DNA from: Alphaproteobacteria bacterium
GTDB lineage: Bacteria; Pseudomonadota; Alphaproteobacteria; Rs-D84; JAERRO01
Length of the DNA stretch: 64,000 nucleotides
NCBI GenBank assembly: GCA_016735395.1
Contig: JAERRO010000001.1
Span: forward strand, 2,428-66,427
Direction of reading: 5' to 3'
Shown in pieces: positions 1-64,000 of the stretch. The notes under the pieces are model-generated. The model saw nothing but the letters and a program-made list of their open reading frames with translations, did not search any database and was not told the DNA's origin. A program made the position numbers and the translations under genes. Positions within the stretch are counted from its first letter, which is position 1, and each line of letters begins with the position of its first letter.

Positions 1-112
1 CTTTGAAAGATAGGGAGCTGTTTAAAAGTTAATTAAAATATGATGTTGATGTTTTCTTTGTTAGTTATATCTAGGTTTAGGAAGTCCCCAAGGTTTAGTG
101 GTGAGTAGGCAT

Positions 113-499
113 CTATGTTGATTTATTAAGGATATTATTTAGGTCTTCGAATTGTTCATAACTATCATCACAGATATATGTAGTATTTGTATTGATTTTC
201 CATATATCCGAATTTTTGACAACTATGCCTACGATATAATTAGAATCTAATTTATTATCTTTCAAATATTTATGTAGTGCTTCAACTTTAGGTTTAGTAT
301 TAGAATCTTTAGCCGTAATCCCACCTTTAGTATCTACTATTAATATCTTCCCATTTTTAAGGCGAATAAACCAGTCTGGATAGAATAGATATCGGTTGTT
401 GTCATAAGGAACAGAAAAGTAGTCTTTTCCACAGTCTCCGTTTTTATACCACCAATCTATATTATTATTTATATAACTACATTGTATAGACAAAATCAA
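113..499 (-). CDS. Stand-alone PD-(D/E)xK nuclease domain homologous to the C-terminal endonuclease domain of the type III Res subunit encoded at 57982..60570; likely a gene remnant or solo nuclease
   Basis: 128-aa ORF. FYPDWFIRLKNGKILIVDTKGG...KYLKDN aligns with the Res C-terminus FEPDFVMFFKKNGSEEFSNLQVFIEPKGG...SINKN, with D...(D/E)xK spacing conserved. No helicase portion upstream; intergenic DNA follows the start codon. Confidence 0.4.
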   Translation of the reverse strand: MILSIQCSYINNNIDWWYKNGDCGKDYFSVPYDNNRYLFYPDWFIRLKNGKILIVDTKGGITAKDSNTKPKVEALHKYLKDNKLDSNYIVGIVVKNSDIWKINTNTTYICDDSYEQFEDLNNILNKST

Positions 500-649
500 G
501 ATAATTTTTATCTTTACTTTAGTTTAACATATTTATATAGTATTTATATTTAACAGTTTGTGAACATAAAAGGTGTTATAATGAATGATTATGAAAGAAG
601 AATTGAGACTATGAAAATAATAACTAAACATTTAAATAAAGGTTAAATT

Positions 650-1372
650 ATGGCAAGATATATTTATATTTTAACAAACCCAGCTTTTCCTGAATGGAAT
701 AAATTTGGAGAATCAAACAATGCTAAAGAAAGAGCAAAACAACTATCAAAGTCAACCGGACTTCCATTTTCATTTAAAGTTTATGCAACTCTTGATTTAG
801 GTGAAAATAATAATATTAATGGTTTTGATAAAAAAATTCACAAGATGATAGAAGCCATTGATGGCGAGCTACGGTCTGTAGAAAAAAAAGATGATGGAAC
901 AATCCGCCACCGTGAATTTTTTAATATAGGAAAAGATAACCTGTTCAATATTCTTGATAGTTTAAAGTCTCTTTTAGGATTGCCAGAAGAATCTTTAGTA
1001 AAAATTCAAACTGACGAGGATAGATTAGAAGAAAAAATAGCAACAGATGCTCGTAATAAATATAGAGATAGAACAGTTTTTGCTAAATTAGGATTAAAAA
1101 TTGGCGATGTACTATCATATATCAAACGACCAGAAATTAAAGTTATAGTCCAAGATCTGGAAAATAAAGTAAAATATGACGGTGATCTTTACGGGAAGGG
1201 GGACGACTATACTTTAACGAATCTAGTCAAAAAGATCGAGGGTAGCACGGGTGGTGTAAATGGATTTGCTTCATTTGGGGTTAATGATTCTGTCACTGGA
1301 AACTTGAAAAGTTTATATGAATTACGTTTGGAAATGGAAGAAGAAGGAACCTACGGTAATTTTGAAAGTTGA
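650..1372 (+). CDS. T5orf172 (GIY-YIG-like) domain protein; the C-terminal half has no motif I recognise
   Basis: N-terminus YIYILTNPAFPEWNKFGESNNAKERAKQLSKSTGLPFSFKVYA...REFFNI matches the T5orf172/MUG113 consensus (YvYiLtnp...KIG.t...eRl.qL......Pf.f.l......E..lH......REFF). A 22-codon uORF (581..646) and an extended -10 (tgttataat) lie just upstream. Confidence 0.55.
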   Translation: MARYIYILTNPAFPEWNKFGESNNAKERAKQLSKSTGLPFSFKVYATLDLGENNNINGFDKKIHKMIEAIDGELRSVEKKDDGTIRHREFFNIGKDNLFNILDSLKSLLGLPEESLVKIQTDEDRLEEKIATDARNKYRDRTVFAKLGLKIGDVLSYIKRPEIKVIVQDLENKVKYDGDLYGKGDDYTLTNLVKKIEGSTGGVNGFASFGVNDSVTGNLKSLYELRLEMEEEGTYGNFES

Positions 1373-1435
1373 AAGTTTGCTTTTTATAAGTAGTTCAGCT
1401 AAATGTTTCTACTATTATCGGTTCGTTTTTCAATA

Positions 1436-3064
1436 CTAGCTATTGTCTTTCTCTTCAATATGTAGTTTATATCTTTCTTCAATAATAGATGTATATTTTT
1501 TAATAATTTTATCAATTTCATCACAGCAACCATATTCGTCTAGAAATTCTTCTATCTCTGCGATCTTTTCTTCTATCTCACGGCCACATCTTTGTAGATT
1601 ATTTTTAAGATTGTTTATCTCCAAGTTAGAAATACTGAAATTTTTTATCTTGTCGACACTCTTTTGTGCTTTTAAAAATTTATCTTTTTTTAGTGTCTTT
1701 AAAATATCTATTAATTTAGAAGACTTCTTATTTTTGTCCGTGTAATTGAAAGCTTCTAAATTTATCAAAAAGGCTTCTAAATTATTTCTAAAATCTATAG
1801 TTTCATTCTTGAAATTATCATCTCGATCATTTATAATAGAATTATTTGATATCCTTATAATGCCATCGCCCAGAGATATTATATTACTACAATCTAGTAG
1901 AACTTTATAACTACTGGTGTGATAGGGATTATCTATGTCTTTGTAAAAAGGATTATAATGATGTAATAATCCTAAATGAACATTTCCTTTTTCTTTATAT
2001 TTCTTCTTGCATAATAATGAAGATAAGTAATTACATCTTACTTTTCCTATTTTATTACTTTTACAAATAATAATTGCATTTCCTATTACCTCTTTAAATT
2101 CTCGACTCGTTAGTTTAGATTTTTTACCATATTCAGCTAGCCACTTTTTTAATTGAAATAGGCTATTATAGCTTTCCCCTTCTAACTTTATATTGCTACA
2201 ATCTCTAAATACTTCTTCTAAAAGTACATCATTACATAGATATTCATATTTAGGAGGTGGTATCTTAAAATCACCTTCATTACTAATAAATTTTTGTAAA
2301 TATGTTTCTTCATTATTTTTATTCGAATTTAAATTATAAAAGCCATTAATGTATTCATTAAGTTTATCTCTATGTACAGGAAATATAACAATAATTCCTT
2401 CAATATCAAAAAAATGTTTAACTGTTTCTAGTGTTTTTACTGCATAATCTGGTCTACATCTATCTAGTTCGTCTACAATTAAGACAAGTTTACTGTTTTT
2501 TAACTTTGTAATAATGTCTTTTAAAGACTTCTGCATATTTAAAATAGGATCATCGCTTTCTTTAGATGTTTTACTCCAATTATTGACTAGAGCTTTCCCA
2601 GAAATTCTTATTTTAGTAACTGTTGGGATTGCAACTTCCATATTTATAGATGAAATAACATTACCTAGCCCCTTAAATACAGCCTTTTTTAATTTGCTTA
2701 AATTTATATCGTCCTCGCATACAAGATTATCTTTTTCTATAAATTGTGTTATCGCCTTTGAAAAAGATAAAAAAGGATCTGGCATATAATCACTTTCCCA
2801 AGCACTAAAATAAATATTATTAATTTCTTCTTTTTTTAAATATTCTGAAAATCTTGTAGAAAAAAAAGTTTTTCCAGTTCCATATCCACCTTCTATACTG
2901 AAAACATATGGTGTCTTCCTCTTAATAATTTCTTGCATTACACCTACCGCGAAAATTTCAATTCCAGGAAATGCATCCGCCCAAATATTCTCTAGGCAAG
3001 TACTTTTATCTTTTGCACTTAAAGTTGCAATATATTTGATAAAATTTGTTTTATCTATATTCAT
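1436..3064 (-). CDS. KAP-family P-loop NTPase
   Basis: Walker A GGYGTGKT; KAP signature LVLIVDELDRCRPDYAVKTLETVKHFF; 542 aa, a typical KAP size. Confidence 0.75.
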   Translation of the reverse strand: MNIDKTNFIKYIATLSAKDKSTCLENIWADAFPGIEIFAVGVMQEIIKRKTPYVFSIEGGYGTGKTFFSTRFSEYLKKEEINNIYFSAWESDYMPDPFLSFSKAITQFIEKDNLVCEDDINLSKLKKAVFKGLGNVISSINMEVAIPTVTKIRISGKALVNNWSKTSKESDDPILNMQKSLKDIITKLKNSKLVLIVDELDRCRPDYAVKTLETVKHFFDIEGIIVIFPVHRDKLNEYINGFYNLNSNKNNEETYLQKFISNEGDFKIPPPKYEYLCNDVLLEEVFRDCSNIKLEGESYNSLFQLKKWLAEYGKKSKLTSREFKEVIGNAIIICKSNKIGKVRCNYLSSLLCKKKYKEKGNVHLGLLHHYNPFYKDIDNPYHTSSYKVLLDCSNIISLGDGIIRISNNSIINDRDDNFKNETIDFRNNLEAFLINLEAFNYTDKNKKSSKLIDILKTLKKDKFLKAQKSVDKIKNFSISNLEINNLKNNLQRCGREIEEKIAEIEEFLDEYGCCDEIDKIIKKYTSIIEERYKLHIEEKDNS

Positions 3065-3132
3065 AGGTGACCTTTATATAATTTATAACCTACAATAGAA
3101 ATAAACAAGTTCTTTAGGGGGAGGGGTATGAT

Positions 3133-3208
3133 TGGTGCGAGTGACGGGATTCGAACCCACAACTTCCACCTTGGCAAGGTGGCGCTCTAGCCATTGAGCT
3201 ACACTCGC
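3133..3208 (-). tRNA. tRNA-Gly (anticodon GCC)
   Basis: The reverse complement folds as a 76-nt cloverleaf: acceptor GCGAGTG/CACTCGC, anticodon loop CTTGCCAAG, TTCGAAT T-loop, 3' CCA encoded. Confidence 0.85.
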
Positions 3209-3212
3209 TAAT

Positions 3213-3287
3213 TGGTGGGCGCAGTAGGATTTGAACCTACGACCAAATGCTTAAAAGGCACTTGCTCTACCACTGAGCTATGCGCCC
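3213..3287 (-). tRNA. tRNA-Lys (anticodon UUU)
   Basis: Reverse complement GGGCGCATAGCTCAGTGGTAGAGCAAGTGCCTTTTAAGCATTTGGTCGTAGGTTCAAATCCTACTGCGCCCACCA; perfect 7-bp acceptor stem, anticodon loop CTTTTAA, CCA encoded. Confidence 0.85.
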
Positions 3288-3361
3288 ACTAAATAATATA
3301 ATACATAAATTTATTATAAAATCAACTATATATGTAAATTTATTCTTATTTTATTATTGCT

Positions 3362-3889
3362 TTATGATTTGTAATTTTTTACAGACTTTAAGATAATTTC
3401 TTTAGCTTTTTCTATTCCTTCCCAGCCTGATAGTTTTACCCATTTGTTCGGTTCTAGATCTTTATAATGCTCGAAGAAGTGTGTGAGTTTTTTTCTAAAT
3501 GCCAAAGGAATATCTTCATAGCTTTGTATGTCGTCATAGAATTTTTCTACTTTGCTATGCGGGACACATAGAATTTTTTCGTCCATACCAGCTTCGTCTT
3601 CCATAATAATTACTCCTACAGGTCTAACTCGTATCATAGATCCAGCCATTAAAGTAGTATCGTTAATTACTAGAACATCTAGCGGGTCTCCGTCGTCGGC
3701 TAGAGTGTATGGAATGTATCCATAGTCTGCAGGGTATGTCATAGGAGTGCTTAAAATTCTATCTACGATTAGAACTCCGCTATCTTTATCTATTTCGTAT
3801 TTTACTCCTCCGTTTTTAGGTATCTCTATCACCGCATTAAAATCGGTCGGAATATCTTTGTGCTTCGGTAATTTTTCTAGTATTGTCAT
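3362..3889 (-). CDS. ppa: Inorganic pyrophosphatase (family I)
   Basis: 175 aa. Conserved blocks NAVIEIPKNGGVKYEID, DVLVI and YGYIPYTLADDGDPLDVLV. Confidence 0.9.
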   Translation of the reverse strand: MTILEKLPKHKDIPTDFNAVIEIPKNGGVKYEIDKDSGVLIVDRILSTPMTYPADYGYIPYTLADDGDPLDVLVINDTTLMAGSMIRVRPVGVIIMEDEAGMDEKILCVPHSKVEKFYDDIQSYEDIPLAFRKKLTHFFEHYKDLEPNKWVKLSGWEGIEKAKEIILKSVKNYKS

Positions 3890-4010
3890 TTATAATCCTT
3901 TCGTATTTACTGTTATTTATATATCTATAGAATATATTTTATTATTTTTCAACTCTAGACTTTCTCGTTAAAAGTGTTATACTATAGGTAGAATTCTACA
4001 GGAGGACTAT

Positions 4011-4601
4011 ATGAAGTTCAAATTATTATTTTACGGAGATTTGAAGACTAATCCTAAACATAGAAACATATATATACATTCATTGCGAACATTTATTCAC
4101 TATCAGCTAGTAGAGTTGATGAAGCAGTCGCCGTGGAGTAGACTAGTCGATCACCAGGGGGCAAATCCCAAAAAGAGCCCTAGTATTTCCAAAACGGTGC
4201 ATGGGATAGAATTTCATTCTTTAATTACAAAGGGTATGAAATTTCTAGCAGAATTAGATATAAATTTACTGCATCCTTCTATAGCAGGGACGAAACACGC
4301 AGATCTAGACAATCGGTTGAAGTCTTTACTAGATGCCCTGAAAGCTCCAACCCTAGACAACGAAGTTCCGGCAGATGCCTTTAAAGATAAAAATAAAATG
4401 TATACTTTGTTAGAAGATGATAGTTTAGTTTCTAGAATAAACATTAACACTAGCCATCTGCTAACCCACGATATTTTTGATCAAAATCCAGCCGTGGTTT
4501 TTGGACACGATAATAACATAAACAATAATATATTTATGATTATAGATGTTAAACTGCGAATAAGAGAAGGTACAGTAGAAAATTTACCTTTTATGGTCTA
4601 A
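4011..4601 (+). CDS. rusA: RusA-family Holliday-junction resolvase-like protein (phage-type). A more likely start is the ATG at 4119.
   Basis: Catalytic-core signature HADLDNRLKSLLDALK (D-x-D-N-x-x-K...DAL) and downstream LLEDDSLV, matching E. coli RusA [27 protein letters not shown]. The N-terminal 36 aa are probably not translated. Confidence 0.55.
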   Translation: MKFKLLFYGDLKTNPKHRNIYIHSLRTFIHYQLVELMKQSPWSRLVDHQGANPKKSPSISKTVHGIEFHSLITKGMKFLAELDINLLHPSIAGTKHADLDNRLKSLLDALKAPTLDNEVPADAFKDKNKMYTLLEDDSLVSRININTSHLLTHDIFDQNPAVVFGHDNNINNNIFMIIDVKLRIREGTVENLPFMV

Positions 4602-4610
4602 GACTATCTA

Positions 4611-7600
4611 TCAAGGTAAACATTGACTCCATTGAGCCGTAGGGTTTAATCTAACTCTAAACTCGTTAGCAGGGCAATTATAGTCAGATTTATTTTCCCA
4701 ACCATTCTCTCCCGTAATAATACTACTAGAGAAAGTATAACTAGAACAAACATCCGTCTGTTTATTAAACTCACTATTCGCAAGATTCGTTTCGCTACAA
4801 TCTATAGCAGATCTGATATCCTTTTCTTCTTCGGTAAGGTCATTTATATCAACGGTACACAGGCTATAAGGAGTCGTAACTTTTATATAACTACACATAT
4901 TATAGGAGGAAGTCGTTACAGAACTTTCAGCAATAGCATTTACTACTGAAAATGATTTAGAACTTTCTTGTCCTGCGAGTTTCATCTCTTCTAGTATCGT
5001 CTCTGCAGTGTTTAATAGATCTTGATAATGGACAGCATGGTCCCTCAAGAGTGTAGGGAAGAAAACGGAACCGTAATTGTTTTTTACAAAATAGGACTCA
5101 CTAGGAATAATAGTAGGCGATTGTCTCGTAAAACCAGCTTCAGTCGCACATAGATCCGCCGTATTAAGACAAGGATTGTCGGGATTATCTCTGATAAAGA
5201 CCAACCGTTCTATGAAGTCTTTAAAGGTATGTTGCGGATATTTCTCTGCAACCCATGCAGGTGCATCCCACAAGTAAAGTCCCTTATCACTGTTAGAAAG
5301 TGAACCAGCTAATGAACCGACTGTATCAGATGTAGGGTTAAGAGGCGACAATATCATAACGATGCGGTGATCGTCTATAGATAAAATGTCCTCACCCGTT
5401 ATATTACCAGCTTTATCTGTATTTTTTCTAGTAATGAACGGGAGATTTTCAAATGGGTTCGTCCTACTAGAGGACGGAGACTCCGCATCTTTAATATCTC
5501 CTCGTATCCAACCTAGAAGTTGTCCTGCCAATACTACCTTTGGAGCGGTGATCCCTATACCAGCTCTACGATTGATAAATGGAATGCCGACAAAGTGATT
5601 AGAGTTGATATCTTCTATAGGAGATTCAGGGTCTATACCAAAATTAATCTCATCGTAAGACTTAGCATCGCCGTTTTCGTCAGAGATAAAATTCAAATAA
5701 CATAGAGTCGTCCACCCACCTAGATTTCCCCACTGTCTGAAAGAACCGTTTGTACAGAACCCTTGATCAAAATCATTATAAGTGTATTGATTTGTAGAAT
5801 AGATAAAGTCGACTTGATCGTATCCTACGAAGTCGCTCTTATCTTGATCTAGAGTACTAGCATTATCCCAATTTAGGTAATATAGTTCTTGACCGTCTAC
5901 ATACTGGAAATTATCGGTGTCTACCTCCTCAAAAGATAGATCTTCTCCGCTACTACCTTTCGCATCGAATCTGTCTACTATATTCGTCATATAATACGAT
6001 AAAATTCTCAAGTTAAAAGTATCTTGCCCGGTATTAACCAATCTAGAAGGATACCTCCAGGCATAAACACATGGAGATGTATGCAGAGATGTAATAAACG
6101 GAGAGATATTTCTGACACCGCTTGTCGGATTCTCGTAGACCCGTATATATATAAAGGCTCTTCTTTCGGCTATTAAATTTGTGTCTTTAACAAGAGAATT
6201 CTTGCAGAATTGAAATTTACAAGCACCCCATTGTTGGACTACATTATTATTTACATCTAACATCTGTTCCCACTGTCTTCTCATACCTTCAGGACAACCT
6301 ACATTAGTAAATTTATCTGTAACCATCTTTCCGCCTACGATATGAGACCCGTGATATGTAGGTATATTATTGCAGGTACCTGTTGAAATGCTGATAGTAT
6401 TGTTATTTATATTTATAAAGTTCCCGTTATATTCTGTAATAGTAGAACTCGTATTTATATTGAAGAAGTCGTAATTATCGAATGTATAAGTCCTAAAATT
6501 TATATCGGCGATTTGACCGTTTACCATAATATCGTTACATATTTCTATATCGTTACAAAGTTCTAATTCGGCATCTGCATCTTCGTCAAAACTACAACCG
6601 TAGAAAGGCCAGTGATTATAATCTATAATGGCATCATCGACCCGTTTCATAATCTGTTTCTGCGGATGATTGGCAGTTTTATCACCTACGGATACAGGAA
6701 TAGGTTTTATACAATATTGTTCTAAATCTAGTTCGGCATTCTTTAAAATAGTTCCTGTAAATAACTTCCGTTCTCCTACTTCACAAACAGTATCATCGTC
6801 TCTGTCTTCGTCATCCCAGATGGTTAAGAGATCGTCGAGATTTTCTAAGATATAATTTCTGTTTATGTTATCATCTATAGGGATAAGATTTAGTTGTCCT
6901 ATAATCGACGATAAAGTAGTATTATGAGTTAATTTTGACTCTAGTTTATCCCTAAAATTTCCGGGAGAAACATTATTGAAGAAAGAAGTGGAGATACAAA
7001 AGTTATTATCGTCACGAATACACTCTATATTTTTGTCGTCGTACATAGGTAAAAGAGCTTGAGAAGTGTATTGCACCCTTTGATGCAGACACTCTAGATC
7101 TTTTGAACCTGTATCACTCTCGTCTACAATAGGTACATTCGTGTTTAAAGCTCCGTATAGATTTTCTCTACCGCTTTCGCTCCGTCGTATAAAAGGAAGT
7201 TTGGTGGTAGTCGTGTTAATAGTGTCTTGAGAATAATCTTGGTATATAGATAGCGGAGGATTTTCTATCAACCCTGAATCACTATTACATGTACTCCAGT
7301 TTCCTATGGCTGTTCTATTAGGTTGAGAGCTGATAATTAGAGTAGGCTTATCGATACCTGGCACCCATTTATAGACACAATTGTCTTCTTCTCTATAAAT
7401 TAAAGCATAATTAGAATTATCTACCATAGGAATATTTTTACAGTAGGGTTTAGCTTTACAAGAATGACTAGGAGAAATTCTTTCATATCCATTCGGACAA
7501 TCAGGTATTAGATAAGATGGCATAGTAATACAACTGTCGGCTCCGATGTGTACATGCCCATTGATTTCACATGTATCATTATGATTGCCTTCGATACTAC

Positions 7601-8894
7601 AAGTATCACTTAACCCAAGATGTGAATTTAGGACTTTCTTATTGCCACAATCTAGACAAATAAATCGCCCGGTTTTATATAGTCCTCCGATACGGATGTC
7701 TATATCGTTCATCTGATATTTTATTTCATCACTTAATAGTCCTATCTGTTCTATATCTCTGAAAGCAAAGAATGTCCCGAAACTACTATCTTTATTAGAA
7801 CTTAGCGGAGTGGATTCACAGTAGTTGCTACTAGCAGGATTACTAGAGATACAGTCTTCATTGTTAGAAGCCTTTTTAGGACTAGGAATACATAACCAAT
7901 GTGTACAGTCTTCCGACAATATAGGGGTCTCACAGGCAGTGCAAGGTGTCTCTTTTCCTATAATTTTTACAGGATTAACGATGGTAACTTTACCACTGTC
8001 ATCTACGACTCTCCGACTACACTGGTCATAAATCTCGTCGGCTTTATCTGTATCTTCAAAATAATAACAGGCACATTCTCCCGTAGTTTTGTCGAAGATG
8101 TAAATTTCGTTTGCTTCACAATTAGCTTCAAATATATTACATTGTCCCGTATTTTCTAAGTCGGCGGAGTCTTCGACATCTATAACACAGAAACCTGTAG
8201 TAGTATCAGGTTTTAGACCCACTGGACACAAATCAAGAGAGTTAACATCTCTACATACCAACCTATTCCCGTATAATGCCTTAATCTGTCCCGTAGGACA
8301 TTCTATATCGTTGGAACTTAACTTTTCAGAAAGTTTAAACTGTGAATTAGAAAAAGAGGTCATCATAACTAAAGAACCTACTTCTATCAATAGACTTTTG
8401 ACGATTTTATCATTGATGTAGACGGACTCTTTAGACATAGAATGATTAACAACTCTCATATCTTTAGAACTCTCAATATCCCATGCAATACCGATATTTG
8501 TGATATTTCTAAATTTATTATATAAAATATTTAATATCTTCCCCCTAGATATCGTATCGACAGGTTTAGATACAGAGATAATAATTTGTTCTACAGCATA
8601 ATCATCTTGAGAACACTCGAAAGTAAGTTTGCTATCTTTAACACAGAATTTATGAGATTCTATCTCGTATCTAATACCGCAGGTAGTTTTTGTAGGGAAT
8701 ATAAAAGAATTTCCGACTAAAGTAGTTTTATCTATATAGATGGCAGTAGAATGTTCTTCACTTAAACAAGTAATAAGAGCCTCTAGAGGTATCTCTTGAA
8801 CTAGTGTATCTTTAAACTCGTCTAAAGAAGGCGATTGACTATAGTAATAATTACTTAAAAAGATAAAACTCAAAAGTAGAAGTATAATATTCAT
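4611..8894 (-). CDS. Giant (1427 aa) secreted cysteine-rich protein; function unknown
   Basis: Long uninterrupted ORF with N-terminal signal peptide MNIILLLLSFIFLSNYYYSQS. Cys-rich modules (e.g. CPVGLKPDTTTGFC, GECACYY) reminiscent of EGF-like or extracellular repeats. No catalytic motif recognised. Confidence 0.6.
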   Translation of the reverse strand: MNIILLLLSFIFLSNYYYSQSPSLDEFKDTLVQEIPLEALITCLSEEHSTAIYIDKTTLVGNSFIFPTKTTCGIRYEIESHKFCVKDSKLTFECSQDDYAVEQIIISVSKPVDTISRGKILNILYNKFRNITNIGIAWDIESSKDMRVVNHSMSKESVYINDKIVKSLLIEVGSLVMMTSFSNSQFKLSEKLSSNDIECPTGQIKALYGNRLVCRDVNSLDLCPVGLKPDTTTGFCVIDVEDSADLENTGQCNIFEANCEANEIYIFDKTTGECACYYFEDTDKADEIYDQCSRRVVDDSGKVTIVNPVKIIGKETPCTACETPILSEDCTHWLCIPSPKKASNNEDCISSNPASSNYCESTPLSSNKDSSFGTFFAFRDIEQIGLLSDEIKYQMNDIDIRIGGLYKTGRFICLDCGNKKVLNSHLGLSDTCSIEGNHNDTCEINGHVHIGADSCITMPSYLIPDCPNGYERISPSHSCKAKPYCKNIPMVDNSNYALIYREEDNCVYKWVPGIDKPTLIISSQPNRTAIGNWSTCNSDSGLIENPPLSIYQDYSQDTINTTTTKLPFIRRSESGRENLYGALNTNVPIVDESDTGSKDLECLHQRVQYTSQALLPMYDDKNIECIRDDNNFCISTSFFNNVSPGNFRDKLESKLTHNTTLSSIIGQLNLIPIDDNINRNYILENLDDLLTIWDDEDRDDDTVCEVGERKLFTGTILKNAELDLEQYCIKPIPVSVGDKTANHPQKQIMKRVDDAIIDYNHWPFYGCSFDEDADAELELCNDIEICNDIMVNGQIADINFRTYTFDNYDFFNINTSSTITEYNGNFININNNTISISTGTCNNIPTYHGSHIVGGKMVTDKFTNVGCPEGMRRQWEQMLDVNNNVVQQWGACKFQFCKNSLVKDTNLIAERRAFIYIRVYENPTSGVRNISPFITSLHTSPCVYAWRYPSRLVNTGQDTFNLRILSYYMTNIVDRFDAKGSSGEDLSFEEVDTDNFQYVDGQELYYLNWDNASTLDQDKSDFVGYDQVDFIYSTNQYTYNDFDQGFCTNGSFRQWGNLGGWTTLCYLNFISDENGDAKSYDEINFGIDPESPIEDINSNHFVGIPFINRRAGIGITAPKVVLAGQLLGWIRGDIKDAESPSSSRTNPFENLPFITRKNTDKAGNITGEDILSIDDHRIVMILSPLNPTSDTVGSLAGSLSNSDKGLYLWDAPAWVAEKYPQHTFKDFIERLVFIRDNPDNPCLNTADLCATEAGFTRQSPTIIPSESYFVKNNYGSVFFPTLLRDHAVHYQDLLNTAETILEEMKLAGQESSKSFSVVNAIAESSVTTSSYNMCSYIKVTTPYSLCTVDINDLTEEEKDIRSAIDCSETNLANSEFNKQTDVCSSYTFSSSIITGENGWENKSDYNCPANEFRVRLNPTAQWSQCLP

Positions 8895-8957
8895 AAACTC
8901 TCCGTAATTTATATATAGAAAGTATGTTAATATAAATCAAGAAATAGTTATAATTAA

Positions 8958-10820
8958 TTATCTATCTTCTGCGACTGCTGTAGCTATATCTAAAGGAATA
9001 GAACTACCCGTAACCTTTTTCATACTAGAATTATTGTCGTTGCCTACCCAAACGATAATATTGAAGTCATCGCCGAAACCTAAAAACCAGGCATCTCGGT
9101 ATCCTTGCGATGTACCAGTTTTTCCACCCCAAAAAGGCCCGTTTCTAGCTTTATAAGCAGTGCCATAAGGACTACTTATAACCCCTGCAAAAAGGGATCT
9201 CATATTTTCTAAAGTAGTCGTCGAAAAAACTTTATGACCGGATTCGTCCTTCTTTTGATAGATAACTTCTCTATCACCGTTCTCTATGAACCTAACACCA
9301 TAAAATTTACCAGTAGTCCCTTCATCATTGTTAAATATAGAGAAAGACTCCGATAAATCAAAAATAGTAGTCTCCGATGTTCCTAGAACTATACTTAAAT
9401 TATGTGTGTTGAGAGGTCCTAATTTTAACTTTCCAACTGTTTTATATATCTCTTGGATAGAAACGATGATACCTAGACGAATAGGTATAGTATTTATAGA
9501 CGACTCGAAAGCCCGTTGAAGAGTAATCTCGCCTTTATATTTATTGTTATAATTTTCAGGTTCCCATCCATCTATAGAGATAGGCTCATCTATCAATAGA
9601 CTATCAGGAGTCCAACCATACTCGAAAGCAGTCGCATAAACTACCGGTTTAAACAAAGACCCTGGTTGCCGTTTAGCAAGTATAGTACGATTAAACTGCG
9701 ACGATGCATAATCTACACCTCCGATCATAATTTGGATACCTCCATACTCATCAGTCATAAGTATCGCACTTTGAGTAGCCTCTTTGCCGTTAGCAATAGC
9801 ATTTTTAATAATCTCTCTGTTTTTTATAGTAGCCCTCTTCTGTAGCTCTTGATCTATAGTAGTATATACATAAAGATCTTGTCCTCTATACATTTGAGGA
9901 ACCAAAAATTCTAACTCGTCTTTTACCCAGTCCGTGAAATACCTTACGGAAGAGTCCTTTATAGGTTTTACATATTTTGTATTTTTTGCTGTGTTAAACT
10001 CTTCATTAGTTATAATATTACGATCTAGCATAATCTTTAATATTAGATCTCTCCTTTGCATCGCGATTTTTTCGTTAATAGAAGGGTTATATCTAGTAGG
10101 GGCTTTAAGCATAGATATGAGTATGGCACTATCAGATATAGAGATATCCGTTAGAGGCTTTTGAAATAGATCTTTACTAGCAGCATGAAACCCATATAGT
10201 CCTTTGACTAGCGAGACCCTAGATAGATAAAGATTTAAAATTTGTTCTTTAGAAAAAGTCCGCTCTATCCAAATAGTCAACATAAGTTCTTGAACTTTTC
10301 TAGTTATAGTCTGTTTGCGAGTGAGGAATAGGTTTTTTGCTAGTTGTTGAGAGATAGTACTCCCACCTTGAAATCTACCTTTACTCGTAAGGTTAAACAA
10401 AACAGCACGGATAATACCTCTAAAATATATCCCATTATGTTCGAAGAATTTTCTGTCCTCTATTGCTATCAACCCTTTCCAAAAATATTCAGGAGTATCC
10501 TTATATAAGACTCCGTCTCCGAATAAATAGTTTATAGCTAATAAAGGCTTATTATGTTTGTCAAAGAAGCTTATCTCTGCCGGTCTAGTCTGTTGCATCA
10601 TCAGATGAAATTTAGGCATAGAAAAAAATGCTATTAAAAGAAAAAATATTAAATATAAAGTCGACAATAATATACTATATAAAATAAAGTTTTTAACAAA
10701 AGTTTTTTTTCTGTTATCTACACCGAGAACTAGTTTCATAGAAAATCTATACTTTCCACCTGTAAACCACTTTGCAGTTTTATCTTTCTTGAGTTTTTGA
10801 AGTTCATTATCTAAATTCAT
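8958..10820 (-). CDS. mrcA: Class A penicillin-binding protein (glycosyltransferase GT51 + transpeptidase)
   Basis: N-terminal membrane anchor. GT51 motifs IAIEDRKFFEHNG, GGSTISQQLAKN and RKVQE. Transpeptidase motifs SLFKP (SxxK), SIN (SxN) and GKTGTS (KTG). Confidence 0.8.
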   Translation of the reverse strand: MNLDNELQKLKKDKTAKWFTGGKYRFSMKLVLGVDNRKKTFVKNFILYSILLSTLYLIFFLLIAFFSMPKFHLMMQQTRPAEISFFDKHNKPLLAINYLFGDGVLYKDTPEYFWKGLIAIEDRKFFEHNGIYFRGIIRAVLFNLTSKGRFQGGSTISQQLAKNLFLTRKQTITRKVQELMLTIWIERTFSKEQILNLYLSRVSLVKGLYGFHAASKDLFQKPLTDISISDSAILISMLKAPTRYNPSINEKIAMQRRDLILKIMLDRNIITNEEFNTAKNTKYVKPIKDSSVRYFTDWVKDELEFLVPQMYRGQDLYVYTTIDQELQKRATIKNREIIKNAIANGKEATQSAILMTDEYGGIQIMIGGVDYASSQFNRTILAKRQPGSLFKPVVYATAFEYGWTPDSLLIDEPISIDGWEPENYNNKYKGEITLQRAFESSINTIPIRLGIIVSIQEIYKTVGKLKLGPLNTHNLSIVLGTSETTIFDLSESFSIFNNDEGTTGKFYGVRFIENGDREVIYQKKDESGHKVFSTTTLENMRSLFAGVISSPYGTAYKARNGPFWGGKTGTSQGYRDAWFLGFGDDFNIIVWVGNDNNSSMKKVTGSSIPLDIATAVAEDR

Positions 10821-10825
10821 AACGG

Positions 10826-12004
10826 CTATTTTTTATGGACAACAGTAGTTTTGCCGTCTATAAAATTCAGAACAAGTTCCTCCGTTTTACTAGCGGTTCC
10901 TACACTTTTTATAACAGTTCCATCACTATCTGTGGCAAAAATAAACCCTCGTTCCATAGTCTTTTTCAACGAATAGCTCTCTAACAGACTTTTTAAATTT
11001 TCAACCCTTATTTTTAGTGTCTCTAGTTTATTTATCTGAGTAGTCTGTATTTTCTGCATAGAGAAATCTAAAAAGAGTTGTCTTTCTCTGACTTTATCTA
11101 GAGGCGACTTTAGCTTCGCCATATCCATTATATTGTATAAATTCTTTACTTTATTATGTAAACTATGTCTAATATATCTCATTCGTTCATCTAACTTATT
11201 AGCTATAAATTCTTGTGTAAATTTAGTAGCTATCTCGGCGGCTCCAGTAGGTGTAGGAGCCCTCTTGTCCGCTACAAAATCTGCTAGAGTAGTATCGGTT
11301 TCATGCCCTATAGCACTGATAACCGGGCAAGGGCATTTATATATAGACCTGACGATTTCTTCATCGTTAAAACAAAACAGATCTTCAAAACTTCCTCCGC
11401 CTCGTGCTAGGATAACCGTGTCGATATCATTTCTACTGCTTATATGTTTAAAAGCGGACACAATAGTTTTTTTCGCATCTTGCCCTTGGACGACTACAGG
11501 GTACAGTTCTACTTTTGTCTTCCACCGTTCATCTAGTCTATGCAGAATATCTTGTAAAACGGATCCAGTTTTAGAGGTTATCACGGCTATAGTAGAAGGA
11601 TACAAAGGTATCTCTTTCTTTTTATCTAAATCGAATAGTCCTTCGTTTTTGAGTCTTAATTTTAACTCCTCTAACTTTTTTAATAGATCTCCCTCGCCAC
11701 TAGTTTCCATAGAGTTAACTATTAGTTGGTAAGAAGATTTTCCTTTCGAATAGCTAGAAACTTTGCCAGAAACGATGACCTCGTTGCCCTCCTTAAAGTC
11801 CACAGCAATATTAGTTCCTCTCCAGATTATCATAGAGATAACACTATCGGAGTCTTTCAAGGATAAATAAGTATGACCGGAGGAATGTCTATGAACATTA
11901 GAGATCTCACCTTTAATACGGACAGAGGTAAAAGTGACCTCAAGTGTATTCTTAATAACTGATGATATTTCCGAAACGGAAAAGATAGTATCTATTTCTT
12001 TCAT
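10826..12004 (-). CDS. xseA: Exodeoxyribonuclease VII large subunit
   Basis: N-terminal OB-fold region IFSVSEISSVIKNTLE...VRIKGEISN..GHTYLSLKD followed by the catalytic domain. 392 aa, lying 5 bp downstream of the PBP gene. Confidence 0.85.
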   Translation of the reverse strand: MKEIDTIFSVSEISSVIKNTLEVTFTSVRIKGEISNVHRHSSGHTYLSLKDSDSVISMIIWRGTNIAVDFKEGNEVIVSGKVSSYSKGKSSYQLIVNSMETSGEGDLLKKLEELKLRLKNEGLFDLDKKKEIPLYPSTIAVITSKTGSVLQDILHRLDERWKTKVELYPVVVQGQDAKKTIVSAFKHISSRNDIDTVILARGGGSFEDLFCFNDEEIVRSIYKCPCPVISAIGHETDTTLADFVADKRAPTPTGAAEIATKFTQEFIANKLDERMRYIRHSLHNKVKNLYNIMDMAKLKSPLDKVRERQLFLDFSMQKIQTTQINKLETLKIRVENLKSLLESYSLKKTMERGFIFATDSDGTVIKSVGTASKTEELVLNFIDGKTTVVHKK

Positions 12005-12045
12005 ATTATACCTTTAGAAGATTTTAACTTCCTTTTCAAGCAAAA

Positions 12046-13080
12046 TTATTCTTCTACACTCCAGTTAGATCGAGAAGTAGCACAAAGTTCGGTATCAAAG
12101 TTATCTACAGAACAGACTTTTTCTATACCTGCGAAAGCTATCATAGCTCCGTTATCTGTACACAGATTCGGCGGAGGGGCAACAATATTATAATTAGGTA
12201 TTTTATTTTTTAGAGATGTTAACAGCAATTTATTTTTGGCGACCCCACCGACGATAGCTATAGTATCGATGCCGTCGAGTTTTACGATAGAGTTGCTAGT
12301 AGTTTCTATAATATGTTTGAACACGGCGACTTGAAAAGTTTTACAAAAGTCAGATTTGAGTTTGTCATCTTTCAAGATATTAGGATGTTGATTTATAAAT
12401 TGTCTAGCTTTAGATTTAAAGCCGGAGAAAGACATAGTATTTTCTATCTTGAATTTGGGTTGTTTGAATAGGTTCTCTAAAAGTTTTTCGTTAGAAGTAG
12501 TAAACTCGTCGGCACATTCTTCTATAGTAGCTCCATTAGGCGGAGACAAGTTTAACATTCTAGCGACCTTGTCTAATACCTCTCCGGCAGAGTCATCCGC
12601 AGTGGCAGAGAGGATAGTCATATCGTTGTACCCATTTACTAGAATTATTTGACAATGTCCGCCACTAGTCAAAATAGCTACATAAGGAAAGTCGATTTTA
12701 TTATTTATCTTGACACTTAAAATATGGGCTTTTATATGATTGACACTGATAAAAGGAATATCATTTGCTAAAGCTAATCCTTTACCAAACTGTGATCCCA
12801 CCGTTAAACATCCTATTAGTCCTGGGCCTGTGGTTGTGGCTATGTGCGAAATATCTTTCATCTTGACCTTTGAATTATCTATAAAGTCTTGAAACATAGC
12901 AGGTAAAATTTGTAGATGACCTCTAGAAGCCACCTCGGGGACTACACCGCCAAATTTTATGTGTTCGTCTTGTGTAAATATTTTATGATATAGAATAATC
13001 GGTAGAGACAAATCTGTCTTTCTCTCTATTACAGCAATAGAGGTTTCATCGCAACTGGTTTCTATACCGAGACATATCAC
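12046..13080 (-). CDS. tsaD: tRNA N6-adenosine threonylcarbamoyltransferase (Kae1/YgjD family)
   Basis: MICLGIETSCDETSIAVI N-terminus, HxxxH metal site (HIKAHI), 344 aa. Confidence 0.9.
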   Translation of the reverse strand: MICLGIETSCDETSIAVIERKTDLSLPIILYHKIFTQDEHIKFGGVVPEVASRGHLQILPAMFQDFIDNSKVKMKDISHIATTTGPGLIGCLTVGSQFGKGLALANDIPFISVNHIKAHILSVKINNKIDFPYVAILTSGGHCQIILVNGYNDMTILSATADDSAGEVLDKVARMLNLSPPNGATIEECADEFTTSNEKLLENLFKQPKFKIENTMSFSGFKSKARQFINQHPNILKDDKLKSDFCKTFQVAVFKHIIETTSNSIVKLDGIDTIAIVGGVAKNKLLLTSLKNKIPNYNIVAPPPNLCTDNGAMIAFAGIEKVCSVDNFDTELCATSRSNWSVEE

Positions 13081-13142
13081 TTTATAATCCTTTATAAGGT
13101 TATAATTTAGTCTATCTATATCATAATATCAAGAAGTATAAA

Positions 13143-14330
13143 CTAAAAAGTGTCTTCTATAAACTCTAAAATAGTCATCTTTATATATGTATCAACCGCG
13201 GAAGTCCTCTTGACTAGTATCTGCGATTTACTATTAGTATAACATCTCATAGTAATATAGCCGTTTTTATGTAGTATAGGCATTTGGTGATCAGTCTCTG
13301 GAGAGACTATAACTAATGTGTCTGTATGTGTAGTTCTGTTAAAGTCAAAATGAACTAAAACCTCTGTATCTTTTTTGAGAGGTATATCTATATCTACAGG
13401 GATAACTTCGTCGGTCTTTGTAGAATTTCTGACTATAATACTTTGTGGAGATGCAAAGATAAATTTATCTCTAACCATTCTAAACTCTAAGATATTATCG
13501 AATTTGTCCATATATATGGAACCTAAAGTTCTAGTATGAATAAAATTATTTAAAACAATGTCTTCATTTTTCAAAAGTTGTTCTTCGTCAAGATCCGTAA
13601 GCACTATATCGCTTGATCCGTCTGCTTTTCCTATGATAACTATATTATACCAGTTTTCTACAGTTAATTTATCTTCTGAATTTTTAATTACACACCCTTG
13701 AAACATACCTGCAGAAAAATCCATTTCAATAGACTTCGTTATATTCTCTGGTAGATATAAATTTGCGGTACCATTTGAATTTCTACATCGTCCTTTAGAA
13801 ATACTAAAAGTCTTTTCAGAAGCACGGCTTATCTTTAGCCCGAAACTAACATTACTGTCATCACCCAAATTTTCTATAAGCCGTTTAACAGAATTTGCAG
13901 TTATAGCTTTAGAATCATCTACCCCGTTGAATACATCGCTAGGTGTAGCTATCTTTATAAGCCCTAATTCTTCCGTTGAAGCCGTTTTAACTACATTTGA
14001 AAGATCATTTTTTGCTACACCTAAAAGTGCTAAAGTATCTATGTCGACATTATCGAGATCTCTAGTGAGAACCCCTCTTCCTTTTAATATGTCGATATCT
14101 AATTTTTTTAAATCAGTAGTAAGTATCCCTCTATCTTGAAGTATATCTATGTCGAGGTTTTCTAAATTTTCTTTCAGTAGAGGAAATCCGGAAAGAGTTT
14201 TACCGTCATGACAGACTATGGTCTTTTTAGTAGCATCATAAGTTATTTCACCTTCTAATCCAGTAAACGATGTATACTCTTTTTCATCTCCCCTGCGAAG
14301 TTGTAAAGCTGTAGTAGTTTTTAAGTTCAT
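13143..14330 (-). CDS. Phage tail-fibre-like protein (tail-fibre N-terminal domain plus internal tandem peptide repeats)
   Basis: N-terminus ALQLRRGDEKEY...GLEGEITYDATKKTIVCHDGKTLSGFPL matches the widespread phage tail-fibre/minor-tail motif LRRGT..W...NPvL..GE.g.etDTg..KiGDG.T.W..Lp. Followed by about four 15-aa repeats (L..LDIDIL..RG.LT.DL). Confidence 0.5.
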   Translation of the reverse strand: MNLKTTTALQLRRGDEKEYTSFTGLEGEITYDATKKTIVCHDGKTLSGFPLLKENLENLDIDILQDRGILTTDLKKLDIDILKGRGVLTRDLDNVDIDTLALLGVAKNDLSNVVKTASTEELGLIKIATPSDVFNGVDDSKAITANSVKRLIENLGDDSNVSFGLKISRASEKTFSISKGRCRNSNGTANLYLPENITKSIEMDFSAGMFQGCVIKNSEDKLTVENWYNIVIIGKADGSSDIVLTDLDEEQLLKNEDIVLNNFIHTRTLGSIYMDKFDNILEFRMVRDKFIFASPQSIIVRNSTKTDEVIPVDIDIPLKKDTEVLVHFDFNRTTHTDTLVIVSPETDHQMPILHKNGYITMRCYTNSKSQILVKRTSAVDTYIKMTILEFIEDTF

Positions 14331-14527
14331 ATAAATTCCTTTTGAAATATGTCTTTTAGTTCTAAACTTACCGTTAAAAGTTCTATCTATTAAAGGACAA
14401 AGTTAGTATATTAAAAAATCGTGAGTTCTTCTAGATCAGTATAATTTTAGAAAATAGAAGGTAGTAAAAAATGTTTTACTTTAAAAGTTATTATACCACA
14501 AAAATGAAGATAAATCAAGAGATAATA

Positions 14528-15046
14528 TTAAAGGGTATCGTAAACCCACTCGAAACATTTCTGTGTCGGTCTAAACTCCATCGTTAACTTCTCATCTTGA
14601 GTATTAACATATTTTTGAATTTTACGGTTGAAAATTCCTCTAGGATCACCGTCGCACATTATCCGTTTGCCGAAACACTGGATACATATGCCATTGATAA
14701 CATTTTGATTCTCACAGTTTTTGTCTATATCACGGGAGTAGCCACTTTTACTAGTCTCGTCCTCCCCCATAAACATAGACCTCTCTAGATCTAAACACCA
14801 GATAGGAGAACATTTATGCATCTCTAGTTTTTGTATATCTTCCTTCCCGAGACCCCCGATTTTATCATAATCGACTGTAATTCGTTGCAAAGCATATGGC
14901 CCTTTACATCTTAAAGTACTATGTTGCTCTACTAACCTTCTAGCACATATATCTCCTCCGAAGACTACTACCAAAATTATAAAAATTAAAAATCGATAAA
15001 AATAAGCAAACATAAAAATCTCTCTATAGTTGATTGCTTTTGTCAT
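14528..15046 (-). CDS. Hypothetical membrane-anchored or secreted Cys-rich protein
   Basis: 172-aa ORF with a hydrophobic N-terminal segment (FAYFYRFLIFIILVVVFGG) and 8 Cys; no recognisable domain. Confidence 0.35.
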   Translation of the reverse strand: MTKAINYREIFMFAYFYRFLIFIILVVVFGGDICARRLVEQHSTLRCKGPYALQRITVDYDKIGGLGKEDIQKLEMHKCSPIWCLDLERSMFMGEDETSKSGYSRDIDKNCENQNVINGICIQCFGKRIMCDGDPRGIFNRKIQKYVNTQDEKLTMEFRPTQKCFEWVYDTL

Positions 15047-15095
15047 TAGTATAATATATAATTAGTTAATATACAACCTATTATAGAATAAATAA

Positions 15096-15494
15096 ATGAA
15101 TAAAACCTCTTTAGCCCGACTGTTAGCAGTTCAATCTACTTTTCCACTATTATACGGAGGCAAATTCTGGATGGAAGATGAAATCTTAAAACAAGAACTA
15201 GAAGTATTCGGCATCTCTACTCGCGATAAAAAATTTGAACTGTCTCTAATAGAAGTGTGGAAGAGTAATTATGAAGATGCAGACACTTTTATATTATCTA
15301 ACTTAAACAAAAAAATCCCGTTAGACCCCGTTTTGAGATTATTATTACAATATGCCTATGTCGAGTTTACACACATCAAGACTAAAAGAAGTATAGTCAT
15401 ATCAGAATATAAAAAGTTGGCACTATTATTCGGAGACAAAGAATACGAGAAGTTTGTGCAAGGTATATTAAACAAATTAGAACAAGAAAAATAA
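15096..15494 (+). CDS. nusB: Transcription antitermination factor NusB
   Basis: 132 aa. SLARLLAVQSTF resembles the NusB ARelAvQaLY N-terminal motif; IPLDPVLRLLLQYAYVEF resembles the central helix. Confidence 0.55.
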   Translation: MNKTSLARLLAVQSTFPLLYGGKFWMEDEILKQELEVFGISTRDKKFELSLIEVWKSNYEDADTFILSNLNKKIPLDPVLRLLLQYAYVEFTHIKTKRSIVISEYKKLALLFGDKEYEKFVQGILNKLEQEK

Positions 15495-15625
15495 GCCGAT
15501 TGATATGACAGAACTCATAAGAAATTTTTTGTATGTTGCAGGGATATTATGTATACTGTTTTTTAGTTTATATGGACTGATAAGTTTAATTTTACAGTTG
15601 TCCTCACATTAACAAATTACGGATA

Positions 15626-16048
15626 TCAATTTAAACACGGTAATACAGTTTTATCTTCACGATAGGTGTGTTTTACTTTACTAAAACTTTTAATATCCCA
15701 TGACGGAAAATCCGTTCTAGTCTTCGCAATATTCTCGTCATTTACTATAATAGTTTTAGATATAATCTTTTTATTTTTATCGAATTCTATTATAAATTCT
15801 GTATTATCTATAATAGAAATAGAAATAGGATTTCTATGTTGTTCTGTAAAACCATAATAGATCCATTTATTACCGACTTTTAAGGAAGGGTCGCCTAAAA
15901 TTTCGTATGTATCTTCGGCCGTTTTTATATTCTGAATTTCGTTCGCATTCTGTTCTTTATCAAAATAATATCCTCTATGAAAATTATTACAACCTACCGT
16001 AGTAAAGATTAAAAGTCCTACGAGAATCTTTATACAGACATTACTCAT
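15626..16048 (-). CDS. bamE: BamE/SmpA-OmlA-like outer-membrane lipoprotein
   Basis: Lipobox TTVGC after a hydrophobic leader. ~120-aa mature domain with a GDPS...W.Y...F motif as in SmpA_OmlA. Overlaps the PFOR gene by 8 bp. Confidence 0.45.
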   Translation of the reverse strand: MSNVCIKILVGLLIFTTVGCNNFHRGYYFDKEQNANEIQNIKTAEDTYEILGDPSLKVGNKWIYYGFTEQHRNPISISIIDNTEFIIEFDKNKKIISKTIIVNDENIAKTRTDFPSWDIKSFSKVKHTYREDKTVLPCLN

Positions 16049-19000
16049 CTTTATTTATAGAAGCATCATCACAGTTAATTTTATTTTCGGCTTTACTAAC
16101 GAGTTCTTCGAATTTGCGAGGATCCGCTTTAGAAGTATTAGAAAATCGTCCTTCGCTAAGTAGAAACTGTTTAAGTTTGTCAGGATTAGATTTAGAGTCG
16201 AGTTGCATAGGGTTTTTATCAGAGCCTTTAAGTCTAGGATCGAATCTAAATAGAGGCCATTCTCCAGAAGAGACGGCATCTATTTGATGTTGAGCCCCTA
16301 ATCCTTCGCTAATTTTATATTTATGTTCTATACAAGGTGCATGAGCCAGAATAACAGAAGGGCCGTTAAAACTTTCAGCTTCTATTATAGCTTTAATAGA
16401 TTGTGCCGGATTCGCTAACATAGCGATTTGTGCTACATAAATTTCTCCGTTTGCTAGTAAAATGTTTCCTAAATTTTTCTTATGTACCTGTTTTCCAGAA
16501 GAAGCAAATTTCATAGTAGCTCCGATAGGTGTAGCTTTAGAAGCCTGTCCCCCTGTATTTGAATATCCTTGAGTATCTAACACTAGAGTATTTATGTTAG
16601 CAGAAGTGTGAATAATGTGATCTAATCCACCGTAGCCGATGTCATATGCCCATCCGTCGCCTCCGACTAACCACATTGATTTTTCTCGAAGGAAATTTAT
16701 AAGATTCTTAATTTCATCGTTGTCTCTAGATCTAGGAAGCTTGTCTATATCGACTTTCAGATCTTTAAACTTCGCATTAAAACTAGTCTTTCCGCTAGGA
16801 GTAGTTTGATCTATCTTCAAAACTTCTTCAACCAAAGAAGAGTTGATATCAGACTTGTTTTTCTCTAGTAAATTTACGATCCTCCTCGAAAACAGAGAAA
16901 TAATACTGGTCATTCCTAACCCATATTCAGCATTATTCTCGAATAAAGAGTTAGACCAAGCAGGACCTTTTCCTTCGTTAGTAGTCGACCAAGGAGTCGT
17001 CGGTAGAGATCCACCAAAAATAGAAGTACACCCAGTAGCATTTGCTACTATCATATGTTCCCCGAATAGTTGAGTTATCAACTTGAGGTAAGGAGTTTCT
17101 CCGCATCCGGCACAGGCACCAGAGAACTCGAATAGAGGTTGCATCAATTGACTATGTTTCATTATAAGCGGGTTCAGATCCTCTTTATTTACATATGGGA
17201 GGCTAATCATAAAGTCGAATTTGTCTTGTTCTTCTTGTACATTTACTGAATTTATGTCTACCATTTCTAGTGCTTTTTTTCCAGTCTCTCTATCGATCGC
17301 AGGACACACCACAGAACATAGATTACAACCTGTACAGTCCATACTGGAAGTTTGAACGGTATATTGATAACCATCTTTTAAGTCTTTCCCCTTGTACTTG
17401 ATACTTTTATAATTTTTAGGAGAATCTTCTAGTTGAGACTCGGTAGCTACAGAGGTTCTAATAGCAGAATGAGGACAGACGAAGGCACATTTTCCGCACT
17501 GAATACAGATGTCGGGATCCCAATCAGGAATTTTAGGTGCGATAGTCCTCTTTTCTAACTTAGTAGTGCCAGTTATATATTCTCCTCTATTTAGAAATGC
17601 GGATACGGGAAGGGTATCTCCGTTTCCTTCTAGAATAAGTCGGACTAAATTGTCTGTATAATCGTCTATGGAGCCGTATATGACAGAAATAGCATCTTTA
17701 GCATCATCGCTTTTTTCGGTAGGAATTTCTATTTTTGTCATTTTGTCTGTAGACCGTTCGATAGCACTAATATTAGATTTTAATATGGCTTCTCCCCTAT
17801 GTGCAAAAGATTTTTTTGCAAAATCCTTTAAAGACTTTTCTGCCAAACTATAATCTATGACTTCAGTTAACTTAAACATACAAGACTGCAAAATAGGACT
17901 AACTATGGCTCCCATTTTCAATTCTTGAGCTAACGAAGTAGCATCTATAGCCCACACAGAAACATTTTTTCGTATAATAGTTTCTTGAACTTCTTTTGTA
18001 AAATTGTTAAAAGTTTTATCTCCATAAGGAGAATTTATTAGAAAAATCCCGTTTTCTTTAATTTTTGTTAAGATGTTCTGTTTCTTAATCAGAGGAAAAT
18101 AACTACAAGAAATAAAATCAGCTTTATCTATAAGATATTCAGACAAAATTTCTCTGTCGCTAAACCGTAGATGGGAAGTAGTAGTATTGCCGGCCTTTTT
18201 AGAATCATAAACGGCATATCCCTGTACAAATTTGTCTGTGTTCTCACCAATAATTTTAATACTATTTTTTCCTGCAGTAACACTACCATCTGAACCTAGT
18301 CCATAGATGAGTATATCTTTAACACCTTCATTTTCTATGTAAAAATCCTCTAGAGGAAGAGATAAATGTGTAATATCGTCGTTGATACCAACTGTAAATT
18401 CGTCTTGTAATTTGTCGCCAGTAAGCATATCGTATATAGCCTTTACACAATTAGGAGTAAACTCTTTACTAGATAGTCCGTATCTACCTCTAACTACTTC
18501 AATATTACTTTTCTTTGCCTTAAATAAAGAAGTGCTGACATTTAGGAAGAACGGTTCTCCGACCATTCCAGGAGATTTGCAATGATCTAGAACTGCTATA
18601 TTTTCCGTAGAATTGGGCAGGGCATTGATAAAGTCTTCAGTAGACCAAGGATTCAAAATTCTAATAGATAGAACACCGTAGTCAGGGTTATCAGTATACT
18701 CTAAAAATTCTCTAATAGTACTTACACCCGCACCCGCTATAACTATAATATTCTTTGCACTCTTACTTCCGTAATATTCCATGACATTATACTTAAATCC
18801 TGTCTCGTCTTCAAACTCTTTAAAAGTATCTTTGATGATCTCGACGGCATTATTATAATTACTGTTTATAGCTTCAAATCCTTGAAAATATATGTCTGGA
18901 TTTTGAGCCGACCCCCGTAATTTAGGGTTTTCTGGTAGATTAGCTTCTGATCTAAATTTGTTTAGAGACTCCCAAGGAAATAATTTTGAAATAGTATCGT

Positions 19001-19574
19001 TAGATAAAGAATAGAATTTTGAGATCTCACTAGAAGTTCTCCAACCGTCCATAGAATTGATAAAAGGTATTCTAGTCTTGAGAGATATAGCATTCGATAA
19101 AAATGCCATGTGATGACTTTCCTGAACAGTATTACTAAAAATTACACCGAATCCAGTCTGTAGAGTAGCCATAATATCGCTTTTGTCTCCAAAGATAGAA
19201 AGAGCATGAGTAGCAATAGTCCTCGAAGCCACATGAATTACACAAGGTAATTGTTCTCCCATAATTTTAAACATCGTCGGTATCATCAAGAGTAGACCTT
19301 GAGAAGCCGTAAAAGTAGTAGCCATACTACCTAGTTGTAAAGCTCCGTGTAATGCACCTATAGCTCCACCTTCAGATTGCATTTGAATAACTTGAGAGGT
19401 ATCGCCGAAGATATTTTCTGTTTTCTTACTGGATAATCCATCGTATGCCTCTGCCATATCTGTAGACGGAGTAATAGGAAAAATATAGGAAAAGTCGCTT
19501 AATAGGTATGCTATTTGTGCTACAGCAAAAGATCCGTCACTAATTTGAAAAGTTTTATTTTGAGTAATCGTCAA
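16041..19574 (-). CDS. nifJ: Pyruvate:ferredoxin (flavodoxin) oxidoreductase, copy 1
   Basis: 1177 aa. Two 4Fe-4S ferredoxin motifs CIQCGKCAFVCP and CTGCNLCSVVCP; TPP-binding GGDGWAYDIGYGGLDH; PFOR-type N-terminus. Confidence 0.9.
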   Translation of the reverse strand: MTITQNKTFQISDGSFAVAQIAYLLSDFSYIFPITPSTDMAEAYDGLSSKKTENIFGDTSQVIQMQSEGGAIGALHGALQLGSMATTFTASQGLLLMIPTMFKIMGEQLPCVIHVASRTIATHALSIFGDKSDIMATLQTGFGVIFSNTVQESHHMAFLSNAISLKTRIPFINSMDGWRTSSEISKFYSLSNDTISKLFPWESLNKFRSEANLPENPKLRGSAQNPDIYFQGFEAINSNYNNAVEIIKDTFKEFEDETGFKYNVMEYYGSKSAKNIIVIAGAGVSTIREFLEYTDNPDYGVLSIRILNPWSTEDFINALPNSTENIAVLDHCKSPGMVGEPFFLNVSTSLFKAKKSNIEVVRGRYGLSSKEFTPNCVKAIYDMLTGDKLQDEFTVGINDDITHLSLPLEDFYIENEGVKDILIYGLGSDGSVTAGKNSIKIIGENTDKFVQGYAVYDSKKAGNTTTSHLRFSDREILSEYLIDKADFISCSYFPLIKKQNILTKIKENGIFLINSPYGDKTFNNFTKEVQETIIRKNVSVWAIDATSLAQELKMGAIVSPILQSCMFKLTEVIDYSLAEKSLKDFAKKSFAHRGEAILKSNISAIERSTDKMTKIEIPTEKSDDAKDAISVIYGSIDDYTDNLVRLILEGNGDTLPVSAFLNRGEYITGTTKLEKRTIAPKIPDWDPDICIQCGKCAFVCPHSAIRTSVATESQLEDSPKNYKSIKYKGKDLKDGYQYTVQTSSMDCTGCNLCSVVCPAIDRETGKKALEMVDINSVNVQEEQDKFDFMISLPYVNKEDLNPLIMKHSQLMQPLFEFSGACAGCGETPYLKLITQLFGEHMIVANATGCTSIFGGSLPTTPWSTTNEGKGPAWSNSLFENNAEYGLGMTSIISLFSRRIVNLLEKNKSDINSSLVEEVLKIDQTTPSGKTSFNAKFKDLKVDIDKLPRSRDNDEIKNLINFLREKSMWLVGGDGWAYDIGYGGLDHIIHTSANINTLVLDTQGYSNTGGQASKATPIGATMKFASSGKQVHKKNLGNILLANGEIYVAQIAMLANPAQSIKAIIEAESFNGPSVILAHAPCIEHKYKISEGLGAQHQIDAVSSGEWPLFRFDPRLKGSDKNPMQLDSKSNPDKLKQFLLSEGRFSNTSKADPRKFEELVSKAENKINCDDASINKDE

Positions 19575-19579
19575 TCCTT

Positions 19580-22500
19580 TTATGTTAATTTAACTGTTTT
19601 ATTTTTTATAATATTATTTAAATTTTCGTTCTGTTTCTTCCCTATGTCTGCTAACCTTTCGTAGTTTTCTCTATCATATTTGGCAGTTTTTATAAATCTA
19701 TTTTGAGATTCATACAGAGCTTCAAGATCTTCAGAAGGATTTTTAGAATCTAACTGCAAAGGTTCATCAAGACTAGGATTAAATCTATATAAAGGCCATT
19801 GCCCAGAATTTACTGCATGTATCTGTTGAGATAAAGTCCCGCCGGTGTCTAAAGGGCCGTTGTGTTCTATACAAGGCGAGTGAGCGATAATTATCGCAGG
19901 ACCATCAAAAGCTTCTGCCTCTAGAATAGCTTTAATCGTTTGAGTAGGGTTAGCAAACATAGCTATTTGAGCGACATAGCAATTATTGTTTTGCATACTT
20001 ATAAAACCTAAATTTTTCTTTGCCGTCTTCTTCCCTGTGATAGAGAATTTGTGGGAAGCCGTTATAGGAGTAGCTTTAGACTGTTGTCCGCCTGTGTTCG
20101 CATAGACCTCGTTATCTAGCACAAGAATTTTTGAAGGAGTCTGAAGATGCAGAATGTGATCGATACCGGCATAACCGATATCATATGCCCATCCGTCTCC
20201 GCCGACTATCCACAATGATTTCTTTCGCAGATTGTCTATGACATTATGAAGCCGGACAGATGCCTCACCTAGAGAGTCTCTTTCCTTTTCCAGTATATCT
20301 TCCAGAGTTTTTATATCTTCTAGAATGATAGCCCTACTGTTTTCATCTTCCTGTTTATTATCTACGATTTTATCAGATATCTCTCCTAGAACATTTTTGT
20401 ATTTATCCCCTAGTTCTTTCAGAAGTCCTATAGCATATTGGTGCATCATATCTTTAGATATTTGCATACCCAAACCAAATTCTGCATTATTTTCATAGAG
20501 AGAATTCATCCAGGCTGGTCCTACTCCATTAGAATTTGAGTTGAAGGGAGTTATATTGTCTCCGGCAAACACAGAAGAACAACCTGAAGCATTCGCCATA
20601 ATTAGATTATCTCCTGTTAACTGTGTTAGAAGTTTTACTAGAGGTGTTTCACCGCATCCTGGACAGGCTCCTGAGAATTCGAATAATGGTTTAGCCAGTT
20701 GTGAATGTTTAGGCAAACTCATATTGAGTCTAGATTTATCTACTTCTTTTAATCCGTACAGAAAGTCGAAGTTATCCTGTTCTACTTTTCTTCTAATTTC
20801 GTCGAGAGGTTCCATTTTGATAGGAGGATTTTTATGATCTTCTAAAGGACAAGCTTTGATGCATAGATCACATCCAGTACAGTCCCCTGGTGAAACTTGA
20901 ATCGTGTAGTGAAGATTGTCTTCCTTACTGTCCGTAATATCGTTAGCCTTATATTCTTGAGAAACGAAATCGTCGGGAGCATCTGACCTTTGTTCTTCTG
21001 TCGTAACAGTAGAACGGATAGCAGAATGTGGACAAACAAAAGCACATTTTCCACATTGAATACAGGTATCGGGATCCCATATAGGCACTTCGTTACTTAA
21101 CCCTCTTTTTTCTAGTTTACTCAATCCCGCTGGAAACATAACATGTTTAGGTATCGCAGAAACAGGAATATCATAACCAGTCTCTGTCCGAATCTTTTCT
21201 ATGATTTGAACGGCAATCTTTTCTTTAGAATCACTAATAGAAGACTTAAAATCTGGTGCTTTACTTATCGTATCGTCTGAGACTTTTATTTCTATAAGTT
21301 CGTCTAAAGCTTTATCGATAGCAGAAAAATTGGCGATGACAATGTCTTCACCTTTGCTAGAATATGTTTTTTTGACGGTATCTTTAATCTTTTGAATAAT
21401 CTTTTTATTATCGACGAGTTCATTGACATAGAAAAAGCAGACCTGCATAATAGTATTTATCCGTCTGTTAAGACCGAATTCTTTTGCTATTTTAGAAGCA
21501 TTTATAACGAAGAGTCTACAGTTCTTGTCTTTAATAGTTCTCTGAATATCTTTCGGTAAAATATTGAGGACATCTTTAGTATCTCCGTCAACATTTATTA
21601 GTATAGTTCCGTTTTGTTTAATGTTTTTAAATATATTAGTAATTTGTACTAACTTAAAGAAATGACAGGCTATAAAGTCAGGTTGTTCTACAAAAAAAGG
21701 TGTATCTATAGGTTTATTCTTATCTATACGAATGTGAGTATGAGTGAGTCCTCCTGCTTTTCTAGCATCGTTGTTCGTCCTTCCGTTGATATAGACATTG
21801 TCGACCTCATTTATAATATTTAGACTATTAACTACAGAACCAGAAGTTCCGTCAGAGGCCAACCCCCAAATGATAGCTTCGAATCTGTCCTTGTGATTTA
21901 TAAGAAAAGAGTTATCTACCTCTAGAGATAAATTAGTAACATCGTCGTTGATACCTACTGTAAACTCTTGAGGAATATTCTCGCCGTTTAACATATCGAA
22001 GATGGCTTTAACATCTTTTGGAGAAAAGTTTTTACCTACAAGTCCATATCGTCCACCTGCTATATTTATATCTTTACGACCTCCTCTCCATAAAGCTGAA
22101 ACTACATCTTCGCATAGAGGTTCATAGACGGCTCCCATCTCTTTCGTCCTATCTAAAACGGCAATATTTTTAACAGATGAAGGTAATTTTTCTATTAAAT
22201 CGTCTATAGGGAAGGGTCTGTATAGTCTTATATTTATAACCGCGATTTTTTCTTCTCTGTTTAGATCTATATATTCCTTAATAGTTTGTATAGAAGATGT
22301 CATAGATATAATAATATTTTCAGCTTCAGGGTTCCCATAAAATTCTACTACTTCGTATTTTCTACCGGTCGCAGAATAGAACTTTTTCATCTCGCTTTTA
22401 ATAGTAGGAATAACATTTTGTACGATAGGATTAAGACTCTCTTTAATTTGAAAAGCCATATCGTGATTTGATATGCTACCTCTGACTTGAGGATTCTCGG

Positions 22501-23131
22501 GTTTTAAAGAATTAGTTTTAAAATTATTCATAGCTTCCCACGGATATAATTCTTTCATAGTTTCTTTTGACAATTCTATATAGGACTTAAATTCTGCTGA
22601 TGTTATATACCCATCGAAGAAGTGAAGCATAGGCATACTAGAAAGTAGTGTAGTAGTATGTGCTATAAAGGCCATATCTTGAGCTTCTTGAGTATCCGAA
22701 GATCCCAAAATAGAAAATCCCGTTTGTCTAGTAGCCATAATATCATTGTGAGAACAGAAGATAGAAGTAACAGGAGATGCAACTTCTCTAGCTGCCGAGT
22801 GTATAACCATAGGAGTAGCTTCACCCGCTATTTTGTACATCGTAGGAGGAAGTAAAATTAAACCTTGAGAAGAAGAGAAGGTAGTAGTAAGGGCTCCCAT
22901 CTGAATAGAACCGTGCATATATCCTGCAACTCCGACTTCAGATTGCATCTGTGTCATCGTAGGGACTATACCTAAAATATTCTTTTGTTTATCGGCTATT
23001 AGTAATTCTATCTTTTCTGGCATAGCAGTACTAGGCGAAATCGGAAAAATTGGGATAACATCGCTTAAAAAATGTGATACACGAGCTACTGCAGAACTGG
23101 TGTCCCCTAAAATATAATTTTTTAAAACCAT
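19580..23131 (-). CDS. nifJ: Pyruvate:ferredoxin (flavodoxin) oxidoreductase, copy 2 (tandem paralog)
   Basis: 1183 aa. CIQCGKCAFVCP, CTGCDLCIKACP and GGDGWAYDIGYAGIDH. Collinear with copy 1 and 5 bp upstream of it. Confidence 0.9.
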   Translation of the reverse strand: MVLKNYILGDTSSAVARVSHFLSDVIPIFPISPSTAMPEKIELLIADKQKNILGIVPTMTQMQSEVGVAGYMHGSIQMGALTTTFSSSQGLILLPPTMYKIAGEATPMVIHSAAREVASPVTSIFCSHNDIMATRQTGFSILGSSDTQEAQDMAFIAHTTTLLSSMPMLHFFDGYITSAEFKSYIELSKETMKELYPWEAMNNFKTNSLKPENPQVRGSISNHDMAFQIKESLNPIVQNVIPTIKSEMKKFYSATGRKYEVVEFYGNPEAENIIISMTSSIQTIKEYIDLNREEKIAVINIRLYRPFPIDDLIEKLPSSVKNIAVLDRTKEMGAVYEPLCEDVVSALWRGGRKDINIAGGRYGLVGKNFSPKDVKAIFDMLNGENIPQEFTVGINDDVTNLSLEVDNSFLINHKDRFEAIIWGLASDGTSGSVVNSLNIINEVDNVYINGRTNNDARKAGGLTHTHIRIDKNKPIDTPFFVEQPDFIACHFFKLVQITNIFKNIKQNGTILINVDGDTKDVLNILPKDIQRTIKDKNCRLFVINASKIAKEFGLNRRINTIMQVCFFYVNELVDNKKIIQKIKDTVKKTYSSKGEDIVIANFSAIDKALDELIEIKVSDDTISKAPDFKSSISDSKEKIAVQIIEKIRTETGYDIPVSAIPKHVMFPAGLSKLEKRGLSNEVPIWDPDTCIQCGKCAFVCPHSAIRSTVTTEEQRSDAPDDFVSQEYKANDITDSKEDNLHYTIQVSPGDCTGCDLCIKACPLEDHKNPPIKMEPLDEIRRKVEQDNFDFLYGLKEVDKSRLNMSLPKHSQLAKPLFEFSGACPGCGETPLVKLLTQLTGDNLIMANASGCSSVFAGDNITPFNSNSNGVGPAWMNSLYENNAEFGLGMQISKDMMHQYAIGLLKELGDKYKNVLGEISDKIVDNKQEDENSRAIILEDIKTLEDILEKERDSLGEASVRLHNVIDNLRKKSLWIVGGDGWAYDIGYAGIDHILHLQTPSKILVLDNEVYANTGGQQSKATPITASHKFSITGKKTAKKNLGFISMQNNNCYVAQIAMFANPTQTIKAILEAEAFDGPAIIIAHSPCIEHNGPLDTGGTLSQQIHAVNSGQWPLYRFNPSLDEPLQLDSKNPSEDLEALYESQNRFIKTAKYDRENYERLADIGKKQNENLNNIIKNKTVKLT

Positions 23132-23189
23132 CTTCTAAACCTTTTTCTATTATCTATTTTAAAACTTTTAAAGTAATTCGTCAACTATT

Positions 23190-24560
23190 TTATTTTTCCT
23201 CCGTATCGTTGGAGATTCTAGATATTTTACCTATGCTTTTAACTATGACGACGGCTTGATTCATTTGAAAGTCTTTCACGACCTTTTTGGAATCGTCCTC
23301 TTCGTCTTCCTCAAATAAGTCGTCTCTAGAAGTTTTATCTACTTCGTTTTTTTTATCTTCATTGTCAAGTGCATTGTTAAAATCAGATTCAGAGAATAAA
23401 CTGTCAAAGTGATCTTGATCATATGTCAATTTTGCCATAGGAATATAGATATCTGGGACTATACCTTTCGCTTGAATAGACTTGCCGGCAGGAGTAAAGT
23501 ATCTAGCGGTAGTAAATTTAACACCGGAACCGTCCTTAAAAGATTTTACCGTTTGAACAGATCCCTTTCCGAAAGATTTAGTACCGATAACTACAGCTCT
23601 ATTATGATGTTGTAAAGCCCCCGCAACAATTTCAGATGCCGATGCACTTCCACCGTTGATCAAAATCACTATTGGTTTATCTTTTAGAAAATCAACAGTT
23701 TCAGAGTATATATAGTCTACCTCCTCTTCGTTTCGACCTCTTATAGAAAGAATCTCAAGATTTCTATCCAAGAATGTATCACTGACTGAAATAGCCTCTT
23801 TAAGTGTTCCACCGGGATTGTCTCTGAGATCTAAAACATATCCTTCTAGTTTCTTCGTATCCCAAACTTTTTCTATATTCTTAATTGCATCTCTCAACTC
23901 TTTTTGAGTAGTATCTGCGAAAACGGATAAACGGATAACTGCGACATTGTCTTGATAAGAAACTTTAACAGATTTTACCTTGATAATTTTTCTAACAATT
24001 TTAATCTTTTGAGGTTTCTCTCCTTTCCGTAGGATAGTAAGGACTATAGAAGTCCCAGGTTTTCCTTTCATCTTTTTAATGGATTCAGTAAGAGTTTCAT
24101 CCCTTACGGAGACTTGATCTAGATGAGATATATAATCTCCTGCTTTAATTCCGGCTTTAAAAGCGGGAGTGTCGTCGATAGGAGAAATAACTTTAATCAT
24201 TTTGTCTTCTCTAGTAATTTGGATACCTAACCCCCCAAATTCTCCTTTAGTCTGTTCCATAATATCTTTAAATTCGTCATAGTTTAAATATCCAGAATGT
24301 GGATCTAGAGACTCTAGCATTCCGTTAATAGCTGATTCTAACATCTTTTTAGCATCGATATCTTCTACATAAGACAACTCTGCTAGTTTAAAGACTTTAG
24401 CTAACTTCGATATCAATTGATAAACTTCTTCCTCCTCGTTTTCACTAGAACTTTTGACTTCGACTTTTTCTGCTATTATTACCCAAGTAAGAGATATCAT
24501 AGACACGACGATAATCATAAATAATATACCGTGTTTTTTTAATAGTTTTATTAGATTCAT
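23190..24560 (-). CDS. ctpA: Carboxy-terminal processing protease (S41)
   Basis: PDZ segment GIQITREDK.IKVISPIDDTPAFKAGIKAGD, S41 catalytic region GGSASASEIVAGALQ...GTKSFGKGSVQ, N-terminal membrane anchor. Confidence 0.85.
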   Translation of the reverse strand: MNLIKLLKKHGILFMIIVVSMISLTWVIIAEKVEVKSSSENEEEEVYQLISKLAKVFKLAELSYVEDIDAKKMLESAINGMLESLDPHSGYLNYDEFKDIMEQTKGEFGGLGIQITREDKMIKVISPIDDTPAFKAGIKAGDYISHLDQVSVRDETLTESIKKMKGKPGTSIVLTILRKGEKPQKIKIVRKIIKVKSVKVSYQDNVAVIRLSVFADTTQKELRDAIKNIEKVWDTKKLEGYVLDLRDNPGGTLKEAISVSDTFLDRNLEILSIRGRNEEEVDYIYSETVDFLKDKPIVILINGGSASASEIVAGALQHHNRAVVIGTKSFGKGSVQTVKSFKDGSGVKFTTARYFTPAGKSIQAKGIVPDIYIPMAKLTYDQDHFDSLFSESDFNNALDNEDKKNEVDKTSRDDLFEEDEEDDSKKVVKDFQMNQAVVIVKSIGKISRISNDTEEK

Positions 24561-24575
24561 AAGAGGTCCTTTAAT

Positions 24576-25661
24576 TTATATAAATTGGTTAGCATCGATA
24601 ATAGTTCTAGAATTGTCTCTCACCTCTACGGTTAAGACCCTCTCGATTCTATTCATAGCACCAACTATTTGTCCTTTGTTTACATCATCATAAATAGATA
24701 CAGCGAATGTATCTAAACCTGAGATAATTACATAGTAGTCATTTTCTGTTTGTAAAATCAACAGTTTTTTATACCCTCTAAAATCTTGAGCGAATATTAC
24801 TTTACCTTTAGTAGGAGAGAACACTATAGCACTAGGATCTGTCCTACTTTCCCATATGAGAGGGGACGATTTATTAGTCCTATCTTTACCTTTAGCGGGA
24901 CTCATCCACTTACGAGACACAGTAGAAGTTTTCTTTGCGACGGTCTTCTTCTTTGCCGTAGCTACAATAAGATCATCTAGATCTTTCGACTTTTTAACTA
25001 GAGTATCTATTTCTCTCTGAAGTTTTCTATTATTTTTTGCTAACCTTGAGGCATCTCGTCGATATATTTTAATAGAATTTATCAAATATTTTTTGTCTAC
25101 ATCGATTTTTTTGATAGTTTTATCTAGACGATTTTTACTATTATTTATCTCTTTCTCGTTCTTTTTTAGTTTATCTTTTTCTACCTTATATTTTTTAATT
25201 ACTTTCAAATATTTATCTTGTCGTAATTTCAGTAATAATCTTTGTTGAATAAATTTCTTATCATAAAATTGCGGATCGAATATATATCTTTCCATCATAT
25301 GGTACGGCACAGCAATATCGAAAGAAATTTTTCTAATAGATTTTTGAGAGTTCTGTATATTATCATCTAGTGTAGTCCTCTGTTTTTTCAACCTCTTTAT
25401 ATTGTCATCTATCTCCTTCTTTTTTGTTGTACTACGATTATATAGAGTTAGTTTATCGTCTAGCCTTTTTTGAGATACCTCAAGGTTCTTTTTATAGTGC
25501 TTTTGTTTAGAAATAACTTTTTTCTTGTCTTCGGTAGTTTTTTTTATCTTCTGAGAGATTTCGACTTTTTTCTGTAATGTAGTTTGGGCACTGGAATTAT
25601 TAGAAATAAGTACTAGATTAAAAGCGATAGAAACTAGGTAAATTATTTTAATAAAAATCAT
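24576..25661 (-). CDS. envC: EnvC-like murein hydrolase activator (coiled coil plus degenerate M23/LytM domain)
   Basis: Signal peptide, long K/E-rich coiled coil, and C-terminal LytM-like fold lacking the HxxxD/HxH zinc ligands. Adjacent to ctpA as in many proteobacteria. Confidence 0.55.
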   Translation of the reverse strand: MIFIKIIYLVSIAFNLVLISNNSSAQTTLQKKVEISQKIKKTTEDKKKVISKQKHYKKNLEVSQKRLDDKLTLYNRSTTKKKEIDDNIKRLKKQRTTLDDNIQNSQKSIRKISFDIAVPYHMMERYIFDPQFYDKKFIQQRLLLKLRQDKYLKVIKKYKVEKDKLKKNEKEINNSKNRLDKTIKKIDVDKKYLINSIKIYRRDASRLAKNNRKLQREIDTLVKKSKDLDDLIVATAKKKTVAKKTSTVSRKWMSPAKGKDRTNKSSPLIWESRTDPSAIVFSPTKGKVIFAQDFRGYKKLLILQTENDYYVIISGLDTFAVSIYDDVNKGQIVGAMNRIERVLTVEVRDNSRTIIDANQFI

Positions 25662-25668
25662 AAGGCTA

Positions 25669-27465
25669 TTATTTTATAATATGAATATTTATATTATAAA
25701 TGAATTTAAAACCTTTAGACAATTTATTCTGAATAAGTTGTCGAACTACAAGTTTTATATTTTCTATAAGATCATTGTCATTGAACTTTTTAATCAGAGG
25801 TTTTATAGCCAGTTCTATGTCTACTTTACTATTCGGGACTAAAGCTAACGGGCCATTATCGGTAACCATAATAGAATCTTTACTACTTCTTGCAATAGAT
25901 ATAAACATTGTCGCAGAGAACTTTTTATCTATAGATACAGAAGCTATGTCCTTTTTAGACATAGTAAAATGTTTAGTCTGTACTATAGTGTCCGTCGGTA
26001 CGGAGGCTATAATTCTAGGAGCCTTGTTATGAGACAAAGCAACAACATCTCCGTTATGAGGTAATATAGTATGTCTAATGCCGGCTTTATCCGCTAACAT
26101 TTTATTGACGATCATATGCATCAGAGTTCCGTGCATAGGAATAAAAGTCGCAGGATTTACGGTCTTATAAAAGTCTATAAGTTCTATATGAGAAATATCG
26201 TGTCCACCTGTGTGTAGGTTATTATCTAGGTGATAAGTTTTAAACTCTATACCTTTGTCGATAAGTTCTTCGTACATAGAGGCTATACGAGTATCATTAC
26301 CGGGGATAACTCTAGAAGAAAAGAGGACTAGATCTCTACCGGCAGATAATTGAATGTCGTTTCTATTAGGTTGAAATATAGTTCTCTGTAGACCAGAAAA
26401 TTGTTCCCCTTGAGTCCCAGATAGACAGTAGACTAACTCGCTATCATGATAATCTTCGGCTTCTTCTCGCGAAATAACTAAATTTTTATATTTTAGATAT
26501 CCGAGTTCATTAGCAATATCATAGTATTGATTTATTGATAACCCTATTAAAACTATTTTACGGTTCGATTTATATGCCGCAATCTCTATAGCATTTATCC
26601 TGTTAACGGCTCTAGCATACCTAGTAAGTACTATTCTCTTTTTTGTAGAGGAGAACAGTTTAGTAAGACATTGTGCTACATCTAATTCTGTTTTACCTCT
26701 CTTCCACTGTGATAAAACATCCGTAGACTCTCCTATAATAGCTAGAAGTTTCTTGCTTTTTAGTGATTTTAGATACTTCGTATTCGTATTTTCTCCAGCT
26801 AAAGAGTTCTTAGAAAATTTGAAGTCTCCCGTATGTAATACCGCTCCTGCTTTAGTCTCAATGTGAAACATAAGTGATTCTGGAATAGAATGACTTATAG
26901 AAACACCCGTCACAGAAAAGTTTTTTGTATTTGTAGTATTTCCTTTAGGAGATATAGTATTAAAATTTATTATTCTTTTAAAATTTAATTTAGCCAACTG
27001 ACATTCATTCTCTAGAGCTTTTTTTACTATAGGGGTCGCAAAAACCGGACACCGTAATGTTTTATGTAGATATATTAAAGCATCAGAATGATCCGCATGA
27101 TTATGAGTGACAAACAGTCCTTCAACCAAATGTTCTTTCCCTTTAAAAAAGGACAGATCTACAAATTCGTTAGTATCAAAGTCAGTATGCATATCTGAAC
27201 CACCGAAACCGCCTATTCCGTAGTCTACAATTATAAATTTGCCGTTATATTCATAGACATAACAACTAAACATAAACGACCGTAATCCACCTAGTCCAAA
27301 AAATCGTAATTCGTTGTTATTTCCTCTTAGCCACTTGTTATTTTGTCTAACAGGTTTCTTCTTTTCTTTATAATTTTTAGGTCTACTCCGCGAGACATTA
27401 TTATAGTTAACTTCATTATTTTTATTAGTTTTTTTATTAAACATATTATTCCTTACAAGATGCAT
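25669..27465 (-). CDS. rnj: RNase J-family ribonuclease (metallo-beta-lactamase/beta-CASP)
   Basis: MBL motif FVTHNHADHSDAL, downstream HTGD and PMHG motifs, ~560-aa core with a basic N-terminal extension. Confidence 0.7.
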   Translation of the reverse strand: MHLVRNNMFNKKTNKNNEVNYNNVSRSRPKNYKEKKKPVRQNNKWLRGNNNELRFFGLGGLRSFMFSCYVYEYNGKFIIVDYGIGGFGGSDMHTDFDTNEFVDLSFFKGKEHLVEGLFVTHNHADHSDALIYLHKTLRCPVFATPIVKKALENECQLAKLNFKRIINFNTISPKGNTTNTKNFSVTGVSISHSIPESLMFHIETKAGAVLHTGDFKFSKNSLAGENTNTKYLKSLKSKKLLAIIGESTDVLSQWKRGKTELDVAQCLTKLFSSTKKRIVLTRYARAVNRINAIEIAAYKSNRKIVLIGLSINQYYDIANELGYLKYKNLVISREEAEDYHDSELVYCLSGTQGEQFSGLQRTIFQPNRNDIQLSAGRDLVLFSSRVIPGNDTRIASMYEELIDKGIEFKTYHLDNNLHTGGHDISHIELIDFYKTVNPATFIPMHGTLMHMIVNKMLADKAGIRHTILPHNGDVVALSHNKAPRIIASVPTDTIVQTKHFTMSKKDIASVSIDKKFSATMFISIARSSKDSIMVTDNGPLALVPNSKVDIELAIKPLIKKFNDNDLIENIKLVVRQLIQNKLSKGFKFIYNINIHIIK

Positions 27466-27578
27466 ATTATAGACATTCTAAACTATATCTATATAGTTTT
27501 TTGTGTATGTATATCAAGTTAGTATAGACTAGTTCTAAAGTCAAGAGACTTTAAAATACCGTATATCTTGCTTTATTA

Positions 27579-29768
27579 TTGTACTATATGTATAATGATG
27601 ATATGCAACCGACGAGTAAATTAGAATTTTTTAGAAAAGACATATCGTTTATAAAGGGGATAGGTCCAAAGGTCAGAGATATCTTAAAACCAGTGTTAGG
27701 CAGTAATATAACGGAGACGGTCAGTGTATGGCATTTTCTAAAACATATACCTAGAAGATACGAGACTTTTCAACTGTTAGACGGTATGACAGACGAGTGG
27801 ATAGATAAATCTATAGAAATACCGATTACCGTGATAGAACACTCAAAACTTAAATTCTCTAACCGTAGGATACCGTTTCAAGTCAAAGTGCAAGACGGTC
27901 TTGGACAGTTCTTGTACCTAAACTTTTTTAGTATGAAGACATATTATATCACTAGTAAATTTCCTATAGGAGCCAAATTAGTACTGATAGGTAAGGGGAA
28001 AAAGATTAAAGGTAGATATGTATTTTATCATCCAGATGCCAGACCTTTTACCGCTATAGAACTTAACGACGAAGATACAACCAAGACACAAAAGATACAG
28101 AGCATATATCCCGCTACTGCTAATATATCTCAGAAGATATTTTTAAAATTACAACAAGGAATATTACCTCATATACCGGACATAGGATCTCCATATGACA
28201 AATTTTTATATACCTCTTTTAAATTTCCTAGTTTTAAGCAGGCGATAACAGAATTACATAATCAAAGTGAAACCGACGAGGACGAAGTTCTAAAAGCTAG
28301 ACAAAAATTAGCATTCGACGAGGTATTCGTCTCACAATTTTCCGTAAAACTTCGTCACTACTTTAAAAGATCGATAAAATCTAAAGAAAATATAATATAC
28401 GACGGTAATCTCTTAAAAAAGGCAAAATCTCTGATACCGTTCGAATTGACAGACGGACAAAAGGTTGCAACAGATGAGATAATAAAAGATATTAGTTCGC
28501 CTTATCAGATGTTTAGATTATTACAGGGAGATGTCGGCTCTGGAAAAACAATAGTAGTTTTTCTAGCAATGATTCAAATTGTTTCACGTGGAACATTTCA
28601 ATCGGTTCTAGTCGCCCCAACAGAACTATTAGCAAAACAGCATTTTGCTACACTAAAACCCTATGCAGATAAGCTAAATATCAATATAGTCCTGTTATCT
28701 GGCTCTCAGACAGTCGCCGAGAAAAAGGCAATTCGACGGCAAATAGCATCGGGATTCGCCCAAATGATAATCGGTACACATACCATATTTCAAGATACAA
28801 CGGAATTTAAAAATCTACGGCTAGCTATAATAGACGAACAGCACAGATTCGGTGTTCGTCAACGGTCTAGTTTACTAGGAAAAAATGACACAGTAGATCT
28901 ACTTTTGATGAGTGCTACTCCCATACCTAGAACACTACAGATGATGATGCAAGGACATATGGATATCTCTATTATGAAAGGAAAACCGGCAAACCGTCTC
29001 CCTGTAAAAACATCTTTAATCTCTAGTAATTCTGTCGATAAGTTAATAGAAAGACTCAAATATCGAATATCGAATAGTGAAAAGATATTTTGGGTTTGCC
29101 CCATTATAGACGAATCAGATACTATAAACTCTACTCCCGCCATAGAAAGATTTGAATATGTCAGAAATATTCTAGGAGATAAAGTAGGACTATTACACGG
29201 TCAAATTAAACCTGTAGAACGGGACAAAATTATGGCAGACTTTATAAAACCTGACGGAAAAGTTAAGATAATTATAGCCACCACAGTCATAGAGGTAGGA
29301 GTAGATGTCTCTGATGCTACAGTTATGATTATAGAATCTCCCGAACGATTCGGACTGGCACAATTACATCAGTTACGGGGACGAGTCGGCAGGGGAGACA
29401 AACAGTCCTATTGCATATTATTGTCTAAAGATATATCACAAAATCGCCTGAAATTAATGACAGAAATTCACGACGGATTTAGACTAGCAGAATATGATTT
29501 GATGCACAGAGGGGAAGGAGATGCTCTAGGGATTAAACAAAGTGGACGGTCCTTTTTTAATTTCGTAAATGTCTTCGAAGATCAAAATATCATAACCGCC
29601 TCGACTCAATATGCTCAAGATCTATTTGACGAATATCGAGATATCCTAAAAGATATCGAAAACTCTAACAAATTCGTAAAGTACCTTATGAAAAATAATC
29701 CCGATTTATACCTTATACTGTCTATCTTTAAAAAAAGCGAAGAAGGTACAGACTCTTTGGGTTGTTAG
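27579..29768 (+). CDS. recG: ATP-dependent DNA helicase RecG
   Basis: TDGQKVATDEI..DISSPYQMFRLLQGDVGSGKT (motif I), DEQHRFGV (motif II), GRVGRG (motif VI), N-terminal wedge domain. Confidence 0.9.
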   Translation: MYYMYNDDMQPTSKLEFFRKDISFIKGIGPKVRDILKPVLGSNITETVSVWHFLKHIPRRYETFQLLDGMTDEWIDKSIEIPITVIEHSKLKFSNRRIPFQVKVQDGLGQFLYLNFFSMKTYYITSKFPIGAKLVLIGKGKKIKGRYVFYHPDARPFTAIELNDEDTTKTQKIQSIYPATANISQKIFLKLQQGILPHIPDIGSPYDKFLYTSFKFPSFKQAITELHNQSETDEDEVLKARQKLAFDEVFVSQFSVKLRHYFKRSIKSKENIIYDGNLLKKAKSLIPFELTDGQKVATDEIIKDISSPYQMFRLLQGDVGSGKTIVVFLAMIQIVSRGTFQSVLVAPTELLAKQHFATLKPYADKLNINIVLLSGSQTVAEKKAIRRQIASGFAQMIIGTHTIFQDTTEFKNLRLAIIDEQHRFGVRQRSSLLGKNDTVDLLLMSATPIPRTLQMMMQGHMDISIMKGKPANRLPVKTSLISSNSVDKLIERLKYRISNSEKIFWVCPIIDESDTINSTPAIERFEYVRNILGDKVGLLHGQIKPVERDKIMADFIKPDGKVKIIIATTVIEVGVDVSDATVMIIESPERFGLAQLHQLRGRVGRGDKQSYCILLSKDISQNRLKLMTEIHDGFRLAEYDLMHRGEGDALGIKQSGRSFFNFVNVFEDQNIITASTQYAQDLFDEYRDILKDIENSNKFVKYLMKNNPDLYLILSIFKKSEEGTDSLGC

Positions 29769-29775
29769 AATAAAT

Positions 29776-29801
29776 CTGTTTGTCAAGTTTTGGTATGGGC
29801 G
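29776..29801. repeat. Copy 1 of a ~26-bp imperfect direct repeat (core TTTGTCAAGTTTTGG) bounding the secreted-paralog pair
   Basis: tgTTTGTCAAGTTTTGGtatgggcgg matches 31806..31831 (taTTTGTCAAGTTTTGGggtaggagg). The reverse complement carries a consensus TTGACA hexamer. Confidence 0.6.
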
Positions 29802-29934
29802 GATATGTTAATTTCGCGGGGTCGCTTCTTCCGTTTATTCTATCTGATTTTGCTATCTGTTGGAGTTATTACGGGGAATTGTCTGTTGATCTAGTTTTGT
29901 TCTTTATTTAATTTATTCGTTGATTTTGGTTCGT

Positions 29935-30807
29935 TTATCTAGACATTCGTCCTAGACATCTATTATATATATTCTTATAATTATCTGCTGTAATATTTTC
30001 TTCGTTTAACTTTTTTATAATCCTGTAAATTATTTCGTCGAGGTACTCGTAGTCGACCGTTAGAGAACTCAATTTGTAGACGGTCGCCTTAAAGAAATCT
30101 AGCTCTTTATTAGTAGGGAAAACCGTATTTATATTAATATCTCGCAATTTTTGATTTTCTTTTATATAATCTATTACTCCAGATATCTCCTTCTCAATTA
30201 TATCTTTACTTATATAATTTTTTAACTGTTTTTCGTCACACTTATAAGAAAGATGACTGTACATAACAGAATGACTGGTAATTGCACTCAGTATTTTGAA
30301 GTATATACTTTTATGGTTAAAACTTGTATCATATAATGTATTTTGTTCTATATACATATGACATAATGCTCTTTCTAGTAATTTTATTATACCTTTAAAG
30401 CTAGATAATTTACTAATATCAATACTTATAGTTTTTCTAGAATATGATACACAGGCACCGTTTTCTAACGATTTTGTCAAATTTATCTGTTTCAAATTGT
30501 TATATAGATCTTTAAGTGTAGGATTCATAGACTTCGAAGAAAACATCTTTTCTAATTCCATTTTAATAATACTCTTATAATAAGACATCGTATTGTATAA
30601 TTCTGCGGTTAACTCTATGTCGGGGTTCCTTTCTATATAAGACACTTCTATGTCTCTCATACCTTTGACAGATAGTAGTCCTATATTATAATTTTTGTCA
30701 GTGTTCTTTTTAGAGACAGAGACTTCATTTTTTAGCAGTATATTTAACAGAGAAACTGATCCTAGACCGAGTTTAACCATCATATTCATTATATTAGTGT
30801 AAAACAT
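29935..30807 (-). CDS. Hypothetical exported protein, paralog A of a tandem pair
   Basis: 290 aa with hydrophobic N-terminus. Conserved blocks shared with 30824..31777: SKSMNPTLKDLYNNL / SSSLNPIFKDLYDNL, LCHMYIEQN / LYHMYIEKN, TVFPTNKELDFFKATVYKLSSLTVD / TVFPTQTELDFFKRTVYELGSLTVD. Confidence 0.55.
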   Translation of the reverse strand: MFYTNIMNMMVKLGLGSVSLLNILLKNEVSVSKKNTDKNYNIGLLSVKGMRDIEVSYIERNPDIELTAELYNTMSYYKSIIKMELEKMFSSKSMNPTLKDLYNNLKQINLTKSLENGACVSYSRKTISIDISKLSSFKGIIKLLERALCHMYIEQNTLYDTSFNHKSIYFKILSAITSHSVMYSHLSYKCDEKQLKNYISKDIIEKEISGVIDYIKENQKLRDININTVFPTNKELDFFKATVYKLSSLTVDYEYLDEIIYRIIKKLNEENITADNYKNIYNRCLGRMSR

Positions 30808-30823
30808 ATTTATCTCCTATATT

Positions 30824-31777
30824 CTATCTAGCTATTTGATCGCGATCGACGGTATTTTGAACTTTAACAAAAGCTCTCTCCCTACTACTTTTACCTAAAG
30901 TTATGTTATTCTCTTGTAGTTTCTCTATCACTAATACCATAACTCTATTGAGATGCTTCTCGTCGACTGTTAAAGAACCCAATTCATAAACGGTTCTTTT
31001 GAAAAAATCTAGTTCTGTTTGAGTTGGGAATACAGTGTCTATGGGTCTGCCAGACAATTTAGATATCTTTTTAGACTCCTCTATGATTCTCTCCATATTG
31101 ATATTCATTATATCGTTCGCTATCAACTTTTTAAAAGTCTCTTCACTGATATACTCAGAATAATGTTCGTACATAATAGAATAACTAGCAAATTCGTTCA
31201 ATGCATTCAAAAATATATTATTAGACTCAAATTTATGACGGTTCGGTATATTCTTCTCTATATACATATGATATAACTTCTGTTCTAAAGATCTCCTTAT
31301 ATATTTACCGTCGTGGCTCATATGTTCTGTATTTATAGTTATCACATTATCGGAGTATGTCATAAACTTCTTGTTATTTTTGTTCGATGTCACTTTTATC
31401 TCGTGCAGATTATCATATAGATCTTTAAATATAGGGTTCAAAGAAGAAGACGATAACATCTTGTCTATTTCTCTCATAACTATTTCTAGAGAGTCTAAAG
31501 TTTTTATGTACTTTTCTAAATGGTTAGTGAAAATCGGACCCGTAGGAGTATAAGAAACCGTTAACGGAGAATGTCCGTCAATAGACAATTTACCTGAAAA
31601 ATAGTTGAAGCTGTATCCCTTTTCGTAACTACTTTTGCTTTTTTCTTTCCCGTAGAATACCTTCTCTAATAGGGTGTCGCTACTTAATAATATCACACAA
31701 GCAGTACTACATAATAAGAAAAGACTTATCCCCATTTTATCCATTATATTTAATTTGACCATAATTATTCTCCACAT
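30824..31777 (-). CDS. Hypothetical exported protein, paralog B of a tandem pair. The likely start is the internal Met at 31762 (MVKLNIMDKM...).
   Basis: 317 aa; signal-peptide-like GISLFLLCSTACVILLS; paralogous to 29935..30807. RBS GGAGA 7 nt upstream of the 31762 ATG. Confidence 0.55.
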   Translation of the reverse strand: MWRIIMVKLNIMDKMGISLFLLCSTACVILLSSDTLLEKVFYGKEKSKSSYEKGYSFNYFSGKLSIDGHSPLTVSYTPTGPIFTNHLEKYIKTLDSLEIVMREIDKMLSSSSLNPIFKDLYDNLHEIKVTSNKNNKKFMTYSDNVITINTEHMSHDGKYIRRSLEQKLYHMYIEKNIPNRHKFESNNIFLNALNEFASYSIMYEHYSEYISEETFKKLIANDIMNINMERIIEESKKISKLSGRPIDTVFPTQTELDFFKRTVYELGSLTVDEKHLNRVMVLVIEKLQENNITLGKSSRERAFVKVQNTVDRDQIAR

Positions 31778-31787
31778 TTATAGATAT

Positions 31788-31815
31788 AATATAGTAGTTT
31801 ATTTTTATTTGTCAA
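31788..31815 (-). promoter_or_regulatory. Predicted sigma70-type promoter for the paralog pair (TTGACA-16-TATATT), lying within repeat copy 2
   Basis: Minus-strand sequence cTTGACAaataaaaataaactacTATATTatatctataaatgtGGAGAataattATG reads directly into the paralog B start. Confidence 0.45.
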
Positions 31816-31835
31816 GTTTTGGGGTAGGAGGAAAA

Positions 31836-33290
31836 TTAGATAGTAATTTTTTGTACCTTTTGTCCACTAGAAGTGTCTGTTATCTTATAACCTAATAGAG
31901 ATAATCTGTTTCTTATAACATCAGCTTCTTTATAATCGCCGTTTTCCTTTGCTACTTTTCTGGAATCTATTAACTTCAATACATCTATCGGAATAGAAGA
32001 CAAATTTAGATCGTTATCGTCTATAATTTTAAAGAGATCTAACTGAAATATTTCTTCTATCCGCGATACAATTATAGATGCAGTTTTCTTGCTATATCTG
32101 TCTAGATTTTTAGATAGCTCTATTAAAAATGAAAGTCCCTTCGCAGTGTTGAGATCCGACAATATAGGTTCTAAAAATCTTTCTTTATATATATCCTCAT
32201 GATCGAGATCCAATTTCAGTTTAGATGGGTAAAATTCTAATTCTGTAGATATTTTGTGTCGCAACTTCTTGTATAATTTGTCAGCGACTTTTAATAGTTC
32301 TATAGAAAATTTCATTTGCTTTCTATAATGAGACTGTAGGGTCAATAGTCTAAACGATAACGGGTGTATCCCCAACTCATCTAAATCGCTAGGACGAATT
32401 ATGTCCCCGCTAGACTTGCTCATCTTTTTTTCTCCCATCATCATATGGGCATTGTGTACCCACATTTTTACTCCCCAATCGCCACCATAACAACCTATGT
32501 TCTGTGCCCGTTCATTCGTGTGATGAACCGCTATATGGTCTTCGCCACCCGTATGAATGCTTATGCCTTCTTTGCAATATTTATGCCCCATCGCAGAACA
32601 TTCTATATGCCAACCTGGAACCCCGTTACCCCACGGAGATGACCAACTCATACTACGATTACTAGTAATCCCTTCGTTAAATCTCCATAGACAAAAGTCG
32701 CTGGCAGTTTTCTTGTCCAACACAGAAACCCGTTTTCCGTCCATCTGTTCCTCTAGTTTTACACCGGATAAAGCCGTATAATCTTCTATCTTACTAGTGT
32801 CGAAATATACACCGCTGGATATAACATAAGTATAACCTTTTTTCTCCAATGTTTTTATCATAGATAACTGCTCCGCAATATTGTCCGTCGCTTTACACAT
32901 AATGTCAGGGCTAGCTATGTTTAATATATCTATGTCTTCTTTAAAGGCCTCAGTATACATCTCTGATACTTCTAATACAGTTCTATTTTCTCTGTTAGCT
33001 CCTACCTCTAATTTGTCTTCTCCGTCATCTCCATCGTCTGTCAAATGACCTACATCCGTTATATTCATTACATAATTTACCTTGTAATCTATTACCCTTA
33101 AAACTCTGACCAGAATGTCATTGAATAGATAGGCTCGCATATTTCCTAGATGTGCATAATGATATACCGTCGGACCACAACTGTAATAGTTGATTATGTC
33201 GCTTCCTCCCCCAAACGAAACTGTGCCTACAGATCGCTTTCTTCTAGTCAATGTATCATATAATAATAAATCTAAATTTGTATTTCTCAT
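31836..33290 (-). CDS. cysS: Cysteinyl-tRNA synthetase
   Basis: Class I HIGH motif (CGPTVYHYAHLGN), KMSKS motif (KMSKSSGD), zinc/Cys-binding residues, 484 aa. Confidence 0.9.
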   Translation of the reverse strand: MRNTNLDLLLYDTLTRRKRSVGTVSFGGGSDIINYYSCGPTVYHYAHLGNMRAYLFNDILVRVLRVIDYKVNYVMNITDVGHLTDDGDDGEDKLEVGANRENRTVLEVSEMYTEAFKEDIDILNIASPDIMCKATDNIAEQLSMIKTLEKKGYTYVISSGVYFDTSKIEDYTALSGVKLEEQMDGKRVSVLDKKTASDFCLWRFNEGITSNRSMSWSSPWGNGVPGWHIECSAMGHKYCKEGISIHTGGEDHIAVHHTNERAQNIGCYGGDWGVKMWVHNAHMMMGEKKMSKSSGDIIRPSDLDELGIHPLSFRLLTLQSHYRKQMKFSIELLKVADKLYKKLRHKISTELEFYPSKLKLDLDHEDIYKERFLEPILSDLNTAKGLSFLIELSKNLDRYSKKTASIIVSRIEEIFQLDLFKIIDDNDLNLSSIPIDVLKLIDSRKVAKENGDYKEADVIRNRLSLLGYKITDTSSGQKVQKITI

Positions 33291-33343
33291 AGTTATATAG
33301 AATACATAGTCCTATAGAATTTGTCAATAAATTATCTAATCGG

Positions 33344-33946
33344 TTGACAAATTATATTTTATTGTATATAAATGTTATTATAAAACTAAAAGGAACTTTT
33401 ATGAATAAAGAATATATAAAAAATATAAATGACTGTGTGTCTATTCTAGTTAAATATAAAATATTATATAGGATGATAAACTATATGGAAGACAAAAATA
33501 TAGAACTAGATCTCGGTAATAATAGTTTCGATAAAGATAATAGAAATAATCTACGGAACTATAGTTATCAATTAACCTATAACAAGTTAGATCGCCTCAT
33601 CATACAGATAAACAAACATAGGTGTAGTATATATAATTATCTGTTCGCAGATATATCTTCAGCAACAAAAAAATGTATTAAGAATATAGCTGGTTCTAAA
33701 AGTATGGAGAAGAAGGATAGTTTTAAAAATTACACCGTAGAGGACTCTATTAGAAATTGCCTAGTAGATGGCTCTATATTGAAACTGATAAAAGACGAGA
33801 AAACTTTAAATTCTTTCATTGAAAAAATTGATATAGAACTGTCCGATATGATCGACAACACAGGGGCTGTTTTTTCAAAATACCTAGAAGAGGCTAGTTA
33901 TAATAACGATAACAATTTACAAGGGCTACTCCAAAAGTCCAGATAG
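33344..33946 (+). CDS. Hypothetical protein (probable start at 33404, MNKEYIKN...)
   Basis: ORF only; N/K-rich, no recognisable motif. Divergent from cysS. Confidence 0.35.
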   Translation: MTNYILLYINVIIKLKGTFMNKEYIKNINDCVSILVKYKILYRMINYMEDKNIELDLGNNSFDKDNRNNLRNYSYQLTYNKLDRLIIQINKHRCSIYNYLFADISSATKKCIKNIAGSKSMEKKDSFKNYTVEDSIRNCLVDGSILKLIKDEKTLNSFIEKIDIELSDMIDNTGAVFSKYLEEASYNNDNNLQGLLQKSR

Positions 33947-34076
33947 ACAAGGCTTATATTATCTTTTGAAATAATAGACAGAGTCCTATTGACTATTGTA
34001 TCTACTTTCATATATAATTATTGTAGAATAATCATTTCTACACAATTTATAATGTAGTATACAATAGGAGATATAG

Positions 34077-34358
34077 ATGTTTAAACCGTTATTTAATAAT
34101 ATTTTAGTTCAAAGAAACGATAAAGAAGAGACTACGACAGGCGGTATAATAATGCCAGACGATAATAAAGAGATCTCTACACTAGGGACAGTAGTCGCAG
34201 TCGGCGATGGTTCTATCAATGAAAAAGGGCAAACGATTCCTACTGTTTTAAAAGTAGATGACAAAATTATTTTTACCCAATATGCCGGGACAGAGATAGA
34301 AATAGAAGATAAAAAATACATCGTCCTCAAAGATTCCGATGTACTCGGTATACTTTAA
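34077..34358 (+). CDS. groES: Co-chaperonin GroES
   Basis: 93 aa. FKPL.N.ILVQR...ETTTGGII.PD...E.....GTVVAVGDG. Immediately upstream of groEL. Confidence 0.9.
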   Translation: MFKPLFNNILVQRNDKEETTTGGIIMPDDNKEISTLGTVVAVGDGSINEKGQTIPTVLKVDDKIIFTQYAGTEIEIEDKKYIVLKDSDVLGIL

Positions 34359-34381
34359 TATAGATAAAAGGGAAAAATCTT

Positions 34382-36022
34382 ATGACAGTCAAAAATATAA
34401 CCTACTCTAGCGATGCTAGACAAAAACTTGCAGAAGGTTGTTCTGCTATCGTCGATGTAGTTAAGACTACTTTAGGTCCTAAAGGTAGATCCGTTGCTCT
34501 AGAAAGATCTTATGGCGGAGCTCATGTCACTAAAGACGGAGTAAGTGTAGCTAAAGAGATAGAACTAAAAGATCCCGTTCAAAATGTAGCTGTACAAATG
34601 ATTAAAGAAGTTGCTAATAAAACTGCAGATGTAGCTGGTGATGGAACTACGACGGCTACTGTTCTTGCAGGAAGTATGATTAGAACAGGTTTCAAATTCG
34701 TAGAAAGTGGTATGAATCCTATGGATCTAAAAAGGGGTATGGAACTTGCGACTAATGCTGTGTTAGAACATCTACAAAATGTATCTCAACCTATTACAGG
34801 GGAAGAAGAGATTAAGCAGATCGCTACTATTTCTGCTAATAATGATATCAACATAGGAACTAAAATAGCAGAGGCAATCCAGACTATAGGTAAAGATGGA
34901 GTAATTTCTGTAGAAGAGGCTAGGTCTTTAGAGACTACCGTAGAAACTGTCTCCGGTATGAAATTTGATAGAGGATATCTGTCTCCTTATTTTGTAACCA
35001 ACTCTGAAAAGATGAAGGTAGAATTTGATAATCCTTTGATACTTATTACCGATAATAAAATTTCACAGATAAAAACTTTATTACCTGTTCTAGAAGGAAT
35101 TATGAAGCAAGGACGATCCCTTTTAATTATCGCTGAAGATATAGATACCGATGCTCTCTCTACTTTAGTAGTCAATAGAATTCGCGGTGGACTGAAAATT
35201 TGTGCCGTCAAAGCCCCTGCTTTTGGAGATAATAGACGAGATATTCTTCAAGATATCGCTATTCTCACAGGCGGAACCGTCATTTCTAATGAGGTAGGGC
35301 TAACACTAGATAAAGTCGAAGACGGTCATCTAGGTAATGCAAAAAAAATTATCGTAGATAAAGATAATACACTAATAGTAGATGCTAACGGAGACGATAG
35401 TGCTGTCAAACACAGAGCCGACGAGATCAAAAATCATATGCTTAACACTTCTTCCGCCTATGACAAAGAAAAACTCAACGAAAGAGTAGCTTCTCTTATC
35501 GGTGGAGCGGCCGTCATTAAAGTCGGAGGTTTCACAGAAGTCGAGATTAAAGAGATTAAAGATAGAGTAGACGATGCCGTTGCAGCTACTAGGTCTGCTA
35601 TCGAGGAAGGAATAGTCTCCGGAGGAGGAACCGCCTTGGTTAGATCTATTAAAGTGGTGAGTAAACTTTCTTCTGATAATCCCGATATTTTAGCAGGTAT
35701 CAAAATTATCGAGACTGCACTCAAGGAACCCTTAATTCAGATTGTAGCTAATTCTGGGGCAAATGGAGAATTTGTAGTACAAAAACTTCTTTCCGACAAC
35801 ATCGAAGATTCTCAAGGATATAATGCACAATCGGCAGAATATACAGATATGATTAAAGCTGGAATTATAGATCCTACTAAAGTAGTTAGAACGGCCCTTC
35901 AAAATGCTAATAGTGTAGCGGGAATAATGATAACTATGGAAGCAGTCGTCGTCGACGATCCAGACGAAAAAGGAGAAACCTCCGCTATGACACCTCCTAT
36001 GGGCGGTGGTATGGGCTTTTAA
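34382..36022 (+). CDS. groEL: Chaperonin GroEL
   Basis: 546 aa. TLGPKGRSV, AGDGTTTATVLA and GGGTALVR motifs; C-terminal GGM-type tail (PPMGGGMGF). Fairly divergent from free-living homologs. Confidence 0.95.
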   Translation: MTVKNITYSSDARQKLAEGCSAIVDVVKTTLGPKGRSVALERSYGGAHVTKDGVSVAKEIELKDPVQNVAVQMIKEVANKTADVAGDGTTTATVLAGSMIRTGFKFVESGMNPMDLKRGMELATNAVLEHLQNVSQPITGEEEIKQIATISANNDINIGTKIAEAIQTIGKDGVISVEEARSLETTVETVSGMKFDRGYLSPYFVTNSEKMKVEFDNPLILITDNKISQIKTLLPVLEGIMKQGRSLLIIAEDIDTDALSTLVVNRIRGGLKICAVKAPAFGDNRRDILQDIAILTGGTVISNEVGLTLDKVEDGHLGNAKKIIVDKDNTLIVDANGDDSAVKHRADEIKNHMLNTSSAYDKEKLNERVASLIGGAAVIKVGGFTEVEIKEIKDRVDDAVAATRSAIEEGIVSGGGTALVRSIKVVSKLSSDNPDILAGIKIIETALKEPLIQIVANSGANGEFVVQKLLSDNIEDSQGYNAQSAEYTDMIKAGIIDPTKVVRTALQNANSVAGIMITMEAVVVDDPDEKGETSAMTPPMGGGMGF

Positions 36023-36079
36023 TTTAAAAGAAAGTAAATAACTATTTGAAAAGTAAACAACTATCGGTTATATATTTAT

Positions 36080-37429
36080 ATGATAAAATTAGATTGGAAA
36101 AACTGCGATTTTTTAAAGCCATATTTAAACGGGATTATAGAACTATTCGAGACTTTTGACAGTGTAGATAAAGAGTTGTTTTTCGTAGGTGGTTTCGTAA
36201 GAGATCTATATAAAAGCTCCTTAATAACTAGTAGTTCTAAAGGGAAATTTAATAAGATCGTAGATCTAGATTTTTCTACGGAAATAAATCACGATGCAGT
36301 GGGAAAAATTTTAAAAACAAAATTCGAAATAAAAACTGTAGGAAAAGGTGAACAGCACGGAACTTGGGGAGTGTTAATTCCAGACGATAGATCTGATAGT
36401 AATTTGTGGGTCGAGATAACTTCATTTAGAAAGGACACTATCACTAACGGCCGTCACTCAAATACAGAACATACTAATTCTATTCATGAAGATGCCAGTC
36501 GGAGAGATTTTACTATGAATGCTCTATATATGAGACAAAATGGAGAAGTCATAGATCCTCTGAAAACGGGAATAGACGATTTGAGTAAAGGTGTAATTAA
36601 GTTTATCGGTTCGCCTCTAGAACGGCTTGAAGAGGACGGCTTGAGACTGCTACGGTTCTTCAGATTCGTCGCAACACACGACTGTAAAATAGGGCAAGAG
36701 GCATATAATTCTCTAGAAAATTTACCGCAAAATTTGTTAGACGATCTAGATACACAAATACACAGCGATAAAGTTAAAAAAGTTATTTCTAACGAGAGAA
36801 TAACTATAGAATGTAATAAACTTTTTAATGCTAATAATATAATCTCTATCGTTCACTCGCTTCGACTCATGAATAAATTTTTAATACTAGAAACACTTTT
36901 TAGTGCTAACTTTAACGATACATTTTTTGATCGATTTCAATCGGCTATGGTGAATGTTAAAAATATATTTGATATTAACGAAGACAATTTCTCTTCTTTT
37001 ATACTTTGCATATACTTTCTACATCCAGATAATTTGACACTACAAACTCTAAAAGTAAATCCTCTGATAAGCAAAAGGATACTAGAACTTTTAAAGCAAT
37101 CTGCGATAATCTTACGAATAGGAGAACAACTAAAAGATAAGAAAAGTCTCGCGATAGACGATATATCGGTGTTAAGACATATGTTGAAGGACGACTTCGA
37201 ATACTTGATAATCGTTTATCTATCTATAAATGATGTGCCTCTGACTGATATTAAAAAAACTTTAAAACTGAAATATAAGGTTTTCCCTATATCTGCAAGA
37301 GACATAATAGACACAGGACGAACAGGGGGAGATATCTCAATAGCAATAAAACGACTGGAAAAGTTGTGGCTAGAAGATACCGATTTATCAAGACAGTCTC
37401 TATTAAAAATATTAAAAGAAGATGCATAA
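36080..37429 (+). CDS. cca: tRNA nucleotidyltransferase (CCA-adding enzyme)/poly(A) polymerase family
   Basis: Head domain FFVGGFVRDLY...DLDFST (GG.VRD...D.D) and RRDFTMNALY motif. Confidence 0.7.
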   Translation: MIKLDWKNCDFLKPYLNGIIELFETFDSVDKELFFVGGFVRDLYKSSLITSSSKGKFNKIVDLDFSTEINHDAVGKILKTKFEIKTVGKGEQHGTWGVLIPDDRSDSNLWVEITSFRKDTITNGRHSNTEHTNSIHEDASRRDFTMNALYMRQNGEVIDPLKTGIDDLSKGVIKFIGSPLERLEEDGLRLLRFFRFVATHDCKIGQEAYNSLENLPQNLLDDLDTQIHSDKVKKVISNERITIECNKLFNANNIISIVHSLRLMNKFLILETLFSANFNDTFFDRFQSAMVNVKNIFDINEDNFSSFILCIYFLHPDNLTLQTLKVNPLISKRILELLKQSAIILRIGEQLKDKKSLAIDDISVLRHMLKDDFEYLIIVYLSINDVPLTDIKKTLKLKYKVFPISARDIIDTGRTGGDISIAIKRLEKLWLEDTDLSRQSLLKILKEDA

Positions 37430-37493
37430 ATTTCTAATAGTATGTATCTCATATAGGCTATTGTAATGCTGAAAATCTGTGATAAGATAAATT

Positions 37494-38411
37494 ATGAAAA
37501 CTAAAGCCGGAATCATAACTTTACTAGGTCCTACTAATGCAGGTAAGTCAACTCTTATAAATAAACTCATAGGAGAAAAGATCTCTATCGTGTCTCATAA
37601 AGTGCAGACTTCTAGATTTCTGATTAGGGCTATACTTAATAAGAAGACAAAAGAGTTTAACTCTCAAATGGTTTTTGTCGATACACCAGGGATATTCTCT
37701 CCGTCAAGTAAATTAGATCAATCGATGGTATCTACAGCTTGGGGAGCAATACAAGAATCTAACATAGTCTTACTAGTAGTCGATGTAAATAAAGGTATCA
37801 CGGATACTATAAAATTGCTGACGAGAAATTTAAACTCGCAAAAAATTGAAGTTCCAATATTCTTGGCTTTAAATAAAGTAGATCGTGTGAAAAAAGATAA
37901 ACTTATTTCTATAGTTCAAGAATTTATGGATCTTTATAAGTTCGACGAAGTCTTTATGATATCTGCTCTTAAAGGGACAAATATAGAGAAGACAGTCAAC
38001 ACCATCGTAGATAATCTACCGGAACAAGATTTTATTTCTACTCAAGAAGATGCCTTTAAAACCCCTCTAAAATTTTACTGTGCCGAAATTACTAGAGAGA
38101 AAGTTTACAAATTCTTCCATCAAGAATTGCCATACTCTACTTCCGTAGTTACAGATCTAATTGAAGATAGCGAAGACAAAAAGAGGTTGATCATTCATCA
38201 GACTATTTTTGTAGAAAAAAATTCTCAAAAAAGAATTATCGTCGGAAAAGCTGGCTCCGGTATCAAAAAAATCGGTATAGACTCAAGACTAGAATTACAA
38301 TCTATTCTTAACAAAAAAATTCAACTGCTATTATTCGTAAAAGTAGATCCAAAATGGGTAGACAAAAATCAGAGTTTAGTCTCTTGGGATAAAAGTTCTT
38401 TCGAGTTTTAG
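37494..38411 (+). CDS. era: GTPase Era
   Basis: G1 GPTNAGKST, G3 DTPG, G4 NKVD, C-terminal KH domain; 305 aa. Confidence 0.9.
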   Translation: MKTKAGIITLLGPTNAGKSTLINKLIGEKISIVSHKVQTSRFLIRAILNKKTKEFNSQMVFVDTPGIFSPSSKLDQSMVSTAWGAIQESNIVLLVVDVNKGITDTIKLLTRNLNSQKIEVPIFLALNKVDRVKKDKLISIVQEFMDLYKFDEVFMISALKGTNIEKTVNTIVDNLPEQDFISTQEDAFKTPLKFYCAEITREKVYKFFHQELPYSTSVVTDLIEDSEDKKRLIIHQTIFVEKNSQKRIIVGKAGSGIKKIGIDSRLELQSILNKKIQLLLFVKVDPKWVDKNQSLVSWDKSSFEF

Positions 38412-38544
38412 CCGAGAATATTTCTGATCTCATAAAATAAATTTAACTTTTTGCTTTACTTTTTACTAAACTTACTTACATCATAACTATCGAAACTGTA
38501 AAATTAATTTTTTACACTTATTATAAATGCTAAAGGAGTTTTAT

Positions 38545-40455
38545 ATGGCAATTATTGGAATAGATCTAGGGACTACAAATTCTTGTATTTCTTTTATGGA
38601 CGGCAAAGAGCCTAAAATTATAGAGAATGCTGAAGGTCAAAGAACAACACCTTCTGTTGTCGCTATCACAGAGAAGGGCGAAAGATTAGTAGGATCTTCG
38701 GCTAAAAATCAAGCTGTAACTAACCCTGAAAAAACTATATCTGAAGTCAAAAGACTAATAGGTAGAAATTTTAATGATGCACAAACTAAAAAAGCAATCG
38801 AGACAGTTTCTTATCATATTAAAAAAGCCAAAAATGGTGATGCCTGGGTAGATATCAACGGTGAATTAAAGTCGCCGGCAGAAATATCTTCTATGATACT
38901 TGTTAAACTTAAAAAAGATGCTGAAGCATTTCTAGGTGAACCTGTTAAAGAAGCCGTAATTACTGTTCCTGCATATTTTAATGATGCTCAAAGACAGGCA
39001 ACTAAAGATGCTGGAAAAATTGCTGGATTAGATGTTTTACGAATAATAAACGAGCCTACAGCGGCAGCTCTTGCTCACGGACTAGATAAAAAGAAAGACG
39101 GGACTATAGTAGTTTATGATCTAGGTGGTGGAACTTTTGATGTTTCTATTCTAGAAATTAGCGACGGAGTTTTCGAGGTAAAATCTACTAACGGAGATAC
39201 ATTTTTAGGTGGAGCCGATTTTGATCAGGTCCTATTAAATCATATCGCAGACGAATTTAAAAAGACTAACTCTTTAGATCTTCGAACAGATAAATTAGCT
39301 CTACAGAGACTTAAAGAAGCGGCAGAGAAAGCAAAGATAGAACTCTCTTCTACAGAGACGACTGAAATAAATTTACCGTTTATTACGGCCGATGCTTCTG
39401 GTCCTAAACATTTGACTATGAATTTGACGAGAGCAAAGTTAGAATCTTTAGTAGATCCACTAATTCAAAGAACTCTTACACCTTGTAAAAAGGCTTTAGA
39501 CGATGCTGGTATTAAATTGAGCGAGATCAATGAAGTACTACTAGTAGGCGGAATGAGTAGAATGCCAAAAGTTCAACAGGTCGTTAAAGATTTCTTTAAA
39601 AAAGAACCGTTCAAAGGACTTAATCCAGACGAAGTTGTAGCTTCGGGAGCTGCTATTCAGGCAGGAGTTCTTAAAGGAGATGTCACAGATGTTTTACTTC
39701 TAGATGTCACTTCTTTATCGCTCGGTATAGAAACTATGGGCGGAGTTTTAACTAATTTGATAGAGAGAAATACCACTATCCCTACAAAAAAATCTCAAGT
39801 ATTTTCTACGGCAGAAAATAATCAATCTGCAGTGACTATTAGAGTTTTTCAAGGTGAAAGACCTATGGCTATAGACAATAAACTTTTAGGTCAATTCAAC
39901 CTCGAAGGTATATTGCCTGCTCCTAGAGGTATCCCTCAAATCGAAGTCACATTCGACATAGATGCCAACGGCATAGTTCATGTCTCTGCGACGGACAAGG
40001 GGACAGGGAAAGAACAGAGTATAAGTATCCAATCTGATGGCGGACTCTCCGACGAAGAAATCAAACAGATGGTTAAAGATGCCGAAGTAAATGCAGATGC
40101 AGATAACGAGAAAAAAGAGAAGATAGCCGTTCTAAATCAAGCCGACTCTACTATTCATCAATCTGAAGAACTTATAAAAGAGCATACAGATAAACTTTCT
40201 GACGAAGATAAATCTAGTATAGAAGGTGCCGTCGAAGAACTAAAAAAAGTTAAAGACGATGATAAATCTTCGGTCGACGACATTAAGTCTAAAGTAGATG
40301 CTTTAACGGAACTTAATATGAAAGTAGGACAAGCTATTTATGCTGAAAAGCAAAAAGAACAAGCAGATAAACCTGCAGATACTACGAGTGCAGACGAAGT
40401 TAAAGATGCAGAAGTCACAGAAGACGACTCTGCTAAAGAAGAAGAGAAGAAATAA
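38545..40455 (+). CDS. dnaK: Molecular chaperone DnaK (Hsp70)
   Basis: [19 protein letters not shown] and VIENAEG.RTTPS motifs. RBS AAAGGAG sits 7 nt upstream of the 38545 ATG. The six-frame ORF starts 18 nt earlier at a less likely ATG. Confidence 0.95.
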
Positions 40456-40473
40456 TCTAACCTTTTTCCTTCA

Positions 40474-40505
40474 TAAAAAAACTCCACCAAGGTGGAGTTT
40501 TTTTC
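40474..40505. terminator. Rho-independent terminator, probably bidirectional (dnaK on +, 40522..42105 on -)
   Basis: aaaaaaACTCCACCaaGGTGGAGTttttttt: an 8-bp GC-rich stem with a 2-nt loop, flanked by an A-run upstream and a T-run downstream. Confidence 0.75.
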
Positions 40506-40521
40506 GTTCAGACTATTTTGT

Positions 40522-42105
40522 CTAGACGATTTTAACTATACATTTTAACATAATATAAAATATACCGTCATTACTTGCCAAAAAATTTGTCCTGTCTTTT
40601 TGTCCCTTCAGACTTTGATAATATAAATCTCCAGCGACGATATATTCTCTTACTTGATCTTGATCTTGTCCACGGGTCAAAATTTTATCTGCAAAGTACT
40701 TTATATCGTCAGGACCCAGATAAGTAGAGACTTTGTCTTTTAGACCTGTTATATCTCGTATTCGATACAGTCTCATAATATCGATTAAAGATACTAAAAA
40801 TGCTTCTCTATGTCTCTCCAATTTATCTTTAAAAGGCGGTGTCAAATCTAGTAGAGTTTTCTTGACTCTAAGTTTATTTTCCTCTTTCTTCCTCTCGACC
40901 TTCGGAGTTAAATCTATTTTAGCTCCTCTCATATCTAAATTAGAGTTAGCCATACTTCTGTTTTTTTCGTGTCTAGATATATATCTTGACATGTTATTTA
41001 GTAGAGGGGTTAGGGTATTGTTTAGATCTTTACCGCTCATTTTTATCTTATATATTAGTGTCTCAAATAATTTACCTTTGTCGTTTATATCGTTCGTTAG
41101 ACTAGCCAATAATTCGCTCAAACTGTTGCCCTTCTTTATAATTTTGTCTTCACTATAGTTAAGTAGTCCTTTAAGATTACTTTCTAGAGTTGAAAATTTG
41201 TCTCCCGCAGTATTAAGGCTCGTAGTCAAACCTGTTGAAGTTTCAAGGATTTTAGAACAAGAATTGTCTAGGCTCCCTATTATAAAGTTGATACTACTTT
41301 CTATAGTATTACTTTTGTTTTTTAAATCGAAAACTGTGCTTTGTAAATTTTCCTTCATATTATTACCGACCGTTACCAATATGTCTCCGCCCTCTTTAAT
41401 TTGCCTATTGTAATCTTCTAAAAACTTTGACCTATCTGTCTCCGTTTTACTTATTAAAGATACATTTTTTTCTATCGTAGTATGCATCTCCTTTAAACCG
41501 TTTATATTACTATCAAGCTGTTTTGTTTGTACCAAATAATTTTCTTGAGACTGTACTGTCCAGACTTTTATATCTCTAGTATATTCTTCTAGCCTTTTAT
41601 GATGTTGAGATAGATAATTCAGTTGATCTTTAGAAATCTCGGCTAAATGTTTCATATTATCGTTAGAACTTTCGAATGATTTTAATATGTCTTGTACAGT
41701 CGAAGAAGTCAAAAGACGGTTATGACGATCTATTTTCTTATAGACTGTCCCTGTTTGACTACTAATAGACTTCTCGATTTGATTTATTCTCTCTATAACT
41801 TTGTTTGCATAATTATTTAGATTTCCTATTATCTGTTTTTCTATGTTCGTGTTTTGTTCTCCTATAGATAACAGATCCCAGCCAGATACTACTCGAAGGA
41901 GCTTATATGTTTTACCAAAATATCTGTCCCACATACGAGTCAACATCAAAATGACTATTAACATTATCCCCACAACCTCAAATATAGTAAAAATACCAGC
42001 AGTGTAGTATGTCGACAATTTGAAAAGTATAATTATACCTATAATAATACAAAATCCTATGCCGATCACAAATGGACGAACATAGTTCTGATAATAATTA
42101 GACAT
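40522..42105 (-). CDS. Hypothetical membrane-anchored coiled-coil protein
   Basis: Two N-terminal TM helices (FVIGIGFCIIIGIIILF; IFTIFEVVGIMLIVILML) followed by ~350 aa of predicted coiled coil; no motif recognised. Confidence 0.45.
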   Translation of the reverse strand: MSNYYQNYVRPFVIGIGFCIIIGIIILFKLSTYYTAGIFTIFEVVGIMLIVILMLTRMWDRYFGKTYKLLRVVSGWDLLSIGEQNTNIEKQIIGNLNNYANKVIERINQIEKSISSQTGTVYKKIDRHNRLLTSSTVQDILKSFESSNDNMKHLAEISKDQLNYLSQHHKRLEEYTRDIKVWTVQSQENYLVQTKQLDSNINGLKEMHTTIEKNVSLISKTETDRSKFLEDYNRQIKEGGDILVTVGNNMKENLQSTVFDLKNKSNTIESSINFIIGSLDNSCSKILETSTGLTTSLNTAGDKFSTLESNLKGLLNYSEDKIIKKGNSLSELLASLTNDINDKGKLFETLIYKIKMSGKDLNNTLTPLLNNMSRYISRHEKNRSMANSNLDMRGAKIDLTPKVERKKEENKLRVKKTLLDLTPPFKDKLERHREAFLVSLIDIMRLYRIRDITGLKDKVSTYLGPDDIKYFADKILTRGQDQDQVREYIVAGDLYYQSLKGQKDRTNFLASNDGIFYIMLKCIVKIV

Positions 42106-42138
42106 ATTTTTCTCCTGTATAATATAGTATAACAGATT

Positions 42139-45100
42139 TTGCTAAAAAGCCAAAAGACCTATTGTAAAAACTTATTTTTAAATTATTATCATAATAATAT
42201 GACTAACAATAATTTGACCGGATCACAAAACTTTCAATGGGTACAAGCTAATGCCGGGACGGGGAAGACCTATTTTCTAGTTCACGAATTTGTAGCTTTG
42301 CTTTTAAAGGGAGCTAGTCCTCTGTCTATTTTGTGTTTGACATTTTCTAATAATGCATCTTTCGAGATACAGAACAGAATAAATGAACTATTTCAAGAAC
42401 TTATCAGGGCAAATACGACAGAGTTAACTGAAAAATGTCGGAGAGATTTTCCCTTTTTATTAGACGGTTCTATCTGTAAAATTTCTAATTTGGAAAGTTA
42501 TATCGATTCTATATATTTCAATTTTTTGATCAACTCAGATAAAACTATGATAATGACTTTTCACACTTTTTGTTCTACCATATTGTCGAGTTTTTCTTTT
42601 GAGTTAAAACGATTTTTTATGTATGGACAACATACGAATGAAAATAATATAGACGAGTTGATCTCTTCTATTCCTATAAAACTAGAGACACTTTTAAGAT
42701 CTTATAGAGCTCAAGAGAAAGTAGATAACCTCTTCAAGTTTAAAGATAATACTATAAAGATAGATGAAATAGATAAAGCATTGAATATAATTTTTGAAGA
42801 AGGGTCAGATGTATTTGAAAAGAAAGTTTTAAGAGGGATAAACTCTGTATTGAATATCTCCGCGATGAGAAATATCTACTCAAACTTTGAATCTTGGGAC
42901 GACATTTTACGACAGTTTGAGATTTTATACTCAGTAAAATTTGAAGATAAAATAATCTTATTTAACGATGATAACGAAGAGAAAAAAATACTAGAAATAT
43001 TAAAAAATATAAAAATATTATACGAACAAAATCTCTCTATAGTATTGTCTGGCGATACAAAAAGTTATAATCTCATTAACTCTATTTTAGATAATCCCAG
43101 AGATATGTCTTTATATGAGAAACTATTTTTGACCGGTGCAGGAACCGTTAGAGCAAAACAATTAAACAAAGGCTTTTCGAATATCGTACCGCAAGATCAA
43201 CTAGATGGTCTAGAAGATTTAAAGGATAAATATATAAATTTTCATACGGTGAAAAATAATCAAAAAAATATGATAGTTTCCAGTTCTATACTTCTTTTGA
43301 AGTTAACTATACTAGAACTATTTCAAATTGAAAAGGAGAGTCTCGGGTGGAACACTTATAACGATATTATTTTTTCTATGCTCGATATTAGTCAAGAACC
43401 CGATATGATAGGCTTTTTGATGGAACAGTTTGATGTAAAAATTAGTCATATGTTAATAGACGAGTCTCAAGATACTTCTAAAGAACAGTGGAACATATTT
43501 AAAGAACTAATAGAAACTCTTATCACGGACGATAAAAAGTCTTTAAAAATAGTCGGGGATCCTAAACAAAGCATCTACAGTTTTCAAGGGGCAGATTCAA
43601 AATCTTTCTCCGATACAAAGACATATCTAAACGATTTTTTCGATACCCATAAGTTAAAGTTGGATCAAAAAGTATTAGATACATCTTTCAGAAGTTCGCC
43701 CGTTATAACCGACTTTACTACACACTATACAGAAAAATTTATTCCAGATTATAAAGGTATTCATAAAACTACTAGATACGACCTTGACGGAGAAATTAAA
43801 ATTCATCCTGTCAAAGAAAAAGACAAATTTATAGAATATACTGTAGAACAGATAAAAGATACTATTAAAAGTAAAAAGCTAGAACCGTCGGATGTCCTCA
43901 TTTTATATAGAAAAAATATGGGTCTAGAAGTTTCTACGATATTTAAGGGACTCGCAGAAGAGTATCCTATTGTAGGATTTAAAACTGGAGCAATCCAAAA
44001 ATCGCCGATAGTTCAAGAACTTCTAGCTTTAATTCAGATAGCACGATATCAATACGACGATTTTGCACTGGCATATTTTTTGACATCTGTCTGGAATAAG
44101 CTGACATTAGTAGATCTAGAAACCATAACTCAAGAGGACGGTAAATCATTATTCGTAAAATTAAAAAGATATAATGAAAAATATAAAAACATAAATTATA
44201 TATTCGACAATATAAAGACGATTTCTGAAACATTAAATACAGCAAATTCTATATTAGATTTTTTCGTTAAACTAAATTGTAAAATCGATATAAAGGAACA
44301 GCTAATTTTAAAATACGGAGTCGTTGCAGATAACTTATACTCGTCGTTTTTAAATTATGTTATAGAATGGGACAAAACGAAATCTCTAGACTTTGCAGGG
44401 TTCTACGAGTGGATTACTAATACTGACAACAAATTTGGAGAAGATGTCAAAGGTAATAATGCTATCAAAATAATGACGATACACGGTGCTAAAGGACTAG
44501 AAGCTAAAGCCGTCTTTTTAATAGACTCTACTTTTAAAATTAAAGACGAAGATATATTATTTGATGATAAAACTAAAATTATGTTTCCAACTAAATATAA
44601 GCCAGAGACCTTTTGCGATTTATCATCGAAGATAGAGGACGAAGAAAATAGACTTTTATATGTCGCTATGACCAGAGCCAAGTCTATATTTCACGTTTTC
44701 GCAATGAGCAATTTTAAACTTAAAGAAGACTGTTGGTATAATAAACTTATAGACACGATAGAAAAATTAGATCCTATGAGATATGATGACGGAAGTTTTT
44801 CCATTAAATATCAAGGGACTAAGGTAGATAACTTAAAGTGTAATCTACCTAATACAGACGGTCATATATATAAGATAAGTTCAAAATCGACCTATCATAG
44901 TAGAGAGAAAGGACAAGAAGTAGTTTCACGGGATCCTAGTTATGAAGAGAAAAGGGGTACTTTCTTTCACAATTTGATTCCAGTTCTCGTATCTGTAGAT
45001 CGTAGTCGGATCGAAGAAATGATCGATGCAAAGTTAAAAAAGAATTTTATATTTCAGGAGGATAAATTACTGTTTTTAAGATGGACCGATCTACTATATA

Positions 45101-45378
45101 AAAATGATACGGCCTATAAGATAATTTCTAACAAGAAAGCTATATTCGAAGCCGAGATTATAACGGAAAATAATCAAATCCGGAGGATAGACTTTCTATT
45201 GATAGTAGATAATATTATCTATTTAATCGACTTCAAGACGGACACAAAAAAGTCTAATAGATATTATAAACAATTATCGTCTTACCATAAAACTGTCAAA
45301 AGTAGTCGTCCTGATACAGATATAAAAACTTTTATATACTGGGTCAATTTTGGAGAACTAGACGAATTAGACCTCTGA
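42139..45378 (+). CDS. addA: UvrD-family helicase with C-terminal PD-(D/E)xK nuclease (AddA-like). The probable start is 42199 (MTNNNL...).
   Basis: Walker A ANAGTGKT; helicase motif V/VI region IMTIHGAKGLEAKAVFLID; C-terminal nuclease motif RIDFLLIVDNIIYLIDFKTD. Confidence 0.65.
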   Translation: MLKSQKTYCKNLFLNYYHNNMTNNNLTGSQNFQWVQANAGTGKTYFLVHEFVALLLKGASPLSILCLTFSNNASFEIQNRINELFQELIRANTTELTEKCRRDFPFLLDGSICKISNLESYIDSIYFNFLINSDKTMIMTFHTFCSTILSSFSFELKRFFMYGQHTNENNIDELISSIPIKLETLLRSYRAQEKVDNLFKFKDNTIKIDEIDKALNIIFEEGSDVFEKKVLRGINSVLNISAMRNIYSNFESWDDILRQFEILYSVKFEDKIILFNDDNEEKKILEILKNIKILYEQNLSIVLSGDTKSYNLINSILDNPRDMSLYEKLFLTGAGTVRAKQLNKGFSNIVPQDQLDGLEDLKDKYINFHTVKNNQKNMIVSSSILLLKLTILELFQIEKESLGWNTYNDIIFSMLDISQEPDMIGFLMEQFDVKISHMLIDESQDTSKEQWNIFKELIETLITDDKKSLKIVGDPKQSIYSFQGADSKSFSDTKTYLNDFFDTHKLKLDQKVLDTSFRSSPVITDFTTHYTEKFIPDYKGIHKTTRYDLDGEIKIHPVKEKDKFIEYTVEQIKDTIKSKKLEPSDVLILYRKNMGLEVSTIFKGLAEEYPIVGFKTGAIQKSPIVQELLALIQIARYQYDDFALAYFLTSVWNKLTLVDLETITQEDGKSLFVKLKRYNEKYKNINYIFDNIKTISETLNTANSILDFFVKLNCKIDIKEQLILKYGVVADNLYSSFLNYVIEWDKTKSLDFAGFYEWITNTDNKFGEDVKGNNAIKIMTIHGAKGLEAKAVFLIDSTFKIKDEDILFDDKTKIMFPTKYKPETFCDLSSKIEDEENRLLYVAMTRAKSIFHVFAMSNFKLKEDCWYNKLIDTIEKLDPMRYDDGSFSIKYQGTKVDNLKCNLPNTDGHIYKISSKSTYHSREKGQEVVSRDPSYEEKRGTFFHNLIPVLVSVDRSRIEEMIDAKLKKNFIFQEDKLLFLRWTDLLYKNDTAYKIISNKKAIFEAEIITENNQIRRIDFLLIVDNIIYLIDFKTDTKKSNRYYKQLSSYHKTVKSSRPDTDIKTFIYWVNFGELDELDL

Positions 45379-45448
45379 GTACTTTACCTTTGACTTTTAT
45401 CTCTTTTATTTTTAATATATAAATAATAAAATTTATTGAGGATCTTCG

Positions 45449-47140
45449 ATGTTATTATCGCTACATGTAGAAAATATTTTGCTAGCCAAAAAATTGGATA
45501 TTTCTTTCGATGACAAGATGACCGTCTTCACGGGAGAGACAGGATCCGGAAAGTCTATTTTTATAAACTCGTTGTTAATTTCTCTAGGTGAAAAAGTGTC
45601 TGAATCTTTAATAAGGAAGGGATCTAATTCAGCTTCAATTACTTCTATTTTTGAGTTGTACACTGATCATCCAGTATGGAAAATCTTGGACGAAGCAGGG
45701 ATAACTTACGAAGATAATAAGCTTATATTAAAGAGGATCTTAAAATTTGATCAAAATCAAAATTTTAAACATCTAATTTTTATTAACAATCAACCTTCTA
45801 CCATAAAAATAGCGAAGTCTATATCGCCTCTAATCTTAGACATCCATCAACAACTCAATCAACAGTTTCTACTCGATTCTAAAAATCACCTTGATATTCT
45901 AGACGAATTTGCTATCAAAAATTTAGACGACATAGATCTGTCAACTGCAAAAGTAAAATTTAGGACAACATATAACGAATTTATCGCCGTAAAAAAAATA
46001 GAGGAAGAATTTTTAGAACAGGTTAGACGAGATGCCGAGGATAAAGATTTTATCCTAGATAGCCTAGAAAAAATTAAAACCGTGAACCCACTCAAAGGCG
46101 AAGTAGAAGAATTAGCTGTCAAAAGAAAAGAACTTATGATCGCTAAAAGACAAATAGAAAAGATCGCAGAAATTAGTTCTGTTTTTAAAGAGTCAGATCC
46201 AGTAGACAAAATAAATCGTGCACGAAAACTTCTAGCAATGATAGATCCAGTAGAAAAAGAACTGCTAGAAAAGATAAAATCTTTCGACGATGCCGTCGAA
46301 ACTATATTCGTAATGCGAGACATTATAGAAGATAAATTATTTTTAGCCGGAGCTTCGGATAAAGAACTTGATACCATAGAAGAAAGGCTTTTTCTATTGA
46401 AGGCAGAATCTAGACGACACAATATTATAGCCGAAGATTTACATCTGCTATACGGAGAGCTTCAGGAGAAGGAATCTAAATTTGATAACTATGAAACTAT
46501 GATCGTAGAGCATAGATCTAACACGGAGAAAGCCGAAAATTTGATGAAGGTACAATCAAAAAATTTGTCCGAAATGCGGGTATATGCTTCGAAACTTTTG
46601 CAAAAATCTATACAAAGAGAACTCGCCGATGTCCGCCTGGAGAAGGCTAATTTTATAGTGCATCACGAAGATAAACTTATAACCTCGAATGGAGGCGATC
46701 ATATCATTTTTAGGGCTTCTACTAATCCCGGAATGCCGGTAGGAGATCTGAATCTTATCGCCAGTGGAGGAGAGTTAGCAAGATTTATTTTAGCTATGAA
46801 AGTTATTCTCGTGAGTATTAGTCCTGTATCTTTAATGGTCTTCGATGAAATAGATCAAGGTATCTCGGGGGCAGTAGCGAATGCTATTGGAAAAAGACTC
46901 AAGTTGTTAGCCGATACGAAACAAGTATTTGCCATTACTCATTCTCCGTTAGTCGCTAGATGGGGGGATAACCATTTCCAGGTGCATAAAACTCAAGAGG
47001 TAGATATTACTACATTGACGGTCTCTAAATTGTCTATCACGGACAGAGTAGGGGCTATAGCAAAACTTATTTCAGATGATAATGTAACTGAAGAGGCCAC
47101 TGAAACTGCAAAAAAATTATTGCAGATCGATGAACTTTAA
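45449..47140 (+). CDS. recN: DNA repair protein RecN
   Basis: N-terminal Walker A FTGETGSGKS, long coiled coil, C-terminal signature/Walker B (LMVFDEIDQGISG); 563 aa. Confidence 0.9.
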   Translation: MLLSLHVENILLAKKLDISFDDKMTVFTGETGSGKSIFINSLLISLGEKVSESLIRKGSNSASITSIFELYTDHPVWKILDEAGITYEDNKLILKRILKFDQNQNFKHLIFINNQPSTIKIAKSISPLILDIHQQLNQQFLLDSKNHLDILDEFAIKNLDDIDLSTAKVKFRTTYNEFIAVKKIEEEFLEQVRRDAEDKDFILDSLEKIKTVNPLKGEVEELAVKRKELMIAKRQIEKIAEISSVFKESDPVDKINRARKLLAMIDPVEKELLEKIKSFDDAVETIFVMRDIIEDKLFLAGASDKELDTIEERLFLLKAESRRHNIIAEDLHLLYGELQEKESKFDNYETMIVEHRSNTEKAENLMKVQSKNLSEMRVYASKLLQKSIQRELADVRLEKANFIVHHEDKLITSNGGDHIIFRASTNPGMPVGDLNLIASGGELARFILAMKVILVSISPVSLMVFDEIDQGISGAVANAIGKRLKLLADTKQVFAITHSPLVARWGDNHFQVHKTQEVDITTLTVSKLSITDRVGAIAKLISDDNVTEEATETAKKLLQIDEL

Positions 47141-48045
47141 TCCTTTACTATTGCATAAACTTTTTTTAACCACCGCGGATAATATGAAAACTTATATAAC
47201 AATTTGTAAACTTTATACCATCTAGGGTTTCTCATATATCTACCTAAAAAATCTTTAAATCGTTGAAGTTTAATACTATTTTTATCTTCGTATATCCACC
47301 AAGATTTTGGGTAGCCGTGAAAGACTACTATTATACTGCTAGAAATTTCTCTCGGAGGAAGTAGGAGGTTAAACGGAAAACGAGGTTTACAATGACTTTT
47401 AAAACTTACGATTTTATCAAAATCTAACCACCGTAGGTCTCCTTTTTCAAAAATACTATCTATCACATATTCTTGTTCTGCGGTGGTATATTTTTTTAGA
47501 ATGCTTTCATAATTTTCTTCAAATTTTTCTAAAATACTATGATATTTTCCTATAGGCATCAAATATGTACTTGTATTTCCTACATCTCCTAATCTCGGTT
47601 TCTTATTAGAATCTTTATTTATATCTCCTCTGACGAAGTCTTTACGGACATAAAATTTATCTCTATCTGTTCCTTCTAATAGGTCTTTGATATCACCAGT
47701 AATGACTACATCTATGTCTAGAAATAGAAGTCTACCTTTTAATCCGTATAAGTCTTTAGAGAACATCAACAGTTTTTTCCACGGTCCTCTATTTACAGAC
47801 AACTTGTCTAGTATTTTATGAGGTTTTAACGGCAACGGCATTATCCCTTTGTCTAGACCTTCTGCATCTTCCGTTATACAATAAAATTTATACTTTATAG
47901 AGGTATGATGGACAATGCCCCTGTATAGTTTATTTACATCCTCTGACGAAAATAGTTTACCCCACTTCATACATACTATTTTTAGTTCATCAGATTTTTG
48001 GGTTGTTTTAAATTTGTTCATTTTACTACTCCATTTAAATTTCAT
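47137..48045 (-). CDS. Hypothetical protein; possible GT8-like DxD nucleotide-sugar glycosyltransferase
   Basis: Segment RLLFLDIDVVITGDIKDLLEGTDRDKFYVRKDF resembles the GT8 DxD region (yLDaDiiv.gdi.eLw..d...k..aav.D). Weak call. Confidence 0.3.
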   Translation of the reverse strand: MKFKWSSKMNKFKTTQKSDELKIVCMKWGKLFSSEDVNKLYRGIVHHTSIKYKFYCITEDAEGLDKGIMPLPLKPHKILDKLSVNRGPWKKLLMFSKDLYGLKGRLLFLDIDVVITGDIKDLLEGTDRDKFYVRKDFVRGDINKDSNKKPRLGDVGNTSTYLMPIGKYHSILEKFEENYESILKKYTTAEQEYVIDSIFEKGDLRWLDFDKIVSFKSHCKPRFPFNLLLPPREISSSIIVVFHGYPKSWWIYEDKNSIKLQRFKDFLGRYMRNPRWYKVYKLLYKFSYYPRWLKKVYAIVKD

Positions 48046-48164
48046 ACACCTCTAAATAATACCAATTTTATAGAACTTTTCAATAGTTTTCAATTATATT
48101 TTTACCCTTGAAATCGACAACGACTTGACATAGTATATAAACTAGATATAAAAAAAGGTTCTCT

Positions 48165-49610
48165 ATGTTCGACGGTATTACAAGAAAAATAACCGGTGTC
48201 TTTGACAAAATTAGCGGTGGACGGAGACTTTCAGAGTCTGTCCTACAAACGGTTTTGAGAGAACTTAAAGTTGCTCTGCTAGAATCGGATGTCCCTGTAG
48301 GTAGTGTAGACAATATTATAGCGGTAATAGGAGAGAAATTTATAGGTGAAAAAGTTACTAGATCTGTATCTGCGAAAGAAGAGATCATTAAGATAACACA
48401 CGATACATTGTTAAATATCTTAACCGATAAGGATGACAAAGATCCATTTGGAAAGGCACCTAGTATATCTATGCTTATAGGGTTGCAGGGAACTGGAAAA
48501 ACTACTACTACCGTCAAATTAGCAAATTTGCTTAATAAAAAAGGCTCGAAAGTTTTAGTCGTTAGTACCGACATTTATAGACCTCAAGCGAAAGAACAGT
48601 TATCTATTATGTCCGATAAAAATAATGTAGATTCTGTTCGACCTATTAAAGACGAGGCTATTAACAAAACTTTAGAGAGAGCACTGGCAAAGTTTAAAGA
48701 AGAAAAGTTCGATCATCTATTGATAGATACCGCTGGACGATTGTCTCTAGATCCGAAGATGATGCAAGAGTTAAAAGACATCTATGAAACGATAAAACCC
48801 AATAATGTCATTCTAACTTTAAATGCTATGAGTGGTAAAAAGACTATTCAAGATGCACTAACTTTTCACGACAATACGACTATCACACATGCCATATTGT
48901 CTAGTGTCGATGCCGACTCAAACGGTGGTATAGCACTGGCTTTAAGACATATAGTCCGGGTTCCGCTTATATATGTGGGAACAGGCGAAGATATCGAAGA
49001 TATAGACAAATTTCACCCAGAAAGGTTCGTAAAACAGATTTTAGGACACGGAGATGTCGTATCTTTAGTAGAAAAAATTCAAGATAAAGTAGATATCGAG
49101 GATACAGAATCTTTTATCAAAAAAATGACCTCCGGAGGAGAATTTTCGTTAGACGATATGCTTTCACAGATTAGACAAATTAAGAAAATGGGATCTATCA
49201 CTAAAATTGCTAGCTTTATCCCTGGGCTTTCTAAATTTACTAAACAACTAGAAGGCTCGGGAGATGCAATTTCTAAACAGGAAAATCTAATCTTATCTAT
49301 GACAAAAAATGAACGACGAAACCCGCAAATTATCTTCATCTCTAGAAAAGAGAGAATCGCGAAGGGGGCTGGTAGATCTGTCAGTGATGTCGAACAACTA
49401 CTTAAAGCTCATAAGAATATGGCTAATATGTTTAAAAATATGCCGGCCAATAACGGAGATCCGTCCGATATGCTAAAAGGACTACAAGGACAAATGCCAC
49501 AGGGTATCGATATGTCGAAGATGGAGTCTATGGTCGCAGATATGCAACAGAATCCTTCAAAGTTCAACGACTTAATGTCTAAATTTTCAAGCGGTAAGAA
49601 GGACTCATAA
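48165..49610 (+). CDS. ffh: Signal recognition particle protein Ffh
   Basis: N, G and M domains: GLQGTGKTTT, DTAGR, Met-rich C-terminal M domain; 481 aa. Confidence 0.95.
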   Translation: MFDGITRKITGVFDKISGGRRLSESVLQTVLRELKVALLESDVPVGSVDNIIAVIGEKFIGEKVTRSVSAKEEIIKITHDTLLNILTDKDDKDPFGKAPSISMLIGLQGTGKTTTTVKLANLLNKKGSKVLVVSTDIYRPQAKEQLSIMSDKNNVDSVRPIKDEAINKTLERALAKFKEEKFDHLLIDTAGRLSLDPKMMQELKDIYETIKPNNVILTLNAMSGKKTIQDALTFHDNTTITHAILSSVDADSNGGIALALRHIVRVPLIYVGTGEDIEDIDKFHPERFVKQILGHGDVVSLVEKIQDKVDIEDTESFIKKMTSGGEFSLDDMLSQIRQIKKMGSITKIASFIPGLSKFTKQLEGSGDAISKQENLILSMTKNERRNPQIIFISRKERIAKGAGRSVSDVEQLLKAHKNMANMFKNMPANNGDPSDMLKGLQGQMPQGIDMSKMESMVADMQQNPSKFNDLMSKFSSGKKDS

Positions 49611-49614
49611 TACT

Positions 49615-50262
49615 ATGATACAGAGATTGAATTCTAATAAGATTAAAAAATCGAATTCTTCTTCGCAGTGGATGAGACGACATCTTAACGATCATTTTGT
49701 TAAAAAGGCTAATAAACTAAACTACAGATCTAGAGCCGTCTTCAAATTAGAAGAAATTCAAGATAAATTTCACATATTAAAAGACAATCAGACTATTATA
49801 GATCTAGGGGTGTCGCCTGGAGGGTGGTCGCAGTGGATACTGCAAAATCAACAGAACTCGTCCGTTTTGGCGGTAGATCTAATAGACTGTGAGCCTTTCA
49901 GCAATCGTGTAAAGTTTTACAAAGGTGACTTTACAGACAAAAAAACTCAAGAGTGGTTAGTCGATAAGTCTGGGGGAAAAGTAAACATCATTTTATCAGA
50001 CATAGCACCTAATACCACGGGAAATCATAAAGTAGATGCCTTAAAGATGTCTGTGATTTTAGAAGATATCATATCTTTTTCAGACGACTTTTTACTTCCC
50101 GGTGGACACCTAGTTATGAAGTCTTTTATGTCTAACTTCGATGCTCAACTATCTAAATTGTTGAAGGAAAAGTTTAAAATGGTTAAACACTTTAAACCTA
50201 AATCTAGTCGGAAAGAATCACCAGAGATATATATAATTGCTATTAGTAAGAAAAAGTCTTAA
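49615..50262 (+). CDS. rlmE: 23S rRNA (uridine-2'-O)-methyltransferase RlmE/FtsJ
   Basis: SSSQWMRRHLNDHFVKKANK..YRSRAVFKLEEI...DLGVSPGGWSQ is collinear with E. coli RlmE. Confidence 0.85.
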   Translation: MIQRLNSNKIKKSNSSSQWMRRHLNDHFVKKANKLNYRSRAVFKLEEIQDKFHILKDNQTIIDLGVSPGGWSQWILQNQQNSSVLAVDLIDCEPFSNRVKFYKGDFTDKKTQEWLVDKSGGKVNIILSDIAPNTTGNHKVDALKMSVILEDIISFSDDFLLPGGHLVMKSFMSNFDAQLSKLLKEKFKMVKHFKPKSSRKESPEIYIIAISKKKS

Positions 50263-50331
50263 TCGGTATTTTTTACTTGATTTTTTTATTTTTTTGTGCT
50301 ATACTAAAAATAGTAGCGAAAGGGTCATATC

Positions 50332-50655
50332 ATGAATTATAAGTCTTATCTATTTATCTTTTTAATTGTAATATTTGTGTCTCCTATCACATATGCTTAT
50401 AAAAGTGTTTCTACTAGAACTCTCGGAAAAATAGAATCCGAAAATCAAAACATAACTGTCAATTGTACTACTAATACTGGGACACTTTCAAATCAGTTGT
50501 GCTATTTGCGACGATATGCAAAGTGTAATAAAAAGTCAAACGGAAAATACAACTGTAACGGTTGGAACGAATGGACTATCGTAGGAGAAATAAATAGCTT
50601 CGACACTTGGCAACAAGGGGCTAGATATTGCTGTGGAATACTAGGTCTCCAATAA
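50332..50655 (+). CDS. Small secreted Cys-rich protein
   Basis: 107 aa; signal peptide MNYKSYLFIFLIVIFVSPITYA; 8 Cys in the mature part. Confidence 0.4.
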   Translation: MNYKSYLFIFLIVIFVSPITYAYKSVSTRTLGKIESENQNITVNCTTNTGTLSNQLCYLRRYAKCNKKSNGKYNCNGWNEWTIVGEINSFDTWQQGARYCCGILGLQ

Positions 50656-50754
50656 AGTACTTTGCCGTAGATACGATCCAGTCCGTATAACGGATTACTC
50701 TTCAAAATTTCAAGTTTCATAGGTCAATCTATACCTAGTTGAACGATTGTTTAT

Positions 50755-51615
50755 GTGTCGTCTATTTCTATCATATTTTCTAAAATAACTCGTGAATACT
50801 CTCAAAAAGGACACAATATGGCTTCTCCGTCAATAATAATTACTGCTTTTTCTATTATAAAGGGGGTCTTCGAAGTTGTCACTTCGTGGAAGCAGACGAA
50901 TTCTACTACTACAAATTCTATCATAAAAAGGACCGAGATAATCGAAAATGATGCTTCTATTACTCCTAAATTTTTTCTAGGATATATTAGCGAAAATTAC
51001 GAATCGGGGAAGGCGAAGACTAAAGCCATCAATCTTGTACGAGACAAAATTACAAGAAAAATTGTCTGTAATCCTATGGATCCCGGCGGATGTAGCTACG
51101 GGAGATGGCAAATTTCTACTAGGCGAAAGACTATGCTAAAATTTCTAAAATATTTGGAGAAACATAATATTAGGTTCTTCGACAAGTTAAATAAAGCAGG
51201 CGGAGAGACTGGTGCGACTAACGGGTGTAATAAATTTATTTCCGCCTGGAGATCTATCGCTACGGATCTGGAGTTTCAAAAGTTAGAATACTTCTTCATC
51301 AAAACATCGCACTATGATGTCCTGCTGTCTCCTATATCTAAAATTTGCCCCGACTATTTTGAAAGACATTATATATTAAAGAATGTACTTTGGTCTTGCG
51401 GAATACAACACGGAAAACGGGGAACTACGATGATCTATAACAGAGCCTTTAAACAGTTAGACGACGATCCTAGCGATCTAGAAATTATCGAGGCCATCTA
51501 TTTTGAAAGAAAGAAACTCGGTACATATTTTTCCGATTGTGTAGATCTGCATAAATCGCTTAAAAGAAGATTCAACGGTGAAGAAAGAAAAGTAATATAT
51601 TTTTTAAATAGTTAG
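50755..51615 (+). CDS. Hypothetical protein (probable start 50818, MASPSII...)
   Basis: AAAGGA RBS 7 nt before the 50818 ATG; hydrophobic N-terminus. A weak lysozyme/transglycosylase-like E-S-G...G.SYG.WQ pattern is not convincing. Confidence 0.4.
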   Translation: MSSISIIFSKITREYSQKGHNMASPSIIITAFSIIKGVFEVVTSWKQTNSTTTNSIIKRTEIIENDASITPKFFLGYISENYESGKAKTKAINLVRDKITRKIVCNPMDPGGCSYGRWQISTRRKTMLKFLKYLEKHNIRFFDKLNKAGGETGATNGCNKFISAWRSIATDLEFQKLEYFFIKTSHYDVLLSPISKICPDYFERHYILKNVLWSCGIQHGKRGTTMIYNRAFKQLDDDPSDLEIIEAIYFERKKLGTYFSDCVDLHKSLKRRFNGEERKVIYFLNS

Positions 51616-51617
51616 AG

Positions 51618-52190
51618 TTGACAACTATAATTTATGTTATATATATCTATAATATAAAGGATAATATCGTGCAAGAAAATATTTGTCTAACTCTTAAAAA
51701 ATATAAGCAAAAGAAGATACTGACGGAGGTCGTAAACAGTTTAGGGGTAGATGATAAATATGTCGCTAATATAGATCTATTTCATCTGACTCTTATAAAT
51801 GCATACTGTAGGTATAGAAAAGAGAAAAAGAAGCAGAAACATAAAAAGATTCAGGTTAGCCATAAAATAGATAGTTGTATACAAAAATATGAGGCCGATG
51901 TAGTTCCAAAGTCGTTAACCTTTATGAAAAATAATAGATATATATTTATAGTTTTACTAGTTAAATATAATCAACAGATAATAGATAGAAATACCCGTCT
52001 GTCTAAAAAATTCTACGGGAATAAGATTCTAAAATTTATACCTCATATTACTCTTGCGAAGATTCCTAAAGTCGATAAAATTTCTTTACCTGATTTGTCA
52101 AGATTTAATGTTAAAAGATTGCCTAAAATCACGATGGTGGGTGAAAATTTATATAGCCGTTTGAATAAAGGCCTTAATTTATCTAGATAG
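51618..52190 (+). CDS. 2H phosphoesterase superfamily protein (LigT/cyclic phosphodiesterase-like)
   Basis: Two H-x-T-x motifs about 90 aa apart (FHLTLI and PHITLA), each in a hydrophobic context typical of 2H enzymes; 190 aa. Confidence 0.45.
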   Translation: MTTIIYVIYIYNIKDNIVQENICLTLKKYKQKKILTEVVNSLGVDDKYVANIDLFHLTLINAYCRYRKEKKKQKHKKIQVSHKIDSCIQKYEADVVPKSLTFMKNNRYIFIVLLVKYNQQIIDRNTRLSKKFYGNKILKFIPHITLAKIPKVDKISLPDLSRFNVKRLPKITMVGENLYSRLNKGLNLSR

Positions 52191-52220
52191 AGGTCGACAT
52201 AAGTTGTAAACAGATTCTTA

Positions 52221-52832
52221 TTAGAAAATATCTTTTTCTGCAGTCGAGTCTAGTCTAGAAATAATCAAATTCCAGTCAATTAAATTATCTAAAGTAGATC
52301 GAACAAAATCTGCCCGCAAATTTTTGTAGTCTAAATAATAGGCATGTTCCCATACATCTATGACTAGTAAAACTACTCCGCCATACAATAGTGGGGTTTC
52401 GCCATTAAGTGTATTTTTTATTTCTAAAACATTTTCTTTATTGAGTACTAACCATACCCATCCGGAGCCAAAAAGTCCTAAAGAAGATTTTACGAACTCT
52501 TCTTTAAAGTTGTCTACGGAGCCGAAGTCTTTTACGATTAGAGATTTTAATTTACCGTCTTGAAAATCAACTGATTTCTTTAACTGTTTAAAAAACATTG
52601 TGTGATTGTAGTGTTGTCCTGCATTATTAAAAATGCCGACATTCTTATCGCTACTAGACTTCTTTATAACCTGCTCGATATCTAGCCCGACATAGTCCGT
52701 ACCTTCAATCAACTTATTTAGATTATTCACATATGTTTGGTGGTGTTTGCTATAGTGTATCTCTACAGTTTCCGCGGACATATACGGCGATAAATCGTCA
52801 TAGCCATAATCTAGTTTTGGTATCTCAAACAT
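52221..52832 (-). CDS. sodB: Fe/Mn superoxide dismutase
   Basis: FEIPKLDYGYDDLSPYMSAETVEIHYSKHHQTYVNNLN and DVWEHAYYLDY. Start taken at the Met with AAGGAG RBS (52832); the upstream in-frame ATG at 52856 is unlikely. Confidence 0.9.
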   Translation of the reverse strand: MFEIPKLDYGYDDLSPYMSAETVEIHYSKHHQTYVNNLNKLIEGTDYVGLDIEQVIKKSSSDKNVGIFNNAGQHYNHTMFFKQLKKSVDFQDGKLKSLIVKDFGSVDNFKEEFVKSSLGLFGSGWVWLVLNKENVLEIKNTLNGETPLLYGGVVLLVIDVWEHAYYLDYKNLRADFVRSTLDNLIDWNLIISRLDSTAEKDIF

Positions 52833-52901
52833 AATATCTCCTTTTCTACAAGTCATTTATTCTAAAATATAAAATTTTAGAAAAAATGTCAACCCACGAT
52901 T

Positions 52902-52984
52902 TATTCTAGAATTTCATACTTGATTGTTAAACTATAAGTTGATATAGTAGGAATAAATAAAACTACGATCGCAGGGAGGTAAAA
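52902..52984 (+). repeat. Copy 1 of a duplicated promoter/5'-UTR segment. It lies upstream of the 2TM-A gene and contains a TTGATT-17-TATAGT promoter at 52920..52948.
   Basis: 52908..52966 recurs at 54030..54088 with 2 mismatches. In copy 2 it is fused to a 29-bp piece of the sodB 5' coding region. Confidence 0.7.
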
Positions 52985-54001
52985 ATGGATAGAAAAAAGT
53001 TTGAAAATATAATATCACAAATTAATGATACATGTGATAAAATTCAAGAATTTGAAGATGTCACTAAACCTGAATTAATTAAAAAAAATAGATTTGGTGG
53101 AGGGTTTGGGGAGTATCTTTCAAGACATAGTTTTGATGTAAGCAATATTAAAAAGAAAATAAATAAACTATTAGATATAGACTTTAGTATCTTTTATGAT
53201 AATGCTGAGATATTAGCTATTCAAAACTTAATACAAATACTTTTAGATCACTGTAACAGATATAATAATGGTAATTCTGGTTATCTCTTTACAGAAGAAC
53301 ATTATAATAATACCTTTAAAAACAACAGATATGAAATAAATGAACTAATAGATAATTTACAGACAAAAAATTACGAGTTTGAAACCATTATCTCTATAGT
53401 TACTAATAATGAGATAAAAAAATTTTCTGATATAAACAAGATATACGAAAATATAGAGCAGAGTAAAACTGCATTAGAATCTATTAAAACAAATGAAAAT
53501 GCCTCGCAGATCGCTATGGAAAATATTAAGGTGGCTACGAATACCATTGGTGTAATAAAAAAAGCAGAGGGATTTGCAACTATAGCAGAAAAAAGTCATA
53601 AAAAGGCTCAAAAATATGAGTGGGTTATTTTTATATTTGCATTATTGTTGATGGGGCTAGTAGTACTAGCTTTTATAAAAATTGATAGCATATTTTTTTC
53701 TCGTTTAATCTTTTTAGTTCCTCTATTTACAGTTTCACTTATTTATCTCATTATATTAGAAAAAAGATACAGAATCAGGGCTTTTAAATACAAGGATCTG
53801 GAGGTTTCTATTTTATCTTTGTCGGCATATCTAGGAGATATTAGCGATAAACCTATGGAAGAATTGTCTGCTAAAGATACTTTTAAATTAAAGATGGCAG
53901 AATTTTATTATAAGCAGGTTTACGACGAGACTAAAATAAAGGAAAAAAATATTACGGAGCTTGTGACGAGTACCATAAAGAGTGCTAAAGGGACGACCTA
54001 G
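52985..54001 (+). CDS. Two-TM membrane protein A (soluble N-domain + 2 TM helices + C-terminal helix); candidate defense effector
   Basis: 338 aa. GGAGG RBS. TM helices WVIFIFALLLMGLVVLAFI and LIFLVPLFTVSLIYLIIL. Same architecture as 56034..57017. Confidence 0.5.
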   Translation: MDRKKFENIISQINDTCDKIQEFEDVTKPELIKKNRFGGGFGEYLSRHSFDVSNIKKKINKLLDIDFSIFYDNAEILAIQNLIQILLDHCNRYNNGNSGYLFTEEHYNNTFKNNRYEINELIDNLQTKNYEFETIISIVTNNEIKKFSDINKIYENIEQSKTALESIKTNENASQIAMENIKVATNTIGVIKKAEGFATIAEKSHKKAQKYEWVIFIFALLLMGLVVLAFIKIDSIFFSRLIFLVPLFTVSLIYLIILEKRYRIRAFKYKDLEVSILSLSAYLGDISDKPMEELSAKDTFKLKMAEFYYKQVYDETKIKEKNITELVTSTIKSAKGTT

Positions 54002-54103
54002 GCGATAAATCGTCATAGCCATAATCTAGAATTTCATACTTGATTGTTAAACTATAAGTTGATACAGTAGAAATAAATAAAACTAAATTTTGGGAGTTTC
54101 GTT
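54001..54103 (+). repeat. Copy 2 of the duplicated segment: a sodB 5' fragment (= 52787..52815) fused to the promoter region (= 52908..52966), lying upstream of mod. Promoter TTGATT-17-TACAGT at 54040..54068.
   Basis: The 29 bp ggcgataaatcgtcatagccataatctag is identical to sodB codons ~6-15. It is followed directly by aatttcatacttgattgttaaactataagttgata. Confidence 0.7.
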
Positions 54104-56032
54104 ATGGAAGATAATCTATTAAACAGTATTCTGGAGCTTTTCAAAAGTAAAAAACTAGAACAATATTACAACGGGGAAGGTCTTCTAACTAATAAGATAG
54201 AAGAGGATGCCCTTAAACTAGATTCTACATTACTAGAAGTTCTACTAGAAGACGAGGACACACAGAAGGCATTTTTTGCTACGGTAGGAGATATTAAAGT
54301 TTTCGATAAAATAAAATTTCAGTTATACATAAACAGTAAAGAATTTTTAAAAGATAGTTTTACTAAATACAAACAAAACATAGGATTAACAGACGAATAT
54401 GGTAAGGGGCTGAAACAAAATAATAATGTAGTTCTAAACTGGCCGTACAAAGATTGTATTTTGGAAGGCGGGCAAGATAAGGAAGACAAAAGCAGGAAAG
54501 AAGTTTTCTATAATGAAGTGTTGGCTCCCGAATATATAAATATACTTACAGACAAAAAGGCCTTTCATAATGCCGTTAGAGTTAAAGGCGAGGGCGACAA
54601 AGAAGAGCCTGTTACAGACTTTAATAGAAATGAGGACGGAACTATTACAGATAATTTAATGCTAAAGGGAAATAATCTACTAGTTCTACATAGCCTCAAA
54701 TCTCAATTTGCCGGCAAGATAAAACTAATTTATATTGATCCCCCTTATAATACTGGAAACGACGGCTTCAAATATAACGATAGATTTAATCATTCTAGCT
54801 GGCTTACCTTTATGAAAAATAGACTTGAAGTTGCTAGAGAACTTCTAGCCGACGACGGTGTTATCTTCGTTCAATGCGACGACAACGAACAGGCCTATCT
54901 AAAAGTCCTTATGGACGAAGTCTTTGGAAGGGCGAATTTTGTTATTAATTTAGTCTGGGAAAATAAGGAAGGCGGTGGGAAGTCCGATAGTATAACTTTT
55001 AGAAGAAAGCACGAATATATAATTACATATGCAAAAATAATAGATAACATAGAAATATATGGAAGAGATGTTGAGGACGTCGAAAGGTATAGATTATCTG
55101 ATATACATGAAGAGTATCGTGGAAAATATCAATTAATTAAACTAGATAGTGCGAGTCTAGGATATATAAAATCATTGGACTACTATATATTATCTCCAGA
55201 GAATACTCGTATATTTCCTAACAAAGATGACAACAAAATTAGTCGTTGGAGGTGGAATAAAAAGAAATTCGAATGGGGGGTAAAAAATGACTTTGTCGTA
55301 ATAAAAAAAGATAGAGACGATAATTGGGCTGTCTACACTAAACAATATCTAAATTGTGATAACAATGCAAATATTAAGAGAAGGACACTACAGCCAATAG
55401 GTGTAATTTCTAAATTTTCAAACACTCAATCTAATATACATATGAAATCTTTGTTCGGAACTGCTAAGTTTTCTTATTCAAAGCCAGAGCAATTAATTGA
55501 ATTTTATTTACAAATATCAACAAAGCCGGGGGATATAGTTCTAGATTTTTTCGCAGGGAGTGGGACTACGGCGGGGGTAGCTCACAAGATGGAGCGACAA
55601 TGGATCACTATAGAACAGATGGACTATATTCAGGACATCACAAAAGCTAGGCTGAAAAAAGTCGTAGATGGCGAACAGGGAGGTATCTCTAAAGCTATAG
55701 ACTGGAAAGGGGGCGGAGAATTCGTCTATATGGAAATGATAGAGAAAAATAATCGTTATTTTAATGAAATTATACAGTCGGAATCAGACGAAACTTTAAA
55801 AATACTATACAAACAAATTAAAGAAGAAACTTTCTTTAGATATGATATAGACCTAAAGGGACTAGATGCTCTAATGGACGACTCCATTTCCTTAAAACAT
55901 AAAAAGGAAGCCCTCACTCAATGCCTAGATAAAAATCACCTCTATTTGAACTACTCTAGCATCGACGACCGAAACTTTAATAAAGACGAAACCGTCTCTA
56001 ACCTCAATAAAAAATTCTACAAGGAGGTGTAG
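54104..56032 (+). CDS. mod: Type III restriction-modification methyltransferase (Mod), N6-adenine, beta class
   Basis: Motif IV IYIDPPYNTG precedes motif I DFFAGSGTTAGVA (permuted beta-class order); 642 aa. No simple-sequence repeat inside. Confidence 0.9.
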   Translation: MEDNLLNSILELFKSKKLEQYYNGEGLLTNKIEEDALKLDSTLLEVLLEDEDTQKAFFATVGDIKVFDKIKFQLYINSKEFLKDSFTKYKQNIGLTDEYGKGLKQNNNVVLNWPYKDCILEGGQDKEDKSRKEVFYNEVLAPEYINILTDKKAFHNAVRVKGEGDKEEPVTDFNRNEDGTITDNLMLKGNNLLVLHSLKSQFAGKIKLIYIDPPYNTGNDGFKYNDRFNHSSWLTFMKNRLEVARELLADDGVIFVQCDDNEQAYLKVLMDEVFGRANFVINLVWENKEGGGKSDSITFRRKHEYIITYAKIIDNIEIYGRDVEDVERYRLSDIHEEYRGKYQLIKLDSASLGYIKSLDYYILSPENTRIFPNKDDNKISRWRWNKKKFEWGVKNDFVVIKKDRDDNWAVYTKQYLNCDNNANIKRRTLQPIGVISKFSNTQSNIHMKSLFGTAKFSYSKPEQLIEFYLQISTKPGDIVLDFFAGSGTTAGVAHKMERQWITIEQMDYIQDITKARLKKVVDGEQGGISKAIDWKGGGEFVYMEMIEKNNRYFNEIIQSESDETLKILYKQIKEETFFRYDIDLKGLDALMDDSISLKHKKEALTQCLDKNHLYLNYSSIDDRNFNKDETVSNLNKKFYKEV

Positions 56033-56033
56033 G

Positions 56034-57017
56034 GTGGATAACAGAGAAAGACTTATAAAGACTATACAGAAAAAATTTTTTAGTAGGTTTGATATTTTTT
56101 ACGACCTAAACGACAGTGTATGGTTCGAGTTTGTAGATAAAGTTAGTGGTTATAGTCCTATATATGATTTTACGGATTACATTACACCGTATCTTATAAA
56201 GGGTATAGTAGATAAAATTGATACCACTACTCTCAAAGGCATAGTTAAACACATAGCTAACATTTGGGCTATAATAGACACATCTAGGTATAAAAACAAA
56301 GATTCATATTCAGGTAAAGATCAGATAATTTTTTATAAAGAAAATCTAAACGAACAAGACGACATAATAACAGAATTTAAAAAAATAAAAAGTTTATTGG
56401 AAAAATATAAATCTATTCTCGGAGAAAAGGATGAAGATCTGAAAGAAGAACATATGATAGAAACGAAATCATTCGCAGAATCATTCCTCGAGTCTAAAAA
56501 CAGTTATAATAGAAATATATGGATTATGTACATAGTACTACTTTTAACCTTAATAGCTATTGTGGGATTATATTTAATTGGGACTAAAACTTTCAACAAT
56601 TTAGATTTTATTAGTACAATAATATCACGGTTATTATTTTCTGCTCCGCTTATTTTCTTTGCATTTATTATAACGAAAAATCTATTTAACTTTCAATCTA
56701 TGTATGAAGCATACAACCATAAACAAAGGGTCGCAGAAGCTTTTTTAATTTTAGATCTAAAAATGGATAAAGAAAAAGAATGGCTTCTTAAAAAAACATT
56801 TCACGGGGGAAGCATCGAGCAAGGTCGCCTAGAACAAATTAACAAAGAGAAAGATCTATTATCTGGGACTCTTATGTCGGTAGTTCAAGAAAATCCTACA
56901 CATTTTTTAACAAAAGATAAATCTATGAAGAAATACCTAAAAGAACTAAAAGAAATTAAAGACCTGTTTATGGCTCCTAATATTATAGAAAGCAATCGAG
57001 TAGATAAAGGTAAATAA
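56034..57017 (+). CDS. Two-TM membrane protein B, embedded between mod and res; GTG start coupled to the mod stop
   Basis: GTG at 56034 lies 1 nt after the mod TAG, with AAGGAGG at 56021..56027. TM helices IWIMYIVLLLTLIAIVGLYLI and LLFSAPLIFFAFIIT. The stop overlaps the next ATG (TAATG). Confidence 0.55.
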   Translation: MDNRERLIKTIQKKFFSRFDIFYDLNDSVWFEFVDKVSGYSPIYDFTDYITPYLIKGIVDKIDTTTLKGIVKHIANIWAIIDTSRYKNKDSYSGKDQIIFYKENLNEQDDIITEFKKIKSLLEKYKSILGEKDEDLKEEHMIETKSFAESFLESKNSYNRNIWIMYIVLLLTLIAIVGLYLIGTKTFNNLDFISTIISRLLFSAPLIFFAFIITKNLFNFQSMYEAYNHKQRVAEAFLILDLKMDKEKEWLLKKTFHGGSIEQGRLEQINKEKDLLSGTLMSVVQENPTHFLTKDKSMKKYLKELKEIKDLFMAPNIIESNRVDKGK

Positions 57018-57030
57018 TGAATGATAATTT
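57001..57030 (+). repeat. 30-bp direct repeat, copy 1 (RBS + ATG + first 4 codons MNDN); copy 2 is at 57966..57995, the res start
   Basis: tagATAAAGGTAAATAATGAATGATAATTT vs taaATAAAGGTAAATAATGAATGATAATTT: 29/30 identical; the two flank the DUF3800 gene. Confidence 0.75.
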
Positions 57031-57856
57031 TATTATCTTTGTAGATGAATCAGGAGATCATAGCCTGTCTAAAATAAATCCTGAATTCCCTATATTCAAT
57101 CTAGTTTTTGTAGTATTCGAACAGAATCATTACTGTAATGTCGTTCTGCCAAAATTTAATCTACTTAAGTTAAAATACTTTAATAGTACTAATGTAATAT
57201 TTCACGAAAGAGAAATTAGAAAATCACTAAATAACTTTACAATACTAAAAAATTCCGTAGTAAGAAATAATTTTATAAATGATGTAGATACATTTTTAAA
57301 AAATATATCTTTCGAAATCATTACAATTAATTTTTTAAAAGAAAAAAATGCTAGGGAAGAAGTTAATATATACTCAAAATGTATGGAGGTAGCTCTTCCT
57401 ATTATTCAAAAATTTTTAGAAAAAAACTCTAGTTTAGAAAACAAAACTTTAATTACTTTTGAAGGGAGGGGGAAACAAGAAGATAGATCTCTAGAATTAG
57501 AATTCTTGAGGGAAACAAAGGACTATCAATATAACAACCTAAATATAGACATCATAACTAAACAGTCAAATTCTACCGGGCTACAGATCGCAGACTTAAT
57601 AGCTAGACCTATCGCAAATGAAATATTAAACTCGAAAAAAATAAACGATATTAAAGACTCTAATTGTGTAGGTTTCGGAATCGACAAAATAACAATAAAT
57701 GAAATGTTTCCTAAACCTTGCCACAATAGAGCTTTTGGATGTATAAAACCTAATATATATACTTTGCAAGTAATAATAAAACATGAAGTAATAAATAATA
57801 TGAAGGAAGATCTAAATTTTAATATAAAGCGAAAAAGGGCGGTTACACCACCCTAA
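57017..57856 (+). CDS. DUF3800-like protein
   Basis: N-terminal FIIFVDESGD motif and later GLQIADLIARPIA motif, as in the DUF3800 family; 279 aa. Start overlaps the stop of the 2TM-B gene. Confidence 0.45.
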   Translation: MNDNFIIFVDESGDHSLSKINPEFPIFNLVFVVFEQNHYCNVVLPKFNLLKLKYFNSTNVIFHEREIRKSLNNFTILKNSVVRNNFINDVDTFLKNISFEIITINFLKEKNAREEVNIYSKCMEVALPIIQKFLEKNSSLENKTLITFEGRGKQEDRSLELEFLRETKDYQYNNLNIDIITKQSNSTGLQIADLIARPIANEILNSKKINDIKDSNCVGFGIDKITINEMFPKPCHNRAFGCIKPNIYTLQVIIKHEVINNMKEDLNFNIKRKRAVTPP

Positions 57857-57981
57857 AGACGCCGATTGAGCATTCCCAATCCATTTATAATATATTATAT
57901 ACTATAAAAATTAAGAATGCAAGAAAAATAAAAAAAAGGGGACTTGACAAAGTCTAAAGATTAAATAAATAAAGGTAAATA

Positions 57982-60570
57982 ATGAATGATAATTTAGTAT
58001 ATTCTTTAAATGTCCTAGCAGGAGAAGATATTTTTAACCCTAGTGAAATTCCTGACTATATTACAAATAATGTCGCTCATAAACTGCGGGACTATCAAAC
58101 CGAAGCCCTAGCTAGATTTCGTTTCTATATCGACGATGATGGATACAAGAACAAAAAGAAGCCGATACATCTGCTGTTTCATATGGCTACGGGGTCAGGG
58201 AAGACTATCGTTATGGCTGGCTGTATTCTAGAACTATATAAAAAGGGGCATAGAAATTTCCTGTTCTTTGTTAACTCCGACAATATAATTGACAAAACTA
58301 AACATAATCTTCTATATCAAAATTCTAATAAATATCTGTTCAATAAAGATAAAATTATTATAGATAATAAGGCCGTTGCCGTAAAAGTCGTAGAAAATTT
58401 TAACGAAGCCGATGACGATTCTATCAATATATGTTTCAATACTATTCAAAAACTGCACGGAAACCTTATCAACACAGGCGAAAATGGAATTTCTACCGAA
58501 ACTTTTAAGGATACGAAAGTTGCTATAATATCCGACGAAGCCCATCACATCAATAGTATGACTAAAAAAGAATCCAAGGATGAACAAAACTGGGAGAACT
58601 CCGTTCTAGGTATTCTAAATGCGAATAATGACAATGTTATGCTAGAGTTTACCGCGACTATGGGTATGAAAAACGAGGCTATAGCAAAAAAATACAACGA
58701 TAAAGTTATATACGACTACACTTTCTTGAAATTTAATATAGACAAATATTCTAAAAATGTTTTTACTCTCGCCTCAACTTTCGATAATAACTATAAAATT
58801 TTACAGGCGATCGTTCTATCTCAATATAGACTAAAACTAGCAGTGCATCATAAGGTAAACCCGCTGGTTAAACCTGTCATTCTTGTGAAATCTAAATTTA
58901 TTAAAGATAGCACAAATGACTACAAAGAATTTTACGAGTTCTTGGAAAGACTAAAAGAAACAGATCTAGATAAAATTGAAAATGGCTCCGAGTCTAAAGA
59001 AATAAAATCTGCCTTTGAATTCTTCAAAAAAAATAAAATCACTAATGAAAATCTAGTCCTAGAGCTAAAGCAAGCCTTTAAAGTCGAAAATAGTGTTATC
59101 ACGGACTCAACAAAATCTACTCTTAATGCAAAGGTTCTACTCAATACACTAGAAGATGAAAAGAACAAAATTAGAATCATATTCGTCGTTAATCAACTTA
59201 ATGAAGGATGGGATGCTATCAATCTATATGACATCGTAAGGCTATATAATACTAAAGATAAAGGTAATGATGCTACTGTATCCGAGGCTCAACTAATAGG
59301 AAGGGGGGCTAGATACTGCCCCTTTACTACCAAAGACTCAGACGAAGATAAGTATAAACGAAAATTTGATGCCGATGCTAATAACGAACTTTCTATCCTT
59401 GAAGAATTCTACTTTCACTGCGATGATAATAGCAAATATATATCAGAGCTAAAGGCAGAACTAAAAACGCAAGGTATCATAGAAGAAGAAGTCCCCAACC
59501 TAGTTAGTATTGAGCTGAAAGAGAGTTTTAAAGAATCTGACTTCTATGAAAAAGGTTGTATTTTTCTAAATAAACAAGAACCTACTGATAAAGCAAAAAA
59601 CTTTAAAGAAGTCAAAAAACTTATAAAAAGTCAAGCATTTAAATACAATTCTACTATAGAAGATGGTAGGTCTAATAGTAAAAATAATCTATTAAAGGGT
59701 GATATTCTAAATGAAAACTCCAGTACAAAAAGAACAGAAACTTTAGATAAAGATGATTTTAGTAAACAGATTATTCAAACTGCTTTTGATAGAAATCCAT
59801 ACTTTAATTTTGATAAAATGAAAAAATACTGTGGGGGAAAAGTTGAGTCTATGAAGGACTTTATAGATCAAGTTATGGAGAATGTAAAAGTTGAGGTTAG
59901 ATATCAAGGAAACAAAGATACATTATTAACCCCGCGAGTGAAACTAGATATATTTTCTAATGTCCTAGGGGAAATCTCGAAAATTATGGAGAAGAATAAC
60001 ATAGAAAAGAGGGGGACGAGGGAATTCTCACATAAGAAAATATTAGAAATATTTATAGATAAAAAATTCAAGAGTAGTGGTACTGAAAAAGATATGAGGG
60101 GGCATAAGTGGTTCGCCTATGACAAAAATTACGGTACGAGTTTAGAAAATGATTTTATAAAATATATTATAGAAAAAAAAGAAGAGATAGAAGACAAATA
60201 TGCAGAGTTTTATCTATTAAGAAGTGAACGGTTTTTTAGGCTGTACGACTTCGAACAAGGTCGAGGATTTGAGCCTGACTTTGTTATGTTTTTTAAGAAA
60301 AATGGAAGTGAAGAATTTTCTAACCTACAAGTGTTTATAGAGCCTAAAGGTGGTCATCTATTAGAACATGATAAATGGAAATCTAAATTTTTAGAGAGCA
60401 TAAATAAAAATGTAGAATTTGGTGACGATCTATTTAATGATTCTAAAGATTTTAAAATAATAGGTCTCCCATTTTATGTTGACAATAAAGAACTACTGAT
60501 CGACGAAAAGAAGTTTACAGAACGAAAATTTAAAGAGGCTTTTAAAGAACAAATATTTAACAACGACTAA
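57982..60570 (+). CDS. res: Type III restriction enzyme Res subunit (SF2 helicase + C-terminal PD-(D/E)xK endonuclease)
   Basis: LRDYQTEAL; motif I MATGSGKT; motif II IISDEAHH; C-terminal nuclease FEPDFVMFF...VFIEPKG; 862 aa. Confidence 0.9.
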   Translation: MNDNLVYSLNVLAGEDIFNPSEIPDYITNNVAHKLRDYQTEALARFRFYIDDDGYKNKKKPIHLLFHMATGSGKTIVMAGCILELYKKGHRNFLFFVNSDNIIDKTKHNLLYQNSNKYLFNKDKIIIDNKAVAVKVVENFNEADDDSINICFNTIQKLHGNLINTGENGISTETFKDTKVAIISDEAHHINSMTKKESKDEQNWENSVLGILNANNDNVMLEFTATMGMKNEAIAKKYNDKVIYDYTFLKFNIDKYSKNVFTLASTFDNNYKILQAIVLSQYRLKLAVHHKVNPLVKPVILVKSKFIKDSTNDYKEFYEFLERLKETDLDKIENGSESKEIKSAFEFFKKNKITNENLVLELKQAFKVENSVITDSTKSTLNAKVLLNTLEDEKNKIRIIFVVNQLNEGWDAINLYDIVRLYNTKDKGNDATVSEAQLIGRGARYCPFTTKDSDEDKYKRKFDADANNELSILEEFYFHCDDNSKYISELKAELKTQGIIEEEVPNLVSIELKESFKESDFYEKGCIFLNKQEPTDKAKNFKEVKKLIKSQAFKYNSTIEDGRSNSKNNLLKGDILNENSSTKRTETLDKDDFSKQIIQTAFDRNPYFNFDKMKKYCGGKVESMKDFIDQVMENVKVEVRYQGNKDTLLTPRVKLDIFSNVLGEISKIMEKNNIEKRGTREFSHKKILEIFIDKKFKSSGTEKDMRGHKWFAYDKNYGTSLENDFIKYIIEKKEEIEDKYAEFYLLRSERFFRLYDFEQGRGFEPDFVMFFKKNGSEEFSNLQVFIEPKGGHLLEHDKWKSKFLESINKNVEFGDDLFNDSKDFKIIGLPFYVDNKELLIDEKKFTERKFKEAFKEQIFNND

Positions 60571-60653
60571 TCTTCTACTTTATTATCTCCTTGAAAAAAT
60601 TAAAGAATAATCTACTATTTATAAATCTTCTTATCTTCTACTAAAGGATTCTA

Positions 60654-61715
60654 ATGACAAATGTGAAAAATAACAGTTTAAATCTTTTTGATTATGCGAC
60701 AAGTGAACTTTCTCAAGATGCTTTTTTGTGCTGGCTACTAGCCCATCATCCTATATGTCAAAACGAAGATAGTGAAATAAAAGATAAAGATATTTCTCAA
60801 TGTGCAGAAAATTTATTAAATGAACTACTAGGAAAACATTCAACAGAACTAGGAAAAATAACAGAACTAGAAATAAAAAGGCAATATAAAAAGATTGATA
60901 TATTAGTGATAATCAATAAAAAATATGGACTAATCATAGAAGATAAAACCGATACATCTGAACACGGAAACCAATTGGGTAAATACTTTAAGGTTGTAGA
61001 GGAAAAGGGATTAATCCCTCTAGGAATATATTTTAAAACTGGTGATGAACTAAAAAGAGATGAAATAAAAAGAGATAAAATAAAAAGAGATGAAATAAAA
61101 AGAGATGAAATAAAAAATAAGAGTGATGAAGATATAGAATATACATATAAAACATTTTATAGAGATGAGTTATTAGAGGTATTAAAAAAACACAAAACAA
61201 AAAATGATATCTTTACTTCATTCTATAATAGGCTAGACAAATTTGAAGAAGATTATAAATCATACGAAAACAACAAAGTTGCCGATTGGTCTAGTAGAGC
61301 ATGGTCAGGATTTTTTCATAATAAACTATATAAAAATGATAGACAAAATTTTGATAAATTCTGGTATGGATATGTTCCAAATCGAAGTGGCGGTTTTCTA
61401 TGCTTCGCATGGGAGTTTAGATACATAGACAAAATAAAAGTATATTTTCAATTTGAAATAAGAAAAGTAGGTAATACGATGAATCCTATTTTAGTAGTTA
61501 AAACATCTTGTGAAAATAAACCGCTACCAGATGTAGCCCTCAATAAAATAGATGAATATATAGGTAAAGACTTGTGGAAGAAATTTAAGAGGCGGAGAAG
61601 TGATGGAAAAACATCTTCTAGGCTAATCTATATTTTAGAAGATCTTAATAATATGGAATATGGCGAGCTTATAGAATCTATTGAGAAAGCAACAAAATCT
61701 TTTGATTTAAAATAG
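60654..61715 (+). CDS. Hypothetical PD-(D/E)xK nuclease-like protein with an internal KRDEI tandem peptide repeat
   Basis: N-terminal SELSQDAFLCWLLAHHP and KKIDILVIINKKYGLIIEDKTDTSEH (D...E-D-K arrangement). Central LKRDEIKRDKIKRDEIKRDEIK encoded by 4 x 15-bp repeats. Confidence 0.4.
   Translation: MTNVKNNSLNLFDYATSELSQDAFLCWLLAHHPICQNEDSEIKDKDISQCAENLLNELLGKHSTELGKITELEIKRQYKKIDILVIINKKYGLIIEDKTDTSEHGNQLGKYFKVVEEKGLIPLGIYFKTGDELKRDEIKRDKIKRDEIKRDEIKNKSDEDIEYTYKTFYRDELLEVLKKHKTKNDIFTSFYNRLDKFEEDYKSYENNKVADWSSRAWSGFFHNKLYKNDRQNFDKFWYGYVPNRSGGFLCFAWEFRYIDKIKVYFQFEIRKVGNTMNPILVVKTSCENKPLPDVALNKIDEYIGKDLWKKFKRRRSDGKTSSRLIYILEDLNNMEYGELIESIEKATKSFDLK
61053..61112 (+). repeat. 4 tandem copies of a 15-bp unit AAAAGAGATGAAATA (one copy with G->A), in-frame within 60654..61715
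   Basis: Read directly: aaaagagatgaaata / aaaagagataaaata / aaaagagatgaaata / aaaagagatgaaata. Confidence 0.85.
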
Positions 61716-61773
61716 AAAGTATTTTGTTCTGTGTTTTTAGGATTTTTACTCTAGTATTACTATTGTTTTATAT

Positions 61774-62724
61774 TTAAGATTGAGAAGGATATTCACATAA
61801 TATAAAAAATCCATTTCTTTCAACTGGTTCTCCCAAATTTTTGCCTTCTCTATATTTTTCTGCAAAAGGTTTATGGGAACATGAAATAGTTATCTTATCG
61901 TTATCGATCTCGAACATAAAATTTCCTCCTTGATTGTTCGTAAACATATCTACTCTAGAGGAGTCTCTATATTTATTGTAATTGATACAAGCGGAGGGGG
62001 CGTTTCCTATCATCGTTATTCCAGGGTTTACTATCTCTAGAAATGAAAAGCCTCTACCAGAATCCCTCCCATGATGAGGAGCTATAAATAAATCTATATT
62101 TGAAATATCATTCTTATGTTTTTTAATTAAATGTTCCCAAGTCTTATCATCACTATCACCACAAAATAATATCTTAAAATTACCTGTCTTATATAAGATA
62201 ACTCCAGAACAATCATTCCAGTCTCCAATTATATCAGCCTTTTGTATTAAATCTTTGGTTGGAGACAAAATCTTTAATCCGTCTTCTATTATAAAGCTTT
62301 TTTTAACGTCATCTTGTAAAGAGTGAGCTTTTTTTAATAGTTCTTTATAACAGTCCCAATCTTTTTTGTCTGTGTCAGAAATTTTTTCATCTGTTTTCTT
62401 TGTTTTATATCCCCAAAAATTATCAATCCCGATACATTCTTTTAATGCCTTTATTCCTTTTAAATGGTCCATATCTGGATGAGTTAAAAAAAATCTAAAT
62501 ATGGCTTCGTCTTTATAATACTTTTTTAAAAAATCGATAGGATTTATAGGATGTTTTTTCTCTCCGAAGTTTCCTCTCGTAGATGCTGTGACTGTTTCCG
62601 ATAACTGGATAGAATCTTTTAAAGACTTCCCGTTGTTAATATCAATCATCGTTAGTCTACCAGAATAATGTTGTATTATTGAGCTATCTCCATTACCTAC
62701 ATTTAGAAAATATATTTTTGACAT
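61774..62724 (-). CDS. Metallo-beta-lactamase-fold hydrolase (ComEC C-terminal/Rec2-like family)
   Basis: LNVGNGDSSII, HxHxDH-type LTHPDMDHLKG, FCGD, APHHGR; 316 aa. 11 bp downstream of the membrane-protein gene. Confidence 0.55.
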   Translation of the reverse strand: MSKIYFLNVGNGDSSIIQHYSGRLTMIDINNGKSLKDSIQLSETVTASTRGNFGEKKHPINPIDFLKKYYKDEAIFRFFLTHPDMDHLKGIKALKECIGIDNFWGYKTKKTDEKISDTDKKDWDCYKELLKKAHSLQDDVKKSFIIEDGLKILSPTKDLIQKADIIGDWNDCSGVILYKTGNFKILFCGDSDDKTWEHLIKKHKNDISNIDLFIAPHHGRDSGRGFSFLEIVNPGITMIGNAPSACINYNKYRDSSRVDMFTNNQGGNFMFEIDNDKITISCSHKPFAEKYREGKNLGEPVERNGFFILCEYPSQS

Positions 62725-62735
62725 TTTTTATCCTT

Positions 62736-63218
62736 TTAGTTTATATCTATTATTTTTACTATTTTAATAGCATGTTTTCTTATAGAAAAAGTAAACAAGA
62801 TTATAAATGCTAAGAATATCAGTGACATTGAAAACATTCCTTTAAACATTGTTACTAAAAACAGAATGATAAACAGAGTATTTATATTTCTTGAAAAACC
62901 ATATTCCCTTGAGAGAAGTTCTAATCTTGGATTTGTATTTAAAGCTTTGTTAAATAGAGTATGATCTCTCCACGGAATTATTTTAATAGATTTGAAACAA
63001 TTTTCTAGAACTAGAGAACCTAATCTACTAATAACAGTACCGATAAAATAAGAGAAAGAGAGATAAATGATATTTAAATTTACTCCAGAAAATTGGTCTA
63101 ATCGGTTCAAATCTACTTTTATATTTATAAGACTAAGACCTATTATAAATAATATTCCTATGAAAATTTTATTTACTACTTCATAAAACGGTATTCCTGT
63201 TTTCATATAGTCCTCCAC
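62736..63218 (-). CDS. Hypothetical polytopic membrane protein (3-4 TM), co-oriented with the MBL hydrolase
   Basis: 160 aa. Hydrophobic segments IFIGILFIIGLSLI, IIYLSFSYFIGTVI, LFIILFLVTMF and LIFLAFIILFTF. Confidence 0.4.
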   Translation of the reverse strand: MEDYMKTGIPFYEVVNKIFIGILFIIGLSLINIKVDLNRLDQFSGVNLNIIYLSFSYFIGTVISRLGSLVLENCFKSIKIIPWRDHTLFNKALNTNPRLELLSREYGFSRNINTLFIILFLVTMFKGMFSMSLIFLAFIILFTFSIRKHAIKIVKIIDIN

Positions 63219-63242
63219 TTTCCTTTATTTACTGCAACAACT

Positions 63243-63317
63243 TATAGTGTCGTTACTATGATTGGTGGGGGCAGGGGGATTCGAACCCTCGACCTGCTGA
63301 TTAAGAGTCAGTTGCTC
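63243..63317 (-). tRNA. tRNA-Lys (anticodon CUU)
   Basis: Reverse complement GGGGGCATAGCTCAGTGGTAGAGCAACTGACTCTTAATCAGCAGGTCGAGGGTTCGAATCCCCCTGCCCCCACCA; perfect acceptor stem, loop CTCTTAA with U33/A37, CCA encoded; 75 nt. Confidence 0.8.
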
Positions 63318-63433
63318 TACCACTGAGCTATGCCCCCATAATTTACTTACCTATATATAGACCGTTTATAAATAATTTTCAATACTAGACGACTACTTAT
63401 TTTGATCTTCTATTTCAATAGATCTATTCTACT

Positions 63434-64000
63434 TTAAAATTTATATATGATTCGAATTCCTATCTCTGACATCTTCCGATCGGACTCTAATAGTTTGTTT
63501 CCGCCGACTACAGTCGAAATATTACTGTTAGCAATGTCGAAGACATAACAAATTTCACTTCCGCTCAACGTTCCGTCTTGATTCGTACCTGTGACCGTAT
63601 CACATATTATAGTAGCACCAGCATCTTGATACCATGTGCCTTTATCAAGTGTAGGATTAAGTGTACCCGGCCCTCCTATGTCCGTCTGTATGGTAGTAGC
63701 ATATCCAGATGTTTGTGCCATACCTAGGTACGAGTATTTCATAAAGAAGGATAACTCTACTCTATCGTTTATATTAGTTCTCAAACCGAACTCACCCATA
63801 TAAGCTAAATTAATATTACTATCTCCTCCGTATATTGTATGAAAATCTATTATATTATGAGCCCCCGTTTGATCTATAGCAGTTGGGTCTTTAATAATAT
63901 TATTCCAACCTATTTCATCTAAATATTTTATCTCGCTAATCTCGTTTCGTGCAAAACCTAATCCTGCTCCTATATACGGAGCGAATGCTCCTATTTTTCC
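63434..64000 (-). CDS. Outer-membrane beta-barrel protein (Omp25/OmpW/Opa-like), 5' end beyond the window
   Basis: The reading frame continues without stop to the window edge (GKIGAFAPYIGAGLGFARNEISEIKYLDEIGW...). C-terminus IGIRIIYKF ends in aromatic F, with alternating hydrophobic beta-strand patterning. Confidence 0.5.
   Translation of the reverse strand, partial: GKIGAFAPYIGAGLGFARNEISEIKYLDEIGWNNIIKDPTAIDQTGAHNIIDFHTIYGGDSNINLAYMGEFGLRTNINDRVELSFFMKYSYLGMAQTSGYATTIQTDIGGPGTLNPTLDKGTWYQDAGATIICDTVTGTNQDGTLSGSEICYVFDIANSNISTVVGGNKLLESDRKMSEIGIRIIYKF

Follow-up and report, generated by a model that had tools for sequence, protein, structure and literature searches.

The gene 2TM-A, which codes for a 338-aa protein with two transmembrane (TM) helices, lies between two copies of a sequence taken from the 5' end of the neighboring gene sodB and from the intergenic region beyond it. 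This repeat is real, and is neither an artefact nor a member of a generic repeat family. On balance, the 85-nt repeat is probably a target-derived duplication that arose upon insertion of 2TM-A beside a type III restriction-modification (RM) operon, an event of the kind called "insertion with long target duplication", and that was then shortened by a deletion at microhomology. As part of this reading, which we favor with some reservation, 2TM-A and the RM operon would be unrelated units that were set in series at one sodB-divergent promoter region. Throughout, the window denotes the whole 64-kb stretch of DNA that was analyzed, which belongs to an uncultured alphaproteobacterium known from metagenome assemblies alone.

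A duplicated piece of the sodB region flanks 2TM-A

The minus-strand sodB gene (52221..52832) codes for a 203-aa Fe/Mn superoxide dismutase (Pfam Sod_Fe_N and Sod_Fe_C) that has an exact match already on record; its ATG is at 52832-52830 and its RBS, AAGGAG, at 52843-52838. On the plus strand, 2TM-A (52985-54001) is followed by the type III mod gene (54104-56032; Pfam N6_N4_Mtase and TypeIII_RM_meth, PADLOC MTase_III at 1.4e-170), which is the first gene after the second repeat copy. Between mod and the type III res gene (57982..60570, plus strand, 862 aa; Pfam ResIII, PADLOC REase_III at 7.4e-124) lie 2TM-B (56034..57017, plus strand), an orphan that codes for 327 aa with two TM helices, and a DUF3800 gene (57017..57856, plus strand, 279 aa; Pfam DUF3800 at 1.8e-12), with the stop codon of 2TM-B overlapping the DUF3800 start (TAATG). 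The 2TM-A product has a helical N-terminal part, two TM helices at about residues 213-257 and an 80-aa tail, and has no family match in Pfam, PADLOC, NCBIfam or PHROGs. When 1.84 billion representatives were searched exhaustively with HMMER, 10 weak relatives were returned, mostly matching the C-terminal TM and tail region and carrying no informative domains, and no relatives were present in JGI metagenomes or IMG/VR. Its AlphaFold model has a mean pLDDT of 54.8 and a Foldseek comparison of this model with the PDB gave nothing below E = 0.1, neither of which can be interpreted. No homologues of 2TM-B were found either, as its sole database match is 2TM-B itself. 2TM-A and mod are not homologous to each other (best BLASTP E = 0.11, with different domain content), and the nearest relative of mod is 55% identical, which left no allelic mod of another strain for comparison.

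A repeat search of the window showed that copy 2 is one contiguous 85-nt block (54001-54085, plus strand) that is identical at 83/85 positions to its two sources in copy 1. The left source (52786-52814, 29 nt, matching 54001-54029 at 29/29 positions) is the antisense of sodB codons 7-16, the last one partial, and ends in TCTAG; sodB coding sequence makes up one third of the repeat. The right source matches over 52902-52965 and 54022-54085 (61/64) before trimming, and as a clean block after the shared TCTAG over 52910-52965 and 54030-54085 (54/56), a 56-nt piece of the sodB/2TM-A intergenic region. Since the start-to-start spacings of the two pieces are 1215 and 1120, copy 2 skips 95 nt of copy 1, and not 92 as initially proposed. 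The skipped stretch is 52815-52909, ending in a second TCTAG (52905-52909), or equally 52810-52904. It contains sodB codons 1-6 with the ATG, the sodB RBS and the best sodB promoter candidate, which the promoter scan placed on the minus strand (TTGACA at 52892-52887, a 17-nt spacer and TATTTT at 52869-52864). The junction in copy 2 is a 5-nt TCTAG microhomology found at both source ends (ATAATCTAG / TTATTCTAG). Copy 2 differs from copy 1 by a T>C substitution in the -10 hexamer (54065) and a G>A substitution (54072).

Copy 2 starts with the last base of the 2TM-A stop codon, and at this junction (54000|54001), which has a microhomology of 1 nt, the stop is followed by GGCGATAAA. The left context of copy 1 contains TTTATTCTAGAATTTC. 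Between the repeats lie 1,035 nt of unique DNA (52966..54000) made up of a 19-nt leader with the RBS GGGAGG and then the 2TM-A ORF. The first-pass annotation had correctly recognized that 2TM-A is bracketed by direct repeats, and these are derived from local sodB and intergenic sequence. Its placement of the repeat was sound in location and 1 to 3 nt off in several coordinates; specifically, it had the left piece at 52787-52815 and the end of copy 2 at 54088, where we find 52786-52814 and 54085. It had also described each copy as ending in an RBS and ATG. Such signals do lie downstream of both copies (ATG at 52985 and 54104), but the two differ from each other and are outside of the repeat, with mod having its own leader (54086-54103) with the RBS GGGAG.

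The duplication far exceeds chance. At up to 3 mismatches each piece occurs at exactly 2 sites in the window, compared with 0.00 expected from 100 dinucleotide-preserving shuffles, and the three longest exact dispersed repeats in the 64 kb (40, 29 and 27 nt) all come from either the 2TM-A event or the DUF3800 event described below. A sensitive blastn search gave no further copy in the window, and blastn of about 30 kb of other loci from the same species gave none beyond the homologous sites. The similarity being much shorter than reported, or the repeat recurring at many loci, had been named as findings that would count against the proposal; neither is the case, given the 29/29 and 54/56 pieces and the lack of any further copy in the window or the fetched loci. 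Two other assemblies have copy 2 and the RBS behind it (54001-54103, 103 nt) at 100% identity in contigs L082 and L083, and independent assembly gave the same structure in GCA_016735385.1 and GCA_022702835.1. In SRR13427716, a Logan unitig comes to an end precisely one base short of the first 31-mer common to both copies. The 85-nt repeat accounts for the breaks at sodB in assemblies of this organism. An assembler that threaded strain variants in series could be imagined as the source, as the samples do hold strain mixtures and contigs L001, L082, L083 and L086 end exactly at borders of variable segments. We consider such an artefact extremely improbable, since the copies differ by 2 substitutions, the 29+56 junction is unique and beyond what an assembler could create, and the identical copy 2 is present in three independent assemblies.

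In regard to transcription, the hexamers that had been proposed are present, with TTGATT-17-TATAGT at 52920-52948, preceded by a TG extension, in copy 1 and TTGATT-17-TACAGT at 54040-54068 in copy 2. The 56-nt block that carries them occupies -75 to -20 of 2TM-A and -74 to -19 of mod, and 2TM-A and the RM operon each appear to own a copy of one promoter-like sequence. Upstream of 2TM-A the putative -10 reads TATAGT, and upstream of mod it reads TACAGT, which looks weaker; the copy 2 hexamers match at 8/12 positions and fall under the promoter-scan threshold. Promoter-like matches in this AT-rich region numbered 37 as compared to 30.8 +/- 5.8 in shuffles, which is no excess. Since the search for a terminator downstream of 2TM-A was negative, mod may do without a promoter of its own. 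An RNA element in copy 2 was considered and rejected, since folding is no better than in shuffles (z = -0.48) and there is no terminator; an Rfam identity was likewise rejected, the sole match being a chance sub-threshold miRNA model. A further, improbable possibility is that the 29-nt sodB antisense piece, which is perfectly kept in the 2TM-A 3' untranslated region, pairs with sodB mRNA.

Parallel duplications and strain differences at the locus

The first-pass annotation had pointed to a signature of the same kind at the DUF3800 gene, and this is observed. A 30-nt sequence at 57001-57030 recurs at 57966-57995 with 29/30 identity and is also target-derived, being a second copy of the 3'-terminal codons of the gene upstream together with the res RBS and ATGAATGATAATTT. 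Specifically, the left copy (57001..57030, plus strand) consists of the last 5 codons and stop of 2TM-B followed by ATGAATGATAATTT as the DUF3800 start, thereby lending the first 14 nt of res to DUF3800. The right copy (57966..57995, plus strand) consists of a now-useless 2TM-B 3' fragment followed by the RBS and the first 14 nt of res. A third duplication is seen in L082, where a methyltransferase gene that was found only in this contig lies between two 20-nt copies of AACATAATATCTCCTTTTCT (20/20 identical). This sequence, which is the sodB RBS, ATG and 2 more nt, is present once in the window. The window is the empty site of the methyltransferase gene, with a flank that is 99.87% identical over 9,130 nt. 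The direction of this change can be read two ways, as the state of the window could also result from a precise deletion between the 20-nt repeats.

The duplications of 20, 30 and 85 nt are unrelated to each other in sequence. None of the three inserts has terminal inverted repeats of at least 7 nt, they share no end motif longer than a chance 9-10-mer, and no integrase or transposase domains were detected among the scanned island genes with Pfam and PADLOC. What they do share is topology, which a single mechanism behind all events would fit, and a location at the beginning of a resident transcribed or translated unit, as the inserts are at about +10 of the transcript (2TM-A) and at +5 (methyltransferase) and +14 (DUF3800) of the resident ORF. 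A fourth junction, a swap of type IIG and type III genes, is at +15. With all three insertions came a copy of the resident's expression signals, which would let newcomer and resident alike be expressed. One could imagine a dedicated, recombinase-free capture process that is aimed at start regions, for example template switching at encounters of replication with initiating RNA polymerase or ribosomes, and that builds stacked defence operons; we regard this as improbable. The ordinary alternative for this start-region pattern is random illegitimate insertion filtered by selection. GC3 values are 0.18-0.24 for the 2TM-A, 2TM-B, DUF3800 and PDDEXK_4 genes as compared to 0.32 for mod and 0.29 for res (0.233 for 2TM-A and 0.323 for mod).

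Cluster look-ups found this organism only as JJV93, JJV96, JAKGBL and two Logan runs. When GTDB species representatives were scanned with sodB, identity did not exceed 51%, so no relatives are among them, and exact look-ups of 2TM-A and mod returned no record. An exact look-up of sodB returned one Logan unitig, which ends inside the repeat, and the 26-nt core of the intergenic piece had 0 matches in JGI metagenomes. A strain with a single repeat copy, in which mod would sit beside sodB, had been suggested as a check of the proposal and was not found, with copy 2 present in all three assemblies. What does vary is the content of the slot after copy 2, which holds the type III mod in the window versus a type IIG MmeI/Eco57I-like gene in L083, the common part being only ATGGAAGATAATCTA. 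The flanks of this variable slot are 99.87% (left) and 99.3% (right) identical between strains. Alleles of 2TM-A differ by a dS of 0.13-0.27 despite the 99.87% identical core of these strains, which indicates that divergent DNA has been imported at this locus.

Origin of the 2TM-A duplication

If 2TM-A was inserted, the ancestor would have had the order sodB (minus strand), intergenic promoter and RBS-mod, with a hypothetical junction AAAACTA|AATTTTGGGAG. A 1,035-nt piece consisting of the short leader, RBS and 2TM-A ORF to its stop would then have been inserted behind the ...AAAACTA at 52965, near position +10 of the transcript, and about 180 nt of target (52786-52965), comprising 47 nt of sodB coding sequence and the whole intergenic region, would have been duplicated to both sides of the insert. 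The distal copy would subsequently have lost 95 nt by a deletion between the two TCTAG pentamers, or alternatively could have been made without these 95 nt through template switching. In the distal copy the lost segment would have driven only antisense transcription into 2TM-A. Joining is assumed to have been illegitimate or replication-associated, since nothing indicates a transposase or integrase, with selection keeping those products in which both flanking genes are expressed. We infer the order of these events, the activity of the promoters and the reason for the loss of the 95 nt.

The topology of the repeat supports this insertion reading, as the distal copy contains a truncated, functionless sodB fragment and the proximal copy is continuous with intact sodB, which is the arrangement of a target duplication. 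The truncated fragment in copy 2 also shows the local origin of the repeat. In addition, the same topology at DUF3800 and at the L082 methyltransferase gene fits an insertion, and so do the differing length and sequence of the duplications and their lack of inverted ends, a shared motif or mobility genes. The 5-nt microhomology at the junction, the presence of the best sodB promoter candidate in the 95 nt that copy 2 lacks, and the absence of a multi-copy family in the window and the fetched loci also speak for it. The lower GC3 of the 2TM-A, 2TM-B, DUF3800 and PDDEXK_4 genes relative to mod and res weakly favors insertion as well. Against it, the three assemblies and the Logan unitigs include no single-copy genome with the order sodB, promoter and mod, and two steps are needed, a 180-nt duplication and then a 95-nt deletion, with a hypothetical intermediate. 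The weak promoter calls, the lack of a terminator behind 2TM-A and the two-way direction of the methyltransferase change count against it too. Moreover, the same end structure would result if a promoter fragment had been copied between a 2TM-A and a mod that were already adjacent.

This last possibility, in which 2TM-A and mod already formed one operon and an 85-180-nt copy of the upstream region was placed between the 2TM-A stop and the mod RBS, for example by template switching, is in our view unlikely, as is its corollary that the RM genes gained an internal promoter and 2TM-A was never inserted. It accounts well for several features. The ancestral junction that it implies, TAG-AATTTTGGGAGTTTCGTT-ATG with an 18-nt spacer that includes the RBS, is that of a normal tight operon, two non-adjacent pieces joined at microhomology are expected from serial template switches, and 2TM-A and copy 2 occur together in 3/3 available strains. 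Duplicated promoters before unrelated genes are also common in bacteria (PMC3575422). However, copying of a promoter leaves unexplained the two parallel events in which a whole ORF lies between target-derived repeats and takes the first codons of the resident, one of them with an empty site in a 99.87% identical strain, and the GC3 difference between 2TM-A (0.233) and mod (0.323) weakly suggests that these two genes have separate origins. A further scheme is that the slot behind the sodB-divergent promoter once held either 2TM-A or the RM cassette as alternative alleles that became stacked, through a tandem duplication with homologous replacement of the second unit, or through an incoming fragment that started in donor sodB and was joined illegitimately behind 2TM-A with its right side anchored by homology. 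Each unit would then retain its own copy of the common left flank, and the slot after copy 2 is indeed variable (type III mod in the window, type IIG in L083). The dS of 0.13-0.27 among 2TM-A alleles against a 99.87% identical core points to a divergent import, and the 2/85 difference between the copies, which exceeds the 0.13% by which the cores of the strains diverge, would be in line with copy 2 coming from a donor. We nevertheless judge such stacking to be quite unlikely, since it calls for two or more events, or else for an illegitimate joint at 54000|54001 where the microhomology is just 1 nt, no strain among the three assemblies has just one of the two units, and it does not easily extend to the duplications of 20 and 30 nt, which are too short for a donor-borne homologous flank.

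A dispersed element, such as a MITE-like or mobile promoter family, or a recombinase att site, either without a specific tie to sodB, is very improbable and close to refuted. Direct repeats around a gene are what site-specific integration produces, and small promoter-bearing repeats such as Correia elements occur in other bacteria (named in PMC3575422). Yet the 64 kb contain this repeat just twice, the other loci have it solely at homologous positions, one third of it is sodB coding sequence, it has no Rfam match, and it comes without inverted ends, an integrase, a transposase or any sequence common to the other two duplications. An IS, transposon or MITE was rejected on the same grounds (no terminal inverted repeats, no transposase, two copies only and duplications of 20, 30 and 85 nt), and att-site or integron-cassette integration was rejected for the lack of an integrase domain and of a common core site at the insert junctions.

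If the insertion reading is true, it would illustrate how single genes can be added to a defence locus without transposases or integrases, with each newcomer landing at a start region where the promoter or RBS of the target is copied and residents are not silenced. With three target-derived duplications within 6 kb, one of them matched by an empty site in a strain of 99.87% identity, and with a microhomology deletion in one copy, the locus would be a compact natural example. The repeats could now also provide the homology by which the gene that they enclose is exchanged, lost or amplified, and recombination between the two copies is predicted to be able to remove or amplify 2TM-A.

Comparison with known systems

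Saunders and Snyder in 2002 reportedly described minimal mobile elements as slots between conserved genes that hold differing whole-gene cassettes by strain, often RM systems, that have no mobility genes and for which exchange via homologous flanks is presumed. The locus resembles these, as it has a slot with conserved flanks (99.87% left and 99.3% right), differing content and no mobility genes. Flanking target duplications are no part of the definition of minimal mobile elements, and the bacterium studied here is uncultured and not known to undergo natural transformation. Such elements in Neisseria are named in PMC3082526 and others.

The reuse of promoters, or putative mobile promoters, was surveyed by Matus-Garcia, Nijveen and van Passel in 2012 (PMC3575422), who cite the E. 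coli rnk-citT case as a capture of a promoter by duplication. The likeness lies in a near-identical upstream sequence before two non-homologous genes, here 2TM-A and mod, with no known mobile element and with an expected rewiring of transcription. The 2TM-A copies differ in being 1.1 kb apart, in bracketing one gene and in including coding sequence of a neighbor. In addition, mobile promoters were defined by at least 80% identity over at least 50 nt in the region -150 to -50 (PMC3575422), and only about 25 nt of the 56-nt block are inside that region. A process proposed in a 2012 paper for rRNA operons (PMC3457768) similarly ends in direct repeats separated by DNA that is absent from the other allele, but it requires a homologous insert-free allele, none of which was observed at 2TM-A. 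Integration by transposons, IS elements, integrons or att sites also leaves the new DNA flanked by directly repeated target sequence. However, transposon and IS target duplications are typically <10 bp, with 19-26 bp for IS1630 (PMC2853133), as compared to the 20, 30 and 85-180 nt at this locus.

The closest comparison is with insertion with long target duplication, described by Nobusato et al. 2000 (Gene 259:99) and by Furuta, Abe and Kobayashi 2010 (PMC2853133), which is known from genome comparison alone and whose mechanism has never been experimentally demonstrated (PMC2853133). The 2010 screen required R and M homologues inside of the insert; the 2TM-A insert is instead a single gene with no assigned family and no R plus M pair, with mod and res outside of the repeats, and one of its repeat copies has an internal 95-nt deletion. 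The screen also required direct repeats of >30 bp, a length that the 2TM-A repeat exceeds (85 nt, 83/85) and that the sister duplications of 30 nt (29/30) and 20 nt (20/20) border on or fall below. An empty-site genome of the same species, in which the two repeats align to one single-copy sequence, was likewise required; it is provided by the window for the 20-nt methyltransferase event, with 2TM-A and both repeat copies being present in 3/3 assemblies. The insert itself, at 1,035 nt with one ORF and no family match, is well within the limit of <20 kb without mobile-element genes, and the 64-kb window and about 30 kb of other loci fall within the limit of <10 further copies. As in the described cases (PMC2853133), short foreign DNA without mobility genes is found between direct repeats of tens to hundreds of bp, the repeats are local target copies that vary in length and sequence by case, the location is at or in RM loci, and occasionally the insert is fused in frame to a resident gene. 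The 2TM-A repeat thus looks like another case of an event type already described in other bacteria.

The 85-nt repeat around 2TM-A

The island spans 52.2-61.7 kb of the window, a metagenome-assembled contig of the uncultured "Alphaproteobacteria bacterium" (JJV93 locus tags). It consists of sodB (52221-52832, minus strand), a 152-nt intergenic region, 2TM-A (52985-54001), type III mod (54104-56032), 2TM-B (56034-57017), the DUF3800 gene (57017-57856), type III res (57982-60570) and the PD-(D/E)XK gene PDDEXK_4 (60654-61715). A direct-repeat search of the window identified 52786-52814 again at 54001-54029 (29/29) and 52902-52965 again at 54022-54085 (61/64). The spacings of these two repeat families are 1215 and 1120, and the families, which lie apart in the sodB-side copy (copy 1), adjoin in the mod-side copy (copy 2), indicating that copy 2 is a single 85-nt block (54001-54085). 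It matches its two source pieces, separated by 95 nt in copy 1, at 83/85 positions, and the join falls within a TCTAG that occurs both at the end of the first source piece (ATAATCTAG) and just before the second (TTATTCTAG). The repeat description in the first-pass annotation thus holds overall, with coordinates shifted by one to three bases and a skipped stretch of 95 nt in place of the 92 bp it reported. At ≤3 mismatches each piece occurs only at these two sites (0 expected, 100 shuffles), sensitive blastn found no third copy in the window, and the window's three longest dispersed exact repeats (40, 29 and 27 nt) all come from this event and the DUF3800 event.

The 29-nt piece is antisense of sodB codons 7 to 16, and the skipped 95 nt contain sodB codons 1-6, the ATG (52832), the RBS AAGGAG (52843-52838) and the best minus-strand promoter match, TTGACA-17-TATTTT (52892-52864). 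Between the copies lie 1,035 nt of unique DNA comprising a leader, an RBS and the 2TM-A ORF, the last base of the 2TM-A stop codon being the first base of copy 2. Downstream of the repeat the two units are wholly different (CGATCGCAGGGAGGTAAAA-ATG for 2TM-A vs AATTTTGGGAGTTTCGTT-ATG for mod).

A promoter scan gave a plus-strand match, TTGATT-17-TATAGT with a TG extension (52920-52948), within the 56-nt piece, its copy 2 counterpart being TTGATT-17-TACAGT (54040-54068); the repeat ends 17 nt past the -10 hexamer, at about +10 of the predicted transcript. The scan returned 37 sites vs 30.8 +/- 5.8 in shuffles and the copy 2 hexamers score under its threshold, and the promoter calls at this locus are therefore weak evidence. 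What stands of the earlier proposal that near-identical promoters drive 2TM-A and mod is that a near-identical promoter-like sequence precedes each unit. Searches of copy 2 and its surroundings gave no terminator, no stable fold and no Rfam family.

Parallel insertions and variation among strains

The DUF3800 gene carries the same kind of signature, as had been suggested, with target-derived direct repeats at 57001-57030 and 57966-57995 (29/30) flanking it. The left copy comprises the 2TM-B end (VDKGK-stop) and ATGAATGATAATTT, which now serves as the DUF3800 start, and the right copy comprises a useless 2TM-B end fragment and the true res start. A further case is a gene for a 230-aa SAM-dependent methyltransferase, present in the JJV96 strain only (locus L082 of GCA_016735385.1, 9131-9843), that separates sodB from its promoter region. 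On either side of it stands a copy of the 20-nt AACATAATATCTCCTTTTCT, which corresponds to the sodB RBS, ATG and two more bases and is single in the window (52828-52847), so the window represents the empty site of this insertion. The methyltransferase gene is fused to the sodB start codon, with a hairpin (CTGTCAGCTATTTTTGACAG) downstream. Both newcomer genes start with an in-frame fusion to the opening codons of a resident gene (res for DUF3800, sodB for the methyltransferase), and the resident retains a full copy of its own start region.

In GCA_022702835.1 (locus L083) the breakpoint of the type IIG/type III swap likewise falls after codon 5. Specifically, past ATGGAAGATAATCTA a type IIG gene (HSDR_N plus MmeI/Eco57I-like methylase; L083 1233-2756 vs window 54104-) stands in place of mod, and the two genes have only the RBS and ATGGAAGATAATCTA (MEDNL) in common. 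This assembly (JAKGBL) retains the res 3' part and PDDEXK_4 on a contig, L087, with 96.5% identity to window 59273-61746. The type IIG gene may therefore have been inserted in addition, upstream of mod, instead of replacing it. The three inserts (2TM-A, DUF3800, methyltransferase) have no terminal inverted repeats or common end motif, their three duplicated sequences are unrelated to each other, and a Pfam/PADLOC scan of the island genes found no integrase or transposase domain.

The species is known from three assemblies in the collections searched, the window's and these two, and none of them has a single copy of the repeat. L082, whose 9,130 nt left of the island match the window at 99.87% identity, carries the same sodB and intergenic region together with a 2TM-A allele and copy 2, and ends at ATGGAAGATA; L083 begins in the intergenic region and continues through a third 2TM-A allele into copy 2. 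In both, the 103 nt of copy 2 and its RBS match the window at 100% identity, including both bases that separate copy 2 from copy 1. The two-copy structure therefore either predates the split of these strains or spread among them.

Public contigs of this organism stop where the repeat or a variable segment begins or ends (L082 at window position 54113, L083 at 52866, L086 at 55486 inside mod, L084 at 61630, L085 at 61747, and the Logan unitig L001 at 52934), which accounts for the fragmented assembly of the island and points to strain mixtures in the samples. The right flank is 99.28% identical between strains, less than the left (99.87%).

2TM-A is hypervariable within this near-identical core, its proteins being 64-74% identical with several indels. 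Variation is mosaic and lies in the N-terminal two thirds (window 52985-53620; L082 10001-10640; L083 120-760; dS 0.13-0.27, dN/dS 0.9-1.6), the TM helices, tail and both flanking repeats being almost invariant. This mosaic pattern, the dN/dS and the allelic divergence suggest that alleles are imported and evolve under diversifying or relaxed selection. Members of the family are very scarce, with 10 matches among 1.84 billion representatives. 2TM-B shares the architecture of a soluble N-terminal part and two TM helices, with a tail of about 100 aa; its similarity to 2TM-A, across the TM pair, is only faint (E = 0.011), and 0 homologues were found among 5.8 billion proteins searched. This orphan gene and DUF3800 (56034-57856) separate mod and res, which are normally adjacent in type III systems.

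PDDEXK_4 matches the PADLOC candidate system PDC-S26 and contains an in-frame 15-nt tandem repeat, GATGAAATAAAAAGA (coding DEIKR; 4.9 copies, 61044-61116), with three units fewer in the JAKGBL strain (L087 about 1775-1805). This is a variable-number repeat within a nuclease-family gene, and cluster members are known at 353, 343 and 338 aa. Right of the island lies a conserved gene (61774-62724, minus strand) for an MBL-fold protein, which resembles the ComEC metallo-beta-lactamase domain and the MBL component of the anti-phage 6A-MBL system only weakly, at sub-threshold scores. tRNA-Lys(ctt) (63263-63337) follows 540 nt beyond this gene. Elsewhere the window has two tandem paralogue pairs (within 16041-23131 and 29935-31777). 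In one, each member has about 1,180 aa, and DNA stretches spaced 3,539 nt apart are 75% identical; in the other the members have 290 and 317 aa, and 84 nt align at 76% identity.

Origin of the repeat

In each event one copy runs on into the left neighbour and the other into the right neighbour, and each copy bears a functionless fragment of the opposite side. This shared topology is that of a target duplication made at insertion. We therefore lean, with some reserve, towards the 85-nt repeat being a target duplication by 2TM-A insertion followed by a 95-nt loss that left two near-identical promoter-like sequences. The 1,035-nt 2TM-A cassette would have inserted after 52965, duplicating about 180 nt of target (52786-52965), and a TCTAG-mediated loss of 95 nt in the distal copy would then have taken out the candidate sodB promoter together with the RBS and start. 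Had they stayed there, these signals could have given nothing but antisense transcription into 2TM-A; the outcome would be one promoter-like sequence per unit. The order of events, the 180-nt intermediate and promoter activity are what we infer here.

Capture of a promoter, by insertion of a copy into a pre-existing 2TM-A-mod junction, would yield the same final sequence but leaves the two parallel ORF insertions unaccounted for, and we regard it as unlikely. The stacking of alternative alleles from one variable slot agrees with the cassette swap behind copy 2 and with the strong divergence among 2TM-A alleles. It requires more steps, however, and seems rather improbable. A dispersed repeat family or att site is very hard to reconcile with the lack of a third copy in the window and of terminal inverted repeats or a common end motif in the inserts, and is close to excluded. 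Even less credible is an assembly artefact: L001, from SRR13427716, matches the window at 100% identity as far as its end, exactly one base before the first 31-mer common to both copies, as expected if both contexts are present in that sample, and this together with the 100% identical copy 2 in L082 and L083 argues against it.

Comparison with known systems

The proposed target duplication by 2TM-A resembles insertion with long target duplication (Nobusato 2000; Furuta 2010), a class described from restriction-modification loci in several bacteria, where genes are occasionally fused (PMC2853133). As in that class, the repeat exceeds 30 bp, the insert is small and without mobility genes, and the repeat is low in copy number (two copies within the 64-kb window). 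In contrast, the insert is not an R+M pair but 2TM-A, which has no assigned function, and the repeats do not enclose the restriction-modification genes. Both copies flank 2TM-A in all three assemblies, and an empty site is found only for the 20-nt methyltransferase event, in a near-identical strain. The uncultured organism limits tests. The 2TM-A/mod pair falls outside the strict window of the "putative mobile promoter" screen, but like putative mobile promoters it has one promoter-like sequence before two unrelated genes. Like the Neisseria minimal mobile element, the locus behaves as a variable slot between conserved flanks. The locus packs three target-duplicating events and a cassette swap close to a start codon into 6 kb, one of the events having an empty site, and is thus a useful example of a known phenomenon and not a new principle.

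What the first reader, a model, noticed from the sequence alone, without database searches (positions are those of the whole stretch)
52985..57017. Two architecturally matched 2TM proteins bracket mod
The 52985..54001 and 56034..57017 products have the same layout: an N/K-rich soluble N-domain of ~180 aa, then two closely spaced TM helices, then a C-terminal amphipathic ~80 aa. Residue identity is low. Two-TM C-terminal modules of this kind are typical of the pore-forming effectors found in CBASS-like and other abortive-infection systems (SLATT-like). Two copies around mod could represent divergent paralogs, or an effector plus a sensor or immunity partner.
Basis: inference. Interest (0 to 1): 0.6.

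Follow-up and report, generated by a model that had tools for sequence, protein, structure and literature searches.

The report
Restriction-linked two-helix membrane protein pair
Two very distantly related membrane-hairpin proteins from an undescribed family sit beside and inside a type III restriction-modification operon; relatives of one of them are repeatedly found embedded in restriction operons of unrelated bacteria, so they are probably a new restriction-linked membrane accessory whose function is untested.

Summary
ORF A (52985-54001) and ORF B (56034-57017) are the only proteins in the window with a central, closely spaced two-helix membrane hairpin, and they bracket a type III mod gene.

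They are not recent paralogs. Direct comparison is not significant. Each belongs to a small uncharacterised family, and the two family profiles match at 89-91% hhalign probability, against at most 17% in controls. B matches its own family at 96.5%.

No SLATT, CBASS, Pfam, PADLOC, NCBIfam or PDB assignment was found, and the island has no cyclase.

The locus is a roughly 10.4 kb defence island between sodB and tRNA-Lys. B and a DUF3800 gene are cargo inserted between mod and res. In 16 of the roughly 69 related operons where both genes could be placed, that slot carries other cargo: Abi_2, Bro-N, PD-(D/E)XK nucleases, Fic and AAA_13.

A-family genes lie next to or inside type I, IIG, II or III restriction genes in 6 of 10 informative contexts. 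A's N-domain is hypervariable between strains that are 99.9% identical in flanking core DNA.

Best reading, by inference: restriction-coupled membrane effectors similar to PrrC or Ronin. Rival readings are a membrane tether or a DNA-entry exclusion factor. It is a new variant of a known kind.

The parts
52786..52965 (.). Repeat R, copy 1: the 5' end of sodB (a 29-mer at 52786-52814, antisense to sodB codons) plus the sodB-upstream promoter-like region (a 64-mer at 52902-52965)
   Evidence: the repeat finder families D4 and D2; sequence read; promoter-like hexamers on both strands
52985..54001 (+). ORF A, 338 aa: a hypervariable helical N-domain followed by a conserved two-helix membrane module. 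It is a member of the A-family
53621..53755 (+). Membrane hairpin of A (TM1 residues 213-231, 4-residue loop, TM2 residues 236-257). Basic residues on both flanks predict that both termini are cytoplasmic
   Evidence: hydropathy; flanking sequences EKSHKKAQKYE and EKRYRIRAFKYKD read directly
53756..53923 (+). A-family signature directly after TM2: E-K-R-x-R-x-R-x-F-K-x-K-D-L ... (P)Y-L-x-D ... K-D-x-x-K-L-E-M-A-K-x-F-F
   Evidence: alignments A3 and A9
54001..54085 (.). Repeat R, copy 2. The 29-mer is identical to copy 1 and the 64-mer is 95% identical; about 87 nt between them are deleted. It lies directly upstream of mod
   Evidence: This stretch, together with the 3' half of A and the first ~15 nt of the next gene, is ~100% identical in L001 and L002
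54104..56032 (+). Type III restriction-modification methyltransferase (mod)
   Evidence: Pfam N6_N4_Mtase 5.6e-47 and TypeIII_RM_meth 3.2e-16; PADLOC MTase_III 1.4e-170
56034..57017 (+). ORF B, 327 aa, translationally coupled to mod. It is a divergent member of a plasmid- and transposon-borne two-helix membrane family (the B-family)
56520..56675 (+). Membrane hairpin of B (TM1 residues 163-183, loop 184-192, TM2 residues 193-214, containing the APLIF motif)
56676..56747 (+). B-family motif after TM2: N-L-x-x-F ... Y-x-H-K-x-x-x-A-x-x-F. In B it reads KNLFNFQSMYEAYNHKQRVAEAF
57017..57856 (+). DUF3800 protein, the second cargo gene between mod and res
   Evidence: Pfam DUF3800 1.8e-12
57004..57030 (.). 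Exact 27-nt direct repeat, copy 1 (end of B, ribosome-binding site, and first 14 nt of the DUF3800 gene)
57969..57995 (.). Exact 27-nt direct repeat, copy 2 (ribosome-binding site and first 14 nt of res). It marks DUF3800 as an insertion into an older B/res junction
57982..60570 (+). Type III restriction enzyme (res)
   Evidence: Pfam ResIII 4.7e-31; PADLOC REase_III 7.4e-124
60654..61715 (+). PD-(D/E)XK-like protein resembling PADLOC candidate PDC-S26; it contains 15-nt tandem repeats
61774..63218 (-). PDC-M48B (metallo-beta-lactamase fold, 61774-62724) and PDC-M48A (membrane protein, 62736-63218): a candidate two-gene defence system
   Evidence: PADLOC 2.6e-32 and 2.9e-16; weak NCBIfam 6A-MBL match
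63263..63337 (-). tRNA-Lys(CTT), at the right edge of the island

Best explanation
A and B are two distant branches of one undescribed superfamily. Its members are inner-membrane proteins with a cytoplasmic helical N-domain, a two-helix hairpin, and a conserved cytoplasmic helix directly after the second helix. They act as accessory genes of restriction-modification systems.

Shown by the analysis:
- The locus is a defence island between sodB and tRNA-Lys.
- B, and later DUF3800, were inserted into the mod-res junction of a type III operon. This slot carries other defence or abortive-infection cargo in many related operons.
- B is translationally coupled to mod and, before the DUF3800 insertion, to res.
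- A sits at the island edge under a duplicated promoter-like region directly upstream of mod.
- A's relatives are repeatedly embedded in type I, II, IIG and III restriction loci.
- A's N-domain evolves as a conflict gene does.

Inferred mechanism:
- The variable N-domain contacts or monitors the methyltransferase/restriction complex, or a phage product.
- When restriction is blocked or overwhelmed, the hairpin module oligomerises and compromises the inner membrane, stopping the infected cell.
- This is a back-up ('guardian') layer like PrrC with EcoPrrI or RonA with HsdMS.
For: Type III RM identity.

Island content (PDC-S26-like, PDC-M48A/B) and bounding tRNA-Lys.

The mod-res slot is a cargo site:
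- Both genes could be placed in about 69 of the 80 mod relatives fetched. In about 53 of them res directly follows mod.
- In 16 there is a 0.6-2.3 kb insert. The inserts carry Peptidase_M78 plus a small membrane protein, Bro-N, Abi_2, PDDEXK_2, PDDEXK_3, a weak SduA_C match, AAA_13, RhuM+Fic or DUF4917.
- The closest relative, at 60% identity, has no insert.

Coupling of B: Shine-Dalgarno sequence and GTG start 1 nt after the mod stop. A 27-nt repeat shows that B's 3' end once overlapped the res start.

A-family next to restriction genes in 6 of 10 informative contexts:
- the window (type III mod)
- L002 (type IIG)
- L090/L091 (type I hsdM-BroN-X-hsdS with overlapping stop and start codons)
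- L095-97 (X followed 4 nt later by type III res, 1e-128)
- L092-94 (X-PDC-M11B-type II methyltransferase beside McrBC)
- Vibrio plasmid L102 (hsdM-hsdS-X-DUF4268-hsdR; 77.8 bits to the family HMM)

Conflict-gene behaviour of A:
- Strain L001 is 99.87% identical over 9.1 kb of core DNA, yet its A allele is 64% identical in protein and mosaic.
- dN/dS is 0.9-1.6 in the N-domain and about 0.6 in the membrane module. All three alleles are intact.

Homology of the two families:
- A9 versus A8: 91.1%, E=1e-6, 106 columns.
- With B left out: 88.7%.
- B versus the plasmid family: 96.5%, E=9.4e-10; BLASTP 4e-11 and 5e-10; tblastn 6e-4 against 7.3 Gb.
- Controls: reversed alignments 1.4-1.9%; 40 block shuffles at most 17.3%; unrelated membrane proteins 0.2-1.9%.

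Precedents:
- PrrC embedded in EcoPrrI (PMC12707154).
- RonA, a membrane effector caged by HsdMS and released by anti-restriction proteins (bioRxiv 10.1101/2023.04.06.535777).
- Defence genes embedded in a type I RM system (PMC11411939).
Against: - No functional data exist. Toxicity, pore formation, binding to Mod or Res, and anti-phage activity are all inferred.
- The AlphaFold2 models are poor (A pLDDT 60, B pLDDT 43). The fold search gave nothing with E<=0.001.
- Four of ten A-family contexts have no adjacent restriction gene.
- The other B-family members are solitary genes on plasmids or on a Tn7-like element, not in restriction operons.
- A is not translationally coupled to mod. It keeps the same 3' flank while the downstream restriction system differs (type III here, type IIG in L002). 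It therefore cannot depend on one specific enzyme.
- The A-B homology rests on profiles with few sequences and covers a region rich in membrane helices. A9 versus B alone gives only 21%.
- The context census is small. It comes from the ten clusters that one search returned.
Confidence: 0.45

Rival explanations
1. Membrane tether or scaffold. The proteins are not toxic. They hold the Mod/Res complex at the inner membrane so that incoming phage or plasmid DNA is restricted at its point of entry.
For: - B is translationally coupled to mod and, ancestrally, to res. This fits a stoichiometric partner better than a rarely used toxin.
- A-family genes sit inside type I operons with overlapping stop and start codons.
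- Both termini are predicted to be cytoplasmic, leaving large helical domains free to bind partners.
- The membrane-bound nuclease SNIPE cleaves phage DNA during injection (PMC13190303).
Against: - Most related type III operons work without such a gene.
- The same slot carries classical abortive-infection or toxin cargo such as Abi_2, Fic and AAA_13.
- The family also occurs away from restriction genes.
- No interaction data exist.
Confidence: 0.2
2. Stand-alone exclusion or mobile-element function. The proteins are inner-membrane factors that block DNA entry, like superinfection or entry exclusion, or that serve plasmid or transposon biology. They are found with restriction genes only because both collect in accessory islands.
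For: - B-family members are solitary genes on conjugative plasmids and in a Tn7-like element.
- One A-family member carries a faint precomputed match to a Plasmid_mob_TrbF model.
- Several A-family contexts lack restriction genes.
- A has its own promoter-like region.
Against: - Six of ten contexts lie immediately next to or inside restriction operons, several with overlapping reading frames. That is hard to explain by loose co-location.
- No relatives were found in phage collections.
Confidence: 0.17
3. SLATT-like effector of a CBASS-type nucleotide-signalling system.
For: Only the general architecture fits: a two-helix hairpin followed by a conserved cytoplasmic helix.
Against: - No SLATT_1-5, DUF4231 or any other Pfam model, and no PADLOC CBASS effector model, matches A, B or 18 family members even at E<=1.
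- None of the island genes scanned matches a cyclase, SMODS, SLOG or SAVED model.
- No such neighbour appears in the related loci.
Confidence: 0.04
4. A and B work together as an effector-immunity or sensor-effector pair.
For: They share a module and flank the same gene. Both are also present in assembly GCA_022702835.1.
Against: - They were acquired separately. A is bounded by repeat R and B lies inside the operon.
- Each family occurs without the other in every other locus examined.
- The A alleles vary, while B is identical in the three assemblies that carry it.
Confidence: 0.05

Closest known systems
Ronin (RonA with HsdM/HsdS), 'decoy immunity' (bioRxiv 10.1101/2023.04.06.535777)
   Same: A membrane protein gene is tightly linked to restriction-modification methyltransferase genes. 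The proposed logic is that the methyltransferase complex holds the membrane effector inactive, and the effector is released when phage anti-restriction proteins attack the complex.
   Different: RonA is 61 aa with one predicted helix and is linked to type I HsdMS lacking HsdR. A and B are about 330 aa, with a large cytoplasmic N-domain and a two-helix hairpin, and are linked here to a complete type III system. No sequence comparison with RonA was made, and no functional data exist for A or B.
PrrC/EcoPrrI and RloC (anticodon nucleases embedded in type I restriction loci; reviewed in PMC12707154)
   Same: An accessory abortive-infection gene is embedded in a restriction operon and acts as a second line when restriction is inhibited. 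An AAA_13-type ATPase gene occupies the same mod-res slot in one relative (L051).
   Different: PrrC and RloC are soluble ATPase-nuclease proteins that cut tRNA. A and B have no nuclease or ATPase domain and are membrane proteins.
SLATT two-helix membrane effector domains (CBASS and related systems)
   Same: A two-helix hairpin followed by a cytoplasmic helical region, found in conflict-system contexts.
   Different: No match to any SLATT model, no nucleotide cyclase or sensor partner, and a different conserved motif after the second helix.
TgvAB embedded in the Vibrio cholerae VPI-2 type I restriction system (PMC11411939)
   Same: An independent defence module inserted between the genes of a restriction operon.
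   Different: TgvAB is a GmrSD-like type IV nuclease system. It is not a membrane protein, and the host operon is type I.
SNIPE membrane-bound nuclease (PMC13190303)
   Same: It shows that anchoring a DNA-cleaving defence at the inner membrane can target injected phage DNA. This is the model for the tether rival.
   Different: SNIPE is a single protein carrying its own nuclease domain. A and B carry none and would have to recruit Mod/Res.
DUF2207_C (Pfam PF20990)
   Same: Two A-family members (P0005, P0008) give sub-threshold matches (24.6 and 22.9 bits, cut-off 33). The matches cover the helix before TM1, the hairpin, and the helix after TM2.
   Different: The scores are below the curated cut-off. 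DUF2207 proteins have a large extracytoplasmic domain and no known function.

Membership tests
SLATT (SMODS and SLOG-associating 2TM effector) domains | Significant match to a SLATT profile (Pfam SLATT_1-5, SLATT_fungal, DUF4231) | tested here: not met
   No such hit at E<=1 for A, B, 11 A-family members or 5 B-family members
SLATT (SMODS and SLOG-associating 2TM effector) domains | Two membrane helices followed by a conserved cytoplasmic helix | tested here: met
   Hydropathy and family alignments. This shows architecture only, not homology
SLATT (SMODS and SLOG-associating 2TM effector) domains | Genomic association with a nucleotide cyclase (SMODS/CD-NTase), SLOG or another signalling partner | tested here: not met
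   None of the island genes scanned and none of the related loci carries one
Restriction-linked abortive 'guardian' effectors (PrrC, RloC, RonA type) | Gene embedded in or tightly linked to restriction-modification genes in several unrelated genomes | tested here: met
   A-family: 6 of 10 informative contexts, covering types I, II, IIG and III. B: inside mod-res. The sample is small
Restriction-linked abortive 'guardian' effectors (PrrC, RloC, RonA type) | Effector is toxic alone and silenced by the methyltransferase/restriction complex | not testable with these tools
   Needs expression experiments
Restriction-linked abortive 'guardian' effectors (PrrC, RloC, RonA type) | Activation by phage anti-restriction proteins or by loss of restriction | not testable with these tools
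   Needs experiments with Ocr, ArdA or phage challenge
Restriction-linked abortive 'guardian' effectors (PrrC, RloC, RonA type) | Sequence homology to PrrC/RloC (AAA_13-type ATPase with nuclease) or to RonA | tested here: not met
   No AAA_13 or other Pfam hit. RonA itself was not compared because its sequence was not held
Type III restriction-modification system (the host operon) | Mod with N6_N4 methyltransferase and type III methylation-subunit domains; Res with a ResIII helicase-nuclease | tested here: met
   (MTase_III 1.4e-170; REase_III 7.4e-124)
A-family (defined here) | Helical N-domain, K-K-A before TM1, two membrane helices, then E-K-R-x-R-x-R-x-F-K-x-K-D-L ... P-Y-L-x-D ... K-L-E-x-A-K-x-F-F | tested here: met
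   A matches all features. HMM scores are 77.8 bits for the Vibrio member and 44.7 bits for the Parageobacillus member. B scores only 7.9 bits and is not a member
B-family (defined here) | A-G-x-A-x-x-F before TM1, TM2 with A-P-[LF]-I-W, then N-L-x-x-F ... E-Y-x-H-K-E-x-L-A-K-S-F ... E-A-F-K-x-N-P | tested here: met
   B keeps FAESF, APLIF, YEAYNHKQRVAEAF and VQENP. hhalign 96.5%, E=9.4e-10. BLASTP 4e-11 and 5e-10
Common superfamily of A-family and B-family | Profile-profile similarity above composition and hydrophobicity controls, collinear over the helix before TM1, TM1, TM2 and the helix after TM2 | tested here: met
   91.1% and 88.7% without B. Controls gave at most 17.3% and 0.2-1.9%. The profiles are shallow, so this is probable, not certain

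The most novel reading that the evidence does not exclude
A and B define a new superfamily of restriction-coupled inner-membrane proteins that works across type I, II/IIG and III systems. Either it is a general 'guardian' that collapses the membrane when the methyltransferase/restriction complex is attacked by anti-restriction proteins, or it physically couples restriction enzymes to the DNA entry site. The fast-evolving N-domain would be the interface that phages try to evade. This locus would be unusual in carrying two such proteins around one mod gene.
Probability: 0.3. Interest if true: 0.75.

Novelty: new variant of a known kind. Interest (0 to 1): 0.55.

Why it matters
Accessory genes embedded in restriction operons (PrrC, RonA, TgvAB) show how bacteria layer their immunity and how they detect phage anti-restriction proteins. 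Only a handful of families are known, and almost all examples involve type I systems.

This locus offers three things:
- It points to an unannotated membrane-protein superfamily that recurs inside type I, IIG and III restriction loci.
- It identifies the mod-res junction of one type III clade as a recurrent cargo slot.
- It provides a natural comparison: near-identical strains that differ in the A allele and in the downstream restriction cassette.

The proteins are small and easy to test in E. coli. If the guardian or tether model holds, it extends decoy or guardian immunity to type III systems and adds a new membrane effector class.

Tried and rejected
Direct comparison of A and B:
- BLASTP, a family HMM and single-sequence hhalign were not significant. 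The homology claim therefore rests only on family profiles.

Family and structure libraries:
- Pfam, PADLOC, NCBIfam and PHROGs scans of A and B gave nothing.
- PDB sequence searches gave nothing.

Searches for more relatives:
- The word-indexed search of 5.8 billion proteins found only B itself, and only two close A alleles. A profile search added one cluster.
- The exhaustive phmmer run on a concatenated A+B query found eight distant A relatives and none for B.
- B's relatives appeared only in tblastn against plasmids.

Structure prediction and fold search:
- The AlphaFold2 models were too poor to use.
- Foldseek against PDB gave only generic long-helix matches.
- The AFDB library was not available.

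Collection scans that found nothing:
- Repeat R in metagenome contigs.
- A-family patterns in metagenome and viral contigs.
- tblastn against phage genomes.
- A and P0009 against plasmids.
- The junction DNA against plasmids.

Other checks:
- Rfam found no DUF3800-associated RNA motif.
- A literature search for the assemblies found nothing.
- The idea that A is a conserved core gene flanking a hotspot was rejected. Its allele differs strongly between strains whose flanking core DNA is 99.87% identical.
- The idea that the neighbour of the Acinetobacter B-family gene is an ATPase like the one in Campylobacter was rejected.

Full report
**1. What is at the coordinates**

The region downstream of sodB (52221-52856, minus strand) reads as follows:
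- ORF A (52985-54001, 338 aa)
- mod (54104-56032)
- ORF B (56034-57017, 327 aa)
- a DUF3800 gene (57017-57856)
- res (57982-60570)
- a PD-(D/E)XK-like gene (60654-61715)
- two minus-strand genes (61774-62724 and 62736-63218)
- tRNA-Lys(CTT) at 63263-63337

Mod and Res are a standard type III pair. Mod matches Pfam N6_N4_Mtase and TypeIII_RM_meth and PADLOC MTase_III at 1.4e-170. Res matches ResIII and PADLOC REase_III at 7.4e-124.

The remaining genes match PADLOC defence candidates PDC-S26, PDC-M48B and PDC-M48A. The finding therefore lies in a defence island of about 10.4 kb between sodB and a tRNA gene. The host is an AT-rich alphaproteobacterial metagenome-assembled genome (names; composition).

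**2. The observation**

Hydropathy places two adjacent membrane helices at residues 213-231 and 236-257 of A, and at 163-183 and 193-214 of B. Basic residues on both sides of A's hairpin predict that both termini are cytoplasmic.

Among 41 ORFs of at least 150 aa in the window, only A and B have such a central hairpin. B is a real gene. It is a 327-codon ORF in DNA of 28% G+C, it has an AAGGAGG site 6 nt before its GTG start, it begins one base after the mod stop, and it ends overlapping the next start codon.

The N/K richness is shared by every island protein and is compositional.

**3. Are A and B related?**

Directly, the answer is no:
- BLASTP aligns only the hairpin (E=0.011).
- A shuffle that keeps the helices in place gives P of about 0.06. 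The N-domains and tails score below shuffled sequence.
- The A-family HMM gives B 7.9 bits.

Each protein does, however, belong to a small family.

*The A-family:*
- A has two close alleles, P0003 and P0004.
- An exhaustive phmmer search of 1.84 billion cluster representatives found eight distant relatives.
- tblastn against plasmids added two more members.
- All share a K-K-A motif before TM1, the hairpin, and a strongly conserved stretch after TM2: E-K-R-x-R-x-R-x-F-K-x-K-D-L ... P-Y-L-x-D ... K-L-E-x-A-K-x-F-F.

*The B-family:*
- B looked like an orphan in the large protein searches.
- tblastn against plasmids then found a family of about 400-aa proteins in Acinetobacter and enterobacterial, Campylobacter and Vibrio plasmids.
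- B aligns with them over the helix before TM1, both membrane helices, the motif Y-x-H-K-x-x-x-A-x-x-F, and a distal x-N-P motif (BLASTP 4e-11 and 5e-10; alignment; hhalign 96.5%, E=9.4e-10).

*Family against family:* the hhalign probability was 28-47% with the first A-family profile and rose to about 90% once two plasmid members were added to it.

| Comparison | hhalign probability |
|---|---|
| A-family (11 seqs) vs B alone | 28% |
| A-family (11 seqs) vs B-family (3 seqs) | 47% |
| A-family (11 seqs) vs B-family (5 seqs) | 40% |
| A-family (14 seqs) vs B-family (5 seqs) | 91.1% (E=1e-6, 106 collinear columns) |
| A-family (14 seqs) vs B-family without B | 88.7% |
| Control: reversed alignments | 1.4-1.9% |
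| Control: 40 local column shuffles that keep the hydrophobic blocks | at most 17.3% |
| Control: unrelated membrane proteins | 0.2-1.9% |

I conclude that A and B are probably remote homologs in their C-terminal membrane module. They are two branches of one superfamily, not a recent duplication. The profiles are shallow, so this is probable rather than proven.

**4. No known family**

- Pfam, PADLOC, NCBIfam and PHROGs give nothing significant for A, B or their relatives. That includes every SLATT model and the CBASS effector models.
- The only lead is a sub-threshold DUF2207_C match for two A-family members.
- PDB sequence searches were negative.
- AlphaFold2 gave all-helical but low-confidence models, with pLDDT 60 for A and 43 for B.
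- Foldseek found no match with E<=0.001.
- The island has no cyclase or other signalling gene.

The SLATT/CBASS reading is therefore not supported, although the general architecture is similar.

**5. B is cargo in a recurrent slot**

I fetched 80 loci encoding relatives of this mod gene, and both genes could be placed in about 69 of them. In about 53 of those, res follows mod directly. This includes the closest relative, at 60% identity. In 16 there is an insert of 0.6-2.3 kb between the two genes.

The inserts encode the following:
- Peptidase_M78 with a small membrane protein
- Bro-N proteins
- Abi_2
- PDDEXK_2 and PDDEXK_3 nucleases
- a weak Shedu-like match
- an AAA_13 ATPase
- RhuM+Fic
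- DUF4917

This is the known pattern of defence or abortive-infection genes embedded in restriction operons: PrrC in EcoPrrI and TgvAB in a Vibrio type I system.

In the window, an exact 27-nt repeat flanks the DUF3800 gene (57004-57030 and 57969-57995). It contains the ribosome-binding site and the first 14 nt of both DUF3800 and res. DUF3800 was therefore inserted later, into a junction where B's stop codon overlapped the res start. The older arrangement was mod-B-res, with all three genes translationally coupled.

**6. A is a fast-evolving, restriction-linked gene**

*Allele variation:*
- Contig L001, from a sister strain, is 99.87% identical to the window over 9.1 kb up to sodB.
- Its A allele is only 64% identical in protein and is mosaic relative to a third allele in L002.
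- dN/dS is 0.9-1.6 in the N-domain and about 0.6 in the membrane module. All three alleles keep intact reading frames.

*Conserved flank and swapped cassette:*
- The 3' half of A, the 102-nt spacer and the first ~15 nt of the next gene are essentially identical in all three genomes.
- Beyond that point the downstream gene is type III mod in the window and a type IIG enzyme in L002. L001 breaks there.

*Flanking repeats:* A itself is flanked by direct repeats that copy the sodB 5' end and the promoter-like region in front of mod.

*Neighbourhoods of A-family genes elsewhere:*

| Locus | Arrangement (X = A-family gene) |
|---|---|
| L090/L091 | type I hsdM - BroN - X - hsdS, overlapping stops and starts |
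| Vibrio plasmid L102 | type I hsdM - hsdS - X - DUF4268 - hsdR |
| L095-97 | X, then type III res 4 nt later. This is the position B holds in the window |
| L092-94 | X - PDC-M11B - type II methyltransferase, next to McrBC |

Counting the window and L002, 6 of 10 informative contexts place an A-family gene directly beside or inside restriction genes. The other four do not. B-family genes elsewhere are solitary on plasmids or in a Tn7-like element. One follows an AAA ATPase gene, with a DUF4435 gene further upstream.

**7. How it most likely works**

*Shown:*
- Two remotely homologous hairpin membrane proteins.
- A defence island.
- B coupled inside a type III operon, in a slot that carries abortive-infection cargo elsewhere.
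- Recurrent restriction linkage of the A-family.
- A conserved membrane module with a diversifying N-domain.

*Inferred:* the cytoplasmic N-domain monitors or binds the restriction complex or a phage factor, and the hairpin module damages the membrane when restriction fails. This resembles PrrC and especially RonA, a membrane effector caged by HsdMS and released by Ocr or ArdA. I give this model 0.45.

*Rivals:*
- A non-toxic tether that places restriction at the DNA entry site (0.2). SNIPE is the precedent.
- A stand-alone exclusion or mobile-element function (0.17).
- An A-B effector-immunity pair (0.05).
- A SLATT/CBASS effector (0.04).

**8. Novelty and verdict**

Embedding accessory effectors in restriction operons is a known theme, and two-helix membrane effectors are a known kind. 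New here are:
- the protein superfamily, which has no annotation in any library searched;
- its spread across type I, II/IIG and III loci;
- the type III mod-res cargo slot;
- the presence of two members around one mod gene.

I rate it a new variant of a known kind, with interest 0.55. The main weaknesses are the small number of family members, the shallow profiles, the poor structural models, and the complete absence of functional data.

Noticed in passing
window 52786-52965 and 54001-54085; L002 44-79 and 1158-1193: ORF A is flanked by direct repeats. A 29-mer taken from inside the sodB 5' coding end and a 64-mer from the promoter-like intergenic region are both copied in front of mod, with about 87 nt deleted between them in the second copy. 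The same flanking repeats occur in L002.
   Followed up: partly
window 57004-57030 and 57969-57995; L067 7816 and 8745; L012 7810 and 8322: Cargo genes in the mod-res slot are flanked by duplications of the junction: 27 nt here, 30 nt in L067 and 16 nt in L012. In the window the repeat includes the ribosome-binding site and the first five codons, so DUF3800 and Res both begin with MNDN. This suggests an insertion mechanism, or selection, that captures the resident gene's translation start.
   Followed up: partly
window 54104-54124 versus L002 1233-1253; L001 end (11096-11105): A type IIG restriction gene in L002 starts with the same ~15 nt (ATGGAAGATAATCTA, MEDNL) as the type III mod of the window, then diverges completely. 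Contig L001 ends 10 nt into this gene. This looks like a cassette-swap junction just inside the reading frame.
   Followed up: partly
L001 9156-9848: The sister strain, 99.87% identical in core DNA, carries an extra class I SAM methyltransferase gene between sodB and the A allele. The window lacks it.
   Followed up: no
window 61044-61118: Four to five tandem copies of a 15-nt unit (GATGAAATAAAAAGA, encoding KRDEI repeats) lie inside the PD-(D/E)XK / PDC-S26-like gene. This is possible length variation.
   Followed up: no
window 61774-63218 (minus strand): A candidate two-gene defence system: PDC-M48B (metallo-beta-lactamase fold, with a weak match to the NCBIfam '6A-MBL' anti-phage enzyme) and PDC-M48A (membrane protein). 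It sits next to tRNA-Lys(CTT) at 63263-63337.
   Followed up: partly
window 57017-57981: The DUF3800 gene has no detectable DUF3800-associated structured RNA motif (the motifs described in PMC5737381) in or around it, according to Rfam. A terminator-like hairpin lies on the opposite strand at 57836-57854.
   Followed up: partly
window 50755-51615: A protein with a T6SS_VgrG3-like C-terminal domain (4e-27) lies just upstream of the island, among core genes. It is conserved in the sister strain L001.
   Followed up: no
L090 1295-2128; L011, L028, L044, L067, L069 mod-res inserts: Bro-N / PDC-S13-type genes recur as restriction-embedded cargo. One lies beside an A-family gene in a type I operon, and others occupy the type III mod-res slot. 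Different restriction types appear to share a common pool of embedded cargo.
   Followed up: partly
L089 and L002 (both from GCA_022702835.1): The same assembly holds an identical mod-B-DUF3800 fragment and, on another short contig, a divergent A allele followed by a type IIG gene. Either two strains are mixed, or both restriction systems lie in one genome.
   Followed up: no

Follow-up and report, generated by a model that had tools for sequence, protein, structure and literature searches.

What are two unrelated genes, one encoding a two-TM membrane protein (the 2TM protein) and the other a DUF3800 protein, doing between the mod and res genes of a type III R-M system? In the window analysed here, a stretch of 64,000 nt from an alphaproteobacterium, mod and res are 1,949 nt apart, a distance filled by these two genes. 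The original prediction was that they could be a paired effector cassette, reminiscent of PrrC and RloC in type I loci, within a candidate undescribed abortive-infection module gated by the R-M complex.

Organization of the type III R-M operon

The four ORFs that had been predicted were confirmed on the plus strand, exactly to the base (Table 1). They are co-directional and tightly packed: the gap between the mod stop codon and the start of the 2TM gene is 1 nt, the 2TM and DUF3800 genes are joined by a TAATG overlap, and 125 nt lie between the DUF3800 gene and res. The spacing of the four genes is operon-like, and from this spacing we infer that they are co-transcribed. The identity of mod and res was upheld as well, with matches to both Pfam and PADLOC type III models: Mod to Pfam N6_N4_Mtase (5.6e-47), to TypeIII_RM_meth, representing the type III-specific N-terminal region (3.2e-16), and to PADLOC MTase_III (1.4e-170), and Res to Pfam ResIII (4.7e-31) and PADLOC REase_III (7.4e-124). 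In an alignment with Res relatives, residues P765, D766, E787 and K789 are invariant, as are GSGKT and DEAH. Judged by the catalytic motifs kept in both Mod and Res, the type III R-M system is intact.

As in canonical systems of the EcoP1I/EcoP15I type, Mod precedes Res and the two carry the methyltransferase, helicase and PD-ExK motifs; there, however, mod and res overlap or lie a few nucleotides apart. For comparison, we used 29 loci encoding relatives of Res at 32-41% identity. The mod-res gap ranges from -4 to +6 nt in 26 of these (one frameshifted mod counted), and a single unannotated ORF separates the two genes in the remaining three. No DUF3800 gene, membrane protein or two-gene insert was found between mod and res in any of the 29 loci, so that the split is as unusual, and the adjacency of mod and res elsewhere as regular, as had been supposed.

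Table 1 Features of the type III R-M operon and its flanks (positions in the window).
Feature	Position	Strand	Description
Upstream gene	52985..54001	+	338 aa; helical N-terminal part, two-TM hairpin, C-terminal tail
Promoter-region repeat, copy 2	54022..54085	+	Ahead of mod; 95% identical to 52902-52965
mod	54104..56032	+	Type III DNA methyltransferase, 642 aa; DPPY and FAGSGTT motifs
Embedded gene 1 (2TM)	56034..57017	+	327 aa, all-helical, two-TM hairpin; near-orphan
30-nt direct repeat, copy 1	57001..57030	+	Last 16 nt of 2TM gene, ATG and 11 nt of DUF3800 gene
Embedded gene 2 (DUF3800)	57017..57856	+	Stand-alone DUF3800 protein, 279 aa; RNase HII/PIWI-like fold
3′ trailer of DUF3800 insert	57857..57965	+	Within the repeat-bounded segment
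30-nt direct repeat, copy 2	57966..57995	+	Ribosome-binding region, ATG and 11 nt of res
res	57982..60570	+	Type III restriction subunit, 862 aa; ATGSGKT, DEAH and C-terminal PD...ExK intact
Downstream gene	60654..61715	+	83 nt after res, co-directional; resembles PD-(D/E)XK_4 and PDC-S26

The first copy of the promoter-region repeat (52902-52965), with a promoter-like TTGATT-17-TATAGT, precedes the upstream 338-aa gene, which is thus bracketed by the duplicated promoter region. Ahead of the second copy, 29 nt from the sod 5′ coding sequence (52786-52814) recur exactly at 54001-54029. The 338-aa protein has the same architecture as the 327-aa 2TM protein; the BLASTP match between them (E 0.011) is confined to the TM region and does not establish homology, and searches with the 338-aa protein gave no family match and no plasmid match. 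On the other flank, the product of the downstream gene matches Pfam PDDEXK_4 at 4.6e-4, below the curated cutoff, and PADLOC PDC-S26 at 1.4e-11. This gene may be the last of the transcription unit that includes res, and together with PDC-M48A/B genes beside tRNA-Lys it forms a defence island around the operon.

The DUF3800 gene was inserted at the start of res

The assignment of the second embedded gene to DUF3800 (PF12686) proved correct, the Pfam match of 48.6 bits (E 1.8e-12) being well above the curated cutoff of 21. The protein combines an N-terminal D-E motif and a C-terminal QxxD motif with an RNase H-like fold, and in the alignment it keeps all 26 family-invariant residues, including D10, E11, Q190 and D193, which indicates selection on its activity. 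Its C-terminal 70 aa are atypical and of low model confidence, hence the protein could be partly degraded. Published work gives the family an RNase H-like fold and ties it to retron type VII, Cas12a2/a3 and Cas13 loci (PMC7736814, PMC10910872, PMC13594972, PMC12669027), and the DUF3800 proteins of type VII retrons, the TPR-DUF3800 proteins with Cas12a2/a3 and Csx32 with Cas13 share Pfam family, both motifs and fold with the protein studied here. Unlike these immune effectors, the proteins considered here stand alone at ~240-280 aa and lack an RT, TPR or Cas partner. Neighbouring ORFs contain no RT domain, an Rfam scan revealed no retron RNA, and none of the Rfam RNA motifs associated with DUF3800 was detected in either the window or 20 related loci. 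PADLOC-DB v2 holds no model that matches the window protein or eight R-M-embedded relatives. In the DUF3800 literature we found no member with an experimentally shown function or nuclease biochemistry; in the CASK study, no role emerged for Csx32.

The marks of its arrival are preserved in a 30-nt direct repeat (Table 1), whose copies are 97% identical (27 nt exact) and spaced by 965 nt. The 2TM gene once overlapped res by TAATG, and a 935-bp DUF3800 segment later entered at res codon 5, with duplication of 30 nt from the start region of res. Because the repeat brackets the DUF3800 gene alone, the two embedded genes arrived separately. The inserted segment ends in a trailer that outfolds shuffled sequence (z-scores -2.8 and -3.2) and matches no Rfam family at E<=1, and a GC-rich hairpin (57836-57854) straddles the DUF3800 stop codon. 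The GC3 of the embedded genes (2TM, 0.24; DUF3800, 0.21) is lower than that of mod (0.32) and res (0.29). A parallel case is locus L021, in which a duplication of 131 nt from the hsdM 5′ end brackets a DUF3800 gene, and repeat-bounded inserts of variable length (20-131 nt) were detected in 11 of 81 loci; a control with reversed sequences gave 1 of 81. The DUF3800 gene has no transposase, integrase or terminal inverted repeats beside it.

DUF3800 genes recur in R-M operons

We surveyed the 80 closest genomic relatives of the DUF3800 gene for an R-M gene (HsdR, HsdM, HsdS, Mod or Res) at a distance of up to three genes. Twenty-five are found within or next to a type I or type III R-M operon, on the same strand as its genes, and of the ten loci with the best scores five are R-M-embedded. 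The R-M-linked copies share the orientation of the R-M genes in every case; R-M genes flank DUF3800 on both sides in 16 loci, and the gene for the R subunit (HsdR or Res) directly adjoins it in 17. Since an insertion hot spot between hsdS and hsdR is known (PMC12255303), the adjacency to HsdR may reflect only this hot spot. Type III examples are the order Res-DUF3800-Mod in two loci (L077 and L079) and DUF3800-Mod-Res in another (L005), and in one additional locus an MmeI-type enzyme lies near the DUF3800 gene. In 54 of the 80 loci there is no R-M gene within three genes, and some of these relatives adjoin gyrB, ribonucleotide reductase or his genes. That two thirds of the relatives occur elsewhere speaks against a strict dependence on R-M of the PrrC kind, while the recurrent embedding in R-M operons makes DUF3800 a candidate for an additional antiviral gene and not for one half of a co-evolved toxin pair.

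The general idea of a defence-type gene inside an R-M operon therefore stands, and the paired-effector form in which it was proposed does not. Beyond the position of the direct repeat, no relative of the 2TM gene was present in any of the 80 DUF3800 loci or in the other R-M systems checked, the pairing of 2TM and DUF3800 genes, and with it the order mod-2TM-DUF3800-res, was found nowhere else, and the 51 genes directly next to R-M-linked DUF3800 genes include no predicted membrane protein. On these grounds we ruled out a 2TM-DUF3800 cassette.

The 2TM protein is a near-orphan with relatives on mobile elements

The predicted two TM helices are real according to hydropathy, which places the hydrophobic segments at about aa 159-187 and 192-218, with the TM hairpin itself at about aa 161-183 and 191-213. 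The gene starts with GTG, and 5 nt upstream, still within the end of mod, there is a perfect AAGGAGGTG Shine-Dalgarno sequence; an open frame of 327 codons at 28.6% GC has a chance probability of ~1e-12 (arithmetic from base composition); together, these two features exclude a chance ORF. No Pfam, PADLOC or NCBIfam model matches the protein, and a comparison with 5.8e9 proteins returned only the protein itself. A full HMMER search yielded one relative, P0123 (5.8e-4; pairwise E 9e-12). In all, there are three or four relatives, very distant and all on mobile elements: beside a prophage CI-type repressor, as cargo of a Tn7-like element and on a temperate phage.

The suggested SLATT-like identity was not borne out by the family models, which gave no match for the 327-aa protein (E<=0.1) or for P0123 (E<=1), and none of the ten ORFs from 50.7 to 63.2 kb is a SMODS, SLOG or other nucleotide-signalling gene. 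The 2TM protein resembles SLATT proteins, the two-TM proteins of type IV retrons and cI-adjacent prophage exclusion proteins in its two close TM helices with helical cytoplasmic flanks, and one of its relatives occupies the prophage slot beside the CI-type repressor, like the exclusion proteins. It differs from two-TM hairpin effectors in having no match to SLATT or any other Pfam or PADLOC model and no nucleotide-signalling partner, and a post-TM motif, E-E-Y-x-H-K-x-x-(V/L)-A, is specific to its family and does not correspond to a described family known to us. Topology prediction by positive-inside reasoning suggests a hairpin membrane anchor that leaves the two large helical parts on the cytoplasmic side. 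As there is no informative homologue and the structure model is unusable (pLDDT 43), its role is read from context, and this candidate role is most likely that of an exclusion or abortive-infection membrane protein.

Discussion

We favour, with moderate confidence, a composite defence operon in which a type III R-M system and two separately embedded accessory genes are now co-expressed. All four genes would be read from the duplicated promoter region ahead of mod. The DUF3800 protein, a predicted metal-dependent RNase HII/PIWI-like nuclease, would act as a self-sufficient second-line effector against phages or plasmids that gains co-regulation and linkage from the R-M operon, like DarTG2 in type I loci, rather than as a toxin that Mod or Res holds in check by physical contact. 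The 2TM protein would contribute from the membrane, most likely by exclusion or abortive infection.

That defence genes can be embedded in R-M loci is already an established idea, and a DUF3800 gene in a type III system is a variation on it. Publications exist on toxin-like genes at R-M loci of types I and III (PMC3506569) and on the 'guilt-by-embedding' of defence genes (bioRxiv 10.1101/2024.01.29.577857), so that as a concept the architecture is not undescribed; neither study names DUF3800 or covers type III R-M analysis. A close likeness is to independent systems such as DarTG2, located between hsdS and hsdR in EPEC, and the PDC/HEC candidates (Payne et al. 2024), which share the architecture, the co-orientation and the occurrence of the embedded genes alone elsewhere; the window island itself holds two PDC candidates. 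That survey addressed Hma, BREX, DISARM and type I R-M, whereas the host system here is type III, and unlike the PDC/HEC candidates, neither embedded protein matches a PADLOC-DB v2 model.

Alternatively, as in the original prediction, the DUF3800 and/or the 2TM protein could be a latent toxin that is bound, and thereby silenced, by Mod2Res or the R subunit until an anti-restriction protein of a phage knocks out the enzyme, leading to abortive infection. We regard such an arrangement as unlikely. The DUF3800 gene does lie between R-M subunit genes and is translationally coupled here, its relatives are often flanked by R-M genes on both sides or adjoin HsdR or Res, and precedents exist in PrrC of EcoprrI (PMC12707154) and in the hypothesis of coupling to type I/III R-M (PMC3506569). 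Like PrrC and RloC in type I R-M, it is a co-oriented nuclease-type gene between subunit genes, presumably co-expressed with them. PrrC, however, consists of an ABC-ATPase and a HEPN-like nuclease and resides in type IC systems; here, the host is type III and the DUF3800 protein RNase HII/PIWI-like with no ATPase, and neither embedded protein has a Pfam or PADLOC match to an ABC-type ATPase N-domain or a C-terminal anticodon-nuclease domain. Moreover, PrrC is almost exclusively R-M-embedded (bioRxiv 10.1101/2024.01.29.577857), compared with ~30% of the closest relatives in the window DUF3800 clade, and the many relatives with no R-M gene nearby make gating in the manner of PrrC less likely. 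The partner R-M types vary (type I, type III and MmeI), which renders a conserved physical contact with DUF3800 unlikely, and the 2TM protein has zero R-M-linked relatives.

It is also rather improbable that the DUF3800 gene is a selfish or neutral mobile cassette with no role in defence, kept since its excision harms an addictive R-M system, and the 2TM gene a stray from a mobile element. The excess of repeat-bounded inserts of varied length, DUF3800 insertions in housekeeping neighbourhoods, the lower GC3 and the prophage, transposon and phage locations of the 2TM relatives are consistent with such passengers; against them speak the full set of invariant residues, the uniform co-orientation of R-M-linked copies, the absence of transposase, integrase and terminal inverted repeats beside DUF3800, and, as a sign of an effector role, the recruitment of DUF3800 domains to retron and CRISPR loci. 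Least probable by far are true R-M accessory subunits, a 2TM coiled-coil protein tethering Mod2Res at inner-membrane DNA entry and a DUF3800 protein processing RNA-DNA hybrids or nicked intermediates to aid restriction or limit self-damage: the tight coupling of the 2TM gene to mod and, ancestrally, to res, the predicted cytoplasmic location of both its soluble parts and the RNase HII-like fold of DUF3800 would fit, but 26 of 29 related type III systems have no intervening gene, the 2TM homologue accompanies no other R-M system and most DUF3800 genes are not adjacent to R-M genes.

A bolder extension of the composite operon, which we put forward as speculation and consider doubtful, is that stand-alone DUF3800 proteins form an unrecognised class of RNase HII/PIWI-like effectors that move as direct-repeat cassettes into the 5′ ends of R-M subunit genes and provide a coupled second defence, with the 2TM protein as a third layer. 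If so, DUF3800 cassettes would possibly carry a structured 3′ RNA, the ATP-dependent type I and type III enzymes would gain a second line of defence, and the 2TM protein would represent a new two-TM family that adds a third layer in the operon of this bacterium.

Anatomy of the operon and the mod-res split

Re-calling the four ORFs of the original prediction gave exactly the same coordinates, and its type III mod and res, its DUF3800-like ORF and its two-TM call were borne out by Pfam matches for the first three, with PADLOC matches for mod and res, and by two hydrophobic segments for the fourth (table). In Res, the GSGKT, DEAH and C-terminal PD...ExK motifs are kept and show no variation when four relatives are aligned with it. 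The genes are packed as in an operon: the 2TM gene starts with a GTG 1 nt past the mod stop codon and has a perfect AAGGAGGTG upstream of this start, the 2TM stop codon and the DUF3800 ATG overlap as TAATG, and 125 nt separate the DUF3800 gene from res. No phase-variation repeat tract was found in mod.

Positions of the features discussed, in the window and in compared loci (L-numbers)
Feature	Position	Strand	Description
Window
VgrG3-like protein and 190-aa ORF	50755-52190		C-terminal VgrG3-like domain (4e-27)
338-aa two-TM gene	52985-54001		
29-nt repeat around it	52786-52814 / 54001-54029		100% identity
64-nt repeat around it	52902-52965 / 54022-54085		95% identity
mod	54104-56032	+	Pfam N6_N4_Mtase 5.6e-47; type III-specific N-terminal family 3.2e-16; PADLOC MTase_III 1.4e-170
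2TM gene	56034-57017	+	hydrophobic segments at ~aa 159-187 and 192-218; no family match
DUF3800 gene	57017-57856	+	DUF3800, 48.6 bits (cutoff 21)
res	57982-60570	+	ResIII 4.7e-31; PADLOC REase_III 7.4e-124
30-nt repeat	57001-57030 / 57966-57995		97% identity, 27 nt exact
Hairpin and trailer region	57836-57965		
PD-(D/E)XK_4-like gene	60654-61715	+	PADLOC PDC-S26 1.4e-11
Tandem repeat in it	61044-61116		15 nt x 4.9, encoding (KRDEI)n
PDC-M48B and PDC-M48A genes	61774-63218	-	2.6e-32 and 2.9e-16
tRNA-Lys(CTT)	63263-63337		
Other loci
ORF between mod and res, L084	4519-4956		unannotated; the three ORFs are 145, 192 or 229 aa
ORF between mod and res, L091	972-1550		unannotated
ORF between mod and res, L112	7254-7943		unannotated
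Region with the P0123 gene, L003	930-3499		
Region with the plasmid 2TM relative, L164	1-5555		
RF03085 motif, L011	6879-6915		
hsdM 5' duplication, L021	6711-6841 / 7874-8004		131 nt, 92% identity
3' trailer region, L021	7715-7880		
DUF3800-flanking repeat, L076	6837-6880 / 8485-8528		
DUF3800-flanking repeat, L044	6808-6844 / 8260-8296		
DUF3800-flanking repeats, L035 and L081			

The best plasmid relatives of Res share 35.9-40.6% identity with it; mod and res adjoin in three of the four inspected, and a 145-aa ORF separates them in the fourth, from Chryseobacterium. Scanning the Res alignment against viral contigs added ~29 full-length relatives. With plasmid and viral-contig relatives taken together, the mod-res gap measured -4 to +6 nt in 26 of 29 loci, confirming that the split is unusual, and the other three contained a single unannotated non-membrane ORF. 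Two of these three ORFs have a short GY(I/V)GE(F/Y)A motif in common, and all are candidates for further genes embedded in type III systems. An apparent insert in L095 was not counted, being the C-terminus of Mod after a frameshift; L085 and L086 were set aside too, the first as a split gene and the second as a genetic-code-4 artefact. In none of the 29 loci were mod and res separated by two genes, by a DUF3800 gene or by the gene of a TM protein. The metagenome scan with Res returned no close relative of the R-M system that could have shown an empty site.

The DUF3800 protein and its linkage to R-M genes

The RNase H-like domain DUF3800 is widespread and recurs beside immune systems: the literature ties it to retron type VII, TPR-DUF3800 proteins are accessories of Cas12a2/a3 (PMC13594972), Csx32 of Cas13 CASK loci has been linked to it, and eleven orphan RNA motifs are associated with it (PMC5737381); the literature holds no demonstrated activity. 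For the window protein, 645 homologues were found in a large protein set, the best with 48% identity, and the protein retains every one of the 26 positions that are invariant across 33 aligned sequences, including D10, E11, H63, E149, E155, D156, Q190 and D193. Its C-terminal 70 residues are atypical and were modelled at low confidence. No model of PADLOC-DB v2 matched this protein or the R-M-embedded relatives tested.

A scan with one genome per species yielded the 80 closest DUF3800 loci, whose neighbours were clustered and the cluster representatives annotated. HsdR was present in 19 loci, HsdM in 14, HsdS in 13 and a type III-like Mod or Res in three. Altogether, an R-M gene lay no more than three genes away in 25 of the 80 (~30%), in every case (25/25) on the DUF3800 strand, and one further locus had an MmeI-type enzyme. 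The enrichment is large, since by a rough estimate, not a computed control, well under 1% of random genes would lie no more than three genes from an hsd gene. R-M genes flank DUF3800 on both sides in 16 loci, usually in the order hsdM-hsdS-DUF3800-hsdR; the order is Res-DUF3800-Mod in L077 and L079 and SNF2 helicase-DUF3800-Mod-Res in L005. HsdR or Res directly adjoins DUF3800 in 17 loci, and of the ten loci with the best scores, five show R-M embedding. The remaining two thirds are unrelated to R-M, with neighbours including gyrB, ribonucleotide reductase and his genes; DUF3800 is thus not obligately tied to R-M.

DUF3800-associated Rfam RNA motifs were found neither in the window nor in 20 related loci. 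The abiF RNA motif RF03085, named after the abiF abortive-infection genes, occurs ~55 nt 5' of the DUF3800 gene of Legionella londiniensis (52 bits, gathering threshold 37).

An insertion scar separates the two embedded genes

The DUF3800 gene turned out to be bracketed by a 30-nt direct repeat. The first copy joins the 2TM gene's final 16 nt to ATGAATGATAATTT, the second is made up of the ribosome-binding region and the first 14 nt of res, and because both genes carry the repeat, DUF3800 starts with MNDNF and Res with MNDNL. If one copy and the intervening 935 bp are deleted, a 2TM-res junction with a TAATG overlap results, a coupling that resembles that of mod and res in relatives. As such a deletion restores this junction, the DUF3800 gene and its 109-nt trailer entered a pre-existing mod-2TM-res operon. 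Base composition distinguishes both embedded genes from mod and res (GC3: 2TM gene 0.24, DUF3800 0.21, mod 0.32, res 0.29), in a source genome that is AT-rich.

The original prediction had treated the 2TM and DUF3800 genes as one effector cassette. This pairing did not hold: the repeat encloses DUF3800 only, a relative of the 2TM protein is absent from all 80 DUF3800 loci, and no membrane protein is predicted among the products of the 51 genes that directly adjoin R-M-linked DUF3800 genes. The two genes are independent passengers and not a co-evolved toxin pair, and this correction of the first reading is the main outcome for the window.

In a narrow first scan the flanking repeat had appeared unique to the window, a result overturned by a wide flank-to-flank comparison, which showed DUF3800 genes to lie between direct repeats in 11 of 81 loci versus 1 of 81 in a reversed-sequence control. 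The clearest repeat-bounded case is L021, where the DUF3800 gene sits between two copies of a duplicated hsdM 5' end and a truncated hsdM' ORF overlaps the DUF3800 start; this insert follows the logic of the one in the window. Other repeats measure 44, 37, 23 and 20 nt, and lengths varying between 20 and 131 nt do not fit a fixed-length target-site duplication. Insertion into a housekeeping operon is exemplified by five genomes (L061, L040 and three others), where DUF3800 has histidine-biosynthesis neighbours (HisA/HisF family, IGPD) and mostly lies on the strand opposite to theirs.

Within the repeat-bounded inserts, the 3' trailers show somewhat stronger folding than shuffled sequences (z of -3.2 for the window, -2.4 for L021), which is only suggestive of a partner RNA; no Rfam family matched the DUF3800 trailer. 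A GC-rich hairpin spans the DUF3800 stop codon and would read as a terminator on the minus strand.

Upstream of mod, the 338-aa two-TM gene is also bracketed by direct repeats, which duplicate part of the sod 5' coding region and the promoter region now before mod; the 87 nt between the two repeats are absent in the second copy. The arrangement resembles another cassette-type insertion, the second in this locus, or a recombination scar. The 338-aa protein shares the layout of the 2TM protein, and paralogy of the two is unestablished, the sole match being the TM region (BLASTP E 0.011).

The 2TM protein belongs to a small family on mobile elements

The 2TM protein had no match in Pfam, PADLOC, NCBIfam or PHROGs, and the SLATT-like identity suggested for it was not supported, as no SLATT, CBASS or retron 2TM model matched. 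A word-indexed search recovered only the protein itself (identical protein JJV93_00220), and a search against phages gave no match. HMMER against 1.84e9 representatives of 15 billion proteins yielded one credible distant relative, P0123 (E 5.8e-4), and an M78 peptidase match, rejected as spurious. Pairwise, the 2TM protein and P0123 align with E 9e-12 and 34% identity over 154 aa, a stretch that includes the two TM helices and a motif following them. With a profile built from the conserved half, neither a 5.8e9 protein set nor viral contigs gave a match.

The P0123 gene follows directly after a CI-type repressor (HTH_3 and Peptidase_S24) and an unknown gene and precedes the early genes of a prophage-like region. 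P0123 matches two PHROGs of unknown function; its PADLOC matches to LmuB and ZorA were taken as noise because both cover its coiled-coil N-terminal part. By tblastn, a weak 2TM relative was detected on 13 Acinetobacter and enterobacterial plasmids, where it is the first cargo gene past TniB, TniQ and the transposase of a Tn7-like element on multi-resistance plasmids; it matches P0123 at 4e-13. A further weak relative occurs in a temperate Providencia phage. The prophage and plasmid relatives sit in classic 'moron' positions.

Common to the family is a core of two TM helices, APLIW, E-E-Y-x-H-K-x-x-(V/L)-A and NPxE; the helical N-terminal halves differ. From its charge distribution, the hairpin is predicted to be N-in, C-in, which would leave the two soluble portions cytoplasmic. 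A single-sequence AlphaFold model (pLDDT 43) was unusable.

Neighbouring defence-type genes

Downstream and co-directional, 83 nt after res, lies a gene resembling PD-(D/E)XK_4 and PDC-S26 with an internal tandem repeat. On the minus strand follow a PDC-M48B MBL-fold gene, with a weak 6A-MBL match, and a PDC-M48A gene for a small membrane protein, a candidate second defence pair. They are located beside a tRNA-Lys gene, of whose 3' end no second copy marking an island boundary was found in the window. Just upstream of sod, 2 nt separate the gene of a protein with a VgrG3-like domain from the 190-aa ORF after it, part of which is very low in GC, and the two may form a T6SS effector/immunity-type pair.

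Discussion

What the analysis shows is gene anatomy, the identity of the domains, the fold, the insertion scar and how the genes are distributed in other loci; all functional roles considered here are inferred. The best-supported reading is a composite operon, in which a presumably working type III R-M system carries two separately acquired embedded genes: it would have gained first a membrane protein from a small mobile-element family and then a putative nuclease from a DUF3800 clade that is habitually found in R-M operons. We consider it most likely, at about even odds, that DUF3800 acts as an autonomous second-line effector, gaining co-regulation and linkage from its position. We liken it to DarTG2, which is embedded between hsdS and hsdR (PMC12255303) and serves as a model for such an effector; autonomy of embedded defence genes is the general outcome of the guilt-by-embedding survey (bioRxiv 10.1101/2024.01.29.577857). 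The original prediction favoured gating of the effector by the R-M complex, as for PrrC and RloC. Such a guardian role is doubtful, and the main point against strict dependence is that most DUF3800 loci lie outside R-M contexts. A selfish or neutral passenger is an equally unlikely reading of the gene, and a true accessory subunit of the R-M enzyme is highly improbable.

The architecture had been proposed as undescribed. Its exact four-gene order indeed has no second case as far as our searches reach; the principle of toxin-like or defence genes inside type I and III R-M loci has already been published (PMC3506569, PMC12707154, Payne et al. 2024). Recurrent embedding of stand-alone DUF3800 genes in R-M operons, repeat-bounded DUF3800 inserts and the 2TM family are all absent from the 21 DUF3800-mentioning papers covered here and from the embedding survey. 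That survey did not cover type III R-M, to which guilt-by-embedding is hereby extended. The 2TM protein represents a tiny family confined to mobile elements and absent from family libraries. For DUF3800, found beside retron VII, Cas12a2/a3, Cas13 CASK loci and orphan RNA motifs, the R-M setting, mod-res or hsdMSR, is of interest for its function: with ~30% of the nearest relatives co-oriented in type I or III R-M operons, some of them bracketed by a duplicated 5' end of the downstream gene, these loci offer a clonable setting in which to probe its role.
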